Source: a virus
Lineage: Duplodnaviria > Caudoviricetes
DNA length: 64,000 nucleotides
Virus record (IMG/VR): IMGVR_UViG_3300012662_000008
Span: 102,529-166,528 of that record
Reading direction: 5' to 3' (one strand)
In this document: one piece after another, positions 1-64,000 of the stretch
How positions within the stretch are numbered: position 1 is the first letter of the stretch
How the letters are laid out: the number at the start of each line of letters is the position of its first letter
Made by a program: the position numbers and the translations under genes
The notes under the pieces: model-generated
Databases searched by the model: none
What the model was told of the DNA's origin: nothing
The model's input: only the letters and a program-made list of their open reading frames with translations

Positions 1-1016
1 TGCTCCACTAAATACTCATCCGGTATTGTAATTTCTAAACCTCCGCCATTAATATTAAGAACAGTAATGTTCCTCAGGGCAGGTTTTGAAAATGAAATGC
101 CCTTCGAATTGATGAAGTGGATGTTTGCACAGTCTGACCCCAATGATATGTTAGTGCATTCGTTTTCGAATGTATTGTGCACGCATCGGTAACCGAGGGT
201 TATTCGGTTACTTTTATTCCCAAATATGTTGTTGCTACAACTTTGTTCCAATGTTATATAGCCGCAATTGTTCCCCAATGTGTTGTTGTTACAACTGTCC
301 CCAATTGTGTTAGATTTACAATAACTCCCCAACTTATTGCCCTTACAGTATGATTCGAATGTGTTTTTGCTACAGTCATACCCAAGACGATTACCGTGAC
401 AGCCGTAACCGAAGCTATTCCCGATACACTTGTCGCCGAAGTAATTGTTCCAACTTTCATACGCAAAATAGTTTGTCTTACACCCCGCCCCAAAGACTGA
501 ATTGCGAGGCTTAACCACACCCGCAGAGAAAGCCTCGTTCAAATCCTTCGGGTCATAAAAGATGTTGTCTCTGTCGTCACGCAGTTTGACATTAATCTGT
601 GCCTGAACTACTTGCTCGTTATTTAAACTCTGAGGAATAGTCCTAACATTATCATTAACTTTACCTTGCAACAAGGTATCTAACTTTTCCTCAGTTACTG
701 CCTCATCAGCAATCTTTTCAGTAGTAATAACACCATCTGGCAGATTATCACCATTTACAATAAAATCAGTATTAGGTAATATTGCTATTTCCCAATATGC
801 ATTCTTTTCTAGTCCAATTGCGTTATTTTTTGCATCACTTAATATTACAGGTTTGTTTTCCTCTTTAGATAAGTGATTAGCTTTACAAACAACAACAACC
901 TCATCTATTCTACAAAAATCTTGAACAAACTCATCGTTGAAATAATGTTGGTCCTCTTTTCATTCTCCAGACCAACGAAAGGATTTTCCTTTTTTATTTA
1001 TATTACTCTGTATCAT
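1..1016 (-). CDS. Tail fibre/spike-like protein with Cys/Asn beta-helix repeats (3' end runs off window; TGA=Trp)
   Basis: ATG at 1016; MIQSNINKKGKSFRWSGE(TGA)KEDQHYFNDEF..., open to position 1; repeated N-x-[FL]-G-x-x-C units; N-terminus paralogous to 6914..7834. Confidence 0.75.
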
Positions 1017-2254
1017 TATTTTATTGCGTTATCTATATCGGTTGTTGTTAAGGATTCCACTGTTGGTATTGCTGTCTTGAGGGCGTATTTGTTGGAAAGG
1101 AGTGCTCCGTTTTCCAAAAGACTAGGAGCGTCCACAGCGCCAACAAATGTACTCTTTGCATTAGCATCAATAGTGTATATAGTTCCAAGCTTTGCCACAC
1201 TTGAATATGCGCTGTAACACGTTTCGCCAAAAGCAAAAAGTTTACTAATGTTTAAACTAGAATATGTTGGGAATGCAATTGTGTCCATTCCAAAAATAAG
1301 CTCTACTCTCTCAGCTTGACTGTCGGCATTGCAATGAGTGTAAAAAAGTGGAACATTAATTACATTTCATCCACTTCATCCAGATATTGGCTGCTTTGTG
1401 GCTAGTTCTATAAACGTATCTTGTGCTCCTCATGTGTTTCTTCTAATAGTACATCAGCAATTTTTACAACTATTTGTTGTTACATACATTATGAATTTTC
1501 GTATACCAGTATATAGATAACCATTAAAATTATATAATGTAATCCTTAGTCTATCTTGTGTTGTTTTTGTATCTGACACATCTTTTTTACCACAGCGGAA
1601 ACTGGAATTATAGTATGTTGTTGAAACTAAGTTTGTTTTGTCTGCGTCAGAAGCATTGTAGTCAACTCAGGTTGTGCCCCCATCTGTTGAATACTCAATT
1701 TTAATACAATTTGGATTAAGAAAGTCAAGACGATTTGCTGTTAATTGTGTAACCATAGCTGCGTCTACTGGGGATACGGCATCTGTTATGTTTCTACCAC
1801 CCCACTTTAGATTTGCCTCATATAATCCACTGGTAAACTTGTCGTTAAGTATCTTCCCCTGTGCAGCATCCAACGCAGTACCGGTACTTGTTGTGGTAAG
1901 GTTGTTCGTTATGGTTGTTTTGTTGGCTCCAGTAGCAATTCCTGACAGTTTCGTTTTTTCCGCCGTAGTATAATCGTTTGTGGAAAGTCCTTTTCCAGAT
2001 TCTTTCTTTACATAAGTATCAGCAATAACTGCCCCATTTCCATCTTGTGTTGCTTTTTTAACACTGAGTTCAGATTCTAGTTTACTACCACCACCTCCCA
2101 AGAGGACGTAGTCATCTGTTAAGTTATTCTCTATAAGATATAGATTGTCGGGATCGTATTTATAAGTAACTCCCGCTTTTGTTATCTGTCCTTGTTCTTT
2201 CAGAGTAGCAAAATCAGTGCTACTAATTTTAAAAATTTTATTTAACTTTCCCAT
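1016..2254 (-). CDS. Tail fibre-like structural protein (412 aa, TGA=Trp)
   Basis: Track ORFs 1667..2254 and 1016..1288 are in one frame joined by in-frame TGAs (e.g. ISG-W-SG-W-NVI); KGLSTNDYT...KL fibre motif. Confidence 0.75.
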
Positions 2255-2267
2255 ATTGTTTTATATA

Positions 2268-2296
2268 AAAAACCTCCCTCCCGAAGGAAGGAGGGC
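2268..2296 (-). terminator. Rho-independent terminator
   Basis: GC-rich hairpin followed by a T-run on the minus strand, downstream of 2373..3131. Confidence 0.55.
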
Positions 2297-2372
2297 GCCG
2301 CAAAACAGTAGTAGTGCACTAGCACACGGCCGAAGCCGGATACTTCACTCAGTGATATACTAACGGCGAATA

Positions 2373-3131
2373 TTATATTGTTATATATTTTTCTTGTGTT
2401 CTATTTAGAGTACGAAATCTAAAAAGTCCAAAACAAAATCCATCTGAGAGTATTTCTGGCCTAATTTTTTCCAGATACGTCTGATCGTGTATTGTGTTAT
2501 CAAATGGTATGGCGTAATCGCATATATACTTACTAAGATATGCTTGATTAAAACAAATAGCAATCCTAATTTTAATAAATGGAGGGTAGTCTTCATTAAA
2601 ACTATTCTGTGTATCATTATTATAAAAATAATTTCACATGTTTTTTTTGTGATTTATTCAGCTAAAATGTGTGCTGGCATTAAAAATTGTATCTTTTATA
2701 TATTGTATTCCAAAATCATACACAGATTTTTCTGGAGTCATTTGCTGGATTAAAATCGTTTTTCAGGCAGTGCCACCACTACTCCCACTATATTCTAATC
2801 TACTATTTTTTTGCCTGTACGCATCTGTGTATTCAGGATGGCCTGGTTGCCTATCATAAGTTATTGCAGATCTATTGCATCTAACTTGCAAACACAGATA
2901 CATATTATTTTCTAATAATGTTTTATAAAAAGGTAAGCTAACGTTGCCTCCATTAAATTCTGAGCAGTCCTCTTTAAAAGAATCAATCGTTACTGTAATT
3001 CTATTTTTATCAAACGTCACAAATTTAATAAATTTATCCGAAAATTCCAAAGGTTTTTGTCTAGTTTTTGTGTCAATTTGTTTTCCGGTCTCTAACTTCA
3101 CAGAAGACCCACCTAAACTCATCGTAAACAT
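2373..3131 (-). CDS. Hypothetical protein (252 aa, TGA=Trp)
   Basis: Track ORF 2763..3131 stays open through three TGAs to TAA at 2373. Confidence 0.7.
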
Positions 3132-3301
3132 TATGTAAGATCTATTATTTCAATTCCACCCTTGGCTATCTGTACGCCACCTTTGTCTGTACCAAGCCAA
3201 ACGCCCTCTATTCCATCTGTGTCAAAAAATAATTGCCCTGCAGTAAGTTTTTTAACTTTTGTTTCTGTGTAGGGACCTTTTAAAAATTGTACTGTTTCCA
3301 T
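3131..3301 (-). CDS. Small hypothetical protein (56 aa)
   Basis: METVQFLKGPY...GQLFFDTDG; resembles the N-terminus of 5335..6888 (GAIYFDE); TAA overlaps the next ATG. Confidence 0.6.
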   Translation of the reverse strand: METVQFLKGPYTETKVKKLTAGQLFFDTDGIEGVWLGTDKGGVQIAKGGIEIIDLT

Positions 3302-3363
3302 ATTTTAATATTTTAAGAAATTGGAACTCTACGTTCCGATCAAGGAGCGTAGAGTTAATTGTT

Positions 3364-5322
3364 TTAGATTTCTGTCCAAGTAAGAGCATCATCAACATAT
3401 TTTTTGTTAACTGCTGAATCATCTCCTTCTGGTGTTGCTATTCCGATGAGTTTAACGGAATTTGTTCCATTTAAAATCCGCAAATTACCGCCAGGAAGAT
3501 ACTGTATGTAAATATTTTCCTCGCCCGTTCTCTGTAACACAATTCGGTCTGCTGAATCTGCGTCATTTATAGCAATAGGAGCATCAACTAAAACAGAATC
3601 GTGTTTGCCGTCCTTTAAACTATATTTAACAATATCATCAGAACTTAATGCCGCAGCTGTACCTAACCCAGCAACAGTACCAGTAAGTTTCTTGTCTGTT
3701 CCTACGGTGAAATTAACTGCTCCAGTTGCCGTTTTTCCAGAATCAACAGTAATTGCACCTTTTTGCCCACCAAAAGTTGTGACGCCAGTGTCAATTGCAC
3801 CGACTTTTGTATCAACATATGCTTTATTTGCTGCATCGGTATCAACTTCTGGGGAGGCAATACCCATGAGCACAACATTTTCTTCGTGTTCTGGATCTGC
3901 ATTAAGTAATAATGCCGAACTCCCATTATTCCTTGAGGAGGATTTTTGGATTGTTATTCCGTTTTGTCCTAACTCAATTTTTCCATTTTTTGTCTTGAAG
4001 TTCCCCTCAATGTCTACATCCTTTCCATTCGCTTCAAACTGTACTGAATTATCTGCCTTTCCAAGCGACGCCTGTACATCAGTTGCCAACTTAGCCTTAG
4101 TTACTGCGCCATCAGCAATATTCGCCTCAGCGATTGCCTCGCCAACAATCGTTGCTTTAAGTTTTGCGTTTGTATCAGAAGTTCCCTTAGTAATACTAAG
4201 CTGTACACCTTTTTGTACAGTCTCAAAACCAATATCACCTTTTTGGGTATCAATAGAAGTAACACCAGCAGCGGCCGCAGATGAAGCTGCACTTTTTGCT
4301 TCGGTTACACCAGCCTCAAGTTTTCCAAGAGCTGCACCAAGTGAATCAGTGGTTTTAACAGCGGTGTATTCATCTGCCTTACTGTAGTTTGAAATTATTA
4401 TATCAGCAATTACGCCGTAGCTTGCGGTAATTTTACCATCTGTTTGCGAAACACTTTTTACAATATAATTTGCTGATTTAGGCGGCGTCCCGACGTTCAT
4501 ATCAGTCTTTAATGCATATCCAGAAAGATCAACCGTACCACCGAGAGCGTCCCAGTGCGCAACTTTATGTGCTTCAGGCGCATCTTCAGCCGTTTCTGCT
4601 GGCGCCCAAACAACATTTGTTCCTGCTGGGTAAGGTTTTGATTCGAGTGTAAACGCATTTTGAACGTTATAGACATCTCCAACTGAGTTGTTAGCAGCAG
4701 CAGGAAGATCTGCGAAATTTGCAACACAGCCCTTTACTTTATATGCAGAAGCAACTGCGGTATCAATTGCAGCCTTAACTGCGCCTCCTGTTACGAGATT
4801 TGCATCACTAGCTTTAACCTCTGTAGAAACACCCTTGTAAGCTGCGCCTGCAAGACCCTTTACGGCAACATCTGTTGCTGCTCCTGTTCCAGTAGTTACT
4901 GAAATTGTACCATTAGCAGTTCCCGATGCAACTTTACGAACTGCATTTGTAGCGAGTGTCCCTTGTGCTGCAGTAGCGAATCCCTCAGTGCGCTCTTTGA
5001 AAGATTTAAGATCAGAAGCAGCCGTATCAGCGGTGCTTTTTACTGCAGTAATCTGCTCCTGAAGGTCTGAAATATCCCCAGAAACATCACCAATCTTTTT
5101 CCATCCAGCAGCTTGTGCTACCTTGGTCGTATCTGTAAGTACATATATTGCATGTTCGTCGTTAACAACAACCATCATGCCCTCATATATTGCCGTACCA
5201 AAAGAGTTGTACAGATCTGCTACAGAAGCAACTACTACCCTATCATCAAGCGGCTGCGCACCGGTCTGGTTAATTGCGGACGCTAACTTAATATTTCCTG
5301 TAAACTTTTTACTCATATTCAA
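3364..5322 (-). CDS. Tail fibre-like structural protein
   Basis: 652 aa, Ala/Thr/Gly-rich; PLDDR N-terminal motif; two DAANKxYVD/DSAVNKKYVD trimeric-stalk motifs. Confidence 0.75.
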   Translation of the reverse strand: MNMSKKFTGNIKLASAINQTGAQPLDDRVVVASVADLYNSFGTAIYEGMMVVVNDEHAIYVLTDTTKVAQAAGWKKIGDVSGDISDLQEQITAVKSTADTAASDLKSFKERTEGFATAAQGTLATNAVRKVASGTANGTISVTTGTGAATDVAVKGLAGAAYKGVSTEVKASDANLVTGGAVKAAIDTAVASAYKVKGCVANFADLPAAANNSVGDVYNVQNAFTLESKPYPAGTNVVWAPAETAEDAPEAHKVAHWDALGGTVDLSGYALKTDMNVGTPPKSANYIVKSVSQTDGKITASYGVIADIIISNYSKADEYTAVKTTDSLGAALGKLEAGVTEAKSAASSAAAAGVTSIDTQKGDIGFETVQKGVQLSITKGTSDTNAKLKATIVGEAIAEANIADGAVTKAKLATDVQASLGKADNSVQFEANGKDVDIEGNFKTKNGKIELGQNGITIQKSSSRNNGSSALLLNADPEHEENVVLMGIASPEVDTDAANKAYVDTKVGAIDTGVTTFGGQKGAITVDSGKTATGAVNFTVGTDKKLTGTVAGLGTAAALSSDDIVKYSLKDGKHDSVLVDAPIAINDADSADRIVLQRTGEENIYIQYLPGGNLRILNGTNSVKLIGIATPEGDDSAVNKKYVDDALTWTEI

Positions 5323-5334
5323 TTCCTCCTATAA

Positions 5335-6888
5335 TTAACCAATTGTGAAATTAACTCTATTCGAACCTTCGGTACCCTTGTACTCCCAAGCGTAATAAGT
5401 TGCAGTCGTATCTCCTGTAGCTTTTGTTATTGCAGTTGTATTCTTTACAAACTTAGAAAGTACATCGATATCATACTTTGCAGTAAGTCCGTTAAGTGCT
5501 TTTGCTGATTTAATTGATTTGCTTGAGTGTAACAGAATTCTGTAACCAGTTCCACCAGCCACTTGTGCAGCGAACGCTACTCCAAAAGTTGTGTTATTTG
5601 CGACAAGAGGAAGCTTCGTAGTGTCGGCAGTAGCAGTAACTGTCGGGGTCGATGTGTCTGAAGTGCCTGAAGAGGCTCCATTTGTATATATCGGATAATA
5701 CGCTTTAACTGTAGCACTCTTTGTGCTGGTAAGTGCTTTATTTGAGAAATGTGTAGTCTCTACCGCTTTGCTTGTTCCCTCTACTTTTTCCTTCGTGTTA
5801 GTTGCTGCATAAACTGTCTTTGCTGTAAACGCAGTAGGAACAGCAGTAACTCCGGCATTGCTAACAGAAAGAACATTATCACCTTCTGCAGCAGCATATG
5901 CTGTACCACTTGTTGCAGCTACAGCCGTAGCAGAACCAAGTTTTATTGTAGCAGTAGCAGCAGCAGTTCCAGTAGTTGTACCAGCCTTTGTTTCGGTGTA
6001 AGCTCCGGACTGAAATTTGTTGTCTACGAAAACACCGTATGTACCAGAAATAGTAACCTTTGATGAATTTCCGGAAACGGCAGTACCAGCAGCAAAAGTA
6101 GCAGTAAGGTCCTTTCCAACCTCGACTGTTGCTGAACTACCAAGGGAGGCAGTAGGTGCTGCAATAGATGGGCTCCAAGTATAACTTGCAGAAAGTGTAC
6201 CATTCTGCTTCTTTAAGAAAAGACCTTCAAGAATTTCTGCAAGAGACTTTCCTTCAGGAATAATTTTATTTCCCGCGTCATCAGTCCAAGGCCAAGTATC
6301 GCCAGTCTCTTGTACGTTATTTGCAAGTGGTCCTCCAGCAATTGTAATTGCTTTTCCAAGAGCGACATCCACATGTACCTTCTTATCTACAATTTTTGCT
6401 GCTGTATCAGTACCATCTTCAACTCCTGTAACAGGCACCGTAACAGTAGGGATATCAACACTTGCAGAAAGACCAGTAGCAGTCTTTGTGAGCACCACGT
6501 TTCCTGCATCTTCTCCAGATGCGATATCCAATGTAACCTTTGCTGCTGTCCCAGTTTTGCTAGCTGAAATCGCGTGCTTTCCGTCTGCCGCATCACCAGA
6601 AATTGTTTCGAGCTTCTTTGCAAGCTCGGCTGCCATTGCAGTTGCAGATGCAACATCAGAAAGATCTACTACAACATCTGCTGTACCATCACTAAACTTA
6701 ATTGTAAGCTTTTTGTCTACAAGTGTTGCATCAGCAACCTTTCCTCCATAAACTGTTGGTGTCGCTGTACCAGCTCCCAACATTATCTGTTTTTTGTTCT
6801 CATCGAAATAAATCGCACCGGCTTCATAAGTACTAGGGTAGGTAGGATTTTCTTTCTTTGTGATTTTAATAAATTTTACGTTTGCCAT
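5335..6888 (-). CDS. Structural (fibre/decoration-like) protein
   Basis: 517 aa Ala/Thr-rich, beta-strand-like ORF within the structural operon. Confidence 0.65.
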   Translation of the reverse strand: MANVKFIKITKKENPTYPSTYEAGAIYFDENKKQIMLGAGTATPTVYGGKVADATLVDKKLTIKFSDGTADVVVDLSDVASATAMAAELAKKLETISGDAADGKHAISASKTGTAAKVTLDIASGEDAGNVVLTKTATGLSASVDIPTVTVPVTGVEDGTDTAAKIVDKKVHVDVALGKAITIAGGPLANNVQETGDTWPWTDDAGNKIIPEGKSLAEILEGLFLKKQNGTLSASYTWSPSIAAPTASLGSSATVEVGKDLTATFAAGTAVSGNSSKVTISGTYGVFVDNKFQSGAYTETKAGTTTGTAAATATIKLGSATAVAATSGTAYAAAEGDNVLSVSNAGVTAVPTAFTAKTVYAATNTKEKVEGTSKAVETTHFSNKALTSTKSATVKAYYPIYTNGASSGTSDTSTPTVTATADTTKLPLVANNTTFGVAFAAQVAGGTGYRILLHSSKSIKSAKALNGLTAKYDIDVLSKFVKNTTAITKATGDTTATYYAWEYKGTEGSNRVNFTIG

Positions 6889-6913
6889 AAAATAAATTTA
6901 AAAATAAAAATAT

Positions 6914-7834
6914 CTATTTAACAGGTTTCCCTGTTTCGTCTGTCCATGTTAAATTTTTATCAATTTCAGTAACTCGCGCATCTATTTTTGTAACAGCTTC
7001 ATCAACCATTTCAAAAGTAGTTTCAAGAGGAGTTATTCTAGCAGAAAGACTATTAATTGCTTTTGTAATAACTTTATTTTGTACTGCTTTCTCAGATGTT
7101 TCAGATAATTCAGTATCAAAAGTTATTTTTGCCTGTAAGTCCTTGCTAAGTTTAGCCTCAGTAACAGCATTGTCGACTATTCTGCCAGTGTCTATTGTAA
7201 GATCCCCAACGGTATCTTTTAGCTCAGTTAACCTATCATCAACTCTCGTTATTTCAGCACGTAACGAGCTAGCCGTATCGTCAACATAACCTTTTATAAC
7301 TTTATTTTGTATTGGGTTTGTCGACGTATCACTAACTTTATCATCCGTTGGTAAAATCTTTGCTGAAAGCGCAGAGACAGCCTCATCAACAGTTGCCGTA
7401 ACTTCTTCCTGCGAAACAGCACCAATATTTATTCTGGCTCGCAATTTTTGCACATCTTCTAAGTGCTGCTCAATATCGAACCTAACCGCACTGTTGGAGC
7501 TACCTCCACCACCAACTAATGAAATCTGCCAATATTTCGTATTTTCTAGACCTATGACATTTCCTTTGCCGTCATATTTAAGAACTGGCTTGTTGTTCTC
7601 ACTAGAAAGATGCGAAACTTCACAGATGCACATAGCACCTTCAATTGAAACAAAATCAACTATATATTCGTCATTAAAATAATGCTCTCCAGCTTTTCAA
7701 TATCCGGCTCATCTAAAAGATTTGCCTTTGTAGTATTTCCTGGTAACATCATTTCCCATAATTCCAGAAAGAGCGGTACTTTTATTTTGTGTACTCCTTT
7801 CTAGATTGTTATCGATTTTAATTCCATTCAACAT
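6914..7834 (-). CDS. Tail fibre-associated protein (306 aa, TGA=Trp)
   Basis: ATG at 7834; KGKSFR(TGA)AGY(TGA)KAGEHYFNDE joins track ORF 6914..7633; repeated S-x-TS-x-x-x-[IV]QNKVI motifs. Confidence 0.75.
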
Positions 7835-8016
7835 TACTTTAATAACTCTACAAGCATTGCTGCTGTCTTTGGATCTGTTGCGTTATTTATATAATATATA
7901 AACGTAACAAGATTCATAATTCGATTCATTCGCTTTTTGTTGAACGGGTATCCAATTAAAAGATCATTCAGCTCTTCAGAAAAGAGCTCCTCAAACTCTT
8001 TATATATTTCATTCAT
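7834..8016 (-). CDS. Small hypothetical protein
   Basis: MNEIYKEFEELF...; stop/start overlaps with both neighbours. Confidence 0.6.
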   Translation of the reverse strand: MNEIYKEFEELFSEELNDLLIGYPFNKKRMNRIMNLVTFIYYINNATDPKTAAMLVELLK

Positions 8017-8747
8017 TATTTTCCTCCGCATCCACAATCAGAGGCAATCTTATCGTTATCACCACAGATTCCTCCGCAAGCATGTAATCGATTTAACAAT
8101 TGCAATGCCTTCTTTATTTCCCCACTCTGCGTGTAATAGTCAATAACTAACATTGCAGACAGAAGAAAATCTCTTTTATAGTTATCAACACCAGTGGAAC
8201 AAGTAAAATCACAACCTTTTTTCAAAATATCATCAATCGATGCTTTCTGCGCAGCGAAAAGGCATTTCTGTAACTTGCAAGTAACAAGACCGAGTTTCTC
8301 ACCAATAAAAATTTCCTGGAATCTATCGTGTGCACTATCATATAATGCCATATAATCAGTAATTTCAGTTGGTTCAGATTCTGGAGTTTCTTTCTCCCAA
8401 ACTCTATAAACACCGTCTCTATCTGCTGCTATATAAGCCCCAGAGTCATCCTCTTCATTTGGTAATACCAATCGCCTATATACATAACAGCCGTCGTGGT
8501 CGACTTTGTACGGGAGGGACTGCTTTAATGCAGGATCCCCCTCGTCCATAAAAAGTCTAATATTTACAAAAATAGGTTCAGATTCATCACCGTTCACATC
8601 AACTTCTGTAATAAACTCACAAAAGCCATGGTGTTCAAACACTTTTATATCAAGAGAGTCATAGTCAGTTTTATCATATGCAATCAAGTTGCAATCAGTG
8701 TCTGTCTCAAGCTCAAAAGAGAGCTCTGGGTACATATCGTTATTCAT
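8016..8747 (-). CDS. Hypothetical protein downstream of portal (Cys-rich C-terminus)
   Basis: 243 aa intact ORF tightly coupled to the portal stop. Confidence 0.7.
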   Translation of the reverse strand: MNNDMYPELSFELETDTDCNLIAYDKTDYDSLDIKVFEHHGFCEFITEVDVNGDESEPIFVNIRLFMDEGDPALKQSLPYKVDHDGCYVYRRLVLPNEEDDSGAYIAADRDGVYRVWEKETPESEPTEITDYMALYDSAHDRFQEIFIGEKLGLVTCKLQKCLFAAQKASIDDILKKGCDFTCSTGVDNYKRDFLLSAMLVIDYYTQSGEIKKALQLLNRLHACGGICGDNDKIASDCGCGGK

Positions 8748-8749
8748 AA

Positions 8750-11174
8750 CTATACTTCTTTTATTTTGTCGTTATATGGGTTGCCGTCATATAATTGTGC
8801 AATCTCAGCTTGGGCTTGCGTTTCTTTTATTTCAGCAACTCGCATATCATAACTGTGTTTATCGGCAGCAATCTTTTTATCCAACTCAAGACGATCACGT
8901 TCAAGAGCAAGTTTTTCGTTATTTGATTTCTCAAGTTGTTTTTCCATTTGCTGCATCTGTTCCTGCATCTGTTTAATTTGCTTCTCGTACTCTTTAACAG
9001 TTTGCTCGGCTTGGGTAGCTTGCTGTTGTAATTGCTGCAATTGTCCAGTTTCTGCCTTTTGTTTTTCAAGTGCGTCTTTCACAACCATTTTCAGTTCTGT
9101 AAGATTTTTTGCTGCGCTCATATCAACAATAAGTTCTGCGTTTGCTAAGCCTGCTTTTATAAGTTCTGCACAATATGCTTTTAACGTCTCACGAGTCTGG
9201 AAAGCTTCTGTACTATCCTGGATGTGGATATCAAAATCTGTCATTGTGTAGTACTCAGGTAAAGCTGTGAAAATCTGGTTCAATCTGGTGCCGTTAATAA
9301 GCGTACCGGCAATTCCTTTTTTAAATACGATTTTTGCTAAATTAAGCAGATCATAATTAACTTCCTTGTACATCAAATCCATTGCAGAAAAATACTGCTT
9401 GGTAAGTAGTGTAGATTGCCTAATTCCAACCTTCACATTGCTCACTGCATCTCTCTGCTGGATTCCTCCTAACTTTTCAGCAAATACTCCGGTAATCGAA
9501 CTGGCTTGTTGTTCAATACTTTCAAGTACCATCTGAAAGGCTTGGATTGTTTGTGCTTTTATCGTGTCATCATAACCGTTAAAAGCAGTATTAATCATCT
9601 GTGAACCTTCCATTGAAGAGTCAATTCACGCAACGCCCTGCTTTTTATATGCAAGCCATTTCTGTACTCGCTCGGGCATTTCTTCGCCAAGAAATTCAGG
9701 TAAGTGCGCTGCATCAAGAAAATCTCCAACTGTTCCAGACGATGCTATAAGGCTATCCCTATAGTAGATTGTAAGATCATATCTCGTTTTTGTTCACGTA
9801 GCTTCGCTAAGACTACGCCGCTTTCGCTGCTGCATATTTCTATGCAGTCCAGACTATATCATAACATTTCTGTTTCCCGTGCTTCGGAACGCTTGCTCCT
9901 ACATAATAGTCGTTGAACCTTCCCAAAAGGGCTCGGCTGCTGGTTGTCTTCGTCTTTCTCGGTAAGAGTTTCCAGCAATTCTCGGGATTTACCCAGGACT
10001 AGATAAGTCAATCCTGCAAGTCCATGGTACTCAATAAGATAGAGAATGGGTCTCCATTCTTATCTGAAAAGAAAAGCCCATTTATACTAAGCGAGCAGTC
10101 ATTTGGATTTGAAATGCTCCTCGTAATGCTTTTTGATTCACCACGAACTATATATATTTCTGTACCTATTTTAACTCCTTCGTGTCGAGTAAGTCGTTCT
10201 TTTTCTTTATCATATTCGATTCACTCGCATTCATAAACTTCATATGTATTCTCTTTTGCAATCGCAGACGCTCCTCTATTTTCCCTAATTGGATGTGCTT
10301 CCATCCCTCCGAGGATTCCAGGAGTTGATGTCATTGCACTAAACGGAGCCATATCTGTTTTCACATAAACGAAGTTATCATTTCTAACTCCTTGATCTTG
10401 GTGTGTCTCTAGTTTTTCTTTTGCTTCTTTTGAGAGATCATCGCCAAACTCGTCTAGGATTCTTTCTGCAGTCATTCATCGTCTAACAACTGCACGAGGA
10501 GATTTGTTAAGGTAAAATTCGTTAAAATTTCGCTCTACAAAAGTGTCTAGTGGATTTAATATTTCCAGACTAATTGTGTCACCTTTTGGGCGTGTTCTAT
10601 AATAACACATTCCCCCAATTAACAAGTCTGTTAATAGATCCCGCATTTTGTTTTTTAAGTCAATATCACGAGAGTTTTTAATATAATTTAAAATATTTTG
10701 TGCTGCTATTTCATATTCAGAGACGTAACTTCTTTCAGCGTCTTTCTTTATTCGTTCCATTTCTTGCTCGAAAAGAGCGTCAACAACTGGTTCTTTTCCG
10801 TCTCCAAAAACTTGTAAGATAACGTTATTTAACTGTTGTTCAAAATGCTTGTAAGCAGCCTCGTGTATCTTTAATTGCTTGTCTCGCATAATATTCGAGA
10901 TTGTCTTGTCATCCTTGCAAGTAATCTGTAGATCCGGATCAAGCTCAAGATATTCACCAACCAACACATCTACGTGCTTTTTAATCAATGGAGTAAACCC
11001 AACCGATGTTGGAGTTCCAATTCCATAGTTGTCTTCGATGTGTCTAAACTGTTCTTCGTCTCTCGTGCAATGATAGTAATTGTAAGCTTTTCTCAACTGA
11101 ACTTTATCATAAACTAACTCGTTAATACACTTGTTAATTTTTTCAATTTCCTTTTCTTTATTCATTGCATTCAT
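8750..11174 (-). CDS. Portal protein (crAss-like), TGA=Trp, split by group I intron 9785..10010
   Basis: Track fragments 10476..11174 and 10221..10475 join via TGA; removing the intron fuses ...MDLQD|RYDLTIYYRD... in frame with 8750..9613; follows the terminase; coiled-coil C-terminus. Confidence 0.8.
9785..10010 (-). mobile_element. ORF-less group I intron (226 nt) in portal gene
   Basis: Minus strand has P AATTGCTGGAA, Q AACCAGCAG, R GTTCAACGACTA and S ATGATATAGTCTG; P1 CAGGAU/GUCCUG with U.G at the splice site; P10 UAUCU/AGAUA; terminal G; removal restores the frame. Confidence 0.9.
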
Positions 11175-11442
11175 TTTTACACCCGTTATAAACGAGATCT
11201 ATTTTATAAAAACCAACCCTTGTTAATTGCCTGGTTTTTAACTCTTTAATTATATATTTTTTGAACTGTTCAAAATCACCCTGGTAGGAAAGTATAAGTG
11301 GTACTAACTCGCGATCCAGATAAAGAAACAGACTTCACATATCCGGCTCGTCGAACCTAACTTCAATCTTGCCTATATATTGGGCTTCAGTCACCTCTTG
11401 GACTAGTTCAACTATTTGCTGCTGGTATTGTTCTATATCCAT
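11158..11442 (-). CDS. Hypothetical protein between terminase and portal (94 aa, one TGA=Trp)
   Basis: MDIEQYQQQIVELVQEV...PDM(TGA)SLFLYL...ECNE-TAA. Confidence 0.65.
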
Positions 11443-14400
11443 AATTTTCAGGTATTACTCCGTGTTTCTTCCGTCCATATTCATCAGTATATCAACCAAT
11501 ATCTTTCCACTGCTTTTTAACAGTATCGACCTTTCCAACAGTAAGACCAGACATATCTTCATCGCCAAGCTCGCACATGCCTAAACTTGCGATAATATCG
11601 AATTTTCTTTTATTTTCATAAGTATAATTCAACATCTGGTCCAACATTTCATCAAAATCAATTGTATGCCAGTAGTCATTTATAAAAGCAGCAATAAGTT
11701 CCAATTCATGTCGTATAACTGCTTCAGTACCAGGCACTCCAATAAGTTTCTTTGTATTTGGCGATCTTGTGGTCTTCTTGGTAATTGCAAAATCTGGACG
11801 AGCCATAAAAAGATGTTCTTTGTGTTTTTCCCGAAAATAAGTCTGTATCGAGATTTTGGTGTACTCCAACATCGCTTTGCAATCATATCAAGTAAGCAAC
11901 TTCATTGTAAGATCGTATGCTTCACGTATATCTTGTGGTCGATATTTGTACATTGCTACATATTTCGGTTCATTAAGTCCAAAAACACGCTTCTTTATAA
12001 CAACACAGAAATCAGAAACATCACTATCTTGTGCAGAGTCAGATCTACCCATATCAATTGCATCTATTCCAGCAACATATAAGTTTTTATAAGGTTTGTT
12101 TGTTTCTGGATCAATAAGTGGTGGTTCTACAACAAGCAAGTGTGAACTACGACTTTCAACTGCTTTAACTTTGCTCATCGAAACTGCTCCTCCAGCCGTA
12201 TCTCAGAGTAATTGCATTTTCTTCGGTTTTATCCCTGCCCCGTGTATTTTAAGTTGCACAATTCTTTCAGTAATTGCAGCAGCATCAAAAACGTTGTCAC
12301 CATGCTTGGACAACGCTTCACGTGGTATAAAACAGTGTTCTGCGCACTCGTTAAGATAGTCTTTGTCAGAAAGATTTTCTCGCTGCTTTTCATAAAATGC
12401 CTTTAATTTTGGTCAGTTTGTAACTCCTCGATTATCAAGATATTTCGACACAAGACCGAATTTATGTGCAGGTATAAAAAATGCAGTCAGATCTGGTCGC
12501 CCATCATCAGAGTCGTAGTTTTTATAAGGTAGTATGTTATATCCGTTTGGGTTAAGGAACATTGTTCGTAGGCCCTCAAGTTTGACATCATCTCCCAATT
12601 TTGTTATCGTAGTGGTTTTTTATCCTCTACTTCTAAAACTTTTGCTTCGTTTTAGTTCAGCGTACATTTTCACCCGTTCTGGGGTCGAGCACTCTTGGAG
12701 ACATTATATTTATTCAGTCTCTACGCGTTACGGTGCTAAATAACCTTTCGTAATTTATTTAGTTACCTCGGTATTTGCATTCCAGCCTCTACCGATTTTG
12801 CTCGATTTCAAAACAGAAGATCCCTCTTCTGCCAGGCAGAACATTTTATAAATGTCATATTTTCTGTCAAGATAAATTGTAGAGTTAGAGTATAAAAGTC
12901 TACTTACAGCCCTTGCCTTCCTGCTGTTATAATACAGTGTAGATGCTTTTGATAAATATGCATTACAACTATTATTTCTAATATGTCCAGTAATTCCTAA
13001 AAATTGTTCAACGCCTTTTAAAAATTCTTCGGTTCCACAAAAACTTAACTGAAATTTTCTTCCATGTTTTCCAAAGTAGATTCCCAATGAACCATCACCG
13101 TCGCAATATCCTCTAATAAAATCATAAATTAAATTTCGATGTTTAAAGATATTCTCCGGAGGAAATTTTAAAATCAAGGATTTTGCGGGAACGCAACCCT
13201 TATCATATAAAGCTTGTCACATATGTTTATTTCTAACGGAAAACCTGCATATTATAGAACCGTGGTTATCGCACAATCTTGTTTTTGCTTCCGATTTTAA
13301 AAATTTCTTAAATTTATTCATATGATCTAAATCTCCAACAGAAAGATTCATTTCAATTTTATCTTCGTTTTTAGCAATATTACCATCTGCATACATAAAA
13401 CCTAACCAATACGCTTTCTCCTCTGTGTCTATAACATCAAACATTGTTTGGTCTATTTTAACTATATTTGTATAATTTATAACAGGAAGCCCTTTTGCTT
13501 TTATGTATTTTGCAAGAGTTTGTCTTTTAATTCCATACTTTTTATATAACTTTGTCAAACTCCTTTCCTTTTCAGGAGTCTGAAAGTATTCTTCTATAAT
13601 TTTATCTATCAATTCAATATAACGTTCTCTATCCATGATATTACTAGTTATAAAATGTTAATATATTTACCTGTACCAACCGCAAACCTAGTTCCAAACT
13701 TTTGTCCACCCAATGAAACAAGAGCATCACCTTTAATTCAGGAGTCTGTTAAGGCGGGGTTAGATCCACCCTCATCGTAGATCAAACGGTCAGTTCTAGA
13801 TCCTCTCACCTTGTCTGACGTATCTGCCACAATGCTGTTTATCTGGGACATTCACCCATATTCGACATTGTCCTTTGTCTTTTTGGATGCCCTTTTTGTG
13901 TCATTATTGTTTATAACAAGTCTAGCATGCCGCAACCCACCAGTAGTATTCATATTCAGCCAATCAAGCTGTCTTCAGCACTTTTCTCGTAATGGTTGCA
14001 ATTTTGCTTCAGCTGCACAAGTTATGATAACGTTGTAGTTTGGTAGTACTGTATATGGCCTAACTGCTAGATTTGCCAAAATTTCCGATAGCCCTCAATT
14101 TGTTATCCTACCGGCTTTTTATCCGGTAGCTCTTCAGATTTCTCTGAAGTTCAGCGCACATTTTCATCCTTTTTAGGATGCTCCGCACTCGTGGAAGGAT
14201 TATTACTCTCTTTAACGTTCACCTTCTGCGCGTTACGGTACTCAGCGATTAACTGAGTTACCTCGGTATTAACATAATGATTAAATTTATCATACTTTCT
14301 TTTCATAAAGAAGTTTGCGTTTTTATATAGATAATTAAAAATTTTTGGCAATTGTGAAGTTGCAGCACTAAGCGTAAACATATTGTCACGATTGGTATGA

Positions 14401-15763
14401 CAAATATTGCATTTTACATTGTTTTTCTCAAGCTCGTTTTTAATATCTTCTAGCATGCTTTTTGTTTTAGAGACAATTGAAAAATTTGCACGAAACCTCT
14501 CGTTCTTTTTATATTTCAGGTCTGGTTTTATATAATAACCGCTAACACAACCATCTCCGTCGAAATATCCACGTATAAAATGTGGAATCAGATCTTTTGG
14601 TATGTTTGGTATATGATTTTCTGCTCATGTTTTTCTGTAACCGAGCCCAAGAGCAACTAAATCTTGGCAGAGTGTTGTACTGTTTATATCTACACCGTAC
14701 GTTGTTGCACACTCATAAATTTCTCCATGTCTGCCAATTTTTTGTTTTCCGCGTTCAATAACAAACGTTCTTGCAGTTGGACAAATGATATCCTTAAAAT
14801 AGTTAACAATATATGCATCGTCGTAGCTAAGATGTATCCTAAACGTTTTTCGTTTTTCATTTATATTTCCATCGGACGCATATAATCCAAGAAGATATGC
14901 TTGCATCTCTGTTTCGATCTTTGAAAAAAATGTATGGCGCATATATCTCTTACTTCGTATATGCTTTTCCATAGGATAATTATCCTCTATAAACTTAATT
15001 TGTTCTTCTTTATTCATAATAATCGTGATTCAATCACATTTCATTTTAGTTTCTACCGATTTTGCGAAGTTTATTACCTATATATTACTATATAGGAGCA
15101 CATATTATTTATGCCACGGGCTTTTAATATACAAACATCTTTATGTAGTTTTTCGCACATATCTACGTAATGAAAAAACTCATATTGCTTTGCCAGGAAA
15201 GATGGAAATGCCTCTTTTCGACCTGCTCCAGAAACTGCATTTTCAACAACAGTTTCCATTCTATAAAAGTTCAAAAAGAAATAATGATCTCCAGTAATCC
15301 TATATCGTCCAACAGTGTAACCGTTCTTACATCGATCGATTTGTTCCATCCAAAATTCCCTTCATTTTTTTGATCCTTCTGGAAACTCGGTAAAAGCCCC
15401 GTCACGATCATATATAGCAGCCGTTTCTCTAAAAGGAGTCGGGTCAAAATCGAGACCTTTCTGCATTGTAATCGGTCTGTAGCCAGTTAATTCATAAGAA
15501 AGTTCTGGATCGAAATATTGTATTTCTTCGTCAATTGGAACATCTCACTCTTCCCCAGGACGAGCTTTGTGAATATTTGTTTTTGCATTCATCATTTCTT
15601 CGATTTCTGCGTCACTCTGTGCCTGTTGCTCATTTTGCTCTTTAAAAAGTTGCTCAATTAATGCAGCCTCAGATTTCATGCTAAAATCGGGGAGTCTTTT
15701 CTTTTGATCAACAATCCGCTCTTTCTCTGGCGGTAGTTCTATATTTGGTGTTTTTCTAGCCAT
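11357..15763 (-). CDS. terL: Terminase large subunit (exons 15763-15111, 14095-13669, 12595-11357; TGA=Trp)
   Basis: The spliced product restores Walker A LKARG-I|GLSE, Walker B LIYDEGG and GTG|GD, and includes the nuclease motif YVAGIDAID; exact C-terminus is uncertain because it overlaps the next gene and has several TGAs. Confidence 0.88.
12596..13668 (-). mobile_element. Group I intron 2 of terL with LAGLIDADG ORF in the P1 loop
   Basis: Exon ends ACAGGU; IGS GCCUG lies about 830 nt downstream; P3 UCGAGCA/UGCUCGA; P4 AUCGGUA/UACCGAG; P7 GCGUA/UACGC; ends GATAACAAAATTG; removal gives GTG|GDD. Confidence 0.85.
12755..13636 (-). CDS. LAGLIDADG homing endonuclease (293 aa, one TGA=Trp)
   Basis: Motifs AYWLGFMYADGNI and FIRGYCDGDGS; track ORFs 13217..13636 and 12755..13177 share a frame. 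Confidence 0.88.
14096..15110 (-). mobile_element. Group I intron 1 of terL with LAGLIDADG ORF starting in the P5 region
   Basis: P1 GGCAU/GUGCU; P3 CUUCGCA/UGCGGAG; P7 GCGCA/UGCGC; ends GATAACAAATTG; removal gives LKARGIGLSE. Confidence 0.85.
14103..15017 (-). CDS. LAGLIDADG homing endonuclease (TGA=Trp; ends at 14151 if the last TGA is a stop)
   Basis: Motifs AYLLGLYASDGNI and FIRGYFDGDGC; track ORFs 14625..15017 and 14151..14456 share a frame. Confidence 0.88.
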
Positions 15764-15764
15764 A

Positions 15765-16343
15765 CTAATCCAAAAGTCCTAATTTGACATCTCCCCGAAC
15801 TTTTTCGCCACTCTCAGCAAGATCTCTCTTGTGTGTAGCTTCTAGTTCTTGGAGTTGCTTTCGTATTTCGGAGATGGACTTAATATCTGCTATAACGTCT
15901 TTTGGTTTGTATAACGGACGCCCATCTGCATCTATGTCGTTATTAAAATCTATATTATCCAAAAACACCTGCATCTTATGCAGTGTCTTATATGCAGTTT
16001 TAATTAACGATAAAATTGGGTCTGACTCTTGTATTTCTTGGTACTTATGATATGCTGCCAGAAAAAGTTCATCTTTCAGATCATCTTCGCATAATCCAGA
16101 ATCATCCAATGCAGCTTCGTGCTTGTCTTTCTCTAGATATTGAAAGTACGGAGATTTGAAATCCAGAACTAAATAAATATATGTAAACTCCTTATATGCA
16201 CGGAGTCTCATCTTTCCACTCTTATCTTCCTTACACTTATTTCTAGCTATATCTCACAAGTCCTTAAATTCTTTTACAAGTAGGACACTATACTCTTCTA
16301 TTGTTAACTTATTTTCTGCGTTATCAAACACAAAAAAATTCAT
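15765..16343 (-). CDS. Hypothetical protein immediately upstream of terL (possible small-terminase-like; TGA=Trp)
   Basis: ATG at 16343; EFKDL(TGA)DIARNK joins track ORF 15765..16211; function suggested by position only. Confidence 0.65.
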
Positions 16344-16996
16344 TACTTCTTATCTGCTGCGTTTTTCATTGGGAAACCAGGTTTGATTCCCGCCTTCTCT
16401 AAAAGTGCTCCAACATAGTTAACTACAGCCGCAGAGTCTGCACCATGCAGATCATTGAATGGGCCATATCCATTATAAACGGACGTTACTCCATTTTTAT
16501 CGGCGTTAACATATAGATGGTTATCCAGGTAGTCGCCCATTGCGACATTAAAATCACTATTCGGATCTTTCTTTTGATTCACAGTTAATGATTTACGTGT
16601 TGGAGCAGCCTCTACTTGAACGGTCCCGTCCGATCCGTATTCTTGTGAAACATACTTGTTTCTTGAAATTCATTCTGGAACTTTTGTTTTTGTGCCATCC
16701 TGCGCTTTAACTAAAAGTTGTTCCAACTTCCCACCCTTCTTAAAAAGACCTGCCTGTTGTGCGGCTTGAGCAGCAACTTGATCGATCTGATCGTGGTATT
16801 GTGAGTAGATTGTTACAACTCCCTGCAAAAGCTCTTTATCTTCCTGGAGCATCTGCATTGCTTGTTGTGGCTGTTTCTTGATCTGGGCAACTAACTCATC
16901 CGGGAAATCTGCACCAGCTTGTTTGAATGCCTGTGCATATATTTCTGGAACTAAACAAAACGTCTGTGCAGCTGCTTGTAGTGTTTTTTCATCCAT
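16343..16996 (-). CDS. Hypothetical, possibly virion-associated protein (TGA=Trp)
   Basis: Track ORFs 16670..16996 and 16343..16582 join through one TGA; FKKGGKL and KAQDG motifs. Confidence 0.65.
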
Positions 16997-16997
16997 A

Positions 16998-17234
16998 TTA
17001 AATGTGTACTAAATCCTTTGTAGAGAAAACTGCCTCTTGCAGTTCCCCATCTTTTGAAAACCACCTACAACGCAGGCCAGTAAAAATAGACTCACGTTCG
17101 GATGATTCTTTATTTATAAAAGTTTTTGTAACTTTTTCTACAACGTACATTGCTGGTCTATTATCCAGCTCTTCGTGTCGTACCACTACTATATCTCCGG
17201 GCACGAAATAGATCTTGTCATTTTCAGTGATCAT
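16998..17234 (-). CDS. YodC/DUF2158-like small protein
   Basis: F-x-PGDIV...CRWFSKDGELQEAVF pattern. Confidence 0.6.
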   Translation of the reverse strand: MITENDKIYFVPGDIVVVRHEELDNRPAMYVVEKVTKTFINKESSERESIFTGLRCRWFSKDGELQEAVFSTKDLVHI

Positions 17235-17235
17235 A

Positions 17236-17622
17236 TTACTTTTTAACTATTCTACATATTATATTTGTTTCATTAATTGCTCGATATCCCTTGTTCCTAA
17301 AAGGAATCGGTTGTGCAATCATTTTAACAGCAATAACATCATCTCCTACATTAACATATTTGCATGCTGGTCCTACTGCAACAACCTTGGCAACAGCCAT
17401 ATATTCTTCAGAGTCCTCCATTTCTCCGGTCTCATTCGATTTATATCGCTTGTTCCCTTCCAATCCTAAAATCAATCCACTCTCAGTCTTTTCTAGTTCG
17501 CGATATGGATTTTCATCATAAAATTTCAGGATCACATTCATATTGCATGGCGTTATCTCAACTTCATCTGTGTTAATATCTTTTATATTCTTTTCTAAAA
17601 TTGTTTTTGCTACGTTATTCAT
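17236..17622 (-). CDS. groES: GroES-like co-chaperonin
   Basis: EKTESGLIL mobile loop and AKVVAVGP...VNVGDDVI. Confidence 0.8.
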   Translation of the reverse strand: MNNVAKTILEKNIKDINTDEVEITPCNMNVILKFYDENPYRELEKTESGLILGLEGNKRYKSNETGEMEDSEEYMAVAKVVAVGPACKYVNVGDDVIAVKMIAQPIPFRNKGYRAINETNIICRIVKK

Positions 17623-17839
17623 TTCACTTGTTCATTAAACATTTTTCATCTTTCACTCTAGTCTTGGCTGACAAAAGGCATCCACAGAGACTGCAGATCG
17701 CTTCGTTTTTTGTCAGTCTTATGCGCTGATCGCAGCTAGCGCATATATCTAGCCTTTTCTTGGCTAGTGCTGTATTTCTTTTAAAAAGCCAGTTCCATCA
17801 ACCGACTATTATATGTTTTATTTCTATAAAAATATTCAT
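17615..17839 (-). CDS. Small Cys-rich Zn-binding protein (TGA=Trp)
   Basis: RLDICASC...CSLCGCLLSAKTR...KCLMNK(TGA); paralog of the adjacent gene. Confidence 0.7.
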
Positions 17840-18054
17840 TATCAAAATCCTGCTACACAATGACTATCTACGTGAGGTGTTTTTTTCTCCAAAAAACATC
17901 CGCAACCTTTAACATATCCTTCCTTTGGCAAAAAGGAGGTCTTACCTTCTTTATTTATATATTTACTAGAATTGCAAACTGGGCCAAACTGGCTCATTTT
18001 GTACAACCCACATTTTTCACATATTGCCAACCGTTTTTCAGAAAGTGTACTCAT
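17839..18054 (-). CDS. Small Cys-rich Zn-binding protein
   Basis: RLAICEKC...GCGCFLEKK...HCVAGF(TGA)-TAA. Confidence 0.7.
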
Positions 18055-19004
18055 TATATTATAAAAGGTTTATCGCGGTCTAATTCCGCTTGGATTTTCT
18101 TTTGTTTCTTGTAGTGAGCAATCATATGCTCAACGTCCTCTTTAAGATATTGGCACGGATATTCAACCTCTGTGCCGTCGTCCTTCAACTGTACAATCAT
18201 AAGACCTTTTACAACTAAGTCGGGCCTTTGCTGCTGTATCATTCATGCATACAGGCTCGTTTGCAATTGATAATGGTTAAAATTGCAATCATCTAGGTTG
18301 TTTAACGGAAATTGCATTTTAACACTTTTCCCTGTTTTTTTGTTAAAATAGCTTTTTTTATCAATTGTTTTAGATGTTTTTCAATCAATAATATATAAGT
18401 CTGTCCCATGTACAACAACTAGATCAGATATTCCTGCAAGCATCAACTCCCCGTCATCAGATTGCCATTGTATAAGAAATTCTGGATAAACTCCATTCTG
18501 GAGATCAAGTTTGTAGTAATTTTCTCTACACTCAAATTCTCCTTTTAAGTCTTTATAACCGTACTTTCCAAAATCAAACTGATTTTTGTTATAAAAAGAC
18601 AATTCTTTCTTCTCGTGTGCAAGAGTTCCCTTTATGCAGGCATCGTTCCTTTTTCTCTCGTACTCGGCGAGTATTTCAGATTTCTTTTGTTCAAAATCAG
18701 CTAAGTTAACGCCTAATTTACTAAGTAAACGCAGGTCGAACCGTTTTGTAGTAAGAAGAGTTGTTTTAATTGGCAACCAAACTTCCATTGGAAGCAGTGC
18801 CTCCAATGCTTTATAAGACGATCAAAAATTTTCATCGAATGGCTGTCCGTACGAATTTACAATGGTTGTGCAAGAAACGTACGTTTTCATTGTTTCTTTA
18901 TTGTAGTACTTATGCTGTTCGTCATTAAAAAAACAAACGTCGTTTTCTTTATCTATTTTTATATCTTTAAAAAACCTTTCTTTTTCATTGTGTCCTGCTG
19001 GCAT
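18054..19004 (-). CDS. PD-(D/E)XK family exonuclease (316 aa, TGA=Trp)
   Basis: GTLAH, LAGISDLV...IID(TGA)KT and YQLQTSLYA motifs; three track fragments in one frame. Confidence 0.85.
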
Positions 19005-19252
19005 AATTCATTTTCATTAAACATTAATTATCTTTTAAACTTCTTTATTATATCGTTGTACGGATTTGGAGAAACATTATCATATCATTTATAATTTTCA
19101 TTGAGCTCTTTTATTAATTCATCTTGGCTCATTTTTGTTTCTTCCAAAAACTCAACTCACGAATATATGTATCCGAAAAAATATCACAATTATCTAATTG
19201 CGTTTTTTGTTTGTTGTTTTCCTTTCTACTATAATCATCTGCTGGCTGTATC

Positions 19253-19753
19253 TTATTCGCCAGATTCTGATATTTCTTTATTTTCATCACTTTTTGTTAT
19301 TGACAACGTTCCAATCTTTCTAACATCATAACCCTTTTCACGGGCAATTTCAGAAAATTCTTTGTTATTAAACAAACTTTCATTGTTTTCTTTACATCTG
19401 GCAAAAACTTCGTCTCCGAAACCTTTCTCAGGTTCCCTTAAAGGACATAATGAATTGATACACAACGCGTTAGAACATTGCATTAGGTCTGATTTTAATC
19501 CGTTTATTTCTTCATGAGCCTTTGCATTCATTTCAAAAAGTTCACGATTTCGACTCTCTTGACTCTTAATTGTTTCTTGCATTGCACGAAAAGCATCTGC
19601 ATAAGATTGCATCTCTGTCTGTTTAGTGGCAGCCTCGATTGCCTTGTTATCTATTTCTGGTTTTCTCTTAGCTGCCTTAGGGTTTAAAAGAAACATAAAA
19701 CTTCCACCAGTTAATGCTCCTATTATCATTGATATTATAGATACCCAATCCAT
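19253..19753 (-). CDS. N-terminal membrane anchor plus coiled-coil protein (holin-like candidate)
   Basis: Hydrophobic N-terminus WVSIISMIIGALTGGSFMFLL followed by a coiled coil. Confidence 0.5.
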   Translation of the reverse strand: MDWVSIISMIIGALTGGSFMFLLNPKAAKRKPEIDNKAIEAATKQTEMQSYADAFRAMQETIKSQESRNRELFEMNAKAHEEINGLKSDLMQCSNALCINSLCPLREPEKGFGDEVFARCKENNESLFNNKEFSEIAREKGYDVRKIGTLSITKSDENKEISESGE

Positions 19754-19805
19754 TCATATATTTGTTATTAGTTTTAGTTTATTAACTTATTGTTCCATTC
19801 TGCCG

Positions 19806-19874
19806 CAAATATATAAAAAATAATTGATTTCTGCAACTTTTGTTTTGTTATTCTCCAGATTTTTTATATATTTG
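19806..19874. promoter_or_regulatory. Divergent Bacteroidota-type promoters (-7 TAnnTTTG)
   Basis: TATATTTG on minus at 19806-19813 and on plus at 19867-19874, between divergent genes. Confidence 0.65.
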
Positions 19875-19897
19875 CAGATCATTAAAAATAAAATATT

Positions 19898-20134
19898 ATG
19901 GACATATTTAGACTACTTAACTTAGTTGGGGCATACACCCCAATTCCTGCTTTTAGAGATGGCGGTCTTATAAAAGCAAAATCTGGTATTCATATAAAAC
20001 CAGAAAATGAGGGGAAATTAACAAACCTAAAAAAGAGAACAGGAAAAACAGAGGCTGAACTCTGAAAAGATGGCGATGCATCCGTTAGAAAGATGATCAC
20101 ATTCGCTAGAAATGCAAGAAAGTGAAAACATTAA
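19898..20134 (+). CDS. Small basic protein (78 aa, two TGA=Trp)
   Basis: FRDGG...IHIKPENEGK...FARNARK(TGA)KH-TAA. Confidence 0.7.
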
Positions 20135-20520
20135 TGAAAGTTATTTATAACAAAATTTTGCCGGTGCCTGGATTTTATGCTATCACGATCCTAAAATGGA
20201 TTTTTATTAGAGAAGAGTACAGAAAGTACGATGGCACAGAGACTTACAAAAGAATGCTTAGACACGAGGGGGTCCATTATGCACAGATAATGGATTTTAC
20301 TCCAGATTGTTTTCCAGAATGGCTTAGGCTTTTAATTGGGGGAATTTGTTTTTATCTCCTTTACTTGCTTGAGTGGCTTTGGAAACTTATCCCTTGCGCA
20401 ATTAAAAAGCATGATGCTTACAGAATGATTTCTTTTGAACAGGAAGCATACGAGCACGAAAATGAACTAGATTATAAAAGAAAGAGATTTGATTGAATTA
20501 AAAATATTTTTAAAATATAA
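20134..20520 (+). CDS. HExxH-containing membrane protein
   Basis: RHEGVH...FYLLYLLEW...AYRMISFEQEAY; reads through TGA 20494 to TAA 20520. Confidence 0.7.
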
Positions 20521-20525
20521 TTTTT

Positions 20526-21821
20526 ATGGCAACTTATCAACAAGCAAAAGCTTATTATCAAAAGCACGCAGATAAAGATACAATAAGAAAGATTCAGCAG
20601 TTTCTTGCTGTAAGAAATTCCAATGGTAATGGGGGCGTGAAACAATCCAATATAGGAGAGTCTTTCTATAATGGAGATTTAGATGGAATTTTTGGACCAG
20701 AAACATATAAGGCGATTCTGGAATACCAGAAAGCTATGGGAACAAATGCAGATGGAATGTGGGGGGAATCAACAAACAGTTTTCACCGAGTTTTAAATGC
20801 AACTAACTCGCCATATAGAGATGATGCCTCTGGGCCTTCTGGGGCACATTCTGGTTTTGTGAGAGGAGTCAATACTGGTCAGAAGTCACCTGCACCTCGA
20901 AAGAAGTGGGCTACACAAAACGATATGTATAGAGATATACAGGCACTTAAAGAAAGATATTATGGCCAGGGGGGCGAGGATTGGTTTTGATCCGAAGATC
21001 CATCGGCAACACAGTGGCGGGAATTTTTGGGATCTACACCTCAAGGCCAAGACATTTTTAACGAATTTTATGAAGACGCCGTTTCTAGAGGAAAGAAGCC
21101 GGATCGTAGACTTATGACAACTAAACAAAAACAGTTTGCATATAACACTGGCATTCGAGACGCAATTAACAAGGGAGGAAGGACAGTTGCTACTGTCGCA
21201 GGAGGATTAGCTTTACCATTGTCCTTCGCAGCAGCACCACTAGCCACTGCGTTTGGTGTTGCGGGAAGCGCCCTTGGTAGTAAAATCGGCGGAGACCTCG
21301 CTGCAAATTTACATGAAGGAGACACATCTGGGTTTACTACAGCTGATCAATATTATGGGCAAATCGCCACAGCAATACCTGCCGAGAATTACCATAGACC
21401 ATTTGGTCAAATTATTGGTGGTACCGTTGGTGGCCTTGCAGGAGGTACGTTTGGTAGTAATTTTGAGCCAGGATTACCAAGATTAGGTTATGGCAGAAAT
21501 AGCTACGGAACTTCAGGGAAAGTTTATACTACCCCGAGATCTATGTATCGAGATGCAGTTACTGGTAGAGGCGTAAACCCATCAGAAATTTATTCTGTTC
21601 CAACAGGCGCAGAATGGCAACCTAGAATCGCCGATACTCCAGGACTTGTAGGAAGTAGCCGATTGCATGTTGGGCAGTTTGCACCAAAATCTTGGCGGAA
21701 TCCATCTGTTGAATTTGTGAATTATTTAGAAGGTGCCGGTGGGAATCCAGCGTACTCACCAACCGCGCAAACCATGTTCTCCTTTAAAAGGGGAGGAATT
21801 TTATGTAGAAATAATTATTAA
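20526..21821 (+). CDS. Peptidoglycan-binding domain protein with Gly-zipper segments (431 aa, TGA=Trp)
   Basis: DGIFGPETYKAILEYQKAMG..ADGMWG; track ORFs 20526..20990 and 21027..21821 share a frame. Confidence 0.75.
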
Positions 21822-21825
21822 AAAC

Positions 21826-21856
21826 AGAAAACCCAGGCCTAATGGTCTGGGTTTAT
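21826..21856. terminator. Bidirectional terminator between convergent genes
   Basis: AAACCCAGGCC-TAAT-GGTCTGGGTTT hairpin. Confidence 0.65.
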
Positions 21857-23263
21857 TTGTTTATTAAGTTCATTTTGTATATATAAAAAAGTAGGATCTG
21901 CTACCAGTGCCTTTTTAGGCAACGGGTCCTCAAAAGAAAGGGCTACTCCCTCTTTTGCTTTATTATAGTTCTCGTTATTTTTATGTTTATTTATATCTTT
22001 TCTCTCCAAAATAAAATTAACGTAATCTCTCGTTTCCTTCGGGAGGTGTTCAAGTCAGTCCAGACTTTGATATATATCTTTTCCTGCCCGTTTTGCTTTA
22101 TTAAGAGCATTTATTGTATTTCTTCTTCCATAATTATATGCGGCTAATGTTTTAGCCCACAAAACTCTGTCAGATGGATTTCCTTTTGTAAAAACATCAG
22201 AAGCTATATCGCGACCAATTCTCCAGTCTCGTACTTTTTGATTGTCTTCTGGGTTATCTAGGTCTATTTTTATTTTTGGATTTGCCTGTAAGTAATCCGC
22301 TAGTGCAGCCGGCATAATTTGAAAAAGCCCCTTTGCTCCTTTTGGACTTTTGCCAGTAGAAGAAAAATTGTTTTCCATAAAAGCCTGCCTCATTCCTATT
22401 TCATTGGCATCTATGTGTTCTCCACGAGTATCTGCCGGCAACAATTTCCCCCATTGAAATTTCGGCAACTTTGTTCCTTTCTTAGCAAAAATACTCTCCT
22501 CAGCAGCACGTACCCTTCTATCTAGATTTCCAGATCCCGATTTTCCGTACATCTCCTTGTGTTTTTTCGCATATTTTGCTTCTATTTTTGAAACACGGGC
22601 ATATAAGTCATCTAGGCTAGATATATTTCTCTCGTTTGCCCCTGTGTATTGCGCATAAGTATATGCTGTCGCATCTTTTGCTGTTTGGGCTTTTCTAAGG
22701 TTGTTTAGATAATCACTGTATTTGTTTTGTATCTCGTCTATTGCAAAATCTAGCTGCGTTTTCAGATCGGCAACTCCACCATGCTCTGCTACGTAACGAG
22801 CAAAATCATCATGCCTGGATCCTGTTCATTGCCCAATTCCAATTCCGTATTGATTTGATTTTACAGAACTGTTCTTTCCTGCCTTCTCCTCTTTGTTTTC
22901 TGCATTTATATTAAACCCAGATTCTGCCTGCCAAACCCCTACTAAACCTGCTGCCTGTTCCTTTGTAAGACCTAATTTCTGCTGAAGATATTTACTAGCA
23001 GCGTGCCGCATGCCTAGATTAGTAGTATTGGAAAAGTCTATTTCAGCCCCCTGGGGTTTCTCTTGGGAAACCGTTTCTACTTGGGGTGTGTTTTCCTGTG
23101 TTTCTGTAGGCGTTTCTACCTGAGTGTCTTCCGGGGTTTCTGCAGATTGTGTTGTTTCTTGTGTTTTTGGTCGGAATCTTGGTTGATATCCTATTATTGG
23201 CTCCTCTGGTTCCTGTGTTGAACTTGAAAAGTCTTTATTTACTGTTGCTTGGTATTGTATCAT
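21839..23263 (-). CDS. Two-domain peptidoglycan hydrolase: phage tail lysozyme plus SLT transglycosylase (TGA=Trp)
   Basis: QAAGLVGVWQAESG...GIGIGQ(TGA)TGSR; SPKGAKGLFQIMP, LAAYNYG and LPKETRDYV. Confidence 0.85.
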
Positions 23264-23685
23264 TACTTCTTTATTTCGAATTTCATTTTTCTCTGTTTTC
23301 CATCATTATTGAACAATCCAAAATGCAATCACTTGCTCTTTCCAGATTGCTCAATAATGCACTGATCCCAGCTTTTACTAGCGTCCAGATAAGAAAGGAC
23401 AAACTTACAAAAAGCATCAAACTGACCATTTATTGGTCAGAGATCAACTGCATTTCCTGTTGTGTGTGCCGAAGTCGGAACGCCGCCTACAGCCTTGTTA
23501 AGAGCAGGGCATCTATATCCAGAGTTAATTCTAATTCCGGATCCCCATTTCTCTCTAAGAGAGTTCAGAAAATCTATAAGTCTTTTAAGGTTCTCTTCTA
23601 CTTGCTTTGTAGGAGTATTATCTATGTGCTTTGCTACTGCTGTATCGGAGTAGCAGAGTTCTTGTACTGTGAAATATTGTTTCAT
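23263..23685 (-). CDS. Endolysin, peptidase M15A family (140 aa, two TGA=Trp)
   Basis: INSGYRCPALNKAVGG..SAH..GNAVD and C-terminal (TGA)LHFG zinc-ligand motif. Confidence 0.85.
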
Positions 23686-23912
23686 GGTAACTCTATATAT
23701 TTATTTTCAACTAAAAAATCCAGAGTTTTTTTTACATCTGAGTAATCTAAGTTTCTAAATTTTGAAATAGTTTCAACAATGTCTTCTCCATCAAAAACAA
23801 CTGCAGGAGATACTCCGACAAAATAACTTCAAACAGGATACGCCCAATCTGGTATGGCCTTATCGTGGTTAACAGTTCAAGTTTTAAAATTATTCACCCC
23901 CAGCTCCACCAT
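23682..23912 (-). CDS. Small partner protein b (76 aa; immunity-like candidate)
   Basis: Paralog of 24962..25192 with identical length; two internal TGA. Confidence 0.65.
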
Positions 23913-24960
23913 AGTTATTAACAATTACAGTTGTTCCAAAAAGAGTTCCCGTTAGACCGGACCACAGTCTTTTATAATCATCTTCTGTTTGAAGATTGAA
24001 ATATTTTTTTAGTTTGCTAAGTCTTTCGTTTTTTGTTATGAGTTTTTCTAGCCCATCTTTACCTATATATTTAGAGCCGGGTTTTAATCCTAATTCTTTG
24101 CCAGATTGGGAGAGCCACGCTGCGGTCTCAGTTGGGTTTTTTAGATATTTTAGCTCCTCGTGCAGTTGGGCAGGTACTTCGCTGTATGATTTTCAGATTT
24201 TATTCGCAATATCTACATTCACGGGATTTGATCCAAGATCTCCATATCCAAGGGTGTGAAGTCGTTCATGAAAAGCAGTTGACTCCACTTTTTCTATTGG
24301 TAAGTTCTTATTTATATCAATCTTATTTGAATATCCAGCACGTATTGTTTGTGGGGTAAAAATAAACTTCTCTGTACCGTCTTGTAGAACTCTTGCATAA
24401 GCCCCTCTCCCATTTGAAACAACTCCCAGATCAACAAGCTCTATTTTTGGAGACGTATTTGCGCGAGTAATATACTCGCTAGCCTGAGTTGCAGGTCATT
24501 GTATCTGCGTTTGCCCAAGCGCTTGTTGTCTCGCGAATCAATCTGTATTTCTTTGTATAGATGCCTGTACTGCTGGGTCTTTAACAAAAGCATTGGCATC
24601 GCGCACACCTTTATTTGCGGCGGCCTTCATTTCATTTTCGAGAGCCTTTGTTGTAAACTTTGTTTTCCCAACCGGTGTTGCACTATACAATAAGTCCTCT
24701 GTATTTCCGGATATAGCCGTTTCTATAAGTGCTTTATAAGCACCAGGAGCCATAACTTTTGCAAGCCAGCCTCCGGGCTGCGTCCACATAAGAGCAACAT
24801 CCATTGCAGGATGCTCTTGTTTTAGTGGCTTTTCTTTTGGAAGAGAATGTTGCCTTTCTTCTAGTTCTCTATCTTTGTCTATCTTTTCATATAACGCTTG
24901 TTCAAGATTTTCCCGATCTCTTTTGCGTTTTCAGTCTATTCAAAATTTTGGTATTGGCAT
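23890..24960 (-). CDS. Zincin-like metallopeptidase protein B (356 aa, TGA=Trp)
   Basis: FHERLHTLGYGD...PTETAAW; the frame stays open only if TGA=Trp. Confidence 0.75.
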
Positions 24961-24961
24961 A

Positions 24962-25192
24962 TTAGTAAAACTCAATTATGCTATTGCTTACTAGATATTC
25001 GATCGACTCTTTAACAATTCCAATTGGTTCATTTATTTTCTTTGAAATTATTTCTGCTTTATCCTCTTCTTCATAAAATACTGCTGGGCGAATCCCTTCA
25101 AAATATTGAAGGGTTTTTTTATAAAAATCTGGAACAGGCTTCTTGTGAATTTTTCAAAAAATTAATTTTTTAGTACAATCCATTGGGAGCAT
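24962..25192 (-). CDS. Small partner protein a (76 aa; immunity-like candidate)
   Basis: Shares H-x-K-x-[IV]PD..YFxGxxPAV..LVxNxxIE with 23682..23912. Confidence 0.65.
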
Positions 25193-26243
25193 AATTTTCA
25201 GAATTTAGAGTTGATACCACTATGCCAGTATACAATGTTCCAGTCAGGCCTTTTCATAATTTCTTATAATTTTCCTCTGAGTCTAATTTTAAGAAATTAA
25301 GCAGGTAATTAAGTCTGGTTTGATTTTTATTTTTTTCTATGAATTTTTTAACCCCGTCTACTCCGGGATATGGTGTGCCAGATCTTAATCCTAGTTCGTA
25401 TCCGGTTTGTGCGAGTCACGCAGCTGTTTCGTGAGGCTCTTTTAAATATCTCATATAATCCACAGCAGCTTGAGAGTGCATATCTGTTTCTGGTTTAAAT
25501 AAAGAAAGCCCCAACTCCGAGTTAACTGGATTACTAGAGGCATCTCCGTAGCCAAGCACGTGTAATCTTTCATGAAATCCTGTCGACCTAGCACTAGACG
25601 CAGTATGATCTAAATTCACAATAATTTCATTTCCGCCGTTTGGAATAGATTCTTTCATTGAAATTAAAAATCTCCCATTGTCATCTACTGCAACTTTTGA
25701 TTCGCCTCGTTTTGTACCAAGATTTTTTACTTTTATTCTTGGAGAATAAAACGAGGCAGTTTCAATTTCGTCTTGGGAAATTGGAGACCAGTCTATATTT
25801 TTATATTTTTCTTTATTCTTTAGAAAAAGATCTATATTTCTTTGAATAGAAGCTCTTGTTGGGTCACTGGTTAAAAACCGATCAGCATCTCTCGCCCCTT
25901 TTCGAGCCGCTCTTTTTATTTCGTTCCGAGGAATTTGTTTTAATGCCTTAATACCAGCTTTTACTGGCCTCTCAATTACATTAGGAACTGCAAGTAACGC
26001 AAGATTCAATGCACCTTTTTTTCAGTCTCCATTTGAAAAATCTATAATTGCTTGTCCTCCTTGTAAGATATCTCCTACTACCGGAGCATACCCCATCGGA
26101 TTATCGGTAATATCTAATTCTTGTGTTGGGGTGTATTGTCTAGCAACAATAGTTTCTTTCCTTTGAGGATTTCATGCAACTGCCGTATTATCAGCAGGCA
26201 TGTAAGGCAAGTCTCCCGAGTTTTGGTATTTTCTAATTTTCAT
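25170..26243 (-). CDS. Zincin-like metallopeptidase protein A (357 aa, TGA=Trp)
   Basis: FHERLHVLGYGD...PHETAA(TGA); N-terminal GYAPVVGDILQG...GALNLALLAVP helical hairpin. Confidence 0.75.
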
Positions 26244-26275
26244 AACGGCGCGAATATAATAAAAATATTTGGATT

Positions 26276-27013
26276 TTACAAGTTATATGTATGTGTTTCC
26301 ACTCTATTTCTTTCAAGAGCTTCTTCGCGCTCCTTTCTCTGTTTTCATTCACGGAGTTCAGCAAGTTCTTTTTTCATATCTTCTATATCCGATGTGTTTT
26401 GTATAACCTGCTGCGTAACGGCACGTGCCCATAACTCTGCTTGTTGCAAGCTATTAAGATCAAAATTCTTTTGTATCATCGGAAATCCGGCTTCGTCTGT
26501 CTTATTCATGGTTTCTTCTTCAAGAAACCCGTGCTCTATAAGGTATGTGTTGTATTTTTTAACGGAAAGTTTACTAATCCCTAACTTTTCAGATAATGTT
26601 GAATTACTAAGAGTGCAACGTCCAACTCCGGAGTCTTTTCCATATAAAAATTGTTGAATTCCCATATAATATTCTTTCACGTTAAGCGGCATATCTATTT
26701 TTAAAAAGCTTTCTGTAAACATCTCAAAAAAGTTATCAAACTCGGTTCTAACAAACAAGTAAGAGTTGCTTGAACCTTTTCCATTATTTTTCTTTTGTAT
26801 AAGTCCATTTTCACACAATCTATCTATTGCTGCGAGAACTTTTGTTCTACTGCATTTAAGCGATTTTGAAATTGTAGTAATACTCGGATAGCATTCTCTA
26901 GTATCCCAATTCATATATTTTTTAATTGCGGCAAAAATAACTTGATCTCCTTGTTCTAATTTTCCTTGTCTCTTTAAATTAATTAACTCGTTTGGAATTT
27001 CTACATGTTGCAT
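26276..27013 (-). CDS. Helix-turn-helix replication-initiator-like protein 1
   Basis: CYPSITTISKSLKCSRTKVLAAIDRLCENGLI winged HTH; paralog of 32776..33501; one TGA near the C-terminus. Confidence 0.75.
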
Positions 27014-27107
27014 TTTTTGATAAATTTTTATATTAAAATATCTATTTTTACAAAGTTAAAAATATTTTTACATACAAACAAGTATTTTTATATAAAAATA
27101 TATTTTT

Positions 27108-27205
27108 CTAAACTGGACTACTCCGCTTCCAAATTGGACTACTATTTTTTCAAACTGGACTACTTCTTTTCTAGATTGGACTACTTTTGTTCTAAACTGG
27201 ACTCT
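27108..27205. repeat. Iteron-like direct repeats, 5 copies, 21-bp period
   Basis: TGGACT at 27114, 27135, 27156, 27177 and 27198; followed by ACTTAA repeats to about 27260. Confidence 0.85.
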
Positions 27206-27261
27206 AACAATACTTAATATAATTAATATACTTAATAGACTTAATGAACTAGACTTAAAGC

Positions 27262-27300
27262 AAAAAATCGCAGCGCTACAAAAGTAGTACTGCGATTTTT
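27262..27300. terminator. Terminator hairpin
   Basis: AAAAATCGCAG...CTGCGATTTTT immediately after the stop at 27302. Confidence 0.7.
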
Positions 27301-27301
27301 C

Positions 27302-28865
27302 TTATTTCCTTTTTATAATTCCTCCATGTTTTCTATATAAAAGTCCTCTATCTATAAAAGGAAATGTTGGTCTATTTAAATCATATGGCAAAATTGATTT
27401 TGCTCCATTTATATTAAAATTAGGTAGAGCATAATAATCATAAGATGTGTGCTCCTGCTGCCTTAAAGGAGAATCTTTTTTTCGATAAAAGAAGACCCTC
27501 GCCTTTTTGCTGCGCGTCGTTTAATATTTCTTCAATTCTCTTTGCAGCAGCAGGCCTATCAACCCCATCTGCATTTTTAAATTTGGGCTTTCCGTCAATC
27601 GTTATAAAGTGACCTCCCATTTCTGGAGAAATTTCCATAGTTGCATCTCTAACATTACCAGTGTTTATAACAAAAGCGTTAATGTCGTTGACACCCGATT
27701 CAACTACACTTGGAGATACTTTTCTAATTCTAGTTTGGATGCCGCCTCTTTTTTGCATTGGTTTTATATCATATCCAATAGCACTCTTAGGTAATATAAT
27801 TGCACGCTCATCAAAATCTACATCCATTCTTATGCCGTTAAAAGTAACCTTATCCCCAGTTGCAGATGGTCTCAGTTGTCGATACCCACTCGGTTGCTCT
27901 AAAACATAATTTATATATCGCTCTACGCCCTCTTCCCCCTTTCCTAAATCCCCTAGAAATAAGTTTCCAAAAGCATTATCCATCGAGCCGCGTCCTTTTG
28001 CTAATTCTTCTGGAGTGAGTACGGGTCTAAAACTTGGATATCGCCGCGTATCGCCCCTAAATAACAACAGTGGTTCCCCAAATTCATTTACAGCAGCATT
28101 TCCAGGCTTAGAAAGAGACATTGCTTTCTTATATAAAGCTCCCGCTATCTCGTCATCCGTTATGTCGTCTCTTCCAACAAGTCCATATCTTTCCCTTGCT
28201 TCTGGAACGTATTTTTTTATTCTTTCCATTAAAGGGGATGCTTCTACTGGTGATTGAGTTCCATATTTTTTAAACATCTTAACAGCTTCGTCGCCTTGTT
28301 TTCAAGTTTGTGGGCCAAGTTTTCAATTAAAGTCTTTTACAGCTTGCTTTACGGCTAGAGCATATTCTTTTGCCAATTTAACCCCCTGTTTAATTCCTTG
28401 GCCTACTCCGTATAAACCTAAGGCTAGGTCTACTGCATTTCCTGGATTTAAAAATTCGGCACCTATATTTCCGGCTACGCCTCAATCATTTCCTTTGCGA
28501 ACTAGTTCTCCAAAAGTTTGATAATCTCCATTACTTTTTTGGTTTGCATAAAAATCAAGTGGAGTACCAAGTATATTCATAGATCGCATTGTTGTGTCAA
28601 ACGCATTACTTAGAAACTCCTTTTGACCTTCATGTATTTTATCTTTCATTTCTTTAGTTCCGACTTTTTCTTGTTGATCTTTTGTCCATTTTTTTACGAT
28701 CTTTCGGCTTGAGATTATCTGGGGTCTCGTCGTAGATCGTATCTATTATAGCACTAGCGCTATTGTTATATAACCACTGGCGAGCTTCTTGTGCTTTAGA
28801 ATCATCACTCCAGAATCATTCTGGATGCTGAATGGCGTATGTTTGAAGTTTATTAACATAGCCAT
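27302..28865 (-). CDS. Putative ADP-ribosyltransferase-like effector (TGA=Trp; +1 frameshift at A7 run 27476-27482)
   Basis: ATG at 28865 is in frame with track ORF 27438..28277; NEFGEPLLLFRGD...F...GNLFL...NAFVIN resembles the ART-PolyVal pattern; the shifted frame ends YRKHGGIIKRK-TAA. Confidence 0.55.
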
Positions 28866-28897
28866 AGTAGTCGTTGTGTTTTATTTTTCCCATAGTG

Positions 28898-28905
28898 CAA
28901 AGATA
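28898..28905 (-). promoter_or_regulatory. Bacteroidota-type -7 promoter element for the leftward arm
   Basis: TATCTTTG on the minus strand 33 nt upstream of ATG 28865. Confidence 0.55.
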
Positions 28906-29127
28906 ATAATTTTTTTAAAATTGTATATATGTTGAGGAGAAATGGACACATTAGAAAATCGTCCCCCCGGGCTGTGCCACGGGAAAACGATTTTCTTTTC
29001 AAACTGTTTCTGAAATTTAGGACAAAAGAAAAGTAAAACTATCTTTTGTTCTACGTGGCTGCTCGACGACGTGTAACTTGGTCGGCCGTAACCGTTGGCA
29101 ACGATATGCTGGCACAAGACCTGCAAT

Positions 29128-29628
29128 ATGGGAAATATTCGCAAGTCTGTAAATCTCCTGGCCTTCTACGAGGGTCGGGAGACTAGCGGATCTCGGGATA
29201 TCGACCTTAGGGCAAGGATCAACGGGCAGTTCCGTGGAGTTTCGTTCTCGTTTCATGACGGGGATGAAATTTCCTTTCCGGACGCAAGTGAGCTTCGCGC
29301 TTACTTCGCGGAAGGATATCGGACTGTAGGGTTGGTTGTAGCAGCGGAAGTCAACGGTCGTATGACCGACGTTCCGCTCTACGCCCTAAGGAAGACTCCT
29401 AAGGGACTAGTCGATGCTGAGCAATCAGCATATGACGAGTTCCGTGCGAGCCATCCTCTCTATGCAGCGTTGACGATTAGCCCGAAGAGCGATCTTCAGG
29501 CATTCGTTGACGAGGACTTGTTTGGCAAGTCCTTCCGCGTGGAAGAGCAATCTTTCACCTGCGGACGCGGGGAGGGTGACGAGTACCGGGAGTTCTCTTA
29601 TAAGTGCTGGGCACTTGTAGAGGCCTGA
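29128..29628 (+). CDS. Early hypothetical protein, paralog 1 (GC-rich)
   Basis: MGNIRKSVNL...; aligns along its full length with 30120..30653; ends in TGA. Confidence 0.8.
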   Translation: MGNIRKSVNLLAFYEGRETSGSRDIDLRARINGQFRGVSFSFHDGDEISFPDASELRAYFAEGYRTVGLVVAAEVNGRMTDVPLYALRKTPKGLVDAEQSAYDEFRASHPLYAALTISPKSDLQAFVDEDLFGKSFRVEEQSFTCGRGEGDEYREFSYKCWALVEA

Positions 29629-29773
29629 GTCCGTCCATCGGCGCAACTCCGATTGAAAACTACGACCTTTCTGCTACCTCAATAAAAGAGATGGTTAATA
29701 GTAGCAGTAACTTTTAGACTGTTTCGTGTATATAGGAAACAGTGTCTACAAGACCTAGAACACCACTAGGCAA

Positions 29774-29815
29774 ACCCGCAATGGTTGTACAGTCGTTCGA
29801 TTCGACTGGCGGGTA
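29774..29815 (+). ncRNA. tRNA-like minihelix (acceptor stem plus T arm only)
   Basis: ACCCGC-10 nt-CAGTCG-TTCGATT-CGACTG-GCGGGT-A. Confidence 0.5.
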
Positions 29816-30119
29816 CTATTCCCGTATATTCGGGCGCAGTTGTGCGTTAAACAACAAAGACGCTTGTAGACGAGCTGGTTGTAGACAACGCTACACAGTC
29901 CAGACTGTATCTGGTAATTAGTTAACAACGGTCAACTTGGAGCACGCCGAAGTATAGTAAGCAGCTTGGTTGACAGGCCATGCGGTAATCCATAGCTACG
30001 TGCTAGGGGATGAAGAGCCAATGCGACTGTTGTTGAACTATCGTTGGAGCGAGGTGACGGTTCGAGCCCTCGTGAGACCAACACGCAACGAGTGCAGCGT
30101 TATGCACTTTTCATTGACT

Positions 30120-30653
30120 ATGGCATCTCTTAAGAAGTCTGTCAATTTGTTTAATTTCTTCGCTGGTTCTGAGACCAGCGGAAATAAGGATCTTGACCGC
30201 AAGGCCAAGATCAACGGCCTCTTCAGAGGGGTCTCTTTCTCGTTCCATGATGGGGACGAGATTAAGTTACCTCAGAAAGAGGATCTGAGAGCTACGTTCT
30301 CAGAGGGGTACCAGACCGTTGGCCTGGTACTCCAGGACGTGGACCTCAACGGGAGGAAGTCTGAGGTGCCTCTCTACGCGCTTCGGAAAACTCCGAAGGG
30401 TCTCGTCCCTGAAGACGAGGCCCGGTACGAGACCTTCCGCAAGGATCATCCGCTTTATGCGGAGATGACGCTCTCGCCGAAGAGTGATCTCTCCGCATTT
30501 GTGGATGCAGATCTATTCGGACGCAAGTTCTCCGTCGTTGAGGCGGAGTTCACCTGTGCCCGAGGTGACGGCGATGATCGCCGAGAGTTCCAGCACAAAA
30601 TCTGGGCTCTCGAAGAGATCCCGGAAAAGAAGCCCAAGAAGGCTTCCAAATAA
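30120..30653 (+). CDS. Early hypothetical protein, paralog 2 (GC-rich)
   Basis: MASLKKSVNL...FRGVSFSFHDGDEI...VPLYALRKTPKGLV shared with paralog 1. Confidence 0.8.
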   Translation: MASLKKSVNLFNFFAGSETSGNKDLDRKAKINGLFRGVSFSFHDGDEIKLPQKEDLRATFSEGYQTVGLVLQDVDLNGRKSEVPLYALRKTPKGLVPEDEARYETFRKDHPLYAEMTLSPKSDLSAFVDADLFGRKFSVVEAEFTCARGDGDDRREFQHKIWALEEIPEKKPKKASK

Positions 30654-30658
30654 CAAAT

Positions 30659-30684
30659 AGAGGGGTTTAACAGCCTCTCTTTTT
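30659..30684 (+). terminator. Rho-independent terminator
   Basis: AGAGGGGTT..CAGCCTCTC hairpin plus T-run after the stop. Confidence 0.6.
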
Positions 30685-30820
30685 AAACCGACGGAACTAG
30701 ATGCTCCGCCGGTTTTATTTTTTTATCGCGATGCGGGCTCCGCCTCGCATTCGCTCGCCCTGTGGGACACAGAGACTGTATCAAGTATGTAGTATAAACA
30801 CCATTAAAAATTTTTAAAAC

Positions 30821-31363
30821 ATGGCAAAGATCAAGTTCGGGACTGATGTCCCTAATGTGTTCAATGCTAAGGCATTGAACACAAAGAGCGGAAGCCTGGC
30901 CGCTCTCAAAAACATCCACCAGGCATTCCAGGGCTATTCCATCTCCGAGGACGAAAGTGTTACACTTCCGTCATGGGCGGAAATTGAGAAGAACCCTGCT
31001 TCTTACCTTAAGGAGCAGGATGCCCGCGTAGGATCACGCAATAAGACAATGCTAGTCCGCGTGATCCGTACAAAGGGTTCGGTCCGCAAAGAGAGCTGGC
31101 TGAATCTTGGGGTCCTCAGCCGTCAGTGCAACGACGCTGAGGGCAACAGAATCTATCCTGACGAGCTCCGCGAGACGCTTGCACAGATGGATTCTGACTA
31201 CGAGCGCCTGCAGTACGTTGCAGGGCACACGCTCGTAGCGACCGGTACGTATGACGCGTACCGCCCCGTTTTCGAGGACGGCGCTGTGAAGCGCAACGAA
31301 GACGGTGAGCGTGTATACGAGAGCGCTACGTACGTCACAATCGAGATGAGGGATGCTGAGTAG
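30821..31363 (+). CDS. Early hypothetical protein (GC-rich)
   Basis: 180 aa ORF with an AT-rich translation start region. Confidence 0.8.
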   Translation: MAKIKFGTDVPNVFNAKALNTKSGSLAALKNIHQAFQGYSISEDESVTLPSWAEIEKNPASYLKEQDARVGSRNKTMLVRVIRTKGSVRKESWLNLGVLSRQCNDAEGNRIYPDELRETLAQMDSDYERLQYVAGHTLVATGTYDAYRPVFEDGAVKRNEDGERVYESATYVTIEMRDAE

Positions 31364-32201
31364 TATCCCTTGTCTCTATACAATCAAAGGTAACCACTGA
31401 AATGACTACATCATATATCCCGGAGGTAAACTCGAACTTACTAACGGATATATATGACGTAACGTCAGTGGTTACTGAACGATTGTGAAATCCGGAGAGA
31501 AATGAACAATTCTCTCCGTGATTTATCCATAACACTTTGATCGGTGTTATGGGTACAATAGTCTAGGATTGTTGCATCCTAGGCAAGGCAGGGGTCGCGT
31601 TATCTGCCGAATGAGAAATCATAGGGTTTAACTGGCCCTCGCGTAATTAGCGCACAATAAAACAAGAAGCGCATCACAAACAAGCTACCATGCAACAAGT
31701 AGTTTGTTTGTTTTTATTTTTAACAAGGCCCCCGTGAAAGACTTATATAGCGCACACCTATATAAGAAACTGCAGGCGGCCACTTATTTATTTATTTTTT
31801 TAGTGTGCGCATCTACTTATTACAACCTCTTGACGCTAAGCTATTTGTGTGTTTCCAGCGAACCAAAAAGAGTGTTTGTAATAGGCAGATTTATGTGTAA
31901 AAAACCTTGAAACACACCTGTAATCGGACAGAATGTGCGTCCGAAGTATAGAGTTGCATCTATACGAAACGTATTGTGGAGTCGCGCCCACTAGGGAAAT
32001 ACGTGTGATAATTCCCCTATTATCACAAACTAGATCGTGTTAGTTACACGTGAATGCAACAAACTCTCTATAGGTGGCCTAACTAGCTGCGTCTAGACTA
32101 TTGAGAGAACTCCCAAAATAAGCAGTGCCTTTACGTGGCTTGGAAGATAAGTAGGAAACGAAACTAAATCTGCTAAAAAGAAACAATTAAAACAATTTAT
32201 T

Positions 32202-32731
32202 ATGATCAAAAGATTTTATGTGGGGAAAACCACAAAACTAGTCGCTACGTGCGACTGCCCAGAAGGAGCAGACTCCTTCGAAGTTGGAAAATGCCAGCAG
32301 CTTTTTGAGGACGCTCTCAAGAAGTCTGGCATATCAGGCTACACAATGCGCGTAGAAACCGTGCATTGTGGTAGTCTGGACTACAAGCTACTAACGGCAT
32401 ATAAGGAAACTCTATCTATAGAGGAGTTCTAGTATGCTAGGTTTTCTAATCATAGGGATATTACTCTGCATAGTCGGAGTAGTATCCCTGATATAGAGTA
32501 CAATTCTAAAAAATAAACAACATGAAAAAGTATAGTTTCACAACTCAGGAGGTTCTAATTGCTACAGCAGAACTTCCTGCATGCAAAATAACAAATATGA
32601 AGAAATTCATGTCTGCATTCTCTAAAAAGATCCACGAAGATTTCGGGGATCTTAGTTACCTTCATATAACAGAAGGTGACAATCACACCCTTTGTGCATA
32701 TACCTCAGAGTGGGTGTGTGTAGAAGCATAA
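32202..32731 (+). other. Two small hypothetical CDS (32202..32432, 32522..32731)
   Basis: ATG starts after A/T-rich leaders; followed by hairpin 32738-32774. Confidence 0.6.
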
Positions 32732-32775
32732 TACGACAAAATCCCACTAGTCGTGATGATTAGTGGGATTTTATA

Positions 32776-33501
32776 TTAAAAGTTATAAACGGTTCGTTGG
32801 GCCATTTGTCGTTTGAGTTCATCAATCTCCCTACGAAGAATTTCATTATCTTTCTCAAGAGATGAGATTTTTTGTTCGTTATTTTCAATACGAGTTTCGT
32901 GATCGTTCAGTTTAAAAACAATTGCTTGCCCAAGCTCGTTAAGATGATATATAGTTTCTTTATTCATAAGACCAGTTTGTGGGTCTTTTGTTTTTAAGGA
33001 AACTTGTGTTGCAAAACCTTTTTCTACAAGAGAATTATTTGTTTTTGCTATAGCATGTCGATTAAGGCCTGTCTTTTTTGATAGTTCTTCATCTGTATAT
33101 GATATTTTTCCAACACCATCATCTTTAAACATATATTGTTGAGTACAGAGTATTTGCAATTTCTCCGCCTTTGTAAGATTTGGATTATCTAAAAATTCAT
33201 AACTAAAAGGTTCAAAAGACTTTTCGTTATTAAAAGTATATGTAACACCAATTCCTTTCTTGGATTCAGTTGTCATATATCCTTTATTAACAATTTCTTT
33301 AATTGTTTTAATAACAGTAGCCTTTGAAATTCCAGTATCTTTAACAATTCTATCTAGGGATGGATATGCTTGCATTGTCTTTTTATTCATAAATCGGCGT
33401 ATTGCAACATATACCAATATCTCGTACTTTTGTAGTAATTCTCCGTCTTCTTTTTTGGGGAGAATAACAAATTGGTTTTGGTTTAAAATAATTTCATCCA
33501 T
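32776..33501 (-). CDS. Helix-turn-helix replication-initiator-like protein 2
   Basis: AYPSLDRIVKDTGISKATVIKTIKEIVNKGY winged HTH; own TATATTTG promoter at 33523-33530. Confidence 0.78.
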   Translation of the reverse strand: MDEIILNQNQFVILPKKEDGELLQKYEILVYVAIRRFMNKKTMQAYPSLDRIVKDTGISKATVIKTIKEIVNKGYMTTESKKGIGVTYTFNNEKSFEPFSYEFLDNPNLTKAEKLQILCTQQYMFKDDGVGKISYTDEELSKKTGLNRHAIAKTNNSLVEKGFATQVSLKTKDPQTGLMNKETIYHLNELGQAIVFKLNDHETRIENNEQKISSLEKDNEILRREIDELKRQMAQRTVYNF

Positions 33502-33579
33502 AGTTTTTTATTTTTAATAATACAAATATAGTAATAAAAGTTTAATTTTGCAACTTTTTATACAACTATTTTATAATAG

Positions 33580-33660
33580 CTGTGGCTATTTTTGAACTAC
33601 CTGTGGCTATAAATGACCAGGCTGTGGCTAAAAATGAACTACCTGTGGCTGATTTTGTAC
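33580..33660. repeat. Iteron-like direct repeats, 4 copies, 21-bp period
   Basis: CTGTGGCT at 33580, 33601, 33622 and 33643; followed by three ACTATACTTA copies at about 33666-33700. Confidence 0.85.
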
Positions 33661-33941
33661 CAAGAACTATACTTATACTATACTTACATAACTATACTTA
33701 ATGGCGATGACTTTTCTCATATACCGTGGAGAAACTTGTGTAGACCGCAAGTGGTTCTCCGGTTTAGAAAAAGCGTGGGTGTACTGCAAGTACATTGCAC
33801 CCAACATATATTCGGGTAGTTATTTTTACCCTGTAATAAGCAAAATATGAGCGTAGGATGCATGTAGAGGGCCTATCCTACACTACTTTTATTCAAAAGG
33901 CCCTAAAAAATCATCAAAAATCAATTTTAATCTCCCATTAA

Positions 33942-35239
33942 ATGTGGTCATTAATTACAGCCGTAATCCTGCTCTGTGCACTTACGCTGTTCATTCTCTT
34001 CACTTGGAACAAGTACTCTGTCCGTGACATTGTCGCACTTGTTCTCACAATCTTTTCTCTTATTCTCACAATTACTGGTCTGGGTCTCTATAAATCCAAC
34101 CAAGTGAAAAACGAGCAAGAGAAACAAAAAATCTACAACTTTTATCAGCGTGAACTCAAAATCCAGCGTGAAGAAGTTGTACAAGAAACCATGGAGGCAT
34201 ATTATGAAAATCGTATCCAAGAAACCGCTACAGTAGTAGATGGAATCACGAAACACGTAGAATATGCTATCCGCCCAATCACAACTAAACAGTAATGCAA
34301 GAAACAAATCTGGGCTCCACTCGTATCGGGTGTCCCAGAACAAAACTCACTGACAAGGCTAAACTTAGTCAAATTGTTCATCAGTTCCATATTATATGGC
34401 TCAAATCAAAAGAGGATCCGAATTACTCTACCTCACTCTACAAAGCCTTAAATGGTATAGTATCTCCTACTAATGCCCAAAGACTTCGTAACGAGGGAGT
34501 ATCTCGTAAAATGCTAATCAAAACAACAAACGGCAAAATTCGTTTTCGTAATGGTATAGCACAACCAAACGAGAAAATGATCATCTCTCTTATAGAGGAG
34601 TCACGCAATCAAATATGTGAACCAAAACCAATTGCTGTAGTAAAGCAGACTACTCCAATTGATGAACTGATTGAACTGCTTCCAGAACTAAGAGATCTGG
34701 CTAAATTCTCTAAAGCAATCAAAACACTCATAAATACAATTAATCATGACTAAGTTTTTCATCAAGCGTTTTCAGTACAAGCAGGACAAAAATGGCAACC
34801 AGGTAAAGGATTGGCAGGTTCTTCCATGTAAGACCAATCTCTTACCTGATCACAGGCTCGTTAAGAATGAAACAAAATGAGACGCCTAATATTCATAATT
34901 GTTTTCCTATGCTTGGGACTTGCTTCTCAGGCACAGGTTTTTTATTCTAATGATCTCACAAATCAAGCGAATACAAAAATAATTTCCGGTTATATCAAAA
35001 TCACAGTAGATACAGACAAAGAGATGGTCTACGTAGATCGTCCTAATATGAAAGTCTGTTTCAAACTGATTGATGCACAAATCAAGCAAGAAAACGGCTT
35101 CACAACTATTACCTATGTAATAGAAGGTGTACGCAATCTACGCTATGTCTTTTATGTAGTAGGCAATAGAGTTGATATAGCAATTGTCTTTCCAGAGTTT
35201 GATATAATCGGCCAACACGCAAAAGCAGAAAAATTATGA
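33942..35239 (+). other. Four coupled hypothetical CDS (33942..34295 membrane, 34295..34753, 34746..34880, 34877..35239 signal peptide)
   Basis: Overlapping stop/start junctions; hydrophobic N-termini in the first and last. Confidence 0.65.
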
Positions 35240-35796
35240 CTCCATTCATACTTGAATCTGGAAACACACATCTAATAACCCTAGATGTGTTTTCTCGGCT
35301 CCAAAAAGACAGGATAGTCTTTCTTGGCATGCCAATAGACGATGATGTTGCCAATACAATAATTGCGCAACTCCTCTATCTAGACTCACAATCACACGAA
35401 CCTATCCAGCTCTACCTCAATACTCCTGGTGGTTCTGTTTCTGCTGGTCTAGCAATCTATGATACAATGAACCTAATTAAATCTCCAGTTAATTCTATAT
35501 GCATTGGCATGGCAGCTTCAATGGGTTCAATTCTTCTCGTAAACGGTGCTACACGATCCATTCTTCCTCATTCACGGGTTCTTATTCATCAGCCATCTGG
35601 TTGGACTGAAGGAAAAGCATCAGATATGCTCATCGATATGAAAGAACTTGAAAAAATGAAGAAAGAACTCTGTCAGATTCTTGCAGATAAAACTAAACAA
35701 TCTTTTGACCAGATCTGGAATGATTTTGATAGAGATCGTTGGTTTTCCGCAGAAGAGGCAGTCTCTTACGGTCTTGTAGATAAAATTGTGAAATAA
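35236..35796 (+). CDS. clpP: ATP-dependent Clp protease proteolytic subunit
   Basis: DVFSRL..DRIVFL, YLNTPGGSV, GMAASMG (catalytic Ser), IHQP and DRDRW motifs. Confidence 0.95.
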   Translation: MTPFILESGNTHLITLDVFSRLQKDRIVFLGMPIDDDVANTIIAQLLYLDSQSHEPIQLYLNTPGGSVSAGLAIYDTMNLIKSPVNSICIGMAASMGSILLVNGATRSILPHSRVLIHQPSGWTEGKASDMLIDMKELEKMKKELCQILADKTKQSFDQIWNDFDRDRWFSAEEAVSYGLVDKIVK

Positions 35797-35949
35797 TGTA
35801 CGCAAAAATAGTTGGCATAATTATTGCTCTTCCATTTATTATCTGGGGAATTTGTGCAATCCTTGCTAACATAGGCTATGAAAAACCCGAGGAAAAATTC
35901 CCTGATGATAATAACGAAACAAAATTTTGAAATAATCGCAATTTCTTTT

Positions 35950-35957
35950 TATATTTG
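35950..35957 (+). promoter_or_regulatory. -7 promoter element for the tRNA cluster
   Basis: TATATTTG 33 nt upstream of tRNA-Gln. Confidence 0.55.
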
Positions 35958-35989
35958 TGGTTGTAAGTAATCCTTAAACTTACTGTTAT

Positions 35990-36062
35990 TGAGATATGGT
36001 GCAATGGGTTAGCACACAAGATTTTGGTTCTTGGAATTTCTGTTCGAGTCAGAATATCTCAA
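35990..36062 (+). tRNA. tRNA-Gln(TTG)
   Basis: Acceptor TGAGATA/TATCTCA; anticodon arm CAAGA-TTTTGGT-TCTTG; TTCGA T-loop. Confidence 0.9.
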
Positions 36063-36067
36063 CTTTT

Positions 36068-36152
36068 GCCAAAATGTCGTAATGGAAGCCGAGGTGGACT
36101 TAAAATTCACTGGGCCGAAAGGCCCGTGCGGGTTCGAGTCCCGCTTTTGGTA
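36068..36152 (+). tRNA. tRNA-Leu(TAA)
   Basis: GTGGA-CTTAAAA-TTCAC anticodon arm; long variable arm GGGCC-GAAA-GGCCC. Confidence 0.9.
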
Positions 36153-36194
36153 CAAAATCCAATTCGTTATATTGGATTTTTAAAATTAATTTTC

Positions 36195-36377
36195 ACAAGT
36201 ACAGACCACTATTACGAGCGAGGTACATATAGCTATTCCGGACAATGGCTATGTGTTATGAAACCAGTTATAAACCAGGGTTGTCGCTAATAACGTGTTG
36301 ACTCTCGTGAGGGAGCATATGATGGAACGCAACAGGCTCAATAAGTGAGCTAGTCCGTACCTCGTCAATTTACTTGT
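36195..36377 (+). ncRNA. Unidentified structured RNA in the tRNA cluster
   Basis: Nested closing helices ACAAGTA/TACTTGT and CGAGGTAC/GTACCTCG with internal hairpins; no credible ORF. Confidence 0.45.
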
Positions 36378-36425
36378 TTTTTGGGTTGGTGGCATTTTAT
36401 TTATGATGCTACCAACCTATTTTAT

Positions 36426-36500
36426 TGCGGGATAGACTGGAGATGGTCCCAGCTCGGTCTCATAAGCCGATCTACGTAGGTTCGAGCCCTACTCCCGCAT
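36426..36500 (+). tRNA. tRNA-Met(CAT), initiator-like
   Basis: TGCGGGA/TCCCGCA acceptor; TCGGT-CTCATAA-GCCGA anticodon arm. Confidence 0.85.
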
Positions 36501-36529
36501 CTAGTTTTGTATTACGGCGAAACTCTTTA

Positions 36530-36703
36530 AGGTTGTTTCAGCATTCTTATTTTTACTATTTTGCTATAAAATCATTAAAAAACAACCTGTATTTTTGGAA
36601 TAATTCAGCATTTTTTAGCTAAAATTCATGATTTCACACTTCCTTTTAACAGACTAGGGGAGGGTGTTTATTCCGTATTGCACATTCTCCCCTAGTCTTT
36701 TTT
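36530..36703 (+). promoter_or_regulatory. Attenuator-like leader: two stem-CAGCAUU motifs plus alternative terminator/antiterminator
   Basis: AGGTTGTTT-CAGCATT..AAACAACCT; GGAATAA-TTCAGCATT..TTATTCC; 17-bp terminator 36651-36698 plus T-run, ending 10 nt before ATG 36713. Confidence 0.6.
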
Positions 36704-36712
36704 CTTTTTATT

Positions 36713-38110
36713 ATGGATAACTTCATTTCAGCAATCAGCACCAAAAATGCTCACACAGCAAACGGTGCAATCACAAACAGTACAACACTCAACAAATGTC
36801 TAGATTTCTTTGCAATTGCAGGAAATCACCAAGATATGTTAGGCTCTTTTCTTTCCGCGTTTGGAGAAAATGAGCAATTAGCAATTCGGATCTTATTTTG
36901 GTCCCGTGATTGCCGAGGTGGTGCTGGTACAAAAAAGAATTTTCAGATTTGTCTTTCTTGGTTGCAAGAACATAGGCCTGAAATCTTTTCAAAAATCTTC
37001 AGATTAGTTCCGGAATATGGATATTGGAAAGATCTTTACAAACTTCAACCAACAGATGAACCTGTTCGTTATATAGCTAACACGCTTATTAACGAAGAAG
37101 ATCATTCACTTTGTGCAAAATATTGTCCTCGAAAGGGTTTGTGGTTTTTGAAACTGCGTCAATTCCTTGGATTTACTCCAACTGTTTTTAGGCATCATAT
37201 TGTGAATAGAACACAAGTTGTAGAACAATTAATGTGTGCTAGAAAATGGAGCAAGATTGAGTATAGTACCGTTCCTAGTGTGGCATCACGTATTTACTCT
37301 GGAACATTTGGGAGGCACGATCCTGCTCGTTATTCTGCTTATTTACAAGCAGTTAACAATGGCAAGCAAAAAATTAACGCATTGGTTCTCTTTCCAAGTG
37401 ATATATATGCAGATTATCGACATGGTACTTTAAAAGAAGATGCAGTTCGAGCACTTTGGAATAATATGCCAAACTTTATGGCTGGTTGCAAGGAGCGCAT
37501 TATGCCAATTTGTGATGTTTCTGGTAGTATGAAATGGGGAAACCCTGCACAGAAGGTACAACCAATCGATGTTTCAGTTGCTCTCGGAGTATATCTTGCA
37601 GAACACAATGAAGGCCCATTTCATAACTGTTTTATGACCTTCTCAGAAAAACCAGAAATAGTTACTCTTACCGGCAATGACATATTTGCAAAATTTGAAT
37701 ATATTAAAAACTATATACAGGGTTATAACACAGACTTGCAAGCAGTTTTTGATCTTATTCTTAGGCGAGTAATAGAATGTCATCTTTCTCAAGAAGATCT
37801 TCCTACTAAGTTATTGATACTTAGTGATATGGAGATTGATTGTGTTATGAATCAGGCAGATAAGACGAATTTTGAAGCAATCGAGGAGAAGTTTAAAAAT
37901 GCAGGCTATGAAAGGCCTGGGTTGATTTTTTGGAATATAGAAGGACGTGGCAATAATATGCCTGTTACTCTTGCTGATAAGAATTGCGCTCTTGTTTCTG
38001 GTTACTCGCCAGCAATTGTACAATCAGTTCTTGGTGGAGACGATCTTTCTCCTATGGCAGTTATGCTAAGAACAATAAATTCCGAGAGATATTCTCAGAT
38101 AATTCTGTAG
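36713..38110 (+). CDS. DUF2828-type TROVE/VWA-like protein (Ro60-related architecture)
   Basis: T-x-NGA, LFWSRDCRGGAG, EYGYWKDL, MIDAS CDVSGSM, NTDLQAVF, ILSDMEID, IFWN and LVSGYSP motifs. Confidence 0.85.
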   Translation: MDNFISAISTKNAHTANGAITNSTTLNKCLDFFAIAGNHQDMLGSFLSAFGENEQLAIRILFWSRDCRGGAGTKKNFQICLSWLQEHRPEIFSKIFRLVPEYGYWKDLYKLQPTDEPVRYIANTLINEEDHSLCAKYCPRKGLWFLKLRQFLGFTPTVFRHHIVNRTQVVEQLMCARKWSKIEYSTVPSVASRIYSGTFGRHDPARYSAYLQAVNNGKQKINALVLFPSDIYADYRHGTLKEDAVRALWNNMPNFMAGCKERIMPICDVSGSMKWGNPAQKVQPIDVSVALGVYLAEHNEGPFHNCFMTFSEKPEIVTLTGNDIFAKFEYIKNYIQGYNTDLQAVFDLILRRVIECHLSQEDLPTKLLILSDMEIDCVMNQADKTNFEAIEEKFKNAGYERPGLIFWNIEGRGNNMPVTLADKNCALVSGYSPAIVQSVLGGDDLSPMAVMLRTINSERYSQIIL

Positions 38111-38143
38111 AATTCACCCTCCCGGACATCTCTTTTATATAAA

Positions 38144-38260
38144 GTCCCACATAGCTCAGTAGTAGAGCACGTTATAAAATAGCCAGTTTTGGTTATTTCC
38201 GCATTATCTTTTAGACTGATAATCTCGGGGTCGTTGGTGCAATTCCAACTGTGGGACCCA
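38144..38260 (+). tRNA. tRNA-like RNA with GAT (Ile) anticodon and a 41-nt insertion (38172-38212) in the anticodon stem
   Basis: Acceptor TCCCACA/TGTGGGA plus C-CCA; removing the insert yields a perfect CGAGA-CTGATAA-TCTCG arm. Confidence 0.75.
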
Positions 38261-38290
38261 CTTTCATAATATTGTTTTAATTGTTTGTTT

Positions 38291-38328
38291 GGGTGGTGAA
38301 ATTCCGATTTCATCACCCTTTTTATTTT
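38291..38328 (+). terminator. Rho-independent terminator
   Basis: GGGTGGTGAAAT-TCCG-ATTTCATCACCC plus T-run. Confidence 0.75.
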
Positions 38329-38335
38329 TAAAATT

Positions 38336-41300
38336 ATGAATTACGATAATATCTCACAGGCATATAAGTTAGTACTTGCTATGTCTGATTCTGATGAAAA
38401 AGAAAACCTTCTCGATGTTCTTAATTATGCTGACGATTGTTATGTTGATCACTGTGAAGAACTTGGTCATATCGCAATTGAAGAGATAAAAGAATTTGAA
38501 AAAGACACAAAAGATGAATGTGTAGAAATTCTTGAAGATCTCCTTGATTCTTGTACTATTTTTGAACCAAAATCTATTTTAGAACAATTTAAAATAAAAG
38601 TTTATGGCAGCGATAGATAAGTGCTATGTAGATAGCTATGCTGATTACAAGACTTTTTGTGATTGGGCAAAAGATAGATCTTTTATAACTCCTAGAGGAG
38701 CAAAAGTAGTTATCTCTGATTATATCTTTAATTGGAAAGAAGAGGATTTTAAGGATGGTTGTGTACCAATTTTTAATTCTCCCGTGATATTCGACAATTA
38801 TCTTTATCACAATTGCAACCTATCTTTTATTAGAGAATGGCTTGCTAGCCGTTATACAAACAATCTTACAGGCGATCTTTATGACGAGATAACACAAGTA
38901 CCCACTCTTCCAGAGTTCGTGCCTTGTAGGCATGTTTCTGTGCTAAAAAATGGCATAGGAAATATGCCATATAAAAGTTATAACGACTACTCTCGAAGAA
39001 AATACGGATATTGGATCGTCGATATTTATCTAGGTAATAGTACTTGTTGGTATAACGAAGAATATGATTTTTGGACAATTCCGTTTGAGAACGACATTCA
39101 CACTGCTTCTTATGCGGCATTTAAAAATAAGTCCATAAAATCGATTATTAGACGAATTATTAAAAAATGGAAATTACCAGTTGGTTGTAAGATTGAAATA
39201 GAAGATCGAACAACAAAATGGGTTTTAATAACAAAATAATGAAAAAGTTTGATTTTAGTAGATTATTCGGATGGTTGAGTATGTTTTACTCGATTGTTGT
39301 AACAATTTGTGTGTTTTCATCATGGATGCCTGTTTGGGCCACGATTGCAATGTCGGGAACAGGCATTGTTCTTTTAATGCTTGATATTTATATTTATTTA
39401 TTTAAAAAAGAAAAATAATGAAACCATTTTCACTTGAAGAATATCTGAAAAATCCAGATAGGAAAATAGTAGATGATTTTGATAGATCAGTGCGTATAAT
39501 TGCAACTGACAGAAATAACAAGGATGGCAAACCAATTGTTGCGCTTGTTACATCTGACGGAAACGAAATAACTACATTATATACTAAGAATGGAAAATCT
39601 AGTAATAGTGATCAACAACGATTGTTTTTTGCTCCAGAAAAGCATGGTGTATGGATAGTTATATACAGATATCCTTGTGGCGCAATTGGAACAGCTGATT
39701 TTATAACATATCCGGAAGTGGAGCAATTCAAAAATAACCAGCCAAACATAAAAATATTAAAAGAAGAATATCTTGAATGGGAGGAATAGTTATGAATAAT
39801 CAGGAAATAAGAAATGAAATCAAGAATCTGAAAAGGATTTCAGACCTTGAAAAGCAACCGTTCTTACGCCCATTGGACCCGCTTATGCAAATCTAAAAAG
39901 TAAAATTATGGCATGGATAGCAAGAGATAGTGATGAAACTCTCGGAATATTTGGGGAAAAACCAACAAGGGACAATTTTGGCAGATGGAGAACTGACGCT
40001 TACATCGCCTTTAATGTGTATGACGATGATTTCGGAATAGCACTCCCTTCAGATGCCGATGAAAAACTCATCGGAAAGCATATCACTTGGGATGATGAAT
40101 CTGTAGAAATATAGAGCTATGATGACACAGTTAGAACAATCTTTCTATGAATCTGTAACAAAGTATTGTCGGGAGCACTCGACTGATTGTAATTACAACA
40201 AGCAGATTGATTGGGAGCAGCGCAGGTATGAAATTGCAAGGGACACCTTGGCTGCCCTTATTTCCAATCCGAACCACTGTGGAAAATCTTATGAAAGCGA
40301 GGCGAAACACGCAGTTGAATTTGCTGATGCCCTTATTGATGAATTAAAGAAATAGAGTTATGAAAGCAAGCGAGTTAATGTTGGGTGATTGGGTAGAATT
40401 TGAAACGCCAACAACGGAATTTCTTTATGGCAAGGTTATAGGAATTTCTGAACACTATGTAACAATCGGTACATTAAACGACAATGTCTGTGTAGAAATA
40501 GATAAAGTCGGGCAGATACCAATCACTTCAAACATTCTTAAAAAGAATGAATTTGAAAAGTACTTTGCGGGATATTATAAGAACCCTAAAGAGCTGCATA
40601 TTTCATGTGATGAGAATCAGGAGCATTGGTATATTAGCGACAGCCACGAGCAATATATTCACGGTGATTCTGTGGCTTCATTTTCCGCAGTTCATGAATT
40701 GCAGAATATTTTGAGGATTCTTGGATTTAACGATTTAGCAGACAATTTTAAGATATGAAAACAAAGGAACAGATTTTAGGATGGCTCGACAAGCAGCCGT
40801 GGAAAAATGAGTTTTACGAGAATAGCTTCAAACAAGGATTGAAGCACACCTCGTATGACGGAGATTTTATAATCACCGCATTTGACTATGAATTGACCGC
40901 ACAGGGAAACGAGGTTTGGGGCAGGCGTTCTGCTGAATATGCGAATTGGTACAACTCCAACGACAGACCGATGTCTTGGGAGGAATATCTTAAAAAGAGC
41001 CGTCCGATTCAAGACGCAAGCATCAAAATAAATGCATATATCGGCAATAACTCAGAATTTCTACAATGCGGAATGTCAAAAGAACTCTGTGAGGCTTTCA
41101 TTGCCTACATGAAGCTGATTCAGCTGCGGAATGCTTGGGTAAAAGACTGTAAAAGAATGCCTCTGCGCTTTAAAATCATGTCACAGGGCGGCAAGGTAAT
41201 GGTGAGTGATATGATACTTAATTCGTGCGGGTTGTCTTTTGAATACATGACCACGGCTGAGGAGTTTATCAATGTCTTCAAGGACCTCTTGGAAACCGCC

Positions 41301-42473
41301 AAACCGCTGTTGTAATGAATTTTAAATCAAACCGAATATGTACCCGATGCCACAAAAGACCTGCTTTTGGCACTGATGGTCTCGGGTATATCACTTGGCG
41401 TAATAGACCAATCTGTATAGAATGTCTTGAAGCGCTGAAACGAAGTGGAGAATATGAAACCAATAGAACTCGCAAATAAGTATCTTGTTGAAAATCACTC
41501 TGTTGCAGATAACGACTTTCAAAACGCAATGAACATCGCTGTTATGAAGGCTTTTCTTGCAGGATATAAGTCTGCTTCACAAAAAGCTATGTCATGGTTC
41601 GAGGGTTATCTTGCCGAAGATTGTCGAATAGATGATTGGCTGCGTGATTCGGATGTTTTACCGAACGGACAAAAGGAATTTATAAAATTTATGGAGGAAT
41701 AATTATGAGTGAAATTTATTGGATAACAGTTCTTGGAAGTTTTAGTGCGGCGTCGTTCATTATTGCAATTGTCGCGTTTTTTGCGTTCATATTGCTTTCA
41801 ATTGCTTGTTTTATCATAATTGCAGACGGCAAAGAATCATATTGTTTTAAGACAGTTAAGAAATCGGCAATTACATCCGGTATTACAGCCTTGATTTTTG
41901 GTATTTTTTGCTGCCTCATTCCATCGAAACAGGACTTGTACCTCATCTATGGTGCAGGAACAATAGTTGATTATTGTCAAGACAATCCTAAGGTAAAAGA
42001 GATTCCAGACAAGGCAATTGATGCTCTGAACACTTGGTTGGATATGGTTAACAAAAAAAGGGAAGATAATTATGTGGATAGCAAGAGATAGAAATGGAGA
42101 ATTATATGCCTATTCAGTTAAGCCTGTTAAGGATAAAATTGACGGCATATTTACCCAGGTAAGAAAAGGTTCTATCGAACTTGATTTCAATGAATTCAAG
42201 GATGTTACTTGGGAAAATTCTCCAAGAGAAATTAAATGTTGCCCAAGTACTCTTGACCAATTAAATTATCATCTAGATATCACTCCAAAAGAACAACTGG
42301 ATAAGGGGTTTGATTGGGAAAGCATACGGATAAAAGCCGCTATTCAGATAATGGCATCTCTAGTTGGATGTGATTCGGCAAGAGAATTGCGTTCTAAAAA
42401 TACAGATGAGAATTATTTTTCAAAATCTGCCGTATCTTATGCAGACGAACTTGTAGAAATGTTGAAGAAATAG
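38336..42473 (+). other. Operon of about 12 small hypothetical phage CDS (38336..38620, 38604..39239, 39418..39789, 39908..40114, 40119..40355, 40360..40758, 40755..41315, 41705..42091, 42072..42473 and others)
   Basis: Tightly packed plus-strand ORFs, intact in code 11; shared motifs WIARD (39908, 42072) and DWE.....A (40119, 42072). Confidence 0.7.
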
Positions 42474-42517
42474 TTTCTCCATTGTAATGTGTTTGGTTTT
42501 ATTGGAGAAACTTGGTT

Positions 42518-42615
42518 GATTCCGTAGCTCAACGGTAGAGCAGCATGGCCTAAGTCAGGGCAGCCCCTGATGATGAAGTCTCAGCAAGTAGTTGGTTCGA
42601 CTCCAACCGGAATTA
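42518..42615 (+). ncRNA. tRNA-like RNA with a 26-nt insertion (42545-42570) in the anticodon stem and a non-canonical loop
   Basis: GATTCCG/CGGAATT acceptor; canonical D and T arms; insert removal gives GCTGA-TGAAGTC-TCAGC. Confidence 0.7.
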
Positions 42616-43385
42616 CAAACACTTATAAATTAAATAGTTATGAAAAGTTGGAAAGTTTATTACAAGGACAAGTTCGGCGATACAAGCAAATGCTGGACTG
42701 AAGCAGAAACCCGTGAAGATGCCATTACAAAAATAAGGCATGAATATTGGGATGTTGATGAAATTATCAGCTGTTGCGAAATGAGATAATTATGAAAATA
42801 GTTTACACTGAAGGTTGTACTTGTTTTAGTCTTACAATAGACAAAAAAGACGTACAAGATCTTTCTGAAGTAGAAATTAAAAACACACTTTTAAAAGTCA
42901 TCGAGCACTTAAATAAGGATGATGTGATCCAAATCTTACAAGATGTTGCACAAAGAGTTGGAGAATACAAGTATGTTGATCATTGTGATGAGTGCAATGA
43001 TGATATATGTGAATATTCAATTAAAATAAAATAATTATGACTGTAAGAGAACTTGATAATGCACTCTGTGGTTTAGATTTTGATGCAGAGGTTATTTTAG
43101 TTACTTATGTGAATGGAGTTAAGTATGAACGAGGTATAGAAGATGTTGTAATAGACTTACGTGATGTGGAACCTGCGATTCTTATAACATCTCCAATTGT
43201 TTAATTTTTATTATAAATAAAATATGACTATCAAAGAATTAATTAATGAACTTTCTAAAATGAACCCCGAAGCAAAAGTTCTTATGCTTGTTTGTGATGG
43301 TATTGAGGATCACGAGGGTGATATTGCAAGCGTTCTGGAAGACCCTTATGATAAAGAACATGTTATCTTAGCATCTTAATAAATT

Positions 43386-43775
43386 ATGTGTTGGATTGGT
43401 AAAATAACTGATTTTCGGATTGCTTTTAAGGATATTCAAGTGATAAAATTCATGACAAAAAATAAAGTTGCTGATAATCAGTTTATTTCTGAGTTTTATG
43501 GAAAAGTTTACACTCTAGGAAAAGAAGAGCGTATGAGTCCTTTTGATCTTGGATATGGACGTCTCCCAATATGTAAAAAATTACTTGTAATAGACGAAGG
43601 TTTTCATTCGTATATTCCACACCCTGAACGTTATAAATCTTCAGCAAATTGTATCGTTAATTGTATTATTCCGAAAGGCGCAATCTATTTTAAAAATAAA
43701 ATAACTGGACATATTGTTTCAAATAAAATAAAGGTCGTCTGGAGTCAACAATATCCTGTTAAAAAGAGTTTCTAA
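43386..43775 (+). CDS. Hypothetical phage protein
   Basis: IDEGFHSY...CIIPKGAIY...IVSNKI pattern. Confidence 0.7.
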   Translation: MCWIGKITDFRIAFKDIQVIKFMTKNKVADNQFISEFYGKVYTLGKEERMSPFDLGYGRLPICKKLLVIDEGFHSYIPHPERYKSSANCIVNCIIPKGAIYFKNKITGHIVSNKIKVVWSQQYPVKKSF

Positions 43776-43784
43776 TTCCAGTAT

Positions 43785-43858
43785 GTGTCTGTGGCGCAGT
43801 TGGTTAGCGCATGATACTTTTAATATCAGGGTCATGAGTTCAAGTCTCATCAGACACA
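43785..43858 (+). tRNA. tRNA-Lys(TTT)
   Basis: GTGTCTG/CAGACAC acceptor; TGATA-CTTTTAA-TATCA anticodon arm. Confidence 0.92.
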
Positions 43859-44037
43859 CCGTTAAATAAAAACAATTATGGAATATTTTGTTATTGATAA
43901 AAATTGGGTGGGATTACTTGTTACAAAGGATCTCGTAAAATTAAAAGAGTTTCTGGATAATGACCAATCTTGGGATAAAGTTCTCAAAAGACCAGAAATA
44001 GGAGAAAATTGGACTTTTGTTACAAATAAAATAAATT

Positions 44038-44463
44038 ATGACTTACGTAGCTGCTCCCTTTTTTAATGACGAAGAGATTGAAAAATTGAATCTCTTACGC
44101 GCTTTTCTTTTGGAACAATTTCCAGAAACAGACTTTTTCTTTCCTAGAGATCATAAAATTCCAAATGGAGAAATTATGACTAACTCTGAATGGGCTGAAA
44201 AAGTTTATGATATGGATGTTGAAGCTCTTAGAAATAGTGATGCTGTTATTGCAATATATTTTGGGCAATATTCTGACTCCGGCGTTTCTTGGGAGTTAGG
44301 TTATGCTAGTGCTAGAGATATGCCAATAACATTACTTGTTGTAGACCCTAAAAAGGATCAAAATATTATGCCAATAAATAGCGCAAATTTTGTTTTTGAT
44401 TTTGAGGAGTTTATAACAAACAACTGTACTTTTGATATAATTAACAAAATAAATCAAAAATAA
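44038..44463 (+). CDS. Nucleoside 2-deoxyribosyltransferase family protein
   Basis: YVAAPFF, D..AL..SDAVIA and DSGVSWELGYA motifs. Confidence 0.88.
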   Translation: MTYVAAPFFNDEEIEKLNLLRAFLLEQFPETDFFFPRDHKIPNGEIMTNSEWAEKVYDMDVEALRNSDAVIAIYFGQYSDSGVSWELGYASARDMPITLLVVDPKKDQNIMPINSANFVFDFEEFITNNCTFDIINKINQK

Positions 44464-45327
44464 TATGTGGGTAACATTAACAATTGTAACAACACTACTT
44501 ATTATCGCACTAGGTGTAATAGTGGCAATATATCATGACAAACATCATGAAGATGTTTGTCAATTTCGAATTGTAGAACACAACGAGCATTTTTATATTC
44601 AGAGACACACAATGCAAGTTTGTGATGATGGTATTTCTCACTCTGTTTGGGAATATGAAGGTTCTCGTGCAGATGTCTTATCTCCTTTTAAAAAGTATGA
44701 ATATGTAAATTACATAGACGCACTAGATAAAGTAAAGGAGCTTAGAGAAATAGAGCTTAAATATCGAAAAGAATCTTTTAAAGATTATCTTAATAGAAAA
44801 AGAGATGATTTCACAATAATTAAATATTTCGAGTAATGCTTAATTTTCTTTCTGCAATTTTTGTTATTGTTGTTATATGTGCAGCTTGTGTTATGCTCTA
44901 TATACCAATTATAGATATTATAGAAAGTCGAGTAACAAAGCCATATATGATGCGTCTTATATGCGATAAAAAAGAAGCATATACAATTCAAGTAAAAATG
45001 ACTAGATTTTCTGTTTGGTCTGACTATTATTATATTGGCAAGTCTGATGTAGTTGTAGCAATGGATATTTTTAGAGAAAAACTCAAAACTCAATTTCAAA
45101 AATCTGGAGTAATATGCAAACAAAAGATCAAATAATAACTGGATTAATTTCTTTTACAATAATTGCAATTATTACAGTTGCTTTTATTTTTGGGCTAGGA
45201 CTGATTGTTATGCTTTTGTGGAATTGGCTTATGCCTCTTATTTTTGGTTTAGTTACAATAAATATCTGGCAAGCAATTGGTCTTATTTTGCTCTCTAGTT
45301 TTCTGATAAAGTCAAAAATATCTTTCG

Positions 45328-45864
45328 ATGATACGAAATATATTCGGTCACTTAAAGACCGTTTTAATGCATAAATGGTGGGTTTTCTACTATTGTTATC
45401 AAGTAGGACTTATCTGGAGAGGTTTAGTACACGATCTATCTAAATTTTCTCCAACTGAGTTTTGGGAAAGTGTTAAATATTATGATGGTGGAAAAGGCTC
45501 TCCTATAAATAAATGCAAGCAAGCAAATGGAGGTGTTTCCAGAGCGTGGTTACATCATAGAGGTAGAAATACACATCATTATGAATATTGGACCGATAAC
45601 TACGATAATGAGACTTTTTCTCGAATACGGATGCCCAAAGATGATTTTCTAGAAATGATCTGTGATTATATGGCCGCTGGTCGGACATATATGGGCAAGA
45701 ACTTCTCGTTTCAAGCAGAATATGATTGGTGGCAAAATATAAAAGCACCAACATGTAATGCAATGAACGAATACACCAAAAGAAGAGTAGATATGGCTCT
45801 TGGTTTGGCAATACAACACAAAAATCTGAAATTTCTTAAAAATTGGAATAGATACAATGGCTAA
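45328..45864 (+). CDS. HD-like (DUF5662-type) protein
   Basis: HK.WV, HDLSKFS, WLHHRGRNTHHYEYW and EMICD motifs. Confidence 0.8.
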   Translation: MIRNIFGHLKTVLMHKWWVFYYCYQVGLIWRGLVHDLSKFSPTEFWESVKYYDGGKGSPINKCKQANGGVSRAWLHHRGRNTHHYEYWTDNYDNETFSRIRMPKDDFLEMICDYMAAGRTYMGKNFSFQAEYDWWQNIKAPTCNAMNEYTKRRVDMALGLAIQHKNLKFLKNWNRYNG

Positions 45865-47141
45865 TTATGCTAACGGAAAAGTCTACGAAATTGGAGTAGA
45901 CTATGGAACTAAAGTAATTGAAAATCGTGGTAGGAGAGATCCCAGAAAAAGCGTAGAAATCCTTAAACAGGAACATAATACCCTTTTTATGACTCGTGCT
46001 CAATTGTGTAAATTTTTAAAAATCAAGTAGTTATGGAATTAGAGACTTTCACGAAGTTGCGAACTAGTTTTACGGAAGCATACAACGAGTTTGCTAAAGA
46101 AATTTATAAAATTTATGATAAAGTTCTCGAACAAGTAGAAGAGGATGATATGATTTCGTTCGAAGAGCCTACTTTCGACTATGATTTCACATATAGTACA
46201 CTCGTAATTCGTATAGAATTATATAATGAAGCAACTGATAAAGTTACAATTGTTACTTATAGAGGTGAAACTGAGTCAGAATTGATATCCGGACTTATTG
46301 ATGCATATAATAAAGCAAGGGGGTAATTATGAAATTTGATCAAGTTTTAAGTGAATATACTATTTCACTACACAAGTTTAAGAAATACTTTTGCAATATA
46401 ATAAATCAAGTAATTAAAGAAAAAGGTTTGGTTGGGAAAGTAAAATTATACTCTATAGCAGTTGAAGAAGAATATCCGGAGTCTAACGAATACTCTCTCT
46501 ATTGTGTTTTTACCGACGCTGAAGAAAATGTCGATGATCGATATTTCTATCCAGCTATTGACGAAAAGACTTTTAAAGATGATGTTGCTGAATATCTAGA
46601 TGAAATTAATTAAATTATGATTAAAGTTATATCTTCCCAAACCACAATAGGAGACGCTGCAATTGTTTGCAATAAAACAATTGATTTCTCTAAACTACTA
46701 GAGAAATATCCAGCTCTTACTAAGCATGAAATAGAAGAGACAATTGTACAATCTGGCATGAAAATTGACGAGGCAAAAGTTTCTTTCAGTGGTGCTGTTA
46801 CTTTACAACAATCTGACAATGTGAATGTCTGCAAACTACTTGCAGAAGCACGTTGCGATCTTAAAATATCAAAATTTATTAAACGACTTGTACATCTTGT
46901 CGTAAAAGTGCAAACTAAAAAAGTTAAGCAAACTCGGAAGTAAAATTATGTGCTGGCTATTTTATGTAATGTTTTTGGTTTTATCGAAGCACGATAATTT
47001 TAACTATAACGAAGATGAGCTCTATGAATAAAAAATTGCACTCTGAAATTATGAAATTGCTCCAGACTCGCGTTAATAAGGGTGCTCCTTGTCTGGAGCA
47101 ATTTAATTATGCAAAAGATCTATTAAGAAAAGTTTTAATAA

Positions 47142-47936
47142 ATGAAAAAGATATTGCGTAAAGTAAAGTATTGGTGGTTCAATGTACGAAATATGCCTAA
47201 TGCTATCTATATGTGCATAAGATTTCCTTTTCTCTATCCGAGAAATGTTTGGTCTGGAAAACACTATACAAACTGGAAAATCCAGACTAAAATGAGCGAC
47301 CTATATAATAAGCATCATATATTTCGCACAGAAGATCACTCTGCTACTGGAGGTTCCCATTTCGAAGTTGTAGAAAATCGTTGGAAATCTAAGAAATATG
47401 AAATATATTATAATTTTCTCGGGTTTCTTGAAAATTTTCTTGGCATATTTCATTGTGTACCAACACATTCCATACATACTTGGATACCATACGGTTGGAG
47501 AAAAGCGTTTGGAGTACAACTCTGGGAAGAGATAAGACACTCCCTTTATAAGACAGGTGGTTGGAAAGCAGTTCGTTCTTTTAAGATCCATGATATAAAA
47601 GAAAAGTATGGAGAACTCCAGATTTACCCAGCAGCAGCCACTCCCGAAGTATATAAGATTATTAGAAAATATGAGTATATTTCGGGTAGAACTTGCATAA
47701 TTTGTGGAGAACCAGCTACTTGTGAAACCCCTGTTGAGTATTGGAAGTGTCCGTATTGTGATGAACATGCTCCGAGAAAATCTAGGTTTTTACTCGATTT
47801 TGGGTTGTATAACTCTTGGTATGGCGTTTCTGGAAATGTAAATGGCCGCGATGGTGATGAACTCGTAGAACGAGAGCAAATGATTGAAGATTACGAAAAA
47901 CAACAAAATGATGATTTTTTGGATTCTGATAATTAG
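47142..47936 (+). CDS. Hypothetical protein with C-terminal Zn finger
   Basis: IKEKYGEL...TCIICGEP...CPYCDEH; all Trp codons are TGG. Confidence 0.75.
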   Translation: MKKILRKVKYWWFNVRNMPNAIYMCIRFPFLYPRNVWSGKHYTNWKIQTKMSDLYNKHHIFRTEDHSATGGSHFEVVENRWKSKKYEIYYNFLGFLENFLGIFHCVPTHSIHTWIPYGWRKAFGVQLWEEIRHSLYKTGGWKAVRSFKIHDIKEKYGELQIYPAAATPEVYKIIRKYEYISGRTCIICGEPATCETPVEYWKCPYCDEHAPRKSRFLLDFGLYNSWYGVSGNVNGRDGDELVEREQMIEDYEKQQNDDFLDSDN

Positions 47937-48785
47937 TCTCGTTGGACTTGCTATATGTTTTTGGTACATTCGCAAAAACACCATTAAATTCCCTTCTGAC
48001 GGGTCTTGTCATTTTGCCAATGTAGTTATCATCGACTCGGAGAAAACCCTTGAGAAGTACCTTAAAATCACAAATACGGGAAATCTTGAGGAACTTGCTG
48101 GGTACTACGAAAAATTCGGTATATTTGTAATTGATCGACGATGAAAATAGTTTGTATTATCTTGATTATTATCTTGGTATTTCTTGGTATAGAAGTACGA
48201 GATATTGATGAAAACTTGCTCGCTGAAAAATATTGCAAAAAACACAAATATGCTGAGTTTAGTTCTGTTAAAAAGAATATCGAGAACCTTTCTATTATAG
48301 GCTCTGTTATATTTTTTGTTATTGCATTAATTTTGTTTGTTTTTATTTTTAGTATATAATGAAATACTTAATTACTTGTGAATTAGAACATTGCGTTCTT
48401 AAGAGTTTTAGACGCACTTTTAAATGGAATAAAGAAAAACTAGCAAAGTTTTTTGGAGTTCCAAAAGAAAGCATAAAAGATTATAAAATCGAAGAAATAT
48501 GTACAAGTTTAGAATAATTGAACGCAACAAAAATGGAAGAATCTGTTATGTTGTTAAAAGAAAAACTTGGCTAGGTTGGAGCTCTGTTAAAAACTATGGT
48601 GGTTATTTTGATATGGAATACCCATATCTATCCAACGCAAAGGCAGAGGTTCAACGCTTAAAAGAGTATTACTATCCTAAAATAAAGGACAAAGTTATAT
48701 ACGAAGAATAATTTTTTATTTTCCCTAGTTTTTAACAATTATTAACAATTTTATTATCAAACTTAAAATTCCAACTAGGGAAATC

Positions 48786-48852
48786 TCATCCTGTCGAATA
48801 ATGGCTAGTTCGCTCTACGAAGAAATTGGGGTTCGATTCCCCACGGGATGAC
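48786..48852 (+). ncRNA. tRNA-like RNA with a truncated anticodon arm
   Basis: TCATCCTG/CGGGATGA acceptor; D arm CGAAT..GTTCG; 3-bp TCT-ACGA-AGA arm; TGGGG-TTCGATT-CCCCA T arm. Confidence 0.65.
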
Positions 48853-48873
48853 AAATTTTAAAATTTTTTAATT

Positions 48874-50205
48874 ATGAGATATGTTGTTGACGATCTAAAA
48901 AGACACACAATTACTCCCAAAGTAAATGGTTATTATATAATGGAATATAGAGTTTGGGATGATGATAATATGTTTCACAATGGAATAGCCACAGTTTATT
49001 ATCGTGTTGGTAAATATGCTATCTGTACTGAGGATTCGAATAATTTTAAATATTTTGGACCTTGTGATATGGAACGTTTTATACGAACTATATATCAAAA
49101 GTATACTTATTTTTCACAATTGAGCCCAATCGAAACAACACTCTGGGAAAACGAAATTGCTGCAATTAAAGAATATGTTATCAATGGAACAAAAGAGAGT
49201 TATGGATGTACAATTGACGAAAATAAAGGATTATCAATAATTAACGGAAAATATAGAATACCATTAGTTTGGCAATATCTTCATAAAGAGGATTTTACTG
49301 ATCCAGCAGTTTTAAATATGTTTAAAAAAGGCTTATCCCCATTTTATATTAAAGATTGGCATAATATAACTCCAGTAGAAGAGGATCTTGGTGAGTATCT
49401 TGAAAATAACGGAGTTTTTAATTTTACTTGCCCAATCTGCTCAAATGAAAAATCTCCAGCTGGGTTTTTAAAAATGCCGCGTCCTTTTTATGAAAAAAAT
49501 AAGTCTAGAATCAGAACTATTTTGCATATGAAATGTACTGCAAAGATTTTAATAGACCACCCAGATTATAAATTGCCTGACTTATATAGTTATATCACTC
49601 TAATTGACCGATTGTTTCCAAATTTTGTTATGACAGAACATGTAATAAATAAATTATCTAAATGGGCAACATATTTTGCTTGCACAGAATATGTTGATTA
49701 TTACACAATGTTTAAGGAAATGTACCCGAATGCTGAGCCGGCCCATTTTCTCGATATTAAAAGTGAAAGACAAGTATCAGAGTTACATTGGAATATATTA
49801 AATATATATGAAATAAACAAGGACAGAATTTTACTAGAAAAATATCTAAAAATTAAGGAAACATTTCCAAAATATGAATTTTCAGATGAAATTTTTAGTA
49901 TATTTTATCCAGAAACAGCAGAAGACATAGTAACAGAAGGGAGTACTCTACATCATTGTGTTGGAAGTTATCTGAAACGAATTGTTGAAGGCCGTAATAT
50001 AATTTTATTTTTACGTAAAAACGGAGAATTAGATAAGTCCTTAGTAACGGTTGATATAATCCCAACAGGTGATAGTTATGAAATTGAACAAGCCCACGGA
50101 AAATATAATTGTAAAATTGACGAAATCCCAGGCGTTAGTGAATTTATAAAAAAGTGGGCAGAAAAATTTAATATTATTATAAACAATTTAAACAAGGTTT
50201 GTTAA
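48874..50205 (+). CDS. PcfJ-like domain protein
   Basis: C-terminal EGSTLHHCVGSY...ILFLRK...SLVTVD...QAHGKYN. Confidence 0.85.
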   Translation: MRYVVDDLKRHTITPKVNGYYIMEYRVWDDDNMFHNGIATVYYRVGKYAICTEDSNNFKYFGPCDMERFIRTIYQKYTYFSQLSPIETTLWENEIAAIKEYVINGTKESYGCTIDENKGLSIINGKYRIPLVWQYLHKEDFTDPAVLNMFKKGLSPFYIKDWHNITPVEEDLGEYLENNGVFNFTCPICSNEKSPAGFLKMPRPFYEKNKSRIRTILHMKCTAKILIDHPDYKLPDLYSYITLIDRLFPNFVMTEHVINKLSKWATYFACTEYVDYYTMFKEMYPNAEPAHFLDIKSERQVSELHWNILNIYEINKDRILLEKYLKIKETFPKYEFSDEIFSIFYPETAEDIVTEGSTLHHCVGSYLKRIVEGRNIILFLRKNGELDKSLVTVDIIPTGDSYEIEQAHGKYNCKIDEIPGVSEFIKKWAEKFNIIINNLNKVC

Positions 50206-51157
50206 TTATGAGTTTCGTAGAAACAAAAAAGAAGATTGATGCTGAAAAAGCAGAGCCAATTAAACAGTATGGAGTAGTAGACACTCTTAATGCAGGAATG
50301 CGTCTTGTTAAGATTGCAGATGTTCCTGTGGGTGTTGCGTATAGTGATGAAGATGAGAAAAACATGCAAGAAGCGCTTTCACATTTTGGACCACTTGAAA
50401 CACGTGAGCAGGTAATGCAGGCAATGTATAATATGCAGCACACAACACGAATTGCAACAGATCTTCGTGAATCTGGAATGAAAGTCGAGAAGGAATTTAC
50501 TAGTAAGGCTGGTAAGAAGACTTTCTTGATTGATGGAAAGATTTACGATGAGTCTGGAAATGTTGTAGCCGAATAATGATAAAATCAATTTATTTTTATG
50601 ATGGCCCAGTATATATGGCAGCAGGTAAACTTAACGTTAAAAAAGATGCTAAGTTTACTACCATAGATGCTGGTATGGGAACTACATATAATTTAGAACA
50701 AGTGCGCTTTTATAGTGCTAGTGCCGATATAAACATTTTAACGAATAATCCGCAGTTACTTTCTTTTGATCTTTGTGATGAGTTCTTTTTATTTGATTTT
50801 AAAAATAATGAATTTCGTTCAATATATGAACTCACAGAGAAAGAGCTACATAAGACGCACGATTTGAGAAAGTTATGGATTGGGGGTACGTTCCCAGAAA
50901 CAAAAATGATTTTTGAAAAACCCTTAAGTTAATGGAAAAGGACCGATTTACTAGACTTACACTAGAACAATCTGATAGAAAGATAGTTATAGAAAGACCA
51001 TACGAAGATGTTAATGGCGATGATATGATGCAGATGCTAGAAACAATCATGGTTGGAATGACTTTCTTTCCAGAAACAATTTATAGATCGATGAAAGATC
51101 GAGTAGAAGAACTTTCAGAAATCTATGAAAAAGATTGCGAAGAATAAAAGTTTTTAT

Positions 51158-51165
51158 TATATTTG
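51158..51165 (+). promoter_or_regulatory. -7 promoter element at the start of the recoded plus-strand block
   Basis: TATATTTG upstream of ATG 51202. Confidence 0.55.
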
Positions 51166-51201
51166 TATATCAAAAGATATTAAAATTAATTAAAAACAAG
51201 A

Positions 51202-51649
51202 ATGGGAAAAAATCTTTTAGGTAGTCTAGATCGTTATGAAGATGAAGCTACTTTTGAGCGTTTTAGACACAAGTCTGGAGAAAGCAAAAAGAAAAGAATT
51301 AAAATCGACCATAGAAAGAATTATGTTGATTTTAACGATATGAATTGAGATATAGAAACAGACGATGAAGAATTGGTTTAGAAAATTTCTAGATTTATTT
51401 AAAAAACCAGTTGTTTCTGAACCAATTACTAGTCTTACTCAACTTAACGATATCAAACAATATGACGATGTCCAAGTTAAAATTGGAGAAAGTCTTTATG
51501 ATGGTTGAGTTGTAGAAAGGAAAGAAAATGTGGTGTTTATAGTTTATACAGATAATGCTGGAAAACTTATAGACACCACTTTTACAATTACACGTCCTTA
51601 TAATAGAAATAGTTTAGAGCAGTCTGGAAAAACTCTTATTTTAAAATAA
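51202..51649 (+). other. Two small CDS with in-frame TGA (51202..51381, 51365..51649)
   Basis: TGA at 51346 and at 51506 (YDG-W-VVER); with readthrough both fill the gap with overlapping junctions. Confidence 0.65.
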
Positions 51650-52389
51650 TGAAAATACTGAATATAGGTGATGTTCATGGTCGTACTGATGTTTTTGAGA
51701 TAATACGAAAAGAAGTAGATAATGTCGATATGATTAATTTGACTGGAGATTTCTTTTCGACACACAACCCGAAGATTACACAAGACGACCAGATAATGGT
51801 AATGGAAGGCATTTTATCTTTAAAAGAAGATTTTGGTGATAAAATGCACATACAGAGGGGCAATCATGACCAGCAACTCGGATATAGTTGGGCAGATTGT
51901 TCTCCTAGAGCCGGAAGTAAGTGTGAACAATGGTTTCAGGAACACAAGCAAGAATGGCTTGATGCAACAGAATGGGTTAATGTTGTTGATAATATCATAT
52001 TTTCACATGCTGGAATTTCCAAGACTTGGTTTGCCAGAACAGGCTGTGAAAAAGTAGAGGATATTAACAAACTCCCGCCTAGTGAATTATTTGGATTTAC
52101 TCCAGATAATTACATGGATTACTACGGAACTAGCAGAACTCAGCCCTGCACATGGATACGTCCCCAGACTCTTATGAAGGATGCTCTTGATGGATATACA
52201 CAAGTTATTGGACATACCACTTTTAAAAAGATCATACACATAATTAATGATTTTGGGGATGTGGAAGGTACGGATCACACATATGGCCCAGATATAGTTG
52301 TAAAACCAGTTGATATTTGGTGTTGTGATACTAATTTGGAACAATATTTGCTTATAGATAACGAAAAATTTATAATCAAAAATCTATAG
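51649..52389 (+). CDS. Calcineurin-like metallophosphoesterase
   Basis: GDVHG, GD, RGNHD, SHAG and GHT motifs. Confidence 0.9.
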   Translation: MKILNIGDVHGRTDVFEIIRKEVDNVDMINLTGDFFSTHNPKITQDDQIMVMEGILSLKEDFGDKMHIQRGNHDQQLGYSWADCSPRAGSKCEQWFQEHKQEWLDATEWVNVVDNIIFSHAGISKTWFARTGCEKVEDINKLPPSELFGFTPDNYMDYYGTSRTQPCTWIRPQTLMKDALDGYTQVIGHTTFKKIIHIINDFGDVEGTDHTYGPDIVVKPVDIWCCDTNLEQYLLIDNEKFIIKNL

Positions 52390-52416
52390 TTAACCACTGA
52401 CTTTATAGTGGTTTTT

Positions 52417-52488
52417 ACCCTCGTAGTTTAATGCTTAGAACTGGGGACTTCAAATCCTTAAGTGCCTGTTGGATTCGGGCCGAGGGTG
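52417..52488 (+). tRNA. Opal suppressor tRNA, anticodon TCA (presumed Trp)
   Basis: ACCCTCG/CGAGGGT acceptor with G73; GGGGA-CTTCAAA-TCCTT arm (anticodon 52450-52452); short variable loop, so not tRNA-Sec. Confidence 0.88.
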
Positions 52489-52576
52489 CCTAACTAATTG
52501 ATTATAAATATTTTACATTGAAAAATTCTATTCCCACTCGGCTGTGAAGTCCAGTGGGTTTTTATGTTTTTAGCTA

Positions 52577-54697
52577 TGAAAAAAGAATTAAAAAGATATG
52601 ATATTGAAGTAAAATATCCACCGCAATCGACTAAAATTATCGTTTGTTATAAGTACGGCTCTGAAACGCGTGCTAAAGTGGGAATTTTTAAAAATATGGA
52701 CCTTGCTTGGTCTGAAATTTTATTTTGAGAATATTATTAGTATGGTTGACATAGAAATAAAAAGCCCATTCTTTTTACAGATGAGTAGATCTTGTTTGTG
52801 TTTGGACGGAGACAAAAAGAAAGTTTATGCCGTCAGTTATATCTGACAAAATAAATTAAATGATTTTATAGGGGCAACTCCCTATGGCAATGTTTTTATT
52901 TTAGGATGATAGACGCAGAAATAAAATTACCAACAAATGGTCGTATTATTATGTATCGGTATGTTGTATGCCGAGGCTATGGTGAGTACCTTGATTTTGG
53001 TGAAGGAATTTTGACAGGAACTGTTTTTAATTTTAAGTACAAATGTGTCTGTGGCGCTAGAGAAATAGTTTGTTATAAATATATATAATATGAATCACGA
53101 TATTTTTTATGATCCCGAAATAAAAGCACCTAGAGTAAATGAGCCAATTTTGTTTGTTCCTGAATATGGCGTTTTAGATTTTTCTGGAATTTTTGATGGA
53201 ATAAATGTACAAGCAAATATATTGGGAATTGACACATATTTCCCGTATGATAAGATTTTTGTATGGAAAAGTATATAGATGCAGAGATTGTTCCAGTTCT
53301 AGAAGGTGTTAAAATAGAAATGGCTAAATATAGAATAGGAGATAACTACCTTTTACCCGATCATTACAAAGAACACGATACTCTTTTAATTGGGAAAATA
53401 GTTCGAGGTCGAATCAATAAGTTAGTACACAAAGATTGGATATATAAATGGATGAATATATAGACTCTGAAATTGTTCAAGTTCCAGAAGATATTGAAAT
53501 ATGTAGGATTAAAAATTGTTCAATGGGATTGGACTAATATTAAAAAAATAATTCCAATATATGACGGAGAAATTTGTCGAGGAAAAGTGTATAACGGCTT
53601 TTTTAGTAGACCAACAACTACAAAACAAAGAATATATAAATGGAGAAAATATGAAAAAAATTAGTAAAGATTTTCAAGGTTGGCCAGTTTATGCTCTTAC
53701 TTGGCGAGAAATATTAAAGTACTTGCCTTTTATAAAGGATGGGGTTATAGATTTTAATGATCCTAGATTGGATGTTTATCCAAGAACACTGGAAGATGAT
53801 GGAATGGGTTATGGAGTTAACGAAAAACTTATAACTGAGTGTACTTTCGTTGATAATGATAAAGAGTGTAATATTTTTATTGATAAGGAGATCTGGGATG
53901 CAGAAAATGATGTCTAATTTTATAGATGTTGAAATAAAACGCCCCCCATTTAATGTAAGAATATCTGTTGCACATTTCGTACAATTTCCTGAAAAAAGAA
54001 TTACAGTTCACTCTTTTAATGATGAAGATATAATACATTCCTTGGATCAAATTGCTTACGGTTGGTTATACAAATGAAGTTACGAGAAATTTATATAGAC
54101 GCCGAGATACTACCTCCGAAAGAAGATGATATAATAAAAGTTGTACCAATACAATTTTTTGGAATATCTGAATATCCTGGACATATAAATAGAAGTCAAA
54201 TTGTTACTGCTTGTGGTGCTGGACATCTCGGGATAAATACTGGATTTTGGCTAGATGATAATTGTGTCTCACATTATTGTAATTTTTGTAAATATCGCAA
54301 TGTCTAGTTGGATTGACCCGGAAATAAAATCTCCGGACAATAAAAAGAATTATAAAGTTCGGAGTTTTAAAAGATATAAAAATTGCATATTATATGATCG
54401 AAAAAATGCAATTAAGGTTTATAAAATCGATTGGGGAGGTATTGCTTGGATTTTTAAAAACAGTTTAGATTATTGTAGAGTAGCATGTTACAAAGAGATA
54501 AATTAATTGACGCTGAAATAATTTTTCCAAAAGAAGGACAGGTTGTTACTATAGTAAAAGTTATTTTCTCACAGATTGACAAGCGATTTTCTCAAAAGGG
54601 TTTAATATGTGGCCCAATTAAATATGTCGGCAATTTCCCATATTGTATATGTAACGGGCGTTATTGTTTATGTGTTTGTTATGCAAATGAATTATAA
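52577..54697 (+). repeat. Tandem array of about 10 divergent paralogous micro-genes (xID[AVPS]EIxxP N-terminus)
   Basis: Starts near 52577, 52742, 52906, 53090, 53263, 53448, 53908, 54074, 54300 and 54485. Confidence 0.75.
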
Positions 54698-55105
54698 AAA
54701 TAAATTAACTGAGTTGGGGTTAAAAGATCTTTCCCAACAATATCCCTGAAGCTAACGATTTTGAATTGTGTATTTTAGCAATGCGAGAAGCCAATTGAAC
54801 TTACGCAAATATGCAAAAGGCGTTAGGAAATCCATCTAAAAAAACTATTTCTGGAGTTTTTAAAAAATATGCACCAGAACTAGCAAATAAAGATGTGAAT
54901 AATGATAAAATGAATAAAAAATCTTTTATTACAAAGGAAGAGGGAATCTTTCGATATAATTGTATAAAAGAAAATAAATGAATGTGAAACTTACAAGGCG
55001 ATAATTACTTGTTTGAAATTAAGGACAATCTGCTCTATTTCTCTGAAAATGGGCACACAATGCCTTTTTCTGAGTTAGATATCGCTTGTAGAAATCAAAT
55101 GTTAA

Positions 55106-56227
55106 ATGAACAACAAGACCAAATTAAAGAACATCGAGAACATTAATGATTGTTTTAGTGGACAGGGTACGTTTTTAATTGAAAAGGCGTTTAATAATGC
55201 GTCTGGAAAGTTTACTCACAAGGCGGTGCATGTTTTTAGTGATGAACACGGAAAGTTCGAGTTAAAAAAGGAGGACGCAATTACTCTCCAAGAAAAATAT
55301 CCAGATGCAGAAGTACTCTTTTCTGCTACTATTGATGATCGAAAGACATCATCTGCCGATGAAGATGATGACGACGGCGAAGTTTACGTTGGAGGACAAT
55401 GGGTTGGAAGTTGTATCAAAGTAATTAGTGAGAATTTTGCTATATATATAGATGTAAATTCAATTACTGTTTATTTTACTAGTCTTGATTTTGATTACGA
55501 AAAATTAATTAGCGATCTCGACGAGGTACTAGCAAAGAAAGACGAGGGACCAAAAACATCTGAGGTTCGTCTTGTTGTTTATGATCAATCTTTTTACTCC
55601 GTACCAGCGAAGATTAATAAAACTATCGTTGATATTAAAAAGAATTACAATGACGATTTTATCCCTGTTTACGACGATCTCATTAAGTTTATTGAAAGTC
55701 GTGAATGTGGGCTTGCTGTGCTCAATGGGATCCCAGGTTCAGGAAAAACAAACCTAATACGCTCATTGATAACGAGTTACCCAAAAAGATATATCTTAGT
55801 TACTAATACCGTAGCAGAATCCCTTGCATCTCCGGAGTTTATGTCTTTCATGCTTGAAAATAGAGATAGTATTTTCATTCTTGAAGATTGTGAGCAGGTT
55901 ATAAAAGATCGTGACGAAGAGACAAATTTTAGTGGAGCAATATCGAATATATTGAATATGACTGATGGAATTATGTCAGATGTGTTTAATATTAAGTTTA
56001 TCTGTACTTTTAATGCAAATATTGAGACGATTGATAAGGCTCTTTTAAGAAAAGGTCGTTGTTTTGTTAATTATGAGTTTAAGAAACTCTGCGTTGAGAA
56101 AACAAAGACTCTTTTGAACGAGCAAGGAATAACTCTTGATAGTTATGAACCAATGACACTCGCTGAGATATATAACTTCGATAAGACAGATTGTACTACC
56201 AAGAAAGAGAATAAAATTGGGTTTTAA
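55106..56227 (+). CDS. AAA+ ATPase
   Basis: GIPGSGKT, FILEDCE, ILNMTDG and IDKALLRKGR motifs. Confidence 0.9.
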   Translation: MNNKTKLKNIENINDCFSGQGTFLIEKAFNNASGKFTHKAVHVFSDEHGKFELKKEDAITLQEKYPDAEVLFSATIDDRKTSSADEDDDDGEVYVGGQWVGSCIKVISENFAIYIDVNSITVYFTSLDFDYEKLISDLDEVLAKKDEGPKTSEVRLVVYDQSFYSVPAKINKTIVDIKKNYNDDFIPVYDDLIKFIESRECGLAVLNGIPGSGKTNLIRSLITSYPKRYILVTNTVAESLASPEFMSFMLENRDSIFILEDCEQVIKDRDEETNFSGAISNILNMTDGIMSDVFNIKFICTFNANIETIDKALLRKGRCFVNYEFKKLCVEKTKTLLNEQGITLDSYEPMTLAEIYNFDKTDCTTKKENKIGF

Positions 56228-56229
56228 TT

Positions 56230-57807
56230 ATGTTTAAAGAAATAAAAACTGACAAAGAAGCTAGAGAGTTAATGCTCTCTGGAATGAAAAAACTCGCCAC
56301 TACTGTTGGAGCTACTTTTGGCCCAAATGGTGCTAGTGTAGTTTTATGTGATATTGGAAAACAGCCACATGTTACAAAAGATGGTGTTTCTGTAGCAAAA
56401 GAAATCGAGTTCGATGATCCTTTTGAAAATGCTGGTGCACAATTACTTAAAGAGGCTGCAATCCGTACGGTTAACACAGTGGGAGACAGTACTACAACAG
56501 CAACTATTCTCGGTTATGCGTTTTGTGTACAACTTGCACAATATCTTGACAAACAACCAAAAGTGCAGTTTAGAGAGGAAATTGAGCGAACAAAGAAAGC
56601 TGTTGTTGATTTTATAAAGGCAAATGCAATCGAAATTACAGATGCTGATATAAAGAATATTGCAACAATTTCTGCAAATAATGATCCTGAACTTGGGCAA
56701 CTTATTGCTGATGCGTTTCTTAAAGTAGGTAGGGACGGAATTATTACCGTAGAAGAGTCCAAAAACGCAGATACTACGATCGATATTGTTTCTGGAATGC
56801 AGTTTGATCGAGGTTATGTTTCTCCACATTTTGTTACAGATACAACAAAAGATCAATGTGTTCTTGAAAATCCTTATGTGCTTATAACAGAACATAAAAT
56901 CACTAGAACTCGCGATCTTGTTGGAATCTTGAATCCAGTTGTAGAAGAAGGTAGGCCTATTTTGATTATTGCAGAAGATTATGACGATGCTGTGCTTGAG
57001 GCATTGAAACTTAACAAACTTAACGGCACTCTCGATTGTTGTGCAATAAAGGCCCCATCTTATGGCGAATATCGAAAGAAAGTTCTTGAAGATATTGCCA
57101 TCTTAACTGGTGGTTTTAACGTGTCTTATGACTCTGGACTCGAATTGGTTGACGCAACCAATGCCATTCTTGGCTCTTGCAAGAAAGTAGTTGTTACAAA
57201 AGAAAAGACCACAATTACAGAAGGCAATGGGAATGCCGATCTTATTGAATCTCGAATTACAGACTTAAAAGCAGAATACGAGCGAGTAAAAGCAGATCCT
57301 GTACAACAAGGAGGTTTTGTTGAAAAGTTCCTACAGGAGCGAATTGCGAAACTTACTGGTGGAATCTGTGTTATCCACGTTGGTGGAGGTACCGAACTCG
57401 AAATGCGAGAAAGAAAAGACCGAGTTGATGATGCAGTTTGTGCTACACAAGCAGCTATAGAGGAGGGCATTGTTCCCGGCGGAGCAACTATATATGTGCG
57501 AGCAAGGAAAATTATTACCCGAGAATTTGGTTGGGGAGGTTATATTATCCAAAATGTCCTTAGATTCCCTTTTGAAAATCTTGTTATTACGTCTGGTAGA
57601 GATCCGGAGAAGTACATTGATCTAGTTGAAAATAACGCTGGTTTTGATGCCTTACGCGGTTGTTTTGTTGAAGATATGATAAAAGTTGGAATTGTTGATC
57701 CAGCAAAAGCAGTTAGACTTGCTTTTGAAAATGCAATTTCGATTATGCTACTCTTTTTAAATACCGATGCAATTGTTGCCCCAAAAATGGCAGCACAAAT
57801 AGTTTAG
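56230..57807 (+). CDS. groEL: Chaperonin GroEL-like
   Basis: [36 protein letters not shown] and EEGIVPGG motifs. Confidence 0.95.
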
Positions 57808-58110
57808 TTATGTTTGAGGAAATAATTAACTTAGCACCATTAGGACATGCTAGAACCGGGCAAATAAAGAAACTGCTGCTTGAAAAAGTTAGTGGAGACA
57901 ATGCAACATATTCCGTTTATACAGAATGGCCTGGTTGTCCAGATCTGGATAAATATATGCTTATTACAACTGATCCTGATACACATGATATAGTTGCAAT
58001 TGATTTCGATGCTGGTCCTTACTTGACCATAGGAGACAAAATAAAAGAAAAAACAATTGTTGGGTTTACTTACGAAGGTAAGTATGACAATATAAAAGTT
58101 ATTTTGTTAG

Positions 58111-58512
58111 ATGATAGACCTACAGATACTATTTCTGATTAAAATTGTTTATATACTTGCTATAGCATATATAATTGGCATACAACGAGAAGCATCTGGA
58201 AAAGATCTTGGGTTTAGATCAATTGCACTTGTTATGTTAGGTGCATTTGCTTTTACCTATACGGCATATAACAGTGATGGAGTTATTGATTATCACGTTA
58301 TTGCGCAGATTGTTTCTGGAATATCTTTTGTAGGTGCCGGTTTGATCTTTAAGGACAAAAATGTTCACAACTTAACTACAGCAATCCTTGTTTGGGTTTG
58401 TGCTGCAATGGGAGTTATGGTTTGTCTTAGTATGTTTATAGAAGTATTTGTTTTAGCCGCAATTACTTGGTTATTATTAATTTATAAAAAGAAACAAAAT
58501 GAAATCGATTAG
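58111..58512 (+). CDS. MgtC/SapB family membrane protein
   Basis: IGIQRE..K..GFRS, AQIVSGISFVGAGLI and LTTA..VW motifs. Confidence 0.85.
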   Translation: MIDLQILFLIKIVYILAIAYIIGIQREASGKDLGFRSIALVMLGAFAFTYTAYNSDGVIDYHVIAQIVSGISFVGAGLIFKDKNVHNLTTAILVWVCAAMGVMVCLSMFIEVFVLAAITWLLLIYKKKQNEID

Positions 58513-58870
58513 GTATTTTTATGGAACTGAGTACAAGGTTGCTATGGTTCCAGTGTTGCTTGATGCCAACAATGAAGTTATTACTGCAATTGGTGATCCT
58601 ACTGGCAAGAAAAAGAGTGTGCCAAGAGTAACAATTTGCTCCATTTACGACTCCGAGAAAAAGACCCTTTCTTTTGGTGTATCAAGATGTTCCACAAAAG
58701 ATGTTTTTAACAAGGAAGTGGGAAAGAAACTCGCACTTGCTCGTGCAGAGAACAATCCAATTGATGTTATGTATATCGAAAATAAGGCACAATTGGGAAA
58801 AATCTGTACGCAGAGATGTCTCGAACTAGAAGACGAGGCTTGCGACTGGACTTATCCGATTAAGTTTTAA
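58499..58870 (+). CDS. Hypothetical phage protein
   Basis: GVSRCSTKDVFNKEVGKKLALARA pattern. Confidence 0.7.
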   Translation: MKSIRYFYGTEYKVAMVPVLLDANNEVITAIGDPTGKKKSVPRVTICSIYDSEKKTLSFGVSRCSTKDVFNKEVGKKLALARAENNPIDVMYIENKAQLGKICTQRCLELEDEACDWTYPIKF

Positions 58871-59328
58871 TGGAGAAATATGTTGTTTACTGTGATGGCT
58901 CGTATCAGGACTCGATAAAAGCGGGTGGATGAAGTTCTGTTATTCTAAAAGACGGAAAAGTCTTTAAAAAGCTTTATATGGGTTTAAAAAACACCACGAA
59001 TAATAGATGCGAAATTCGTGGTGTTTTAGAAACTCTGAAATATTTTAAGGAACCAACAGAACTAGAAATTCACTGTGATTCCCAATATGTTATTAACTCG
59101 ATTGTTAATGGGCATGCAAAAAAGTGATTTGATGATCAGGATTTTACCAAAAAGAATCTTGATTTGTGGTGAGAATTACTTGAACAATTGCCTAGACACA
59201 ATGTGACTTTTGTTTGAGTTAAGGGGCACAATGGTGACGAATATAACGAGTTAGCAGATATGTTAGCTGTACACGCGGCACAATGCTTGAATATACCAGA
59301 AGATGAAATCTGTAAGATTGATTTTTAA
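58870..59328 (+). CDS. rnhA: Ribonuclease HI (152 aa, four TGA=Trp; absent from the track)
   Basis: YCDGS, GG(TGA), TTNNRCE, CDSQYV, KNLDLW, (TGA)VKGH and NELADMLA motifs. Confidence 0.92.
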
Positions 59329-60174
59329 GAAAATTGGGAATCATTGGTACTTGAATATAAAACACCACAATCCCAATGATTTAATTTTAGATAGAAAGAT
59401 TGAGTTGTTTTTGAATAAGTTAGATATTTATGACGAAGGAATTGTCGATAATATCTGGCTTTTTGAGCAAGGAGATTATATAATTGAGGAAGGTCTTATA
59501 CAATTTAGCGAGGAAGATATGACTCGTTATTTTACCACAGAAGATGATTTTACAATGAAAATTTATATTGATAAGTATGAATTTTATTTAACATCTAGAT
59601 TATATAATTTGCTCGAATTGAATTACGACCTCGATTTACATGAATCCGTTTATAGAATTGCACTAGATGAAATATAAGGAATCTGAAGAGCAGCAGCCAA
59701 CTGTAGAAATTGCAATTGAAACGCAGGAAGAAGAATGTCCAATTGAGAAAGAGCAAAAAGATCTCGTTAAAATCTACAAGAAGATGATTAAGGAGCATCT
59801 TGAATTGATAGATAGTTCTTTGTGTACAATTAGAAGAATGATGGACAAACTTTATGAGTGCGGAGAAGATAACAATCCACGGGAAACTAGTTGCTAAACA
59901 AGACGGAATTTATATTAATTACGTCTTTAAAAATTTGGACGAAGATGATAAGAGTTTGTATAAGTATATAACTGTTACACAATGTCCGAATTGACAAAAT
60001 GTAGGTACTTTAACAATCGGGGACGAAGGTTTTGTTACTTTTGAATATGCCGAAGCTGGCGATGAATATTTGGAGGCAAACACAGACCAAGTTAAGCGAT
60101 ATAAGTACACTGCACTTTATTTTATGAATTTTATAAAAACAAAAGATATAAAAGATAAAAATTATAGTTTTTAG
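59303..60174 (+). other. Three hypothetical CDS (59303..59677, 59667..59897, 59854..60174 with one TGA)
   Basis: Overlapping junctions; CPN(TGA)QN read through in the third. Confidence 0.65.
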
Positions 60175-60176
60175 AT

Positions 60177-61022
60177 ATGAAAGAAAACACAACAGAGTTT
60201 GGAAGTGCAATTGCACAGGCAATTAAGACAGATATTAACCAGTACGTATGAAAGCGTAGGTCCGGAGAGGAAATACGGTTGATGGATATGGATGCTACGG
60301 AGTTGAATCGTGCATATAAGCATGTGCATGAAATGCTATATAACGAAGATAAGTACGTGCCTGGAAAGTATCAAACTAAAATAAATATGCAATACCTTAT
60401 CAATCAATGCAATGCAGAATTATTCAAGAGATACTTGATATATGAATGCAATATTGAAGCACTTAAAACTCCAATGCAAATTGTTACTCTTATTAGGGAG
60501 TACAAAAAGCAAAACAATCTTACTGACTCTGATCCTGTCTCTACTCTGTTTGATCACTTACCACAGGAGTTTGAGAGTGTGACTTATGGTGATCTTATCG
60601 CCGCTTGTCTTGACCAGCTTGAAGTTATTAATAGAAAAATGATTTCGCAGCATTTTATCCTTTCCAAAGGAATCTGACTTACTGAGCCTGAGAAAGAAGA
60701 ACTTTCTGAAAGAGATGATGAAGGAAAGAAAAGGCCATGGCTCGATGTTGTAAAGGAACGTTGTTTAATGCCTAGTGAAGTAAAGTTGAGAATTGATCCA
60801 AGAGGTTTTTCTTATAGTGAGTTTAGGGCGCTTATTCATCTTGCTCCACTGCCAAAGATTTCTGGTCTTTCCTCTGATACTCTGAGACTTATGCGAGACA
60901 AAGTTTTTCCAATGCTTTCTGAAGATACAGATTGGCATATTAAGAGGTGGACTGGAATTGCCAAACAAATAGAAGAGGTGGCCAATTATAAAGGAATTGA
61001 ACTTTTAAAGTTTGAAAAGTAA
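60177..61022 (+). CDS. Hypothetical protein upstream of the DNA polymerase (281 aa, TGA=Trp)
   Basis: Track ORFs 60279..60677 and 60768..61022 lie in one frame from ATG 60177. Confidence 0.75.
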
Positions 61023-62908
61023 TGATTATTAAAGGAAAAACTGTTTTTGTGTACGATGTAGAAGTGTTTCCAAACTTGTTCACTTGTTGCATAAAAAACA
61101 GTGAATCTGGAAATATAGTTAATTATGAAATATCGTCTCGAAATAATGAAATTGAAAGCATATATAATATATTTCACAATAAAAATATTATATTTTGTGG
61201 CTATAATAATCTACATTATGATGATCCTATAATTAACTATATTTTAATGAGTTACGAGGTTCTACATTTTGATGATTATTATAATATATGTCGAAAAATA
61301 AAAGAACTTAGTGATACAATTATTGAAACAAAAGACAATAATTTTTCCTCGTGATCAAAATATAAATATGCGCATCTTTTTCCAAGTTTTGATCTACTAG
61401 CAATGATGTTTTCTAGTAAGTTACGTGTTGGATTAAAAGAGATGCAAGTGACAATGCAATATAAAAATGTGCAGGAATATGATGGCGATTTTAACTCGTT
61501 AGTTCCGCAAAACGACATTGATGATGTTCTTGAATATAATAGAAATGATGTCGAATCTACTTGTGAATTGCTTTCTCGATTAAAAGAAGATATTGATCTT
61601 AGATTAGCAATTGAAAAAGAATATGGAATTAACGTACTTAGCAAGGATGGCGTTAATATTGGAATGGAAATTATAAAATCTCGTTATTTAAAAGAAACTG
61701 GACTTACTTGAAATGAAATAAAAGACAAAAAAAGTGAGTGCACATCTCTTTGTTTAGGTGATATAATTTTCGATTTTATCCAATTTAAAACCAAAACTTT
61801 ACAAGACCTTTTAAAAGACCTTAAAAATCAAACAATTACTCCAAACGATAACTCTTTTGAAAGAAAATTTATACTCGGAGGGGTTCCTCACACATTTGGC
61901 ATGGGAGGAATACATAGTGTTAATGAGCCAGAGCAATTTGAGCCTAAAGATTCGCAACTGCTTATAGATCAAGATGTTACCTCTATGTATCCAAGTATTA
62001 TATTACAACACAAAGTATATCCCCCACATCTTGGCGAAGCGTTTTTAACTGTTTATCAAAAGATTAAAGACGATCGTGTGAAGGCAAAACACGAAGGTAA
62101 CAAACTTGTTGACAAAACACTAAAACTTGCATTAAATGGACTTTCTGGAAACTTACAATCAGAACATTCTTGGGTATATTCTCCAAAAACAGCATTAACA
62201 ATCCGAATAAATGGACAGTTAATGCTTTTAATGTTAGCAGAGGCTCTTGATCAAATTGGAGCACAAATTATCCAATCCAACACAGATGGTGTGTTTATTT
62301 TGCTTGATAAAAGTAAACTTAATGAAATGCAAAATGTTGTTAACTGGTGAGAGAAAACTACCAAATTAACACTAGAGGCAGATTATTTTGAGCGTTTTTA
62401 TCAGTTTGCAATTAACGATTATGTTGGAGTTAAAAAGGGTTGGTCTGAGACACATGATCCAAAATTAATTAAAAAGAAGGGCCTTTTTATTGACTCTGTT
62501 ACTCTTGGGAAAGGGATGGCTCCAACAATTGTTGCAGAAGCTATAAATAACTATCTTGTACTTGGAAAAGAAGTTGATGAAACTCTTAAAGAGTGCGACG
62601 ATATATTAAAATTTTGTACTTACCAGAAGGTTAGTAAAGATTTTCTTGTAGAATATAACGAGCATATAATTAGACGCATAAATCGTTATTATATGTCCAC
62701 AGATGGAGGAAAAATGTATAAATGTAAAAGAGATCCTCTTACTCTAAAATTAAAGAACTACATTTCGATGTGCCCTAGTAAAGTAACGTTATATAACGAG
62801 TTTAATGAAATGCCAATAAAAGAACGACATATAAATTATACTTATTATCGATCTGAGGCATATAAAATAATAGATGCAATTAAATCGAAACAATTAATGT
62901 TATTTTAA
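61022..62908 (+). CDS. polB: DNA polymerase family B (628 aa, three TGA=Trp)
   Basis: Exonuclease YDVE and GYNNLHYD; polymerase DVTSMYPS, KLALNGLSG and NTDG; four track fragments in one frame. Confidence 0.92.
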
Positions 62909-62909
62909 T

Positions 62910-64000
62910 ATGCTTACTAGAACAGAACGACAAAAACTTGCATTAAAACGATGAGTAGAAGCCAGTTGCACCGCAGTCGTCTCAGCGTGCACTGGCTTCG
63001 GTTAAGCAAAACGAGATTGGCAATAATGGCAATTTCGTTGCTACTAAAACAAAATCCGGATGCATATATAATTGTTAGTGTTCCTACACAGTACTTGAAA
63101 GATCAATGGATTGCAGAATTAGAAAAATACAGTCTTGTTAATAATTGCGATGTAATTATAGTGAATACAATCGTTAAACATACGTATGTTGTTGATTTAC
63201 TGATAGTTGACGAAATTCATGCTACAGCCTCAGACATGTTTCAGAAGATTTTTACGGCAGTTAACTATAAAATGATTTTAGGACTTACTGCAACTCTTGA
63301 AAGACTTGATGGGAAAGAGATAATTATAAAAAAGTATGCACCGGTATGTGACACAATTACTCTTGATGAAGCAACACAAAATGGATGGGTTTCACCTGCG
63401 AAACATTATCTTGTTCTCTTGAATGTTGATTTAAAAGAATATAAGGAACTAGATAGGAAATTTAATAGTTATTTTGCGTTCTTTGGCTTCGATTTTAACT
63501 GTGCGATGTCAGCTTTGCAAGAATGACCGTATCGCAATAAGTTTGCGAAACAGATTGGGTCTGATCCAAAAACTGTTTTGCAGATGGCAGCACAATGAAT
63601 GAAGGCATTACACGCAAGAAAGGCTTTTATAGAGAATCATCCGAAGAAAATTGAAATTTGCAGACAGATTTTAGATGCTAGACAAGACACAAAATGCATA
63701 ACTTTTTGTCCAACAATAAAATTTGCAGAATCAATAAAAAGAGGGATTGTTTTACACTCTGGCAAGAAAGCATCTGAAAACAAAAAGGCAATCGAAGATT
63801 TTAACGTTGCTACTGAAGGAGTACTTAACTCCTCAAAAATGTGCAGGGAGGGCTGCGATATTGCTGGTTTAACAACTGGCGTTATAATGGATGTAGATAG
63901 TTCCAAACGATCTAGCATACAAAAAGCTGGAAGATGCGTTCGTTACTCGCCTGGAAAAACAGCCGAAATCTTTACTCTCGTTATTAACAACACCCAGGAA
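62910..64000 (+). CDS. Superfamily 2 (DExH) helicase, runs off window; Walker A interrupted by 5 nt at 63003-63007
   Basis: CTGFG|KTR, DEIH, LGLTAT, EGCDI and QKAGR motifs; internal TGAs. Confidence 0.85.

What the first reader, a model, noticed from the sequence alone, without database searches (positions are those of the whole stretch)
36530..38260. Candidate new RNA-protein system: TROVE/VWA-like gene controlled by, and flanked by, a repeated stem-CAGCAUU RNA motif
Seen: the leader has two copies of a helix whose 5' strand is followed by CAGCATT (36530-36545 pairing with 36580-36588; 36597-36612 pairing with 36668-36674). The second copy encloses ACACTTCCTTT (36636-36646), which can pair with the 5' arm of a 17-bp terminator (36651-36698) ending 10 nt before the ATG, so the two folds are mutually exclusive. 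A third copy (GGTTATTT-CCGCATT, 38191-38205, paired with upstream AAATAGCC) lies inside the insertion of the tRNA directly downstream of the gene. Known: Ro60/TROVE-VWA proteins bind structured Y RNAs, and some bacterial Y RNAs mimic tRNA. Inference: the protein binds this motif, autoregulates through attenuation, and is tethered to tRNA-shaped RNAs, possibly as an RNA repair or counter-defence module.
Basis: partly seen in the sequence, partly recalled or inferred. Interest (0 to 1): 0.9.

Follow-up and report, generated by a model that had tools for sequence, protein, structure and literature searches.

The report
Phage Ro60-like protein with partner RNAs
A large gut-type phage encodes a ring-shaped protein that folds like the RNA-surveillance protein Ro60, flanked by three small RNAs that share one conserved "handle"; one of them is a complete tRNA look-alike. 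The same protein-RNA pairing recurs in dozens of unrelated phages and I found no published description of it.

Summary
The leader holds two units of helix + CAGCAUU (36530-36588, 36597-36674). A third copy lies inside the tRNA-shaped RNA at 38145-38260.

The motif is not chance. A covariance model built from 31 units found 45 matches in the first loci and 35 more in 30 loci it had never seen. All 80 lie on the gene's strand and within about 1 kb of a DUF2828 gene. All 8 helix pairs covary.

The protein (DUF2828 + DUF7788) is predicted to fold like full-length Ro60 (TROVE ring plus vWA domain with a complete MIDAS motif).

Best reading: a Ro60/Y-RNA-like particle whose RNAs share a "handle" (helix, CAGCA, GU tail).
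- In the tRNA look-alike the handle is circularly permuted and capped. It is inserted between anticodon-stem positions 28 and 29 of an otherwise canonical tRNA-Ile(GAU) shape.
- The "terminator" is the crossing helix of a pseudoknotted last unit. That helix is conserved next to the start codon in about 33 loci, but its U-run exists only in this phage's clade.

Attenuation is therefore not the family's mechanism. Autoregulation by mimicry remains possible. Protein binding is inferred, not shown.

No Rfam family reaches threshold. Related units give sub-threshold matches to Dictyostelium Class I RNA.

This scan has reported the same pairing before on other DNA.

The parts
36382..36419 (+). Strong hairpin followed by a U-run, 6 nt before tRNA-Met. 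It is terminator-like or a processing or stability hairpin that bounds the RNA module on its 5' side.
   Evidence: Terminator-like site with 15 pairs; sequence read.
36426..36501 (+). tRNA-Met(CAU), the last ordinary tRNA of the Gln-Leu-Met cluster, 29 nt before unit 1 on the same strand.
   Evidence: ARAGORN. Rfam tRNA scores it 27.1 bits, just under the gathering score of 29.
36530..36593 (+). Handle RNA unit 1. It has a 9-bp helix (36530-36538 with 36580-36588), CAGCA at 36539-43, a 36-nt A/U-rich loop and a GUAUU tail.
   Evidence: Covariance model R1 scores it 37.9 bits, the only strong match in the 166.5-kb genome. The helix forms in the minimum-free-energy fold.
36597..36679 (+). Handle RNA unit 2, the 'last unit'. 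It has a 7-bp helix (36597-36603 with 36668-36674), UU, CAGCA at 36606-10 and a GUAUU tail at 36675-79. Its 3' strand lies in the loop of the long hairpin.
   Evidence: The handle is 100% paired in four lineages, with 3 compensatory pairs.
36650..36712 (+). Long hairpin (5' arm 36651-36667, 3' arm 36681-36698) that crosses the handle of unit 2 in pseudoknot topology. A U-run (36699-36712) follows it and abuts the start codon.
   Evidence: Fold energy -29.5 kcal/mol. Duplex energy -30.1 against -12.8 +/- 2.3 for shuffles. The crossing helix is conserved in about 33 loci; the U-run is found only in the window's clade.
36713..38110 (+). Gene for a 465-aa Ro60-like protein: DUF2828 N-terminal helical ring plus DUF7788 vWA domain with MIDAS residues D268-x-S270-x-S272, T340 and D372.
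   Evidence: Pfam PF11443 2.1e-31 and PF25043 2.2e-49. PHROG 850 'RNA-binding protein' 1.7e-126. AlphaFold2 model with pLDDT 82. The top 13 PDB matches are all Ro60/TROVE over the full length. Invariant columns.
38145..38260 (+). tRNA-shaped RNA with acceptor, D and T arms, a discriminator base and an encoded CCA. Its anticodon stem is split between positions 28 and 29 by a 41-nt insertion (38172-38212). The insertion holds a capped, circularly permuted handle: AAATAGCCA 38177-85, loop GTTT, TGGTTATTT 38190-98, CCGCA 38199-203. With the insertion looped out it has a 5-bp stem and a 7-nt loop, CUGAUAA (anticodon GAU).
   Evidence: Rfam tRNA 38.7 bits. Fold z-score -3.6. The arms covary among 6 relatives. 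The capped handle is present in 9 of 9 long tRNA look-alikes.
38291..38318 (+). Strong hairpin followed by a U-run, 17 nt before the next ORF's ATG (38336). It is terminator-like and bounds the module on its 3' side.
   Evidence: Terminator-like site with 12 pairs.

Best explanation
The locus is a phage version of a Ro60/Y-RNA particle.

The 465-aa DUF2828/DUF7788 protein is a Ro60-shaped ring (helical-repeat ring plus vWA/MIDAS domain). It lies beside three RNAs, transcribed on the same strand as the adjoining tRNA cluster. All three share one 'handle': a 7-9-bp helix whose 5' strand is followed by 0-3 nt and CAGCA, and whose 3' strand is followed by GU(A/U).

The handle is the inferred docking site for the protein. 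What lies inside the handle is variable cargo.
- Unit 1 is a plain stem-closed RNA of about 60 nt.
- Unit 2 carries a long helix that crosses its own handle as a pseudoknot and ends at the start codon.
- The third RNA is a full tRNA-Ile(GAU)-shaped molecule. Its handle is circularly permuted: its open ends are capped by a loop, and it is inserted between anticodon-stem positions 28 and 29. The RNA therefore keeps true tRNA ends and can be processed like a tRNA.

By analogy with Y RNAs, these RNAs would gate the ring or tether it to tRNA-handling or RNA-decay enzymes.

Shown here: the fold likeness, the RNA structures and their covariation, and the gene-RNA linkage.

Inferred: that the protein binds the handle, that the units are released as separate RNAs, and the downstream role.

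Sub-claim (about 35-40%): the last unit, always placed just before the start codon, is an mRNA-borne mimic of the partner RNAs that lets the protein control its own synthesis. In this phage's clade alone this might act through the hairpin plus U-run (about 15-20%).
For: Protein:
- Pfam DUF2828 + DUF7788.
- AlphaFold2 model with pLDDT 82 and pTM 0.81.
- The top 13 Foldseek PDB matches are all Ro60/TROVE chains aligned over about 500-545 columns: E 7.5e-10 to 1.3e-4, TM-score normalised to the query 0.35-0.65, including Thermus phage phiLo Ro60 (9kop, 9l5y).
- The MIDAS residues DxSxS, T and D are invariant in 17 homologues.

RNA handle:
- Model R1 found 45 matches at E<=0.05 in 302 kb.
- It found 35 more in 30 independent loci not used to build it, hitting 23 of the 30.
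- All 80 matches are on the gene's strand. Those in the independent loci lie within about 700 nt upstream or directly downstream of the gene.
- 8 of 8 pairs show compensatory changes. 93.7% of cells are paired against 34-46% when the partner is slid. Covariation score is 0.80 against 0.08-0.15.
- G-U pairs fit only the gene's strand.

tRNA look-alike:
- The acceptor and T arms covary; the D stem is almost invariant.
- 9 of 9 long tRNA look-alikes next to DUF2828 genes have a 5-9-bp hairpin ending 0-3 nt before C(A/C)GCA.
- In 6 of 9 the cap loop starts GU or UGU, which is the tail of the open handle. One example is L040b: GTATTCT-gtaa-AGAATAC-aga-CAGCA.

Last unit: a crossing helix is present in about 33 loci, with duplex energy -26 to -50 kcal/mol and z -3.2 to -10.5.

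[quoted passage not shown] Bacterial YrlA Y RNAs mimic tRNA and are encoded next to Ro60 (PMC4201824).
Against: - There is no direct evidence that the protein binds these RNAs or that the units exist as separate RNAs.
- The protein does not match the Pfam TROVE model by sequence. A profile search of PDB sequences finds only weak vWA matches. The Ro60 likeness rests on a predicted structure.
- The RNAs do not match Rfam YrlA (no match listed at E<=10), and their handle differs from the bulged Ro60-binding helix of Y RNAs.
- Unit 2 abuts the coding region, so at least that unit may be purely part of the mRNA.
- In the window's clade the anticodon stem-loop of the tRNA look-alike is canonical. 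It could therefore be a working or spliced tRNA rather than a scaffold.
- My loci contain no open-handle unit with a sealed tRNA cargo, so the permutation argument rests on the handle alone.
Confidence: 0.6

Rival explanations
1. One reading: the two leader copies are only a cis-acting attenuator. The protein binds the motif in its own leader and switches between an anti-terminator fold and the 17-bp terminator, so controlling read-through into its gene.
For: - In the window the hairpin 36651-36698 (-29.5 kcal/mol) is followed by 9 T in the next 10 bases and ends 14 nt before the ATG.
- The nascent RNA up to 36680 folds as handle plus an inner hairpin that uses the terminator's 5' arm (-17.7 kcal/mol).
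- The related lineages L015, L029 and L087 show the same hairpin plus U-run. L015 and L029 also have a pyrimidine tract upstream.
Against: - The anti-terminator pairing is weak and no better than composition predicts: -12.0 kcal/mol, matched or beaten by 74 of 300 shuffles. In L001 and L009 it is absent at -4 kcal/mol.
- Outside the window's clade the crossing helix is kept but the U-run is not: 0-5 T in the next 10 bases in about 28 loci.
- Units occur in arrays of up to 4, as far as about 670 nt upstream, and also downstream of the gene.
- Handle and hairpin are interleaved and could co-exist as a pseudoknot.
Confidence: 0.12
2. The units are punctuation for the tRNA operon: processing, stability or folding elements recognised by host RNases or by a phage factor other than the DUF2828 protein. 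On this view the link to DUF2828 reflects shared residence in tRNA clusters.
For: - The units lie inside or at the end of tRNA arrays in many loci.
- Small self-cleaving ribozymes lie nearby in two loci: Pistol above threshold in L107, and a twister-P1-like match in L008.
- Strong hairpins bracket the module.
Against: - Many loci with units have no tRNA called nearby (L008-L013), yet all have the DUF2828 gene.
- In the window's own 166.5-kb genome the only strong match lies at this gene, not at the other tRNAs at 43785 and 52417.
- The unit next to the start codon keeps its position across clades.
Confidence: 0.08
3. The RNA at 38145-38260 is a real tRNA-Ile(GAU) gene interrupted by a 41-nt intron-like insertion. 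The insertion is removed, or tolerated, to give a decoding tRNA. On this view the CAGCA hairpin is a splicing or processing signal rather than a protein handle.
For: - With 38172-38212 looped out, the anticodon arm is a perfect 5-bp stem with the canonical loop CUGAUAA, and CCA is encoded.
- Relatives keep canonical 7-nt loops with changed anticodons: GGU in L023, UGU in L029 and L015.
Against: - No bacterial or phage splicing system is known for an insertion at 28/29 (own knowledge).
- In other clades (L040b, L046a, L046b, L111) the segment after CAGCA does not form a canonical anticodon arm, yet the capped handle is kept.
- The same handle occurs in RNAs that are not tRNAs.
Confidence: 0.1
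4. The repeats are a short mobile or recombination-prone DNA repeat with no RNA function.
For: Several copies lie in tandem in intergenic DNA.
Against: - The helix sequence differs in nearly every lineage while pairing is kept, with G-U pairs allowed only on one strand.
- All 80 model matches are on the gene's strand.
- There are no other copies elsewhere in the genome.
Confidence: 0.02

Closest known systems
Ro60 (Rsr) with Y RNAs, in particular Thermus phage phiLo Ro60 with Yrl1/Yrl2 (PMC12135203) and bacterial or phage YrlA (PMC4201824; Rfam RF02553)
   Same: - A ring protein with a helical-repeat ring plus vWA/MIDAS domain, by predicted fold.
- Small RNAs encoded directly beside the gene on the same strand; in phiLo there are two upstream, as here.
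- One partner RNA combines a protein-binding module with a tRNA-like module.
   Different: - The protein belongs to Pfam DUF2828/DUF7788 and does not match the TROVE model by sequence.
- The RNAs do not match YrlA.
- The conserved module is helix + CAGCA + GU tail, not the bulged Y-RNA helix or the CGAA motif.
- Here the tRNA module keeps open acceptor ends and an anticodon loop while the handle is capped. In YrlA the topology is the reverse.
- Binding is not shown.
Dictyostelium Class I RNAs (Rfam RF01414; PMC7919456)
   Same: - A short stem joins the 5' and 3' ends.
- A conserved motif lies directly after the 5' strand (consensus CUUACAGCAAU).
- The interior is variable and A-rich, and the length is about 60 nt.
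- Unit 1 of L005 carries CUUACAGCAAU letter for letter.
   Different: - All 10 phage units matched score below the gathering score: 24.5-30.7 against 41.5 bits.
- The window's own units give no match at E<=10; they share only the CAGCA core.
- Class I RNAs are reported as unique to dictyostelids and bound by the RRM protein Rnp1A, with no link to a Ro60-like protein in that paper.
- Whether they are homologous was not tested.
Autogenous control by mRNA mimicry. Examples are the phage T4 gene 32 leader pseudoknot and ribosomal-protein leaders (own knowledge, not tested here)
   Same: A structured, pseudoknotted copy of the protein's presumed RNA target lies immediately before its own start codon, in about 33 loci.
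   Different: - No binding or regulation data exist.
- The element may simply be another partner RNA cut from the 5' UTR.
Intrinsic terminator or attenuator leaders
   Same: In the window, a GC-rich 17-bp hairpin followed by a U-run lies just upstream of the gene.
   Different: - The U-run is not conserved outside the window's clade.
- No conserved mutually exclusive alternative fold was found.

Membership tests
Pfam DUF2828 (PF11443) + DUF7788 (PF25043) | HMM match above the curated gathering score | tested here: met
   109.7 bits against a cut-off of 29, and 168.1 bits against 27.1. PHROG 850 at 1.7e-126.
Ro60 / TROVE (PF05731) | Sequence match to the TROVE model | tested here: not met
   No PF05731 match at E<=0.1. 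A profile search of PDB sequences gives only weak vWA matches.
Ro60 / TROVE (PF05731) | Helical-repeat ring followed by a vWA domain (fold) | tested here: met
   On a predicted model only. The 13 best PDB matches are all Ro60/TROVE over the full length, with E down to 7.5e-10 and TM-score up to 0.65.
Ro60 / TROVE (PF05731) | MIDAS motif DxSxS...T...D in the vWA domain | tested here: met
   D268, S270, S272, T340 and D372 are invariant in 17 homologues. Also read directly in the sequence.
Ro60 / TROVE (PF05731) | Binds Y RNA on the outer surface and single-stranded RNA ends in the central hole | not testable with these tools
   Needs gel-shift assays, RNA immunoprecipitation or a solved structure.
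YrlA-type Y RNA (Rfam RF02553) | Covariance-model match | tested here: not met
   No YrlA match in window 35500-39000 at E<=10, nor in related loci.
YrlA-type Y RNA (Rfam RF02553) | A tRNA-like domain joined to the protein-binding stem, encoded next to the ring-protein gene | tested here: inconclusive
   The tRNA-like body and the adjacent position are met. The topology is the reverse of YrlA: the acceptor is open and the handle capped. The handle's binding role is unproven.
Dictyostelium Class I RNA (Rfam RF01414) | Covariance-model match at the gathering score (41.5 bits) | tested here: not met
   No match in the window at E<=10. Ten related units score 24.5-30.7 bits.
Dictyostelium Class I RNA (Rfam RF01414) | A short stem joining the ends, plus a conserved motif directly after the 5' strand | tested here: met
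   The architecture is met in units 1 and 2. The motif is shared fully in L005 (CUUACAGCAAU). In the window only the CAGCA core is shared.
tRNA (Rfam RF00005) | Cloverleaf model match; acceptor, D and T arms | tested here: met
   38.7 bits against 29 for 38145-38257. The arms are supported in 6 relatives. ARAGORN does not call it.
tRNA (Rfam RF00005) | Uninterrupted 5-bp anticodon stem with a 7-nt loop | tested here: not met
   The stem is split between positions 28 and 29 by 41 nt (38172-38212). The lower stem and the loop CUGAUAA are canonical only if the insertion is looped out.
Intrinsic terminator / transcription attenuator | Stable hairpin followed by a U-run | tested here: met
   In the window only: -29.5 kcal/mol and 9 T in the next 10 bases.
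Intrinsic terminator / transcription attenuator | A conserved terminator and a conserved mutually exclusive anti-terminator across homologous leaders | tested here: not met
   The U-run is limited to the window, L015, L029 and L087. The anti-terminator pairing is not above shuffles in the window and is absent in L001 and L009.

The most novel reading that the evidence does not exclude
The stem + CAGCA 'handle' RNAs are the cognate partner RNAs of a second, so far unrecognised branch of Ro60-like ring proteins (DUF2828/DUF7788). This branch would be widespread in phages and giant viruses, and the long-unexplained Class I RNAs of dictyostelid amoebae would be members of the same RNA class.

In phages the ring would be loaded, through a permuted handle, onto complete tRNA-shaped RNAs with intact anticodon loops. 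These could act as decoys, sensors or repair substrates against tRNA-cleaving host defences.

A handle copy fused to the mRNA leader would give autogenous control.
Probability: 0.2. Interest if true: 0.9.

Novelty: new variant of a known kind. Interest (0 to 1): 0.7.

Why it matters
Ro60/Y-RNA particles are a classic but still poorly understood RNA-surveillance system, known from animals, some bacteria and a few phages. This locus points to a parallel system with three features:
- a different protein family (at least 2535 relatives at E<=1e-5 in metagenome protein sets, almost all unnamed);
- a different, very simple RNA docking module;
- interchangeable cargo, including a full tRNA shape.

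It gives concrete constructs for testing how a Ro60-like ring recognises RNA: a 60-nt unit, a pseudoknotted leader and a 115-nt tRNA look-alike. It also allows tests of what phages use such particles for, and of whether the Dictyostelium Class I RNAs have a related protein partner.

Tried and rejected
- RNA evidence: the look-up of sequencing runs listed no RNA holder for 36300-38400; four runs of one study hold it, as contigs only. Read laying was therefore not run and RNA ends remain unknown.
Closer relatives P0102, P0111, P0115 and P0117 could not be fetched that way. The search for related loci with P0115 gave 29 further loci instead. The same search with P0101 gave only one distant locus.
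- Phage GenBank collection: blastn matched only the tRNAs, so no close relative of this locus was found.
- Rfam: nothing reaches threshold on the units. YrlA does not match.
- The 23.8-bit R1 match at G000:C1:70743-70782 has a poor helix. I judged it chance from the sequence context, without checking ORFs.
- The sigma-70 promoter scan was uninformative: 50 sites against 55.5 expected.
- I searched my loci for open-handle units whose cargo holds a T-arm (sealed tRNA mimic). None was found.
- A four-sequence alignment of the last unit gave only modest covariation for the long helix. The purine/pyrimidine arms also score well when slid by 2. I rely on the per-locus duplex energies instead.
- The ESM Atlas showed only viral DUF2828 clusters and gave no information on amoebae.
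- Literature: 'DUF2828' returned 5 unrelated papers. No paper held TROVE + vWA + phage + noncoding RNA terms together.
- Neighbouring genes (ClpP-like protease and small unknown ORFs) gave no RNA-repair context.
Full report
**What is in the sequence**

The window comes from a 166.5-kb IMG/VR virus record estimated 95% complete. Earlier notes of this scan describe it as a crAss-like gut phage that reads TGA as Trp. I did not test that, and the gene studied here is open under table 11.

On the + strand the order is as follows:
- a ClpP-like protease gene;
- tRNA-Gln, tRNA-Leu;
- a strong hairpin plus U-run (36382-36419);
- tRNA-Met (36426-36501);
- two short repeated units (36530-36593 and 36597-36679);
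- a 17-bp hairpin (36651-36698) with a U-run that reaches the ATG at 36713;
- a 465-codon gene (36713-38110);
- a 116-nt tRNA-shaped RNA (38145-38260);
- another hairpin plus U-run (38291-38318).

The only slip is that 14 bases, not 10, separate the hairpin from the ATG.

**The protein**

Pfam gives DUF2828 (2.1e-31) and DUF7788 (2.2e-49) and no TROVE match. PHROGs gives family 850, 'RNA-binding protein'.

An AlphaFold2 model built on 17 homologues has pLDDT 82 and pTM 0.81. Its 13 best Foldseek matches in the PDB are all Ro60/TROVE chains, aligned over about 500-545 columns. E-values run from 7.5e-10 to 1.3e-4 and query-normalised TM-scores from 0.35 to 0.65. They include the Ro60 of Thermus phage phiLo. 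Isolated vWA domains follow.

The MIDAS residues (D268, S270, S272, T340, D372) are invariant in the 17 homologues.

So the protein is Ro60-like by predicted fold, not by sequence-family membership. The family is large: at least 2535 clusters at E<=1e-5, almost all unnamed.

**The repeated motif is a conserved RNA 'handle'**

Related genes at 40-55% identity, and some at about 25%, were collected from viral and metagenome contigs.

A descriptor scan showed the same unit beside most of them. The unit is a 7-9-bp helix (5' strand usually RGR..., 3' strand ...YCY), then 0-3 nt, CAGCA, 25-45 variable A-rich nt, the 3' strand, then GU(A/U). Units form arrays of 2-4 upstream of the gene, and sometimes lie downstream.

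A covariance model of 31 units (R1) gave these results:
- 45 matches at E<=0.05 in 302 kb.
- One strong match in the window's whole genome, at unit 1 (37.9 bits).
- 35 matches in 30 further loci that played no part in building it, hitting 23 of the 30.
- All 80 matches lie on the gene's strand. Those in the independent loci are within about 700 nt upstream or directly downstream of the gene.

On the model alignment all 8 pairs show compensatory changes. 93.7% of cells are paired, against 34-46% when the partner is slid. The covariation score is 0.80 against 0.08-0.15.

The alignment was fitted to the model, which favours the structure. But the helix differs in sequence in almost every lineage, and G-U pairs fit only this strand. 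This is therefore an RNA structure linked to the gene, not a chance repeat.

**The 'terminator' is the crossing helix of a pseudoknotted last unit**

In the window the 3' strand of unit 2's handle, with its GUAUU tail, lies in the loop of the 17-bp hairpin. The hairpin's 5' arm lies inside the unit. The two helices are interleaved.

The same arrangement holds for the unit nearest the start codon in about 33 loci from several clades. Duplex energies between 'inside the unit' and 'after the handle' are -26 to -50 kcal/mol, with z from -3.2 to -10.5 against shuffles.

A U-run follows this helix only in the window, L015, L029 and L087 (8-9 T in the next 10 bases where the tail could be counted). 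Elsewhere the tail holds 0-5 T and is often A-rich.

It has no counterpart in the L001 and L009 clades. In the window the RNA up to 36680 does fold as handle plus inner hairpin (-17.7 kcal/mol), so a switch is conceivable in this clade. It is not the conserved feature.

The constant position of this unit just before the start codon fits autogenous control by a mimic of the partner RNAs. That is inference only.

**The tRNA-shaped RNA carries a permuted handle**

Rfam's tRNA model scores 38145-38257 at 38.7 bits, with 56 nt in place of the anticodon arm.

Comparable RNAs of 110-121 nt lie beside the gene in L022, L023, L029, L015, L040 (two), L044/L046 (two) and L111. In six of them aligned, the acceptor and T arms covary.

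In 9 of 9, a 5-9-bp hairpin ends 0-3 nt before C(A/C)GCA. In 6 of 9 its capping loop begins GU or UGU.

This is the open handle read in a circle: 3' strand, GU tail, then 5' strand, then CAGCA. L040b shows it plainly: GTATTCT-gtaa-AGAATAC-aga-CAGCA uses the same helix words as the open last-unit handles of other phages. The window's capped handle (TGGTTATTT|CCGCATT) also resembles its own unit 1 (AGGTTGTTT|CAGCATT).

A first-reader note on this window (e1-5749852) pointed out that removing 38172-38212 leaves a perfect anticodon arm. I checked this. CG | insertion | AGA-CUGAUAA-UCU-CG gives anticodon GAU, and CCA is encoded. L023, L029 and L015 keep canonical 7-nt loops with anticodons GGU, UGU and UGU. 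Other clades do not keep a canonical arm.

So in this clade the RNA is a complete tRNA shape with the handle inserted between positions 28 and 29. Whether it decodes, is trimmed, or only imitates a tRNA is open.

**Comparison with known systems**

The nearest known system is Ro60 with Y RNAs:
- Bacterial and phage YrlA RNAs join a Ro60-binding stem to a tRNA-like domain and are encoded next to Ro60 (PMC4201824).
- Thermus phage phiLo Ro60 binds two Y-like RNAs encoded just upstream of its gene (PMC12135203).

Here the protein family, the RNA module and the topology of the tRNA mimic all differ, and YrlA does not match.

The handle closely resembles the Dictyostelium Class I RNAs: a short terminal stem with an 11-nt motif after the 5' strand (PMC7919456).
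- Ten related units give full-length but sub-threshold RF01414 matches, at 24.5-30.7 bits against a gathering score of 41.5.
- One unit (L005) carries CUUACAGCAAU exactly.
- The window's own units share only CAGCA and give no match.

I do not file them as Class I RNAs.

**Earlier notes of this scan**

The same pairing of DUF2828 with handle RNAs, and the Class I likeness, has been reported several times on other genomes. One later check kept the observation but gave the bold reading low odds. I re-tested the core claims here on independent data.

**Verdict**

The most likely mechanism is a Ro60/Y-RNA-like particle with handle-bearing partner RNAs (0.6). Binding, RNA processing and biological role remain to be shown.

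No paper or Rfam family that I could find describes this RNA family.

Noticed in passing
window 42518-42615: A second tRNA-shaped RNA (Rfam tRNA 43.3 bits) with an insertion after the D arm. It contains TCTCAGCAAG near its 3' part, but I saw no hairpin directly before the CAGCA, so it does not carry a clear capped handle.
   Followed up: partly
window 36382-36419, 36651-36698, 38291-38318: Three strong hairpins, each followed by a U-run and each ending 6-17 nt before the next gene or RNA. Together they bracket the two halves of the module. They may be terminators, or processing or stability hairpins. L015 and L087 show the same hairpin-U-run-ATG pattern at the next gene.
   Followed up: partly
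window 36426-36501: ARAGORN calls tRNA-Met(CAU), but the Rfam tRNA score is just below the gathering score (27.1 against 29), with two unpaired acceptor positions.
   Followed up: no
L046 4004-4568: A tmRNA-like match (55.4 bits, above threshold) overlaps a group I intron match (86.1 bits), just downstream of a DUF2828 gene and a handle unit in a 220-kb contig.
   Followed up: no
L001 841-902, L007 1419-1480, L040 415-476: The Rfam 'freshwater-1' RNA (RF02979) matches above threshold, embedded in the tRNA arrays that precede the DUF2828 gene in freshwater phages.
   Followed up: no
L107 616-684; L008 3715-3779: Small self-cleaving ribozyme matches lie near DUF2828 loci. Pistol scores 42.8 bits (above threshold) about 820 nt upstream of the gene. 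A twister-P1-like match scores 57 bits (below its threshold of 67.2) about 1 kb downstream.
   Followed up: no
L092, L094, L096-L100, L102, L105, L110, L115 (between the last unit and the ATG): A conserved box, AGTAACCAATTAAA, lies between the crossing helix and the start codon in many freshwater lineages. It is absent from the window's clade, where a U-run takes its place.
   Followed up: no
L001-L007, L016 (24 nt after the stop codon): In the freshwater clade an ordinary tRNA-Met follows the DUF2828 gene at the position where the window has the handle-bearing tRNA look-alike.
   Followed up: no

Follow-up and report, generated by a model that had tools for sequence, protein, structure and literature searches.

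The window analysed here, a 64,000-nucleotide stretch of a tailed-phage genome (Duplodnaviria; Caudoviricetes), contains on its plus strand a tRNA-shaped locus at 38144-38260, whose frame at 38145-38257 (+) matches the Rfam tRNA family RF00005 over model positions 1-71 with 38.7 bits against a gathering threshold of 29 (E 1.3e-4 for the whole window). The 5′ part of the tRNA (38145-38171) comprises the acceptor strand, U8 and A9, the D arm (38154-38168; GCTC/GAGC with the loop AGTAGTA), A26, and C27-G28 (38170-38171), the last tRNA bases 5′ of a 41-nt insert (38172-38212) that follows position 28. Beyond the insert lie the remainder of the anticodon arm (38213-38227), with AGA as positions 29-31, the loop CTGATAA carrying the anticodon GAT (38218-38220), and TCTCG as positions 39-43, and then the 3′ part (38228-38260), which holds the variable loop GGGTC, the T arm (GTTGG-TGCAATT-CCAAC, with G replacing U55), the acceptor 3′ strand, C73 (38257), and an encoded CCA read from the sequence (38258-38260). 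The acceptor strands TCCCACA (38145-38151) and TGTGGGA (38250-38256) are paired, and G-1 (38144) can pair with the opposite C73, giving an 8-bp acceptor stem. The features listed by the initial annotation of this DNA, namely the arm, the GAT anticodon, G-1:C73, CCA, and the T-loop TGCAATT, were all found in place.

As the sequence stands, there is no contiguous 5-bp anticodon stem with a 7-nt loop; a 5-7-5 arm with the anticodon GAT, U33, and A37 appears only when 38172-38212 is removed, and the Rfam alignment places a 56-nt stretch at this locus against 15 in the model. For the full RNA, the ensemble gives the split anticodon stem a pair probability of about 0, while the sequence without the insert folds as a clean cloverleaf (-27.6 kcal/mol). 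ARAGORN, with introns allowed or disallowed, did not call the tRNA at 38145-38257, because the insert sits off the canonical position 37/38. The canonical elbow bases (G18 G19; T54 Psi55 C56) are also absent, as the D-loop reads AGTAGTA and the T-loop TGCAATT; other module-bearing members of the family described below have the canonical D-loop AGTGGTA and T-loop TTCGAAT.

The insert begins with the 5′ joiner TTATA (38172-38176), which is A/U-rich like those of other family members, and continues with a hairpin of 9 bp including one G·U pair (AAATAGCCA-GTTT-TGGTTATTT, 38177-38198; z -4.45 for the MFE fold), the motif CCGCATT (38199-38205), and the 3′ joiner ATCTTTT (38206-38212); this joiner and the motif together are complementary to the anticodon region, a feature confined to this copy. 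We defined the module by a hairpin no shorter than 5 bp, C[ACT]GCA at a distance of 0-4 nt on its 3′ side, and a location after tRNA position 28 or 29, a definition that the window copy fits with its 9-bp hairpin, 0-nt gap, CCGCATT, and location after position 28. The motif reads CAGCATT in relatives, and CCGCA departs at one position from the consensus CAGCA; this C variant also occurs in Vibrio phages 6E35.1a and D479. The bare 7-mer is weakly enriched in the window (46 observed versus 32 ± 5.5 expected), and a crude genome-wide count of hairpin-plus-motif sites in three genomes did not rise above shuffled sequence. Several other descriptions of the insert were tried and rejected: members do not consistently pair the 5′ joiner with the 3′ tail, and a hammerhead-like core, a T4 late promoter, and a bulge-helix-bulge were each unconserved among family members when inspected by eye. 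In both the MFE and the cloverleaf folds, a bulge-helix-bulge is absent at 38171/38172 and 38212/38213, where the junctions are unpaired multiloop joiners, not two 3-nt bulges 4 bp apart. Group I introns in tRNAs have a catalytic core (P3-P9) and a length of about 200 nt or more; the insert of 41 nt, with no Intron_gpI match at E≤10 in 38050-38400, was rejected as one, and the same model found a real group I intron at 9830-10046.

Downstream of the RNA, a 12-bp terminator-like hairpin with a T-run of the intrinsic type (38291-38328, plus strand) would probably terminate a transcript of the upstream gene and the tRNA-shaped RNA, and a comparable GC-rich hairpin with a T-run lies 3′ of the RNA in relatives. 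A second tRNA-shaped RNA was found at 42518-42615 (+), in which a TCAGGG-CAGC-CCCTGA hairpin and a CAGCAA motif replace the normal anticodon arm. Its acceptor, D, and T arms are closed in the MFE structure; it fell below the Rfam gathering threshold and was uncalled, and it is a probable second member of the module system. A megablast search of the region against deposited phages returned zero matches.

The gene upstream of the RNA (36713-38110, plus strand) encodes a 465-aa protein for which a Ro60-like fold is predicted, and its stop codon lies 34 nt from the start of the tRNA-shaped RNA, a spacing that holds in relatives. The protein matches PF11443 (DUF2828; 110 bits) and PF25043 (DUF7788; 168 bits) in Pfam as well as phrog_850, annotated as "RNA-binding protein" (E 2e-126). 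Its predicted architecture is a helical-repeat ring followed by a C-terminal vWA/MIDAS domain, in which the DxSxS residues (D268, S270, S272) are invariant in the alignment. An AF2 model built with a 51-sequence alignment reached a pLDDT of 82 and a pTM of 0.78 (pLDDT 37 for the single-sequence model), and the Foldseek ranks 1-13 of the AF2 model were all Ro60/TROVE structures, with E-values down to 7e-8 and TM scores of 0.46-0.59. VIA-align comparison with Ro60 gave Z 12.9-16.3 and an rmsd of 4.3-5.6 Å over 359-390 aligned residues, and matches to the vWA domain only reached Z 10.8 at most. At the sequence level, the Pfam TROVE model PF05731 had no match in this protein or elsewhere in the genome, phmmer of the protein against PDB sequences gave zero matches, and identity with solved Ro60s was about 11-14%. 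Judged by these models, the likeness of the protein to Ro60 lies in its fold and not in its sequence family. DUF2828 proteins are common in large phages, with 2484 database matches at E≤1e-10.

Next, the distribution of the module in other phages was examined. A first pattern scan (AGAGCACGT...CCGCATT) gave chance matches only, besides the two known copies, and later patterns were made tighter and then less biased. An unbiased scan of IMG/VR, for which a common D arm with a T arm 60-90 nt downstream was the sole requirement, found 75 interrupted phage tRNAs, and in 36 of them the insert is built from an A-rich joiner, a hairpin, and a CAGCAA-like motif; family hits were taken as a hairpin plus C[ACT]GCA, with the consensus CAGCAAT. 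Nearly all of these 36 inserts resolve to a point after position 28 or 29, in RNAs with many different anticodons. In eight aligned members, 93% of the cells pair, compared with 75% in shuffled alignments and 29-43% in slid controls, and 16 pairs have changed on both sides, a number reached by none of 500 shuffles. The helices 27-28:42-43 and 29-31:39-41 are 100% paired in these eight members and show compensatory changes, and the 32 distinct hairpin sequences in the family are all paired, with frequent G·U pairs. Because close-relative orthologues and dozens of analogues in other phages share the insertion point, the locus lies far beyond chance. The initial annotation had proposed to distinguish a fixed insertion point from random decay among homologues; the point is fixed and the helices covary, which favours its own reading. 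It had overlooked that the insert is a conserved module, made up of a hairpin and C(A/C)GCA(A/U)U, that is tied to the adjacent upstream Ro60-like gene.

Other arrangements also occur. About eight class-A members have no canonical anticodon loop. In phages that lack DUF2828, this very site is taken by a second, unrelated class of inserts, which end in GTTACTTC or GTTATC, and in fragments on other contigs (L124, L127, and L129) a tRNA 5′ part runs into unrelated sequence. Vibrio phage 6E35.1a and GAP32 each have a module-bearing copy that duplicates an intact tRNA of the same anticodon. Annotators have labelled several equivalents "tRNA-OTHER", "pseudo", or "Undet", and our literature searches, which covered the module, DUF2828, and introns in the anticodon stem of phage tRNAs, brought up no published description.

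Close relatives of the window RNA showed which of its parts persist. In relatives of 78% identity, the anticodon is GGU versus GAU in the window and the 29:41 pair is lost, while the acceptor, D and T arms, G-1:C73, the hairpin, and the motif are retained and a compensatory 6:67 change has occurred in the acceptor stem. Relatives preserve the D-loop AGTAGTA as well as the T-loop TGCAA(T/A)T, G-1:C73 is conserved throughout those designated L398-L402, and one close relative has an unrelated hairpin sequence (TATAACTA-GAT-TAGTTATA) at the equivalent site with pairing retained. The encoded CCA, which the initial annotation had rightly noted in the window, is unconserved, as relatives read CAA or CAG. 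Rak2-like orthologues share one acceptor stem with either UUU or GAU as the anticodon, and no insert-free allele was seen among orthologues. The stable anticodon identity that a decoder would be expected to show was not found among orthologues, and as far as these comparisons go, the RNA behaves unlike a decoder: its anticodon drifts while the frame, the handle formed by the module, and G-1:C73 persist.

G-1:C73 is the hallmark of bacterial tRNA-His. Of 22 family lineages, 5 combine this pair with a non-His anticodon (Ile, Ser, Gln, Met, or Thr), whereas none of 1135 ordinary non-His tRNAs drawn from the same loci does (p 1.5e-9). The "mixed Ile/His identity" proposed earlier is better phrased differently: the His-like pair is conserved and recurs with several non-His anticodons, but the Ile anticodon drifts to GGU.

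Then, the genomic association between the module and the Ro60-like protein was evaluated. Of 19 genomes or contigs bearing the module, 17 encode PF11443, and of 13 with other kinds of tRNA insert, none does (Fisher 3e-7); among complete or at least 90%-complete genomes, the counts were 9/9 versus 0/5; the link between module and DUF2828 is exclusive in this comparison. Moreover, the 500 nt upstream of DUF2828 genes hold about 10 times as many motifs per kb (3.47 versus 0.34), with at least one motif in the leaders of 12 of 15 DUF2828 loci. Direct reading of the leader of the Ro60-like gene in the window revealed two open-form copies of the handle on the plus strand. In copy 1 (36530-36588), the helix strand AGGTTGTTT (36530-36538) pairs with AAACAACCT (36580-36588) and is followed by the motif CAGCATT (36539-36545) and about 34 nt before the pairing strand, a layout that recurs upstream of relatives' DUF2828 genes. 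In copy 2 (36597-36674), the strand GGAATAATT (36597-36605) pairs with TTATTCC (36668-36674) and has the motif CAGCATT (36606-36612) directly 3′ of it; the pairing strand lies inside a long hairpin immediately 5′ of the start codon. A candidate protein-binding site makes sense in such a leader, while a tRNA intron does not. The Rfam "freshwater-1" RNAs near relatives' DUF2828 genes are a separate motif without CAGCAA and were set aside.

Since the module is found only where a Ro60-shaped protein is encoded, the RNA is most likely the partner of that protein and not a decayed tRNA. The best reading, to which we assign a probability of roughly 0.55, is that the RNA mimics a tRNA, stays unspliced, and serves, much as a Y RNA does, to dock the Ro60-like protein. 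Under this reading, 38144-38260 would give rise to a tRNA-shaped non-coding RNA, co-transcribed with the upstream gene and ending at the terminator at 38291-38318. The module, consisting of the joiner, the 9-bp hairpin, the single-stranded CCGCAUU, and a short tail, would serve as a handle and as the candidate docking site for the DUF2828/DUF7788 protein. Grafted into the 5′ strand of the anticodon stem, it would leave the acceptor end open and the tRNA otherwise complete, with a His-like end (the 8-bp stem closed by G-1:C73) in the window lineage. The RNA may accordingly be viewed as a phage counterpart of YrlA, in which the ring protein would be held by one part while the tRNA-like part engages some tRNA-recognising factor. 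Judged by genomic association and fold analogy, the protein would bind the module, and the RNA would probably stay unspliced. By analogy with Ro60/Y RNA/PNPase particles, a plausible role of such a particle would be to recruit or divert host RNA-processing or tRNA-targeting enzymes in infection.

The initial annotation had offered either a tRNA mimic or an intron; the former is the better supported, and the latter is a less probable explanation that nevertheless deserves weight. It holds that the module is a protein-dependent tRNA intron, which an endonuclease would cut out before the exons are ligated, with the Ro60-like protein recognising or chaperoning the intron; the product would be a tRNA with the anticodon GAU and the His-like G-1:C73 end. 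Exact removal of 38172-38212 does give a perfect 5-7-5 arm with U33 and A37 and a clean cloverleaf, both half-helices covary across the insert, and the window insert pairs with the anticodon, like eukaryotic tRNA introns. The genome has no other tRNA-Ile, an observation that also counts against the mimic, and it contains an Rnl2-family ligase-like ORF (34 bits); mechanism-less "enigmatic" phage tRNA introns have been described (Devoto et al.). Most members keep a canonical anticodon arm after removal of the insert (5 bp, U33, purine 37, covarying stem), for which a pure protein handle has no obvious use and which is what the intron model predicts. The fixed 28/29 position across diverse tRNA bodies also suits a ruler-type processing enzyme, and the second insert class shares this site in phages lacking DUF2828; both observations weigh against the mimic, as does the fact that the similarity to Ro60 is at the level of fold only. 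Against the intron, the PF01974 endonuclease, RtcB, and Rnl1 were not found in the approximately 95%-complete genome, in which the controls responded, and the junctions show neither conserved nucleotides nor a bulge-helix-bulge. The module also occurs outside tRNAs, in DUF2828 mRNA leaders, and some module-bearing RNAs have no anticodon loop even after its removal. Close orthologues switch anticodon identity without acceptor changes and include no allele free of the insert, the GAP32 and Vibrio 6E35.1a copies are redundant with intact tRNAs, and, were these RNAs decoders, the combination of G-1:C73 with an Ile, Ser, Gln, Met, or Thr anticodon would be prone to mischarging. A more specific version, in which the module is a true intron and the DUF2828 protein is the substrate-recognition subunit of a protein-only phage tRNA splicing system, is slightly more doubtful still; here, the protein would bind the tag of hairpin and CAGCAA and hand the pre-tRNA over to a nuclease and an RNA ligase, and functional tRNAs would be released, some with the unusual G-1:C73 end.

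A masked or switchable tRNA is an improbable alternative, in which the module is neither a passive handle nor an intron but a regulatory switch: its 3′ part would hold the anticodon arm inactive, and binding of the Ro60-like protein would release or remodel it, or the reverse. The alternative pairing CCG.AUUAUC / GAUAAU..CGG indeed dominates the ensemble of the window RNA (probabilities 0.88-1.0; -38.0 kcal/mol for the MFE fold, the cloverleaf reaching -27.1 kcal/mol), it is lengthened by the variant C of the motif at 38200, and the location of strand 36668-36674 of leader copy 2 within the long pre-start hairpin hints at structural competition. However, this pairing is unconserved in the relatives L398/L402, which have CAGCAUU and a different anticodon loop, and in the Rak2-like members checked by eye, so it may be chance complementarity in AU-rich sequence. 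As a further point against the mimic, the motif CCGCA, one position away from the consensus, pairs with the anticodon region in the naked-RNA model, which may mean a different or regulated role for this copy. Less probable than any of these is a decaying tRNA pseudogene, a DNA-level scar, or a mobile-element insertion with no RNA function. The "tRNA-OTHER", "pseudo", and "Undet" labels of equivalents, the T-loop G for U55 and the D-loop without the usual GG, and the fragments joining a tRNA 5′ part to unrelated sequence would fit such decay. Nevertheless, every helix is intact and covaries, and close relatives differ by a compensatory change at 6:67. The sequence of the hairpin is replaced while it stays paired, and read on the opposite strand its G·U pairs would not match. 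Relatives share both the odd D-loop and the odd T-loop, and the module is strictly tied to one protein family. To the extent that conservation can decide, this explanation is effectively refuted.

Ro60 and Y RNAs form a conserved, poorly understood RNA-surveillance particle. The evidence presented here points to a second, sequence-unrelated family of Ro60-shaped proteins that is common in large phages and whose apparent partner RNAs are complete tRNA frames with a small recognisable tag. In the deposited genomes of GAP32, CBB, Serratia BF, Yersinia fHe-Yen9, Erwinia pEa_SNUABM, and Vibrio phages, among others, the module accounts for a class of tRNAs called "pseudo", "Undet", or "OTHER", and these phages offer cultivable systems for testing a Ro60-type particle with a tRNA mimic in infection. 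A question raised from these findings is why a tRNA-His acceptor signature accompanies non-His anticodons in a quarter of the lineages. If the intron explanation were true, the system would represent a new splicing pathway; with the DUF2828 protein as its recognition subunit, the bacterial world would have its first tRNA splicing that relies on a protein, and the Ro60 fold would take on a new function.

Several known systems resemble parts of this one. By analogy with viral tRNA-like structures and tRNA-His, the acceptor end of the window RNA is tRNA-like, and tRNA enzymes could recognise it; the RNA differs in its full cloverleaf frame and in the family's non-His anticodons. Archaeal non-canonical tRNA introns, which have a bulge-helix-bulge cut by EndA and are joined by RtcB (reviewed in PMC4090602), show that short inserts removed by protein-based splicing are possible at non-canonical positions including the anticodon stem; unlike them, the junctions here are without a bulge-helix-bulge, EndA and RtcB were not found in the genome, and the host is bacterial. 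The "enigmatic" introns of Lak and other huge phages (Devoto et al. 2018/2019; bioRxiv 10.1101/356790, PMC6784885) are likewise short conserved inserts of a non-group-I type, with no known removal mechanism, and were detected as oversized or "pseudo" tRNAs (PMC6784885). By their description, they are set apart in lying in or next to the anticodon loop, as called by tRNAscan in eukaryote mode, and in having no shared motif, 28/29 position, or link to a Ro60-like gene reported.

The closest likeness is to the Ro60-YrlA system. RNAs that mimic tRNA and are encoded beside the gene of their partner Ro60 are established in bacteria and phages (PMC4201824, PMC12135203); some YrlA RNAs are cleaved by RNase P and have CCA added (Chen et al. 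2014, PMC4201824; Rfam RF02553), and phage Ro60-Yrl versions are thought to recruit host PNPase (Thermus phage phiLo, PMC12135203; PDB 9KOP, 9L5Y). In the window, too, a ring-shaped protein with a predicted Ro60 fold is encoded next to a small RNA, 34 nt apart, and a helix plus motif, the candidate protein-binding element, is combined with a tRNA-like domain that has full acceptor, D, and T arms. Unlike in the YrlA system, the protein is of the DUF2828/DUF7788 type, with no TROVE match and about 11-14% identity, and the YrlA model RF02553 had no match at E≤10 in 38050-38400 and none at gathering across the window. The motif here is C(A/C)GCA(A/U)U following a helix, whereas that of YrlA is GNCGAAN0-1G/CGAA in a bulged 5′-3′ stem. 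The two RNAs also differ in layout: in YrlA, which has no anticodon arm, the two ends of the RNA form the Ro-binding stem, whereas here the handle is a closed internal hairpin in the anticodon stem and the ends of the RNA form the acceptor stem.

The locus at 38144-38260 (+) is a conserved functional RNA gene. The sequence bears out the initial annotation: it has a 7-bp acceptor stem (TCCCACA/TGTGGGA) with G at -1 facing C73 and CCA encoded, a normal D stem whose loop is AGTAGTA (38158-38164), a 5-nt variable loop, and a T arm with the loop TGCAATT (38238-38244). The anticodon arm is interrupted after position 28, as described there: C27-G28 is followed by a 41-nt insert (38172-38212) and then by AGA-CTGATAA-TCT-CG. 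The Rfam tRNA model spans 38145-38257 end to end (38.7 bits, gathering 29), aligning 56 nt where the anticodon-arm core has 15 nt, and ARAGORN makes no call here, with introns allowed or not. The elbow of this lineage has D-loop AGTAGTA rather than AGTGGTA (G18 to A) and T-loop TGCAATT rather than TTCGAAT (U55 to G), a double change at both positions of the usual G18-Psi55 contact that is kept in 78%-identity relatives.

Covariation was tested over the tRNA helices and the insert hairpin in an eight-sequence alignment. The results showed 93% pairing, against 75% in shuffled alignments and 29-43% with the partners slid, and two-sided changes at 16 pairs, a number reached by 0 of 500 shuffles. 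The half-helices flanking the insert, 27-28:42-43 (2 bp) and 29-31:39-41 (3 bp), are 100% paired, with compensatory changes such as C27-G43 to G27-C43 in pEa50. Because many family hairpins, including that of the window, contain G.U pairs, the structure under constraint appears to be RNA rather than DNA. Relatives whose DUF2828 protein, the product of the gene directly upstream, is 77-78% identical have an orthologous RNA at the same place in their contigs. At these close relatives' loci (L398-L402), acceptor pair C6-G67 becomes U6-A67 (compensatory), the D-loop is unchanged, the T-loop is TGCAAAT, and the 3' end is CAA or CAG instead of CCA. The insert hairpin, AAATAGCCA-GTTT-TGGTTATTT in the window, is TATAACTA-GAT-TAGTTATA with pairing kept, and the motif after it changes from CCGCATT to CAGCATT (preceded by A in L398-L401 and by T in L402). 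Of the mixed Ile/His identity proposed initially, the His-type G-1 and C73 are kept in these relatives, whereas the Ile anticodon is not: the loop CTGATAA (GAU) becomes TTGGTAA (GGU, Thr), with the 29:41 pair lost. Rak2-like orthologues likewise share the acceptor stem GGCGAGT with anticodon UUU or GAU. What these lineages preserve is therefore the tRNA frame with its inserted module, not the decoding identity.

The entry point to the wider family was a weak BLAST match in Vibrio phage 6E35.1a, to a copy annotated as a 'tRNA-OTHER' pseudogene. This Asn-GUU copy has a 38-nt insert after C27-G28 and an architecture like that of the window RNA. IMG/VR pattern scans and BLAST of deposited phages found like-built copies in other Vibrio phages and in Rak2-like jumbo phages; named carriers are GAP32, CBB, Serratia BF, Yersinia fHe-Yen9-03/04, Erwinia pEa_SNUABM phages and Vibrio D479, whose copies had been labelled tRNA-Lys, tRNA-Phe, tRNA-Undet or tRNA-OTHER. 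Because the first patterns required 'CGT' after the D arm, two less biased scans were run whose only requirements were a common D arm and, 60-90 nt further downstream, GGTTC, the results being samples. Matches were filtered by script for a T arm and full closure of the 7-bp acceptor stem, and the insertion site was taken as the point at which removing a single segment leaves a 5-7-5 arm that has U33 and a purine in position 37. Among the matches listed, 75 distinct interrupted tRNAs were found, 36 of which have a hairpin with C[ACT]GCA beginning 0-4 nt after it, a loose rule under which a few (L168, L189) look like false positives. The motif consensus is CAGCAAT, with CCGCATT in the window and in both Vibrio phages (6E35.1a, D479). 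The 36 hairpins comprise 32 different sequences, every one paired, and the anticodons include GCU, CCU, UCU, UGG, GAU, UUU, GUU, GAA, UCC and UUG. About eight module-bearing RNAs lack a canonical anticodon loop altogether (L181, L215a, L294, L315, the L323 group and L327). Further hairpin plus CAGCAA(C/T) sites in the tRNA arrays of 6E35.1a (record positions 162031, 162408 and 167956) and GAP32 (280062 and 306932) may be additional small RNAs bearing the module. At L124, L127 and L129/L131, only the 5' portion of a tRNA is present, as far as GAGCACGT, before non-tRNA sequence or another tRNA takes over, with a CCGCAA motif retained in L124; truncation, permutation or splitting may account for these copies.

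The upstream ORF (36713-38110) stops 34 nt before the RNA and encodes a DUF2828 (PF11443) plus DUF7788 protein, whose PHROGs family is labelled 'RNA-binding protein'. No sequence-level match to TROVE or PDB chains was found. Its AlphaFold model (51-sequence alignment, pLDDT 82, pTM 0.78) resembles Ro60 proteins along the entire chain. The top 13 Foldseek hits are without exception Ro60/TROVE, including Thermus phage phiLo Ro60, Deinococcus Rsr, and the human and Xenopus Ro60 proteins. In VIA-align the Ro60 matches reach Z 12.9-16.3 across ~385-390 residues, whereas vWA-only matches score no higher than 10.8. The MIDAS DxSxS is invariant across the family alignment. The gene and the RNA are not separated by a terminator, and a strong one lies beyond the RNA at 38291-38318, suggesting co-transcription.

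The genetic association of the module with DUF2828 is strong and specific. PF11443 was detected in 12/14 contigs with module-bearing tRNAs, the two misses being 32% and 49% complete, and in 0/12 contigs whose tRNAs bear other inserts; adding GAP32, Yen9-03, two Vibrio phages, the class-B genome G002 and the window genome gives 17/19 versus 0/13 (Fisher 3e-7). Complete or at least 90%-complete genomes give 9/9 versus 0/5. Moreover, the density of [AT]CAGCA[AT] is raised about tenfold in the 500 nt preceding DUF2828 genes (3.47 vs 0.34 per kb), with at least one copy there in 12 of 15 distinct relatives' loci, usually in an 'open' form (helix 5' strand, motif, ~40 nt, 3' strand). The window's own leader has two open copies with CAGCATT (36530-36588 and 36597-36674, +), and L144 and L147 each have a tRNA-embedded copy shortly before the gene. 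Since the motif is shared by tRNA-shaped RNAs and the mRNA leader of the protein itself, it fits a protein-binding site rather than a tRNA-specific intron signal. Within the leader (36530-36712, +), the pairing strand of the second copy sits in a long hairpin followed by a T-run ending ~10 nt before the ATG, which looks like an autoregulatory attenuator. Upstream of distant relatives' DUF2828 genes, tRNA arrays contain the Rfam 'freshwater-1' RNA (RF02979, 73-74 bits; L133:841-902, L134:1189-1250, L135:1068-1129, L139:1419-1480 and L148:1419-1480), which shares no sequence kinship with the module.

The initial annotation had left a choice between a tRNA mimic and an intron, and the mimic is now the better supported. 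The best-supported reading, to which we give a probability of roughly 0.55, is that the RNA is a tRNA-shaped, Y-RNA-like partner of the Ro60-like protein, with the insert as a putative protein handle. The live alternative, tentative by comparison, is a protein-dependent tRNA intron with the 41 nt as intervening sequence. The canonical, covarying anticodon arm of most members would fit such an intron, as would the 28/29 site fixed over diverse tRNA bodies, the lack of any further tRNA-Ile in the ~95%-complete record, and a second insert class that occupies this site in phages without DUF2828. However, the open motif copies in mRNA leaders are unfit for a tRNA-specific signal, and the module-bearing copies are redundant in 6E35.1a, which has an intact tRNA-Asn(GUU), and in GAP32, which has intact tRNA-Lys(UUU) and tRNA-Ile(GAU). 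The acceptor end also argues against an intron: G-1:C73 occurs in 5/22 acceptor-stem lineages of the family (the window's, the L351 group with GCU, L283 with GAU, L164 with UUG and L384 with CAU), against 0/1135 ordinary non-His tRNAs of the same loci (p 1.5e-9), and in 15/33 tRNA-His. A common His-type end whatever the anticodon is difficult to square with faithful decoding and natural for a mimic with a shared acceptor-end function.

In the window copy only, the motif and tail (CCG.AUUAUC) are strongly complementary to the anticodon region (GAUAAU..CGG), which again speaks for an intron; this pairing dominates the predicted ensemble (-38.0 vs -27.1 kcal/mol for the cloverleaf) and is not kept in the RNA's relatives. 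A switch variant of the window RNA is conceivable but improbable. Decay into a pseudogene is less probable still: homologues show a fixed insertion point rather than random decay, nearly all 36 resolving after position 28 or 29, and the helices covary.

The second insert class (L128, L130, L132, L276, L290, L292, L204, L236 and L328) comprises inserts of 50-64 nt ending GTTACTTC, GTTATC or GTTACC beside the 3' junction, without the CAGCAA motif, and DUF2828 was found in 0/8 contigs tested. Elsewhere, the tRNAs of L212 and L245, whose anticodon is TAT, enclose a tRNA-like sequence that follows position 37, and the Tyr-GTA tRNAs L331, L365 and L385 have 36-59-nt inserts at the canonical 37/38 site. 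The window record (166.5 kb, 36% G+C) has five ordinary tRNAs: Gln, Leu-UAA, Met, Lys and a UCA suppressor type (52417-52490, +; ARAGORN 'SeC'). No RtcB, Rnl1 or splicing endonuclease was found in this genome; its ligase-like content is one Rnl2-family ORF with an in-frame TGA (G000:C1:19503-20039), which, with the UCA tRNA, is consistent with TGA being a sense codon in part of the phage. A group I intron lies at 9830-10046 (-; RF00028, 74.6 bits). A second tRNA-shaped RNA (42518-42615, +), below an Rfam call at gathering, has a closed acceptor stem, D and T arms and a possible U-1:A73 pair, with a hairpin (TCAGGG-CAGC-CCCTGA) and CAGCAA motif replacing the anticodon region.

Ro60 binds Y RNAs, and bacterial and phage YrlA RNAs, which adjoin the Ro60 gene and have a tRNA-like domain, bind it through a helix with GNCGAAN0-1G (PMC4201824). 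In Thermus phage phiLo, Ro60 binds host PNPase as well as two Y-like RNAs with CGAA motifs (PMC12135203). For a few jumbo phages, the literature mentions TROVE proteins 'with a tRNA-like partner' (PMC7824862), and phage tRNA introns described as 'enigmatic' were reported by Devoto et al., who gave no mechanism (PMC6784885). No description of DUF2828 or of the hairpin plus CAGCAA module was found in the literature, and the window RNA has no Rfam match to YrlA. By these systems' defining tests the window system is not a member, its protein family, motif and topology all differing, yet it probably works as they do.

Follow-up and report, generated by a model that had tools for sequence, protein, structure and literature searches.

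A conserved tRNA-shaped RNA with an extra arm in its anticodon stem, encoded near a Ro60-like protein gene of a phage

Must a phage gene that is shaped like a tRNA gene serve decoding? Phage tRNA arrays are usually read as codon-supply genes only, and the DNA analyzed here, the final 64 kb of a 166.5-kb IMG/VR virus record (the window), carries two tRNA-shaped genes that standard annotation missed or mislabelled. One of them, at 42518-42615, has an anticodon stem that is split between nucleotides (nt) 28 and 29 of the tRNA frame. This RNA (the 42518 RNA) is a real and conserved element with the shape of a tRNA, and decoding by it is very unlikely. Our preferred reading, to which we give about an even chance, is a non-decoding tRNA mimic that would retain its extra arm and is possibly accessory to a Ro60-like system.

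A 98-nt tRNA-shaped RNA with a split anticodon stem

The Rfam tRNA model (RF00005) matched 42518-42615 end to end with 43.3 bits, against a gathering score of 29 (E = 3.8e-8 for the stretch searched and 4.3e-9 for the genome). The acceptor, D, and T arms form a cloverleaf frame that scores above the gathering threshold, the D loop contains GG and the T loop UUCGA, and the alignment leaves out 39 nt, which belong to the anticodon arm. The elements of the gene and its upstream hairpin are as follows.

42472..42512, plus strand: 10-bp hairpin AGTTTCTCCA / TGGAGAAACT (from the sequence and the strain alignment)
42518..42615, plus strand: tRNA-shaped RNA gene, 98 nt (Rfam RF00005 and our own frame scanner)
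42518-42524 paired with 42608-42614, plus strand: acceptor stem, 7 bp, including G1-U72
42527-42541, plus strand: D arm, GCTC-AACGGTA-GAGC
42543-42544, plus strand: G27 C28
42545..42570, plus strand: 26-nt insertion between nt 28 and 29, the sole deletion restoring a 5-bp stem
42555-42570, plus strand: insert hairpin TCAGGG-CAGC-CCCTGA, at the 3' end of the insert
42571..42585, plus strand: pseudo-anticodon hairpin TGA-TGAAGTC-TCA plus G42 C43 (TGA, 42571-42573; loop TGAAGTC, 42574-42580; TCA, 42581-42583; GC, 42584-42585)
42586-42590, plus strand: variable loop AAGTA
42591-42607, plus strand: T arm, GTTGG-TTCGACT-CCAAC
42615, plus strand: A73 (read from the sequence)

The anticodon region of the 42518 RNA comprises 48 nt, compared with 21 to 22 nt in a normal tRNA. 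Every single deletion across this region was enumerated, and exactly one, that of 42545-42570, yielded a perfect 5-bp stem (GCUGA-UGAAGUC-UCAGC). The removed segment consists of a 10-nt single strand, ATGGCCTAAG, followed by the hairpin. In the same exhaustive search, no single deletion with at most one mismatch gave U33 together with a purine at position 37. As a decoding tRNA, the 42518 RNA fails on both stem and loop, since the stem is broken by 26 nt and the loop UGAAGUC carries G33 and U37. The anatomy given in a preliminary description of this DNA, made from the sequence and comprising canonical acceptor, D, and T arms, a 26-nt insert at 28/29 with its hairpin, and a rebuilt 5-bp stem whose loop lacks U33 and a purine at 37, was reproduced in each of these points, and its expectation that such an RNA is unlikely to decode agrees with our own.

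Other readings of the element were tried. ARAGORN missed it in default mode and in intron mode reported a tRNA-SeC(tca) with a 9-nt intron within the anticodon and a long variable arm; this call was dropped because of a U-C mismatch in the stem, a C33 loop, and no known removal mechanism. Read as a type II tRNA with nothing deleted, the element would have to have a variable region of 31 nt and has no valid anticodon arm, and a hammerhead reading of CUGAUGA finds no stem II after the motif. The 42472-42512 hairpin lies between the stop codon of the open reading frame (ORF) 42072-42473 and the 42518 RNA gene, and 8 of its base pairs are preserved in another strain of the phage.

A family of tRNA-shaped RNAs with an insertion after nt 28

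The preliminary description had also proposed that two sequence-unrelated RNAs of the window, both with insertions at 28/29, belong to a class of extra-armed tRNA mimics. The second of these is the following sibling RNA.

38144..38260, plus strand: sibling RNA, shaped like tRNA-Ile(GAT); G-1:C73 present, CCA encoded, 41-nt handle inserted
38172-38212, plus strand: handle insertion of the sibling RNA, after nt 28

The sibling scored 38.7 bits with the Rfam tRNA model over 38145-38257. Its deletion analysis had a unique perfect solution, in which 41 nt are taken out after nt 28 and a canonical Ile(GAT) arm, CGAGA-CUGAUAA-UCUCG, remains. Homologs adjoin the orthologous protein gene in L052, L064, and L049, and they keep G-1:C73 though their anticodons differ (Thr and Pro). 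The motif shared by the sibling homologs was turned into a search pattern (CAGCAAT, a gap, and a T arm), which returned 47 IMG/VR loci. About 20 distinct phage lineages carry a complete tRNA frame with an insert of 41 to 60 nt exactly after nt 28. The insert runs in the order UA-rich linker, hairpin, (N)NA-CAGCAAU, and U-rich linker; the first strand of the hairpin ends in ..YCUU and its loop starts with GU. There are variants in which the handle module stands in place of the 5' side of the anticodon loop, as well as circularly permuted relatives. In the permuted relatives, the RNA starts with A(A/G)G and ends with ..YCU-GU, so that the hairpin strands form the terminal stem, and the acceptor stem is closed by a loop.

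Both the split stem and the inserted hairpin covary. Across 21 frames, pairs 29:41, 30:40, and 31:39 each occur as three to five standard pair types with double-sided compensatory changes. In the inserted hairpin, 18 cells change on both sides, a value that none of 500 shuffles reached and that slid controls fell far below. The anticodon loops of the family keep U33 in 19 of the 21 frames and a purine at 37 in all of them, and the anticodons are those for Lys, Asn, Thr, Pro, Gln, Ile, Gly, and Met. tRNA-shaped RNAs that bear an extra arm at 28/29 do form a real class, to which the 38145 RNA belongs. The literature that we searched contained no published description of handle-bearing tRNA-shaped RNAs linked to phage DUF2828 genes.

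Two handle-bearing tRNA-shaped RNAs are present in the deposited genome of Cronobacter phage S13 (NC_028773.1, 132703-132945; L128:3395-3637), where they are labelled as a tRNA-Ser of 121 nt and a tRNA-OTHER of 113 nt. The pair lies downstream of a DUF2828 'RNA-binding protein' gene and is followed by a third, permuted copy.

The Ro60-like protein gene and its leader RNAs

The protein gene beside the sibling RNA and the RNAs in its leader are as follows.

36529..36675, plus strand: two stand-alone copies of a stem plus CAGCATT handle (sequence reading and descriptor scan)
36713..38110, plus strand: Ro60-like protein gene, 465 amino acids, with DUF2828 and DUF7788 (Pfam, 2e-31 and 2e-49)

An AlphaFold2 model of the product, built from 13 homologs, had a pLDDT of 82. 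Compared with the PDB by Foldseek, this model gave 12 matches with E <= 0.001, all of them Ro60/TROVE chains that cover most of the protein, including Thermus phage Ro60 (E = 1e-7), Xenopus and human Ro60, and Deinococcus Rsr. The predicted structure shows a protein that folds like Ro60. DUF2828 was found in 31 of the 46 records with the handle pattern and in all eight of those that are at least 90% complete; for comparison, a DUF2828 homolog was found in 704 of 50,697 cultured-phage records. In 19 DUF2828-bearing records, the handle RNA lies 190 to 780 nt upstream of the gene on the same strand. The handle family is tightly linked to DUF2828 genes, and it is plausible that the 36713-38110 protein binds the 38145 RNA.

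The two copies at 36529-36675 stand in the leader of the Ro60-like gene, with stems of 9 and 8 bp in the descriptor scan. The first copy (36529-36590, 62 nt) reads AAGG..-CAGCATT-..CCTGT and resembles Dictyostelium Class I RNAs in size and in the signature of its ends, although the Rfam model of that class (RF01414) matched nothing in the leader copies at E <= 10. A loose descriptor, a stem next to CNGCAW, was too unspecific, with 70 matches per strand versus about 31 in shuffles. Campylobacter phage F355 shows the same layout as the window: two stand-alone stem plus UAACAGCAAA / UUACAGCAAA RNAs (L129:1320-1490) lie directly upstream of a 'von Willebrand factor A-like' (DUF2828) gene. In the window, a strong hairpin (36650-36701) also stands immediately ahead of the start codon of the Ro60-like gene.

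The 42518 RNA lies in the same block as these elements. The block comprises early genes and tRNAs, the Ro60-like gene, three handle RNAs, and the 42518 RNA, and one of the three handle RNAs bears its handle at 28/29, identical to the split position of the 42518 RNA.

Relation of the 42518 RNA to the handle family

The 42518 RNA resembles the handle family in its full tRNA frame, its split position, its stem of 2 + 3 bp, and its place in the block of the Ro60-like gene. As in the family, the insert follows nt 28, and its removal gives a 5-bp stem; one family member (L111) even has the same split stem, GC|UGA..UCA|GC. In other respects, the 42518 RNA differs from the family. The inserted hairpin of family members is followed by (U)UA-C(A/U/C)GCA(A/U)U and a linker, whereas in the 42518 RNA the hairpin abuts nt 29 without a linker, and no single-stranded (U)UA-CAGCA(A/U)U follows it; CAGC is absent in the handle arrangement and present as the tetraloop. 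The GU-initiated distal loop is also missing. The 26-nt insert is the shortest seen, compared with 41 to 60 nt in the family, and the loop lacks U33 and R37, whereas the family keeps a canonical loop. Finally, the 42518 RNA is on the same strand as the DUF2828 gene but 4.4 kb downstream of its stop at 38110, whereas family members typically lie within about 1 kb of the gene, 190 to 780 nt upstream.

A covariance model of the handle (R1) was built from 14 family anticodon arms, none of them from the window, and it shows the S-stem covariation. Searched against both strands of the window, its top match was 38169-38227, in the sibling RNA, with a weak score of 15.1 bits (E = 0.36), and the 42518 RNA was not among the 19 matches at E <= 10. 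Because the class is defined by the handle and the 42518 RNA has none, its membership in the family is not established. Of the class proposed in the preliminary description, the part that stood is the 28/29 class itself, with the 38145 RNA as a member and compensatory changes across about 20 lineages; the part that did not is the place of the 42518 RNA in it, given the missing handle module and canonical loop and the missing R1 match. The third-best R1 match, at 6294-6364 on the plus strand (13.6 bits, E of about 1), reads CUCUUGUA..AAG..CCAGCAAUU; it may be due to chance, and the Ro60-like gene is far away.

Another phage contains a possible analogue of the 42518 RNA. The 104-nt RNA at L091:6991-7094 has a tRNA frame without a handle, with two inserted hairpins and the loop CATTTAA (A33); its neighbours are a handle RNA on one side and a DUF2828 gene on the other. 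A search for relatives of this RNA found none.

Two folds of the anticodon arm were compared. ViennaRNA preferred a bent rod (GC..GGC....GUCAGGG-CAGC-CCCUGAU......GUC), the minimum-free-energy fold at -29.8 kcal/mol, over a three-way junction at -24.2 kcal/mol, and nearest-neighbour folding gave the inner UGA/UCA pairs of the junction a probability of 0.003. Both folds share the hairpin (0.93 to 0.95) and the outer pairs G27-C43 and C28-G42 (0.68). As a control, 17 relatives of the sibling with covariation-supported inner stems were folded in the same way, and in 13 of them the inner pairs had probabilities of at most 0.2, so this energy model gives no ground for choosing one fold over the other.

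The rod raises the prospect, which we rate as quite improbable, that the 42518 RNA carries a cryptic handle and is a direct partner of the Ro60-like protein, with CAGCAAG at 42582-42588 serving as the CAGCAAU motif. In addition to the rod being the minimum-free-energy fold, this reading draws on CAGCAAG standing immediately after the 3' strand of the rod, where it overlaps both the 3' strand of the stem and the variable loop, and on relatives without an anticodon hairpin, which use CAGCAAG, CAGCAAC, or CAGCAAA. CAGCA[AT] occurs 125 times per strand in the genome, about once per 1.3 kb, so that the chance of one in 98 nt is about 0.07, which is weak evidence. However, the motif would be partly paired with G27 C28, it stands 2 nt from the T stem rather than about 20 nt as in relatives without an anticodon hairpin, the distal-end signature ..YCUU-GU..AAG.. 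is absent, and R1 does not list the region at E <= 10. We regard CAGCAAG at 42582-42588 as a lead only.

Conservation of the 42518 RNA

A second strain type (L063 and L126) was recovered through the flanking 133-amino-acid ORF. Its DNA is about 90 to 95% identical to that of the window, and the product of this ORF shares 79% protein identity. Several near-identical copies were recovered as well, and the phage was found in assemblies of the type of ERZ26858441, in runs of the type of SRR29834396, and in run ERR8981346. The 42518 RNA itself is identical in L063, L072-L078, L126, and L127. Between the window and the diverged strain, there were no differences across the 112 nt of 42505-42616, compared with 15 differences in the 100 nt upstream and 11 in the 100 nt downstream. 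The borders are sharp: three substitutions fall within 42501-42504, and an indel of 4 nt lies at 42617, 2 nt past the end of the RNA. On the evidence of this alignment, the element is a conserved island whose borders match those of the RNA. The same two strains also share long near-identical stretches elsewhere, and part of the conservation could therefore reflect recent recombination rather than selection.

Searches for a diverged homolog by blastn in 50,697 phage records, by three IMG/VR pattern scans, and by a metagenome scan found none. The route through the flanking ORF (protein database and encoding contigs) led only to identical copies in two strain types, and the 42518 RNA is known from one species-level phage group. 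Since all copies are identical, they provide no covariation for choosing between the folds, and the homologs with compensatory changes on which the preliminary description had staked its class did not appear for this RNA. An examination of 20 kb around the Ro60-like gene in the nearest sister lineage, L064/L065, did not find the 42518 RNA; both this gene and the handle RNA are kept in that lineage.

IMG/VR look-alikes at L008/L010, L009, and L011 were unrelated long tRNAs. A match in L062 belonged to a different RNA of about 150 nt, which has only an acceptor stem and a T arm. This RNA-like stretch (reverse strand, ending at the match at 2374-2393) lies within a tRNA cluster, and its 7-bp acceptor stem and T arm are nearly identical to those of the 42518 RNA; it has no recognisable D arm.

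The narrow distribution bears on whether the 42518 RNA is a decaying relic without function, descended from an ordinary tRNA or from a 28/29 RNA with a handle, that has lost its handle and anticodon loop. Restriction to a single species-level group, the negative result in the examined part of the sister lineage, and the loss of both family-defining features, the handle and the canonical loop, would all fit a relic. Against this, the arms are intact with a high tRNA score, and the element carries no substitution in 112 nt while its flanks differ by 11 to 15% right up to the borders. We therefore consider decay doubtful.

A retained or a removable arm

In our preferred reading of a retained-arm, non-decoding mimic, 42518-42615 would be expressed and would encode a stable tRNA mimic rather than a decoding tRNA. 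Because its acceptor, D, and T arms are canonical, the RNA should adopt the L-shape of tRNAs, and tRNA end-processing and tRNA-modifying enzymes would be expected to act on it as they do on YrlA Y RNAs. The anticodon arm would be rebuilt as a 43-nt element, either the bent rod or a three-way junction of 2 bp, the GC-rich hairpin, and the 3-bp stem with its 7-nt loop. Neither fold has U33 or a purine at 37, so the arm is most likely a binding surface and not a codon reader. The extra arm would be kept in the mature RNA, with all 98 nt presumably under purifying selection. The RNA shares its block with the Ro60-like gene and the handle RNAs, one of them with its handle at 28/29; we infer from this a lineage-specific accessory role in a Ro60/Y-RNA-like system, possibly with contact to the protein, or a role as a decoy for tRNA-binding factors.

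The insert may instead be an intron. In that case, 42545-42570 would be excised and the ends joined by a protein-dependent pathway, giving a 72-nt tRNA with the stem GCUGA/UCAGC, in parallel with what the handles of the 38145 family would need if they are removable. With the insert removed, the 42518 RNA does regain a perfect 5-bp stem, joined where the stems of the family are joined, and in 19 of the 21 family members removal restores a canonical anticodon arm with U33 and R37, which is most easily explained if these arms are sometimes used as tRNAs. A phage precedent may lie in the 'enigmatic', perfectly conserved tRNA introns reported for Lak megaphages (bioRxiv 10.1101/356790). However, the spliced product of the 42518 RNA would keep G33 and U37 and be a very poor decoder. 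A self-splicing group I intron would need far more than 26 nt, the insert matches no Rfam family, and Pfam scans of the 18 neighbouring ORFs turned up neither an RNA ligase nor a kinase or nuclease. Inspection of the 38145 insert by eye revealed no archaeal-type bulge-helix-bulge motif, in which two 3-nt bulges flank a 4-bp helix. Taken together, excision is unlikely, though somewhat less so than decay or a cryptic handle.

Short inserts in tRNA genes occur elsewhere as well. In G001, a 173-kb phage without a DUF2828 gene, a 111-nt tRNA-Asn(GTT)-like gene (L061; G001:C1:162634-162744) has a 40-nt insert in its anticodon loop, which shows that such inserts also occur outside the Ro60-like system.

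Permuted tRNA genes of the red alga Cyanidioschyzon mature through circular intermediates. A long shot along these lines is that the 28/29 inserts of the 38145 RNA, of about 20 lineages, and of the 42518 RNA are all removable elements of a protein-assisted phage tRNA maturation. The Ro60-like protein would hold the arm during cutting and rejoining, the permuted genes would mature through circular intermediates, and the 42518 RNA would be a non-decoding regulator or competitor.

Returning to the retained-arm mimic, the 42518 RNA keeps the architecture of the family without the protein handle or a usable anticodon. If it is functional, tRNA mimicry in phages would be more diverse than the Ro60-type system alone. 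Extra arms in anticodon stems could be used in tRNA surveillance, in repair, or as decoys for host defences that target tRNAs. With 98 nt, two folds, and one candidate protein, the 42518 RNA is a compact test case.

Comparison with known systems

Among known tRNA inserts, the self-splicing group I intron was rejected, since the 42518 insert has 26 nt and lies in the stem, whereas such introns have a catalytic core of at least about 200 nt and sit in the anticodon loop. The only Rfam match to a group I intron in the window was at 9830-10046, and no family matched the 26-nt insert. That match is a catalytic intron on the minus strand, with 74.6 bits. Another RNA gene of the window, at 52417-52490 on the plus strand, is a tRNA with the anticodon UCA, of the opal suppressor type, which would fit an amino-acid reading of TGA in part of the genome. 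In Lak megaphages (Devoto et al., bioRxiv 10.1101/356790), the tRNA introns resemble the 42518 insert in that the phage tRNA genes are overlong, the short inserts are identical across samples, and there is no known splicing mechanism. The likeness is drawn from the published description of these introns, and the Lak tRNAs have normal anticodons by a eukaryote-mode tRNA scan.

The handle itself has a counterpart in the Class I RNAs of Dictyostelium (RF01414; Kjellin et al. 2021, PMC7919456), which start with AAG, form a short stem, carry an 11-nt motif ending in ..ACAGCAA, and end in CUGU. The 38145-family handle and the two leader copies (36529-36675) share the AAG start, the short terminal stem, and the CUGU end, with ..UUACAGCAA beside the 5' strand. 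A stand-alone phage copy next to a permuted copy gave an RF01414 match with E = 0.16. The 42518 RNA has no module of this type.

A further comparison is with YrlA, the bacterial and phage type of Y RNA that is bound by Ro60/Rsr (RF02553; Chen et al. 2014, PMC4201824) and whose tRNA-like part has been shown experimentally to be handled by tRNA end-processing and modifying enzymes (PMC4201824). A permuted copy of the handle family scored 38 bits with the YrlA model (E = 4e-7), below the gathering score, and nothing in 42400-42750 matched it at E <= 10. YrlA is circularly permuted, has its two ends in the Ro-binding stem and a loop-closed acceptor, and carries the motif GNCGAAN0-1G, whereas the 42518 RNA has the normal tRNA topology. 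What the two have in common is a tRNA-like D arm, T arm, and acceptor that serve, or in the 42518 RNA would serve, as a non-decoding module near a Ro60-type gene.

Follow-up and report, generated by a model that had tools for sequence, protein, structure and literature searches.

Crassvirales phages of the Zeta type have genomes of 145-192 kb with structural and replication genes of the crAss-like type, carry many introns and tRNAs, and frequently recode a stop codon (PMC7886860). The closest described systems are the recoded crAss-like phages with a tRNA-Sup(TCA), including the Zeta members Lera, ct1yV3 and c815351, in which TGA stands for Trp in late and replication genes while the UCA tRNA lies in a tRNA-bearing, standard-code region (PMC7886860, PMC12386605). 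The phage studied here appears to belong to the same lineage as these intron-rich genomes of about 145-192 kb, and its own UCA tRNA differs from the common form at the elbow of the molecule. G19-C56 is a near-universal tertiary pair of tRNAs. RNase P, the L1 stalk, L5, T-boxes and several proteins use the outer face of the 19-56 pair as a platform on which to stack (PMC4810234, PMC3664808). In the tRNA described below the pair is reversed to C19-G56. Judged from sequence, the whole is best read, with fair though not full confidence, as a Trp-charged opal suppressor of a Zeta-type phage whose compensated C19-G56 elbow would be a tolerated variation.

The window analyzed here comprises the final 64 kb of an IMG/VR virus record that is 166.5 kb long and, by estimate, 95% complete. 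The DNA polymerase encoded in it shares 47-50% identity with polymerases of named Crassvirales phages from human feces and 61% identity with that of the nearest IMG/VR relative, G001, which has a 168-kb genome. The genome's size, its portal-region group I intron, GroEL, tRNA genes and stop-codon recoding are all Zeta-type features, and from size and features, set against the published descriptions (PMC7886860, PMC12386605), we infer a Zeta-type crAss-like phage. The group I intron spans 9830-10046 (-) (Rfam RF00028, 74.6 bits) between the ORF pieces 8750-9835 and 9999-11174; because the latter piece matches a portal protein, the intron appears to interrupt the portal gene. A ClpP protease (35236-35796, Pfam 227.8 bits) and a GroEL chaperonin (56230-57807 (+), PHROG 470 bits) lie in a block that uses the standard code. 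A BLAST search of the tRNA locus against named phages gave zero DNA matches.

The tRNA gene, its parts and its immediate surroundings are as follows.

52417..52488 (+): tRNA(UCA), bases A1 through G73 (the discriminator); opal suppressor and probable tRNA-Trp (ARAGORN, Rfam, R1)
52450..52452 (+): anticodon U34-C35-A36 (sequence, ARAGORN, Rfam)
52448-52454 (+): anticodon loop C32-U33-UCA-A37-A38, of the standard 7 nt and with U33
52433..52434 (+): G18 (52433) and C19 (52434), in the 8-nt D-loop AAUGCUUA (Rfam alignment; register backed by covariation)
52470..52471 (+): U55 (52470) and G56 (52471), in the T-loop UUGGAUU; G56 can pair with C19 (Rfam alignment, covariation)
52487..52490 (+): U72 (52487, pairing with A1 at 52417), G73 (52488) and C74-C75 (52489-52490) (sequence)
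52392..52416 (+): 8-bp hairpin and trailing U run, abutting the 5′ end of the tRNA (fold -8.2 kcal/mol, z -2.95)
52533..52563 (+): hairpin and trailing UUUUU, 45 nt 3′ of the tRNA and stronger than the 5′ hairpin (fold -14.5 kcal/mol, z -3.55)

The anticodon TCA and the G73 reported in an earlier note on this DNA agree exactly with the sequence, and the gene is called by both ARAGORN (52417-52490, anticodon tca, with a 'SeC' label that derives from the anticodon only) and Rfam. Against RF00005 the 72-nt tRNA scores 53.8 bits (E 9e-9; model positions 1-71, full), the gathering threshold being 29 bits, and our own covariance model R1 gives 38.9 bits. The idea that such a tRNA might escape tRNA scanners fails, because both scanners tried, ARAGORN and Infernal/Rfam, detect it well over threshold.

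The cloverleaf is well formed, with A1-U72 and G73 at its end. An acceptor stem of ACCCUCG/CGAGGGU is followed by U8 and A9, a D-stem of GUUU/GAAC, an anticodon stem of GGGGA/UCCUU, a 4-nt variable loop (AAGU) and a T-stem of GCCUG/CGGGC. All four stems are intact, and among their 21 pairs only G-U departs from the Watson-Crick type. In the Rfam alignment the D-loop consensus AaUGGU.A stands over AAUGCUuA and the T-loop consensus UUCgAaU over UUGGAUU; this gives C19 and G56, and it bears out both the GC in place of GG in the D-loop and the altered T-loop that the earlier note had described. The core positions checked were U8, A14, G18, G19, A21, U33, G53, U54, U55, C56, A58 and C61, and the only departures are G19 to C19 and C56 to G56, which keep the pairing and change the base identities. 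Elsewhere the tertiary core is canonical (U8, A14, A15 with U48, A21, U33, G53-C61, U54, A58).

The encoded 3′ end consists of CC after G73. Since the base after C75 is T, the CCA end is only partly encoded and A76 needs post-transcriptional addition, so that completion of the tRNA would fall to the host's CCA-adding enzyme, which also reads the elbow. The hairpin on the 5′ side is probably the terminator of the upstream gene (51649-52389), a calcineurin-like phosphoesterase, and the hairpin on the 3′ side is probably the terminator of the tRNA transcript. A scan for consensus promoters and terminators, with Bacteroidota-type promoters outside its consensus set, found nothing specific at the tRNA; because it flagged neither hairpin, both are treated here as putative terminators.

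Whether a reversed pair is compensatory can be read from its relatives. A covariance model was built on the cloverleaf only, which kept the 19-56 pair out of the fit, and 110 tRNA matches from the window phage and five relatives were aligned, 107 of them with a usable D-loop. Across these 107 tRNAs, position 56 covaries with the D-loop core: C56 (n=95) is accompanied by GG in 94 cases, U56 (n=9) by GA in place of GG in 9/9, and G56 (n=3) by GC in 3/3 (C56 versus GG, Fisher's exact test, p = 5e-15). A pair count agrees; on the raw alignment, which contains some D-loop misregistration, there are 6 double-changed cells against 0.6 expected, a value reached in 0/500 shuffles, and the signal disappears when the partner column is slid. 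Watson-Crick pairs other than G:C occur at 19-56 in 12/107 clade tRNAs, whatever their anticodon, and 11% lack C56. It follows from this covariation that 19-56 acts as a Watson-Crick pair in these phages, a rule to which the window tRNA conforms. The earlier note's view of the double change as compensatory is thereby upheld. The clade-wide pattern shows pairing, rather than base identity, as the apparent constraint at this position, and the compensated G19C/C56G exchange would fit a working tRNA, as the same note had supposed.

The other G56 genes of the clade are orthologous copies of a tRNA-Glu(CUC) in G002 and G003.

L125:2117-2190 and L127:11992-12065 (-): tRNA-Glu(CUC) with C19-G56, in two related phages

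Their D-loops end in ..UUGCGUUA, their T-loop is UUGGAGU, and their anticodon loops are unusual, with G32/G38 or G32/U38; ARAGORN misses both genes, and Rfam gives them 42-44 bits. The two acceptor stems differ by compensated changes, which indicates that C19-G56 has been inherited there. Beyond the clade, a search by D-loop/T-loop pattern revealed genuine C19-G56 tRNAs for Lys, Cys, Gly, Arg, Glu and Trp in unrelated viral or metagenome contigs, some of which hold several such tRNAs in one cluster beside A19-U56 and U19-A56 tRNAs. Genuine tRNAs make up about 9/147 of the viral/metagenome matches listed, and the same pattern in cellular genomes gave no tRNA among the 120 matches listed (0/120), the two samples not being comparable. 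C19-G56 is neither unique nor tied to suppression; it is a rare but recurrent natural variant, and a compensated one. A limited literature search found no description of natural C19-G56 or A19-U56 tRNAs, which is not proof of novelty. An elbow of broad variety was also seen in a 3-kb cluster of about 27 tRNAs on one contig (L377, SDBU01026187.1, 660-3540), where 19-56 is G-C, C-G (Trp) or U-A (Glu, Ile-UAU and Lys-UUU), and possibly U-G in Lys-CUU.

The survey of other phage UCA tRNAs that the earlier note had envisaged did turn up two among 50 related records, in G001 and G002, and C19-G56 in neither, both having a canonical elbow with C56 kept. The G001 gene is syntenic with the window tRNA, both with the AAA-ATPase, GroEL and polymerase block downstream of them, and since this copy is still G19-C56, the swap arose in the lineage of the window phage and is a derived state. 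The loose UCA-tRNA pattern applied to the 50 records was unspecific, its forward matches being about as many as its control matches, and three apparent UCA matches in G038-G040 are not cloverleaf tRNAs. In IMG/VR, the pattern CTTCAAA-N13-14-GTTGGANNC gave no tRNA among the 117 matches listed, and hence no further UCA tRNA with G56 was found; an exact search with the anticodon arm gave 3 matches, all in coding sequence and none a tRNA.

Variant elbows extend to bacterial chromosomes. In two Bacteroidales genomes, non-G:C Watson-Crick pairs occupy 19-56 in 3/52 chromosomal tRNAs, namely A19-U56 in Arg-ACG and Gly-UCC, and U19-A56 in Arg-CCG, and a Nonlabens tRNA-Arg(ACG) likewise has A19-U56, with loops identical to those of the copy in the Bacteroidales MAG. 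The Bacteroidota loci with such elbows are L567 and L569 (G051), L577 (G055) and L498 (Nonlabens). As variant elbows occur in host and clade tRNAs alike, the host machinery evidently accepts them, and they are not special to the suppressor. C19-G56 is absent from the 77 cellular tRNAs sampled, so that host tolerance is demonstrated for A-U and U-A only. The proportion of non-G:C elbows is higher in the phages (12/107) than in cells (4/77), probably not significantly. A reversed Watson-Crick pair would preserve the contact between D-loop and T-loop and leave the outside of the tRNA corner flat. The swap is best read as a tolerated and presumably neutral variation, under a constraint to be a Watson-Crick pair rather than to be G-C. 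The path from G:C to C:G passes through a mismatch, a step that speaks for either a degree of help from selection or a relaxed constraint, and with this intermediate and no cellular C19-G56 seen, some room remains for selection on the elbow.

One form of such selection, which we consider unlikely, is adaptive counter-defense: G56, with C19 restoring the pair, would remove the U54-U55-C56 motif recognized by nucleases that cut the T-loop. Alternatively, the swap might alter another elbow-reading host factor and so protect the tRNA on which the recoded phage depends. Phage tRNAs reportedly escape anticodon nucleases through mutations in their loops, which would offer a precedent, and the 11% of clade tRNAs without C56 would suit the same idea, yet both other clade UCA tRNAs retain C56 and non-C56 elbows are found in host tRNAs too. 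The confinement of C19-G56 to phage or metagenome contigs (0/77 cellular tRNAs) and its recovery in the viral/metagenome pattern scan (about 9/147, against 0/120 cellular, among the matches listed) point the same way, but those scans are non-comparable samples and the enrichment is probably not significant. One published enzyme of this sort is CbCash, a type III CRISPR-associated Schlafen nuclease whose cuts in tRNAs fall chiefly in the T-loop, 5′ of U55, and whose stated target is a UUC motif; cleavage is nevertheless reported to be abolished by U54 and U55 single mutants only, with C56 not among them (PMC13462974), and the anticodon loop of the window tRNA, C-U-U-C-A, holds the same UC motif that CbCash also cuts. 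Since C56 goes unreported among the CbCash mutants and the motif persists in the tRNA's own anticodon loop, counter-defense is rated as possible but unsupported. A generalized version is slightly more doubtful still: non-G:C elbows, notably C19-G56, would be a phage strategy that makes essential tRNAs poor substrates for readers of U54-U55-C56, and RNase P, the CCA-adding enzyme, TrpRS and the ribosome could still accept them. If this were true, the lone suppressor tRNA would be the most valuable molecule that a recoded phage could shield in this manner.

The preferred reading, a working suppressor with a tolerated elbow variant, draws on the genes that it would serve.

1..28700 (-): structural/late block, with 61 in-frame TGA against 48 TGG; read-through is needed by 22/27 ORFs
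58901..64000 (+): replication genes with in-frame TGA, 6 TGA against 8 TGG
61022-62908 (+): DNA polymerase, with 3 in-frame TGA, each aligned to Trp in homologues

Translation with code 4 gives full-length portal, large terminase, tail/lysis and polymerase genes. At the three TGA sites of the polymerase, Trp is present in 78/80, 64/80 and 77/80 homologous loci. The tRNA's own block (28.7-58.9 kb) holds 89 TGG and 20 TGA, counted as in the other blocks over non-overlapping ORFs, and many of these 20 TGA are probably genuine stops across which the ORF caller extended its frames. The whole 166.5-kb genome yields 7 Rfam tRNA matches, all within the window, and its tRNAs comprise 5 canonical ones in addition to tRNA-like genes. 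The window tRNA is the sole credible UCA tRNA of the phage, and this, together with TGA as Trp in structural and replication genes, makes a Trp-charged opal suppressor the best reading. Host TrpRS would charge the tRNA with tryptophan, and UGA would then be read as Trp in both the structural and the replication genes; the structural/late block, with its portal, terminase, tail and lysis genes, would depend on it. The tRNA sits in a standard-code block and serves the recoded blocks, an arrangement as published for recoded crAss-like phages. Because of this location, the suppressor can precede translation of the recoded genes, and it would presumably be made beforehand.

The identity of the amino acid is supported by several features of the tRNA itself. 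G73 is the major Trp determinant in E. coli and B. subtilis, and the first base pair is another bacterial Trp determinant (PMC9976931). The G73 that the earlier note had proposed as a Trp identity element stands at 52488, and with A1-U72, which is found in both Bacteroidales tRNA-Trp as well, it fits bacterial Trp identity (PMC9976931). The determinant C34 is replaced by U34, a change obligatory for an opal reader, and C35 and A36 are retained. The acceptor pairs C2-G71, C3-G70 and C4-G69 contrast with G2-C71, G3-C70 and G4-C69, which are important in B. subtilis tRNA-Trp (PMC9976931), from whose synthetase a Bacteroidota TrpRS may differ. In view of U34 and of C-G at acceptor pairs 2-4, Trp charging is argued mainly from the protein alignments. 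Another reading, which we regard as very improbable, is that the UGA decoder carries a different residue, such as Arg or Gln. For suppressors of this kind, isotype models of the tRNAscan type reportedly hesitate between Trp and Arg, with the tRNA-Sup-TCA of a Zeta phage given as Trp-or-Arg (PMC12386605), the Trp determinant C34 is lost, and in a similarity ranking the host tRNA-Trp comes first only marginally (0.63 versus 0.61 for an Arg tRNA, a margin that is not decisive). Trp is nevertheless the residue in homologues at all three TGA sites examined (64-78 of 80 loci), the major bacterial determinant G73 is present where the Arg tRNAs of this analysis carry A73, and A1-U72, the D-arm and the variable loop all agree with the host tRNA-Trp.

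It is just as improbable that the gene is a decaying or non-decoding relic, with UGA read by a host tRNA, another phage RNA or the near-cognate tRNA-Trp(CCA), since, even though some recoded Zeta phages have no detected suppressor tRNA and others have apparently unused ones (PMC12386605, PMC7886860), the four stems with their 21 pairs are intact, the other conserved tertiary positions are canonical, the elbow changes compensate each other, the structural and replication blocks hold 67 in-frame TGA that demand an efficient decoder, the genome has no other credible UCA tRNA, and the nearest relative retains a syntenic one. The window tRNA is very probably, on comparative grounds, a functional opal-suppressor tRNA-Trp of a kind already published.

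Several other tRNA-like elements were observed in the window and in related phages. A 98-nt gene at 42518-42615 (+) (Rfam tRNA, 43.3 bits) has canonical acceptor, D and T arms, with a 48-nt domain that includes a 7-bp hairpin in place of the anticodon arm, and could be either a mimic of tRNA or a tRNA with an intron. ARAGORN in intron mode offers the same segment as a second 'tca' tRNA, a call that was rejected for its 9-nt intron inside the anticodon, its C33 and its mismatched stems. A 113-nt gene at 38145-38257 (+) (Rfam, 38.7 bits) has an insertion of about 41 nt in the anticodon arm and the T-loop UGCAAUU. Immediately upstream of it is a 465-aa gene (36713-38110) with matches to a PHROG 'RNA-binding protein' and Pfam DUF7788/DUF2828, and we take the pairing of the two to recall Ro/Y-RNA-type modules. 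A third element of 65 nt at 48787-48851 (+), matched by the clade model at 32.4 bits and called by neither ARAGORN nor Rfam, retains acceptor, D and T arms with a shortened anticodon region. In three related phages (L587-L589; G038:68650-68950, G039:46600-46900, G040:56780-57080), a conserved element combines an acceptor-like stem, GGUCUCC/GGAGACC, with a perfect T-arm about 80 nt away and lacks both the D arm and the anticodon arm; it could be a tRNA-like structure or one resembling tmRNA. Pistol ribozymes (Rfam RF02679) adjoin the tRNA clusters of two related phages, at L127:13266-13336 (-) with 73.8 bits and at L125:3599-3668 (-) with 59.9 bits.

Because this tRNA class and the recoding are published, and because the swap is isosteric and recurrent, the finding is a modest one. 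It nonetheless provides a natural example of a phage that rests all of its late-protein synthesis on a tRNA with a reversed elbow pair. Such a case may be of use in tRNA annotation and in the design of orthogonal suppressor tRNAs, and, as a clean natural substrate, it could help to show which elbow-reading enzymes or defense nucleases are sensitive to C56.

Among cellular tRNAs, the window tRNA can be compared with the tRNA-Trp(CCA) of the Bacteroidales genome G051 (locus L547). The two share A1-U72, G73, U8-A9, C35-A36, the D-stem GUUU/GAAC and a 4-nt variable loop, and position 56 is the only difference between their T-loops (UUCGAUU in G051, UUGGAUU here). They differ in U34 for C34, in C19-G56 for G19-C56 and in one additional U in the D-loop, and the acceptor, anticodon and T stems have diverged, so that overall identity is only 62-63%. 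Compared with the published tRNA-Sup(TCA) genes, the window copy has C19-G56 instead of G19-C56, D-loop and T-loop having 0 occurrences in PMC7886860 and PMC12386605. Most Zeta phages have 17-32 tRNAs, whereas the window phage has few, with 5 canonical ones and the tRNA-like genes.

The same elbow swap has been made in the laboratory. Engineered G19C/C56G tRNAs, as cited in PMC3602588, are reported there to retain the loop-loop interaction and aminoacylation; these are mutants of E. coli-type tRNAs, whereas the window tRNA is a natural gene on which a phage depends. The nearest natural parallels are A19-U56 (Bacteroidota tRNA-Arg(ACG) and tRNA-Gly(UCC), and 9 clade tRNAs) and U19-A56 (tRNA-Arg(CCG)), which are likewise compensated with the Watson-Crick pair kept. 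A G-U wobble can bridge the change from G-C to A-U, whereas C-G needs two transversions through a mismatch; unlike the A-U and U-A elbows, the C-G elbow was found here only in phage or metagenome contigs.

Follow-up and report, generated by a model that had tools for sequence, protein, structure and literature searches.

A putative short stop-codon hop within the Walker A motif of a crAss-like phage helicase

The two open reading frames (ORFs) of a helicase gene in a gut crAss-like phage are probably joined by programmed short-range translational bypass (a 'stop-hop'), in which the ribosome would pass over five nucleotides that open with a stop codon and lie within the Walker A motif. Since the gap varies in length at one spot among relatives while the gene is under strong selection, ribosomes most likely hop it, and the helicase hop is most likely, by analogy, a rare natural short counterpart of T4 gene 60 bypass. 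A programmed hop was one of the options raised by an earlier sequence-only reading of this DNA, and it is supported by the position of the gap, the stop codon, a Gly-like triplet at the end of the gap, a covarying hairpin and purifying selection. The window, i.e. the whole stretch of DNA analysed, is the last 64 kb of a circular 166,528-bp contig, and contains the following features at the junction.

62910–63002, plus strand: ORF1 (exon-1 equivalent) of the SF2 helicase, 31 codons, ending with T-G-F-G, the first four Walker A residues
62958–62999, plus strand: 5' hairpin, with a perfect 9-bp outer stem (62958–62966 with 62991–62999), 4 + 2 inner pairs and two bulges
63000–63002, plus strand: proposed take-off codon GGT (the last Gly of TGFG), as read in the sequence
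63003–63007, plus strand: 5-nt coding gap TAAGC, of which TAA (63003–63005) is the 0-frame stop and AGC (63005–63007) the proposed landing triplet
63008–64000, plus strand: ORF2, resuming at Lys AAA (K-T of Walker A), with DEIH, TAT and Helicase_C motifs
63010–63039, plus strand: 3' hairpin of 10 + 2 bp, beginning 2 nt into the Lys codon

Read from ATG 62910, the frame is MLTRTERQKLALKR-W(TGA 62952–62954)-VEASCTAVVSACTGFG, its 3' end being ACT GGC TTC GGT, and is then closed by TAA (63003–63005). The sequence-only reading had described this junction as the ATG 62910 frame, then TAA GC and then AAA ACG AGA in another frame, and the sequence bears it out; the reading made no mention that ORF1 requires TGA 62952–62954 as Trp, which fits the window-wide recoding of TGA and the presence of a tRNA with anticodon TCA. 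ORF1 aligns with the N-termini of the uninterrupted relatives P0005, P0006 and P0007. As regards a possible nascent-peptide signal, its basic motif RQKLxxKRW occurs in intact alleles too, and ORF1 is only 31 codons long. ORF2, in the +2 frame from AAA 63008, comprises 376 codons (331 within the window, the remainder at the contig start) and matches Pfam ResIII (PF04851) and Helicase_C (PF00271) as well as the PHROG 'DNA helicase' family phrog_16. When 63003–63007 are omitted, the joined frames give ACTGFGKTR, a string identical to that of the uninterrupted relative MT836666.1, in agreement with the earlier claim that skipping 5 nt restores CTGFGKTR. The joined product has the hallmarks of an SF2 helicase, namely DEIH (motif II) and a C-terminal helicase domain, and motif I becomes complete only when the 5 nt are passed over; the remaining helicase motifs had been called intact, and DEIH, ResIII and Helicase_C are indeed found in ORF2. 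In the GenBank phage collection the closest helicase is 43% identical, and no annotated precedent for the junction was found there. Gene callers give the helicase as N-terminally truncated, P-loop-less proteins (P0003, P0004, P0019, P0057, P0079, P0098 and P0111), an annotation which the proposed hop would correct.

Relatives were recovered by protein search followed by contig look-ups, and a gap at the same point recurs among them. The sister lineage (94% amino-acid identity) carries TAGGT at the same length and position in four assemblies, while eight further alleles with gaps at exactly the same point are found in diverged relatives (53–61% identity). The gap alleles, written as take-off codon, gap and Lys codon, include the following.

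5-nt gap, sister lineage: GGC TAGGT AAA (L006, L098, L099) and GGT TAGGT AAA (L100)
1-nt gap: GGG T AAG (L094)
4-nt gap: GGT TAGC AAA and GGC TAGC AAA (L008/9, L093)
5-nt gap, diverged relatives: GGG TAGGT AAR (L007, L046, L048)
7-nt gap: GGT TAAGGGT AAG (L010–12)
10-nt gap: GGT TAAATAAAGT AAA (L050)

In all gap alleles the take-off codon is the last Gly of TGFG (GGT, GGC or GGG), the incoming frame meets TAA or TAG at the start of the gap, and the gap ends in an RGY triplet (GGT, AGC or AGT) directly before the Lys codon. The pair in the window, GGT to AGC, is a 2/3 match to the Gly anticodon/codon, as had been pointed out before, and AGC or AGT is the landing triplet in four alleles; take-off codons GGC, GGT or GGG of relatives are paired with GGT as landing triplet, a full or wobble match. 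The gap alleles occupy at least seven places on the tree. Re-pairing of peptidyl-tRNA-Gly on the RGY triplet is the sole route giving TGFGKT in every allele, and fixed +1, +2 or −1 shifts would add 0–3 different residues to the P-loop.

An ordinary +1, +2 or −1 frameshift at the Gly-stop, with 0–3 extra residues being tolerated (TGFG-S-KT in the window), is an unlikely alternative. In its favour, +1 shifting classically occurs where a shift-prone codon is followed by a stop in the A site, and the 1-nt and 4-nt alleles fit +1; however, the length of the product would then vary within a motif which is length-invariant in about 70 intact relatives, and the constant RGY triplet is explained by a re-pairing tRNA-Gly, not by an inserted residue. 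Moreover, the resume frame of L050 is closed by its own TAA inside the gap, so that a simple +1 shift at take-off would terminate and nothing short of a 7-nt hop would work. Reassignment of TAG or TAA was also considered and rejected, as read-through stays in the wrong frame and meets further stops. A separate case is L027 (IMGVR_UViG_2799112923_000002), which has one extra G at about 2470–2500 (ACT GGG TTT CGG AAA); it shifts the frame from the first Gly of TGFG onwards, and the A site holds no stop. The extra G reflects either a sequencing error in the homopolymer or a +1 slip site (GGG to GGT).

The 5' hairpin (62958–62999), noticed in the sequence-only reading directly 5' of the Gly codon, is confirmed by folding: the 91-nt region reaches −36.8 kcal/mol (z −4.7), and none of 200 shuffles was as good. 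Its 3' arm consists of the T-G-F codons and ends at the base immediately preceding the take-off Gly codon. When the 66 nt that precede this codon were folded for distinct alleles, all ten gap alleles gave −20.9 to −25.5 kcal/mol with the last 8–9 nt before take-off paired, against a mean of −10.1 kcal/mol (best −18.4) for 47 intact alleles and −6 to −14 kcal/mol for insert-bearing ones; the gap and intact alleles are fully separated (Mann-Whitney U = 0, p = 4e-6, uncorrected for phylogeny). The gap allele is the more stable in five of five sister contrasts, which are few as independent contrasts go (in kcal/mol, gap versus other: −22.6 vs −8.6; −22.0 vs −13.6; −23.1 vs −10.9; −21.5 vs −18.1; −23.5 vs −18.4). 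The hairpin is not exclusive to gap alleles, since those of the intact L024 and L028 are fairly strong (−18).

Across six alleles the outer 9-bp stem is 98% paired and shows three compensatory double changes, a result matched by 2 of 500 shuffles. In L007 and L046 the 5' arm lies one codon (3 nt) further upstream, indicating that the structure is kept and not the positions. Between L046 (gap) and L044 (intact), whose exon 2 sequences are 96% identical, 10 of 48 cassette positions differ as against 25 of 600 in exon 2 (Fisher p = 9e-5), and the differences in the cassette are stem-creating substitutions. The hairpin is thus associated with the gaps and covaries; a search of related helicases for a conserved gap after TGxG and a covarying hairpin, which had been suggested as a check, found both. 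The 5' hairpin may have a role in the hop. The 3' hairpin (63010–63039) leaves 63000–63009, the gap included, as a single-stranded linker; it was rejected as a general signal, being absent in other gap alleles and confined to the TAAGC lineage, and is probably lineage-specific and not part of the general cassette. A UUCG tetraloop in GGC-UUC-GGU was likewise rejected, as it is not closed in the GGA-UUC-GGG alleles and is probably a by-product of codon choice. Neither an A-site stem-loop nor a Shine-Dalgarno-like element such as those of gene 60 was found in the folded junction region.

Other relatives carry long inserts exactly between the Gly and Lys codons, the same site as the gap. These inserts are either 265 nt without an ORF or 1,056–1,212 nt with a LAGLIDADG ORF (Pfam); the 5' exon ends in U and the insert ends in G. 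They may be group I introns, as suggested by the U...G ends and the LAGLIDADG ORF, and an Rfam search of two of them (L003, L064) returned no group I model. The gap itself has no such character, as a ribozyme core does not fit into 5 nt, the last letter of the gap is C, and the take-off codons of relatives end in C or G, which breaks the group I U rule. The earlier suggestion that the gap is an intron scar is incorrect in that form, since the gap letters are not derived from the insert ends, but its location stands, the site being the exact LAGLIDADG insert site of relatives. On the exon 2 tree the intact, gap and long-insert states are interspersed (19 parsimony changes), and L063 (insert), L046 (gap) and L044 (intact) differ very little. 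In two pairs of relatives (L004/L013 and L064/L065) the helicase frame breaks again 68–69 codons into exon 2, which points to a second insert further downstream in the gene. L044 has about 290 nt (at ~1400–1700, with a small extra ORF) between the DNA polymerase and helicase genes which are absent from the near-identical L046.

The terL gene of the same genome is also split, as listed below, and its second endonuclease is 38–41% identical to the endonucleases of the helicase inserts of relatives.

15763–15074, 14079–13648 and 12598–11357, minus strand: three pieces of terL, all matching phrog_6681
15044–14103 and 13636–12755, minus strand: two LAGLIDADG endonuclease inserts of terL (Pfam)

In such an intron-rich genome, with terL split by two LAGLIDADG inserts, the 1–10 nt might instead be excised from the mRNA as a micro-intron acting in trans, the site being an intron insertion site in relatives and the conserved hairpin beside the gap a conceivable recognition element. 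Removal at the RNA level is nevertheless improbable. To our knowledge, no self-splicing or protein-dependent system excises 1–10 nt from bacterial or phage mRNA. The gap letters are also unlike intron ends, the in-frame stop, the Gly take-off codon and the Gly-like end triplet are left unexplained, and the 1-nt allele GGG T AAG is a textbook +1 slip site.

Purifying selection acts on both ORFs and is strong on both sides of the gap. Between the window and L006 exon 2 has dS 1.59, dN 0.035 and dN/dS 0.022, while exon 1 has dN/dS 0.14 with a dS below that of exon 2, as expected if the hairpin adds constraint. In the 18 nt from the gap to the first in-frame ATG (63026) the two sequences differ at four positions, all of them synonymous, and L006 has no start codon in this stretch, so translation of ORF2 should enter from upstream. 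These results bear on the reading of the gene as broken, in which the gap would be a repair scar at a homing-endonuclease site and ORF2 would be dead or internally started (ATG 62951 or 63026) without a P-loop. Such a scar would be at home at a homing site, gene callers do begin the ORF at internal ATGs (P0003, P0004), and a DnaB-type helicase gene is located nearby in relatives. The reading is nonetheless very unlikely, as exon 2 has dN/dS 0.02 at dS 1.6 between two gap lineages with exon 1 constrained too, and change between the gap and the first ATG is solely synonymous. The frames and possible starts vary among alleles, L050 having none, and a common stop, RGY triplet and covarying hairpin at seven or more tree places would not be expected of random scars. 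An independent start at ATG 62951, formed by the CGA-TGA codons, was rejected as a general explanation, as its frame fits ORF2 for 5-nt gaps only.

The identical TAAGC junction is present in ENA ERZ26858279 (L005), ERZ27300204 (L095) and ERZ808252 (L096, coverage 37) and in Logan SRR29834484 (L097), making five assemblies, the window included, from different samples and assemblers; an exact search of IMG/VR with the junction 20-mer gave no match. In exon 2, L005 and the window differ at 32 sites, of which 28 are synonymous and 4 are not. The gap is thus real and conserved, not a sequencing error. Indel errors had been suspected elsewhere in the window and L027 has 1 nt extra in a G run, but an assembly or sequencing artefact is extremely improbable with the same gap in five assemblies, one at 37×, and gap variants in at least 15 further contigs.

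In the proposed hop, the ribosome would translate ORF1 up to Gly GGT (63000–63002), where TAA would enter the A site and be slow to decode, allowing the peptidyl-tRNA-Gly to unpair. The mRNA would then slide by 5 nt and the tRNA would re-pair on AGC (63005–63007), which in relatives is the cognate GGT, before decoding restarts at Lys AAA to give the canonical P-loop ...ACTGFGKTR. The 3' arm of the hairpin would be inside the ribosome at take-off, and its refolding may pull the mRNA forward from the exit side and so drive the hop.

As the cassette lies at the exact LAGLIDADG insert site, it probably blocks homing, and it probably persists by destroying the target of the homing endonuclease without destroying the gene. 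The same reasoning, destruction of the target by a short insertion, has been put forward for the gene 60 insert and MobA (10.1101/2022.08.31.505936). A broader proposal, put forward tentatively, is that the hop cassette (hairpin, Gly codon, stop and gap) might be a self-contained unit exchanged among phages by gene conversion, confer immunity against LAGLIDADG homing and contain in its hairpin a motor sufficient for hops of 1–10 nt.

In T4 gene 60, bypassing involves a stop 3' of the take-off codon, matched codons and 5' stem-loops (PMC5009743; 10.1101/2022.08.31.505936), slow A-site codons being a further element of bypassing along with the matched codons (PMC5009743), and pairing of the exiting mRNA is the forward driver (10.1101/2024.12.09.627546). 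The helicase junction resembles gene 60 and the MobA homologues in its Gly take-off codon, the stop immediately 3' of it and the stem-loop 5' of it. As in gene 60, an essential-type phage gene of DNA metabolism is interrupted with homing-endonuclease traffic at the same site. The matched codons of gene 60 have a partial parallel, the proposed landing triplet being an exact or wobble match in relatives with GGT and a 2/3 match in the window. In contrast, the helicase gap is 1–10 nt as against 50 nt in gene 60, there is no stop-containing take-off stem-loop and no Shine-Dalgarno-like element, and the hairpin abuts the take-off codon whereas that of gene 60 lies 9 nt upstream. The interrupted gene is the Walker A motif of an SF2 helicase in a crAss-like phage group instead of a topoisomerase, and the endonuclease is a LAGLIDADG enzyme in an intron-like insert instead of the free-standing HNH MobA. 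The helicase gap would work like T4 gene 60 bypass by analogy, but it shares no sequence homology with the gene 60/MobA cassette and is not a member of that cassette family.

A 2016 review lists very few cases of utilised bypassing, namely T4 gene 60 with the MobA homologues, the mitochondria of Magnusiomyces and a few candidates yet to be tested; it describes short hops in nature as long anticipated but hardly known, and states that no natural in-frame short stop-hops were known (PMC5009743). Stop-codon hops in constructs likewise involve short-distance P-site re-pairing across a stop, but are low-level and have no stimulators, whereas the proposed helicase hop changes frame and is part of a natural, conserved cassette that has its own hairpin. 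The mitochondrial 'byp' elements of Magnusiomyces capitatus (PMC5009743) are also short inserts made harmless by bypass, in which 2/3 matches of take-off and landing are tolerated, but they are 27–55 nt, mitochondrial and said to be context-independent. In prfB (RF2)-type +1 frameshifting a stop also occupies the A site while the P-site tRNA re-pairs forward, and GGG-U-AAG of L094 is formally the same; the stimulator there is an upstream Shine-Dalgarno duplex in place of a refolding 5' hairpin, and in most helicase alleles the tRNA would have to re-pair without overlap (+4 to +10).

Frameshifting is stimulated in the +1 and attenuated in the −1 direction by upstream hairpins that refold, the +1 effect being shown on 70S ribosomes as well (PMC3639245, PMC6321510). 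In these systems and in gene 60 mutants (10.1101/2024.12.09.627546) a hairpin immediately 5' of the shift site pushes the ribosome forward, as is proposed for the helicase; those are engineered reporters or gene 60 mutants, whereas the association in the helicase is natural and comparative only. If true, a conserved family of 1–10-nt hops in abundant human-gut phages would make bypassing a recurrent solution of phage genomes, tie recoding to an arms race in which homing endonucleases and introns target conserved motifs, and supply naturally varied gap lengths, take-off/landing pairs and hairpins for testing exiting-mRNA pairing as the drive. The more tentative reading of an exchanged cassette with its own motor would, if true, imply a general unrecognised way to carry untranslatable DNA inside essential motifs and furnish a natural allelic series for dissecting bypassing.

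The DNA polymerase gene adjoining the helicase matches crAss-like phages and PHROG DNA polymerase families; the phage is a crAss-like phage of the gut, presumably with a host from Bacteroidota. The contig ends meet inside the helicase gene with a redundancy of 1 nt (window 64000 and genome position 1), and as the helicase joins in frame only with one redundant A dropped, the contig is a circularly closed or permuted genome with a 1-nt overlap. TGA is a sense codon across the whole window, and where the helicase has its two in-frame TGAs, relatives that use the standard code have Trp or an aromatic residue. The tRNA with anticodon TCA, labelled SeC by ARAGORN, is located as given below, and is probably an opal suppressor supporting genome-wide reading of TGA as Trp.

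52417–52490, plus strand: tRNA, anticodon TCA

The whole genome (166.5 kb) was scanned for a second cassette, defined as an ORF stop with a change of frame within 15 nt and a strong hairpin ending 3 nt before the stop, and no convincing one was found apart from the helicase site. Two matches of the scan were rejected: that at window 24736 (minus strand) lies in a long single ORF, and that at window 29184 is a weak pass at an unclear GC-rich spot. The region 28000–32000 of the window, which contains the hairpin-plus-stop site 29184, has a G+C content of 0.44–0.49, compared with about 0.33–0.38 elsewhere. The phage also encodes a tRNA-Lys(TTT) at 43785–43860, which decodes the codon at which translation is proposed to resume after the hop.
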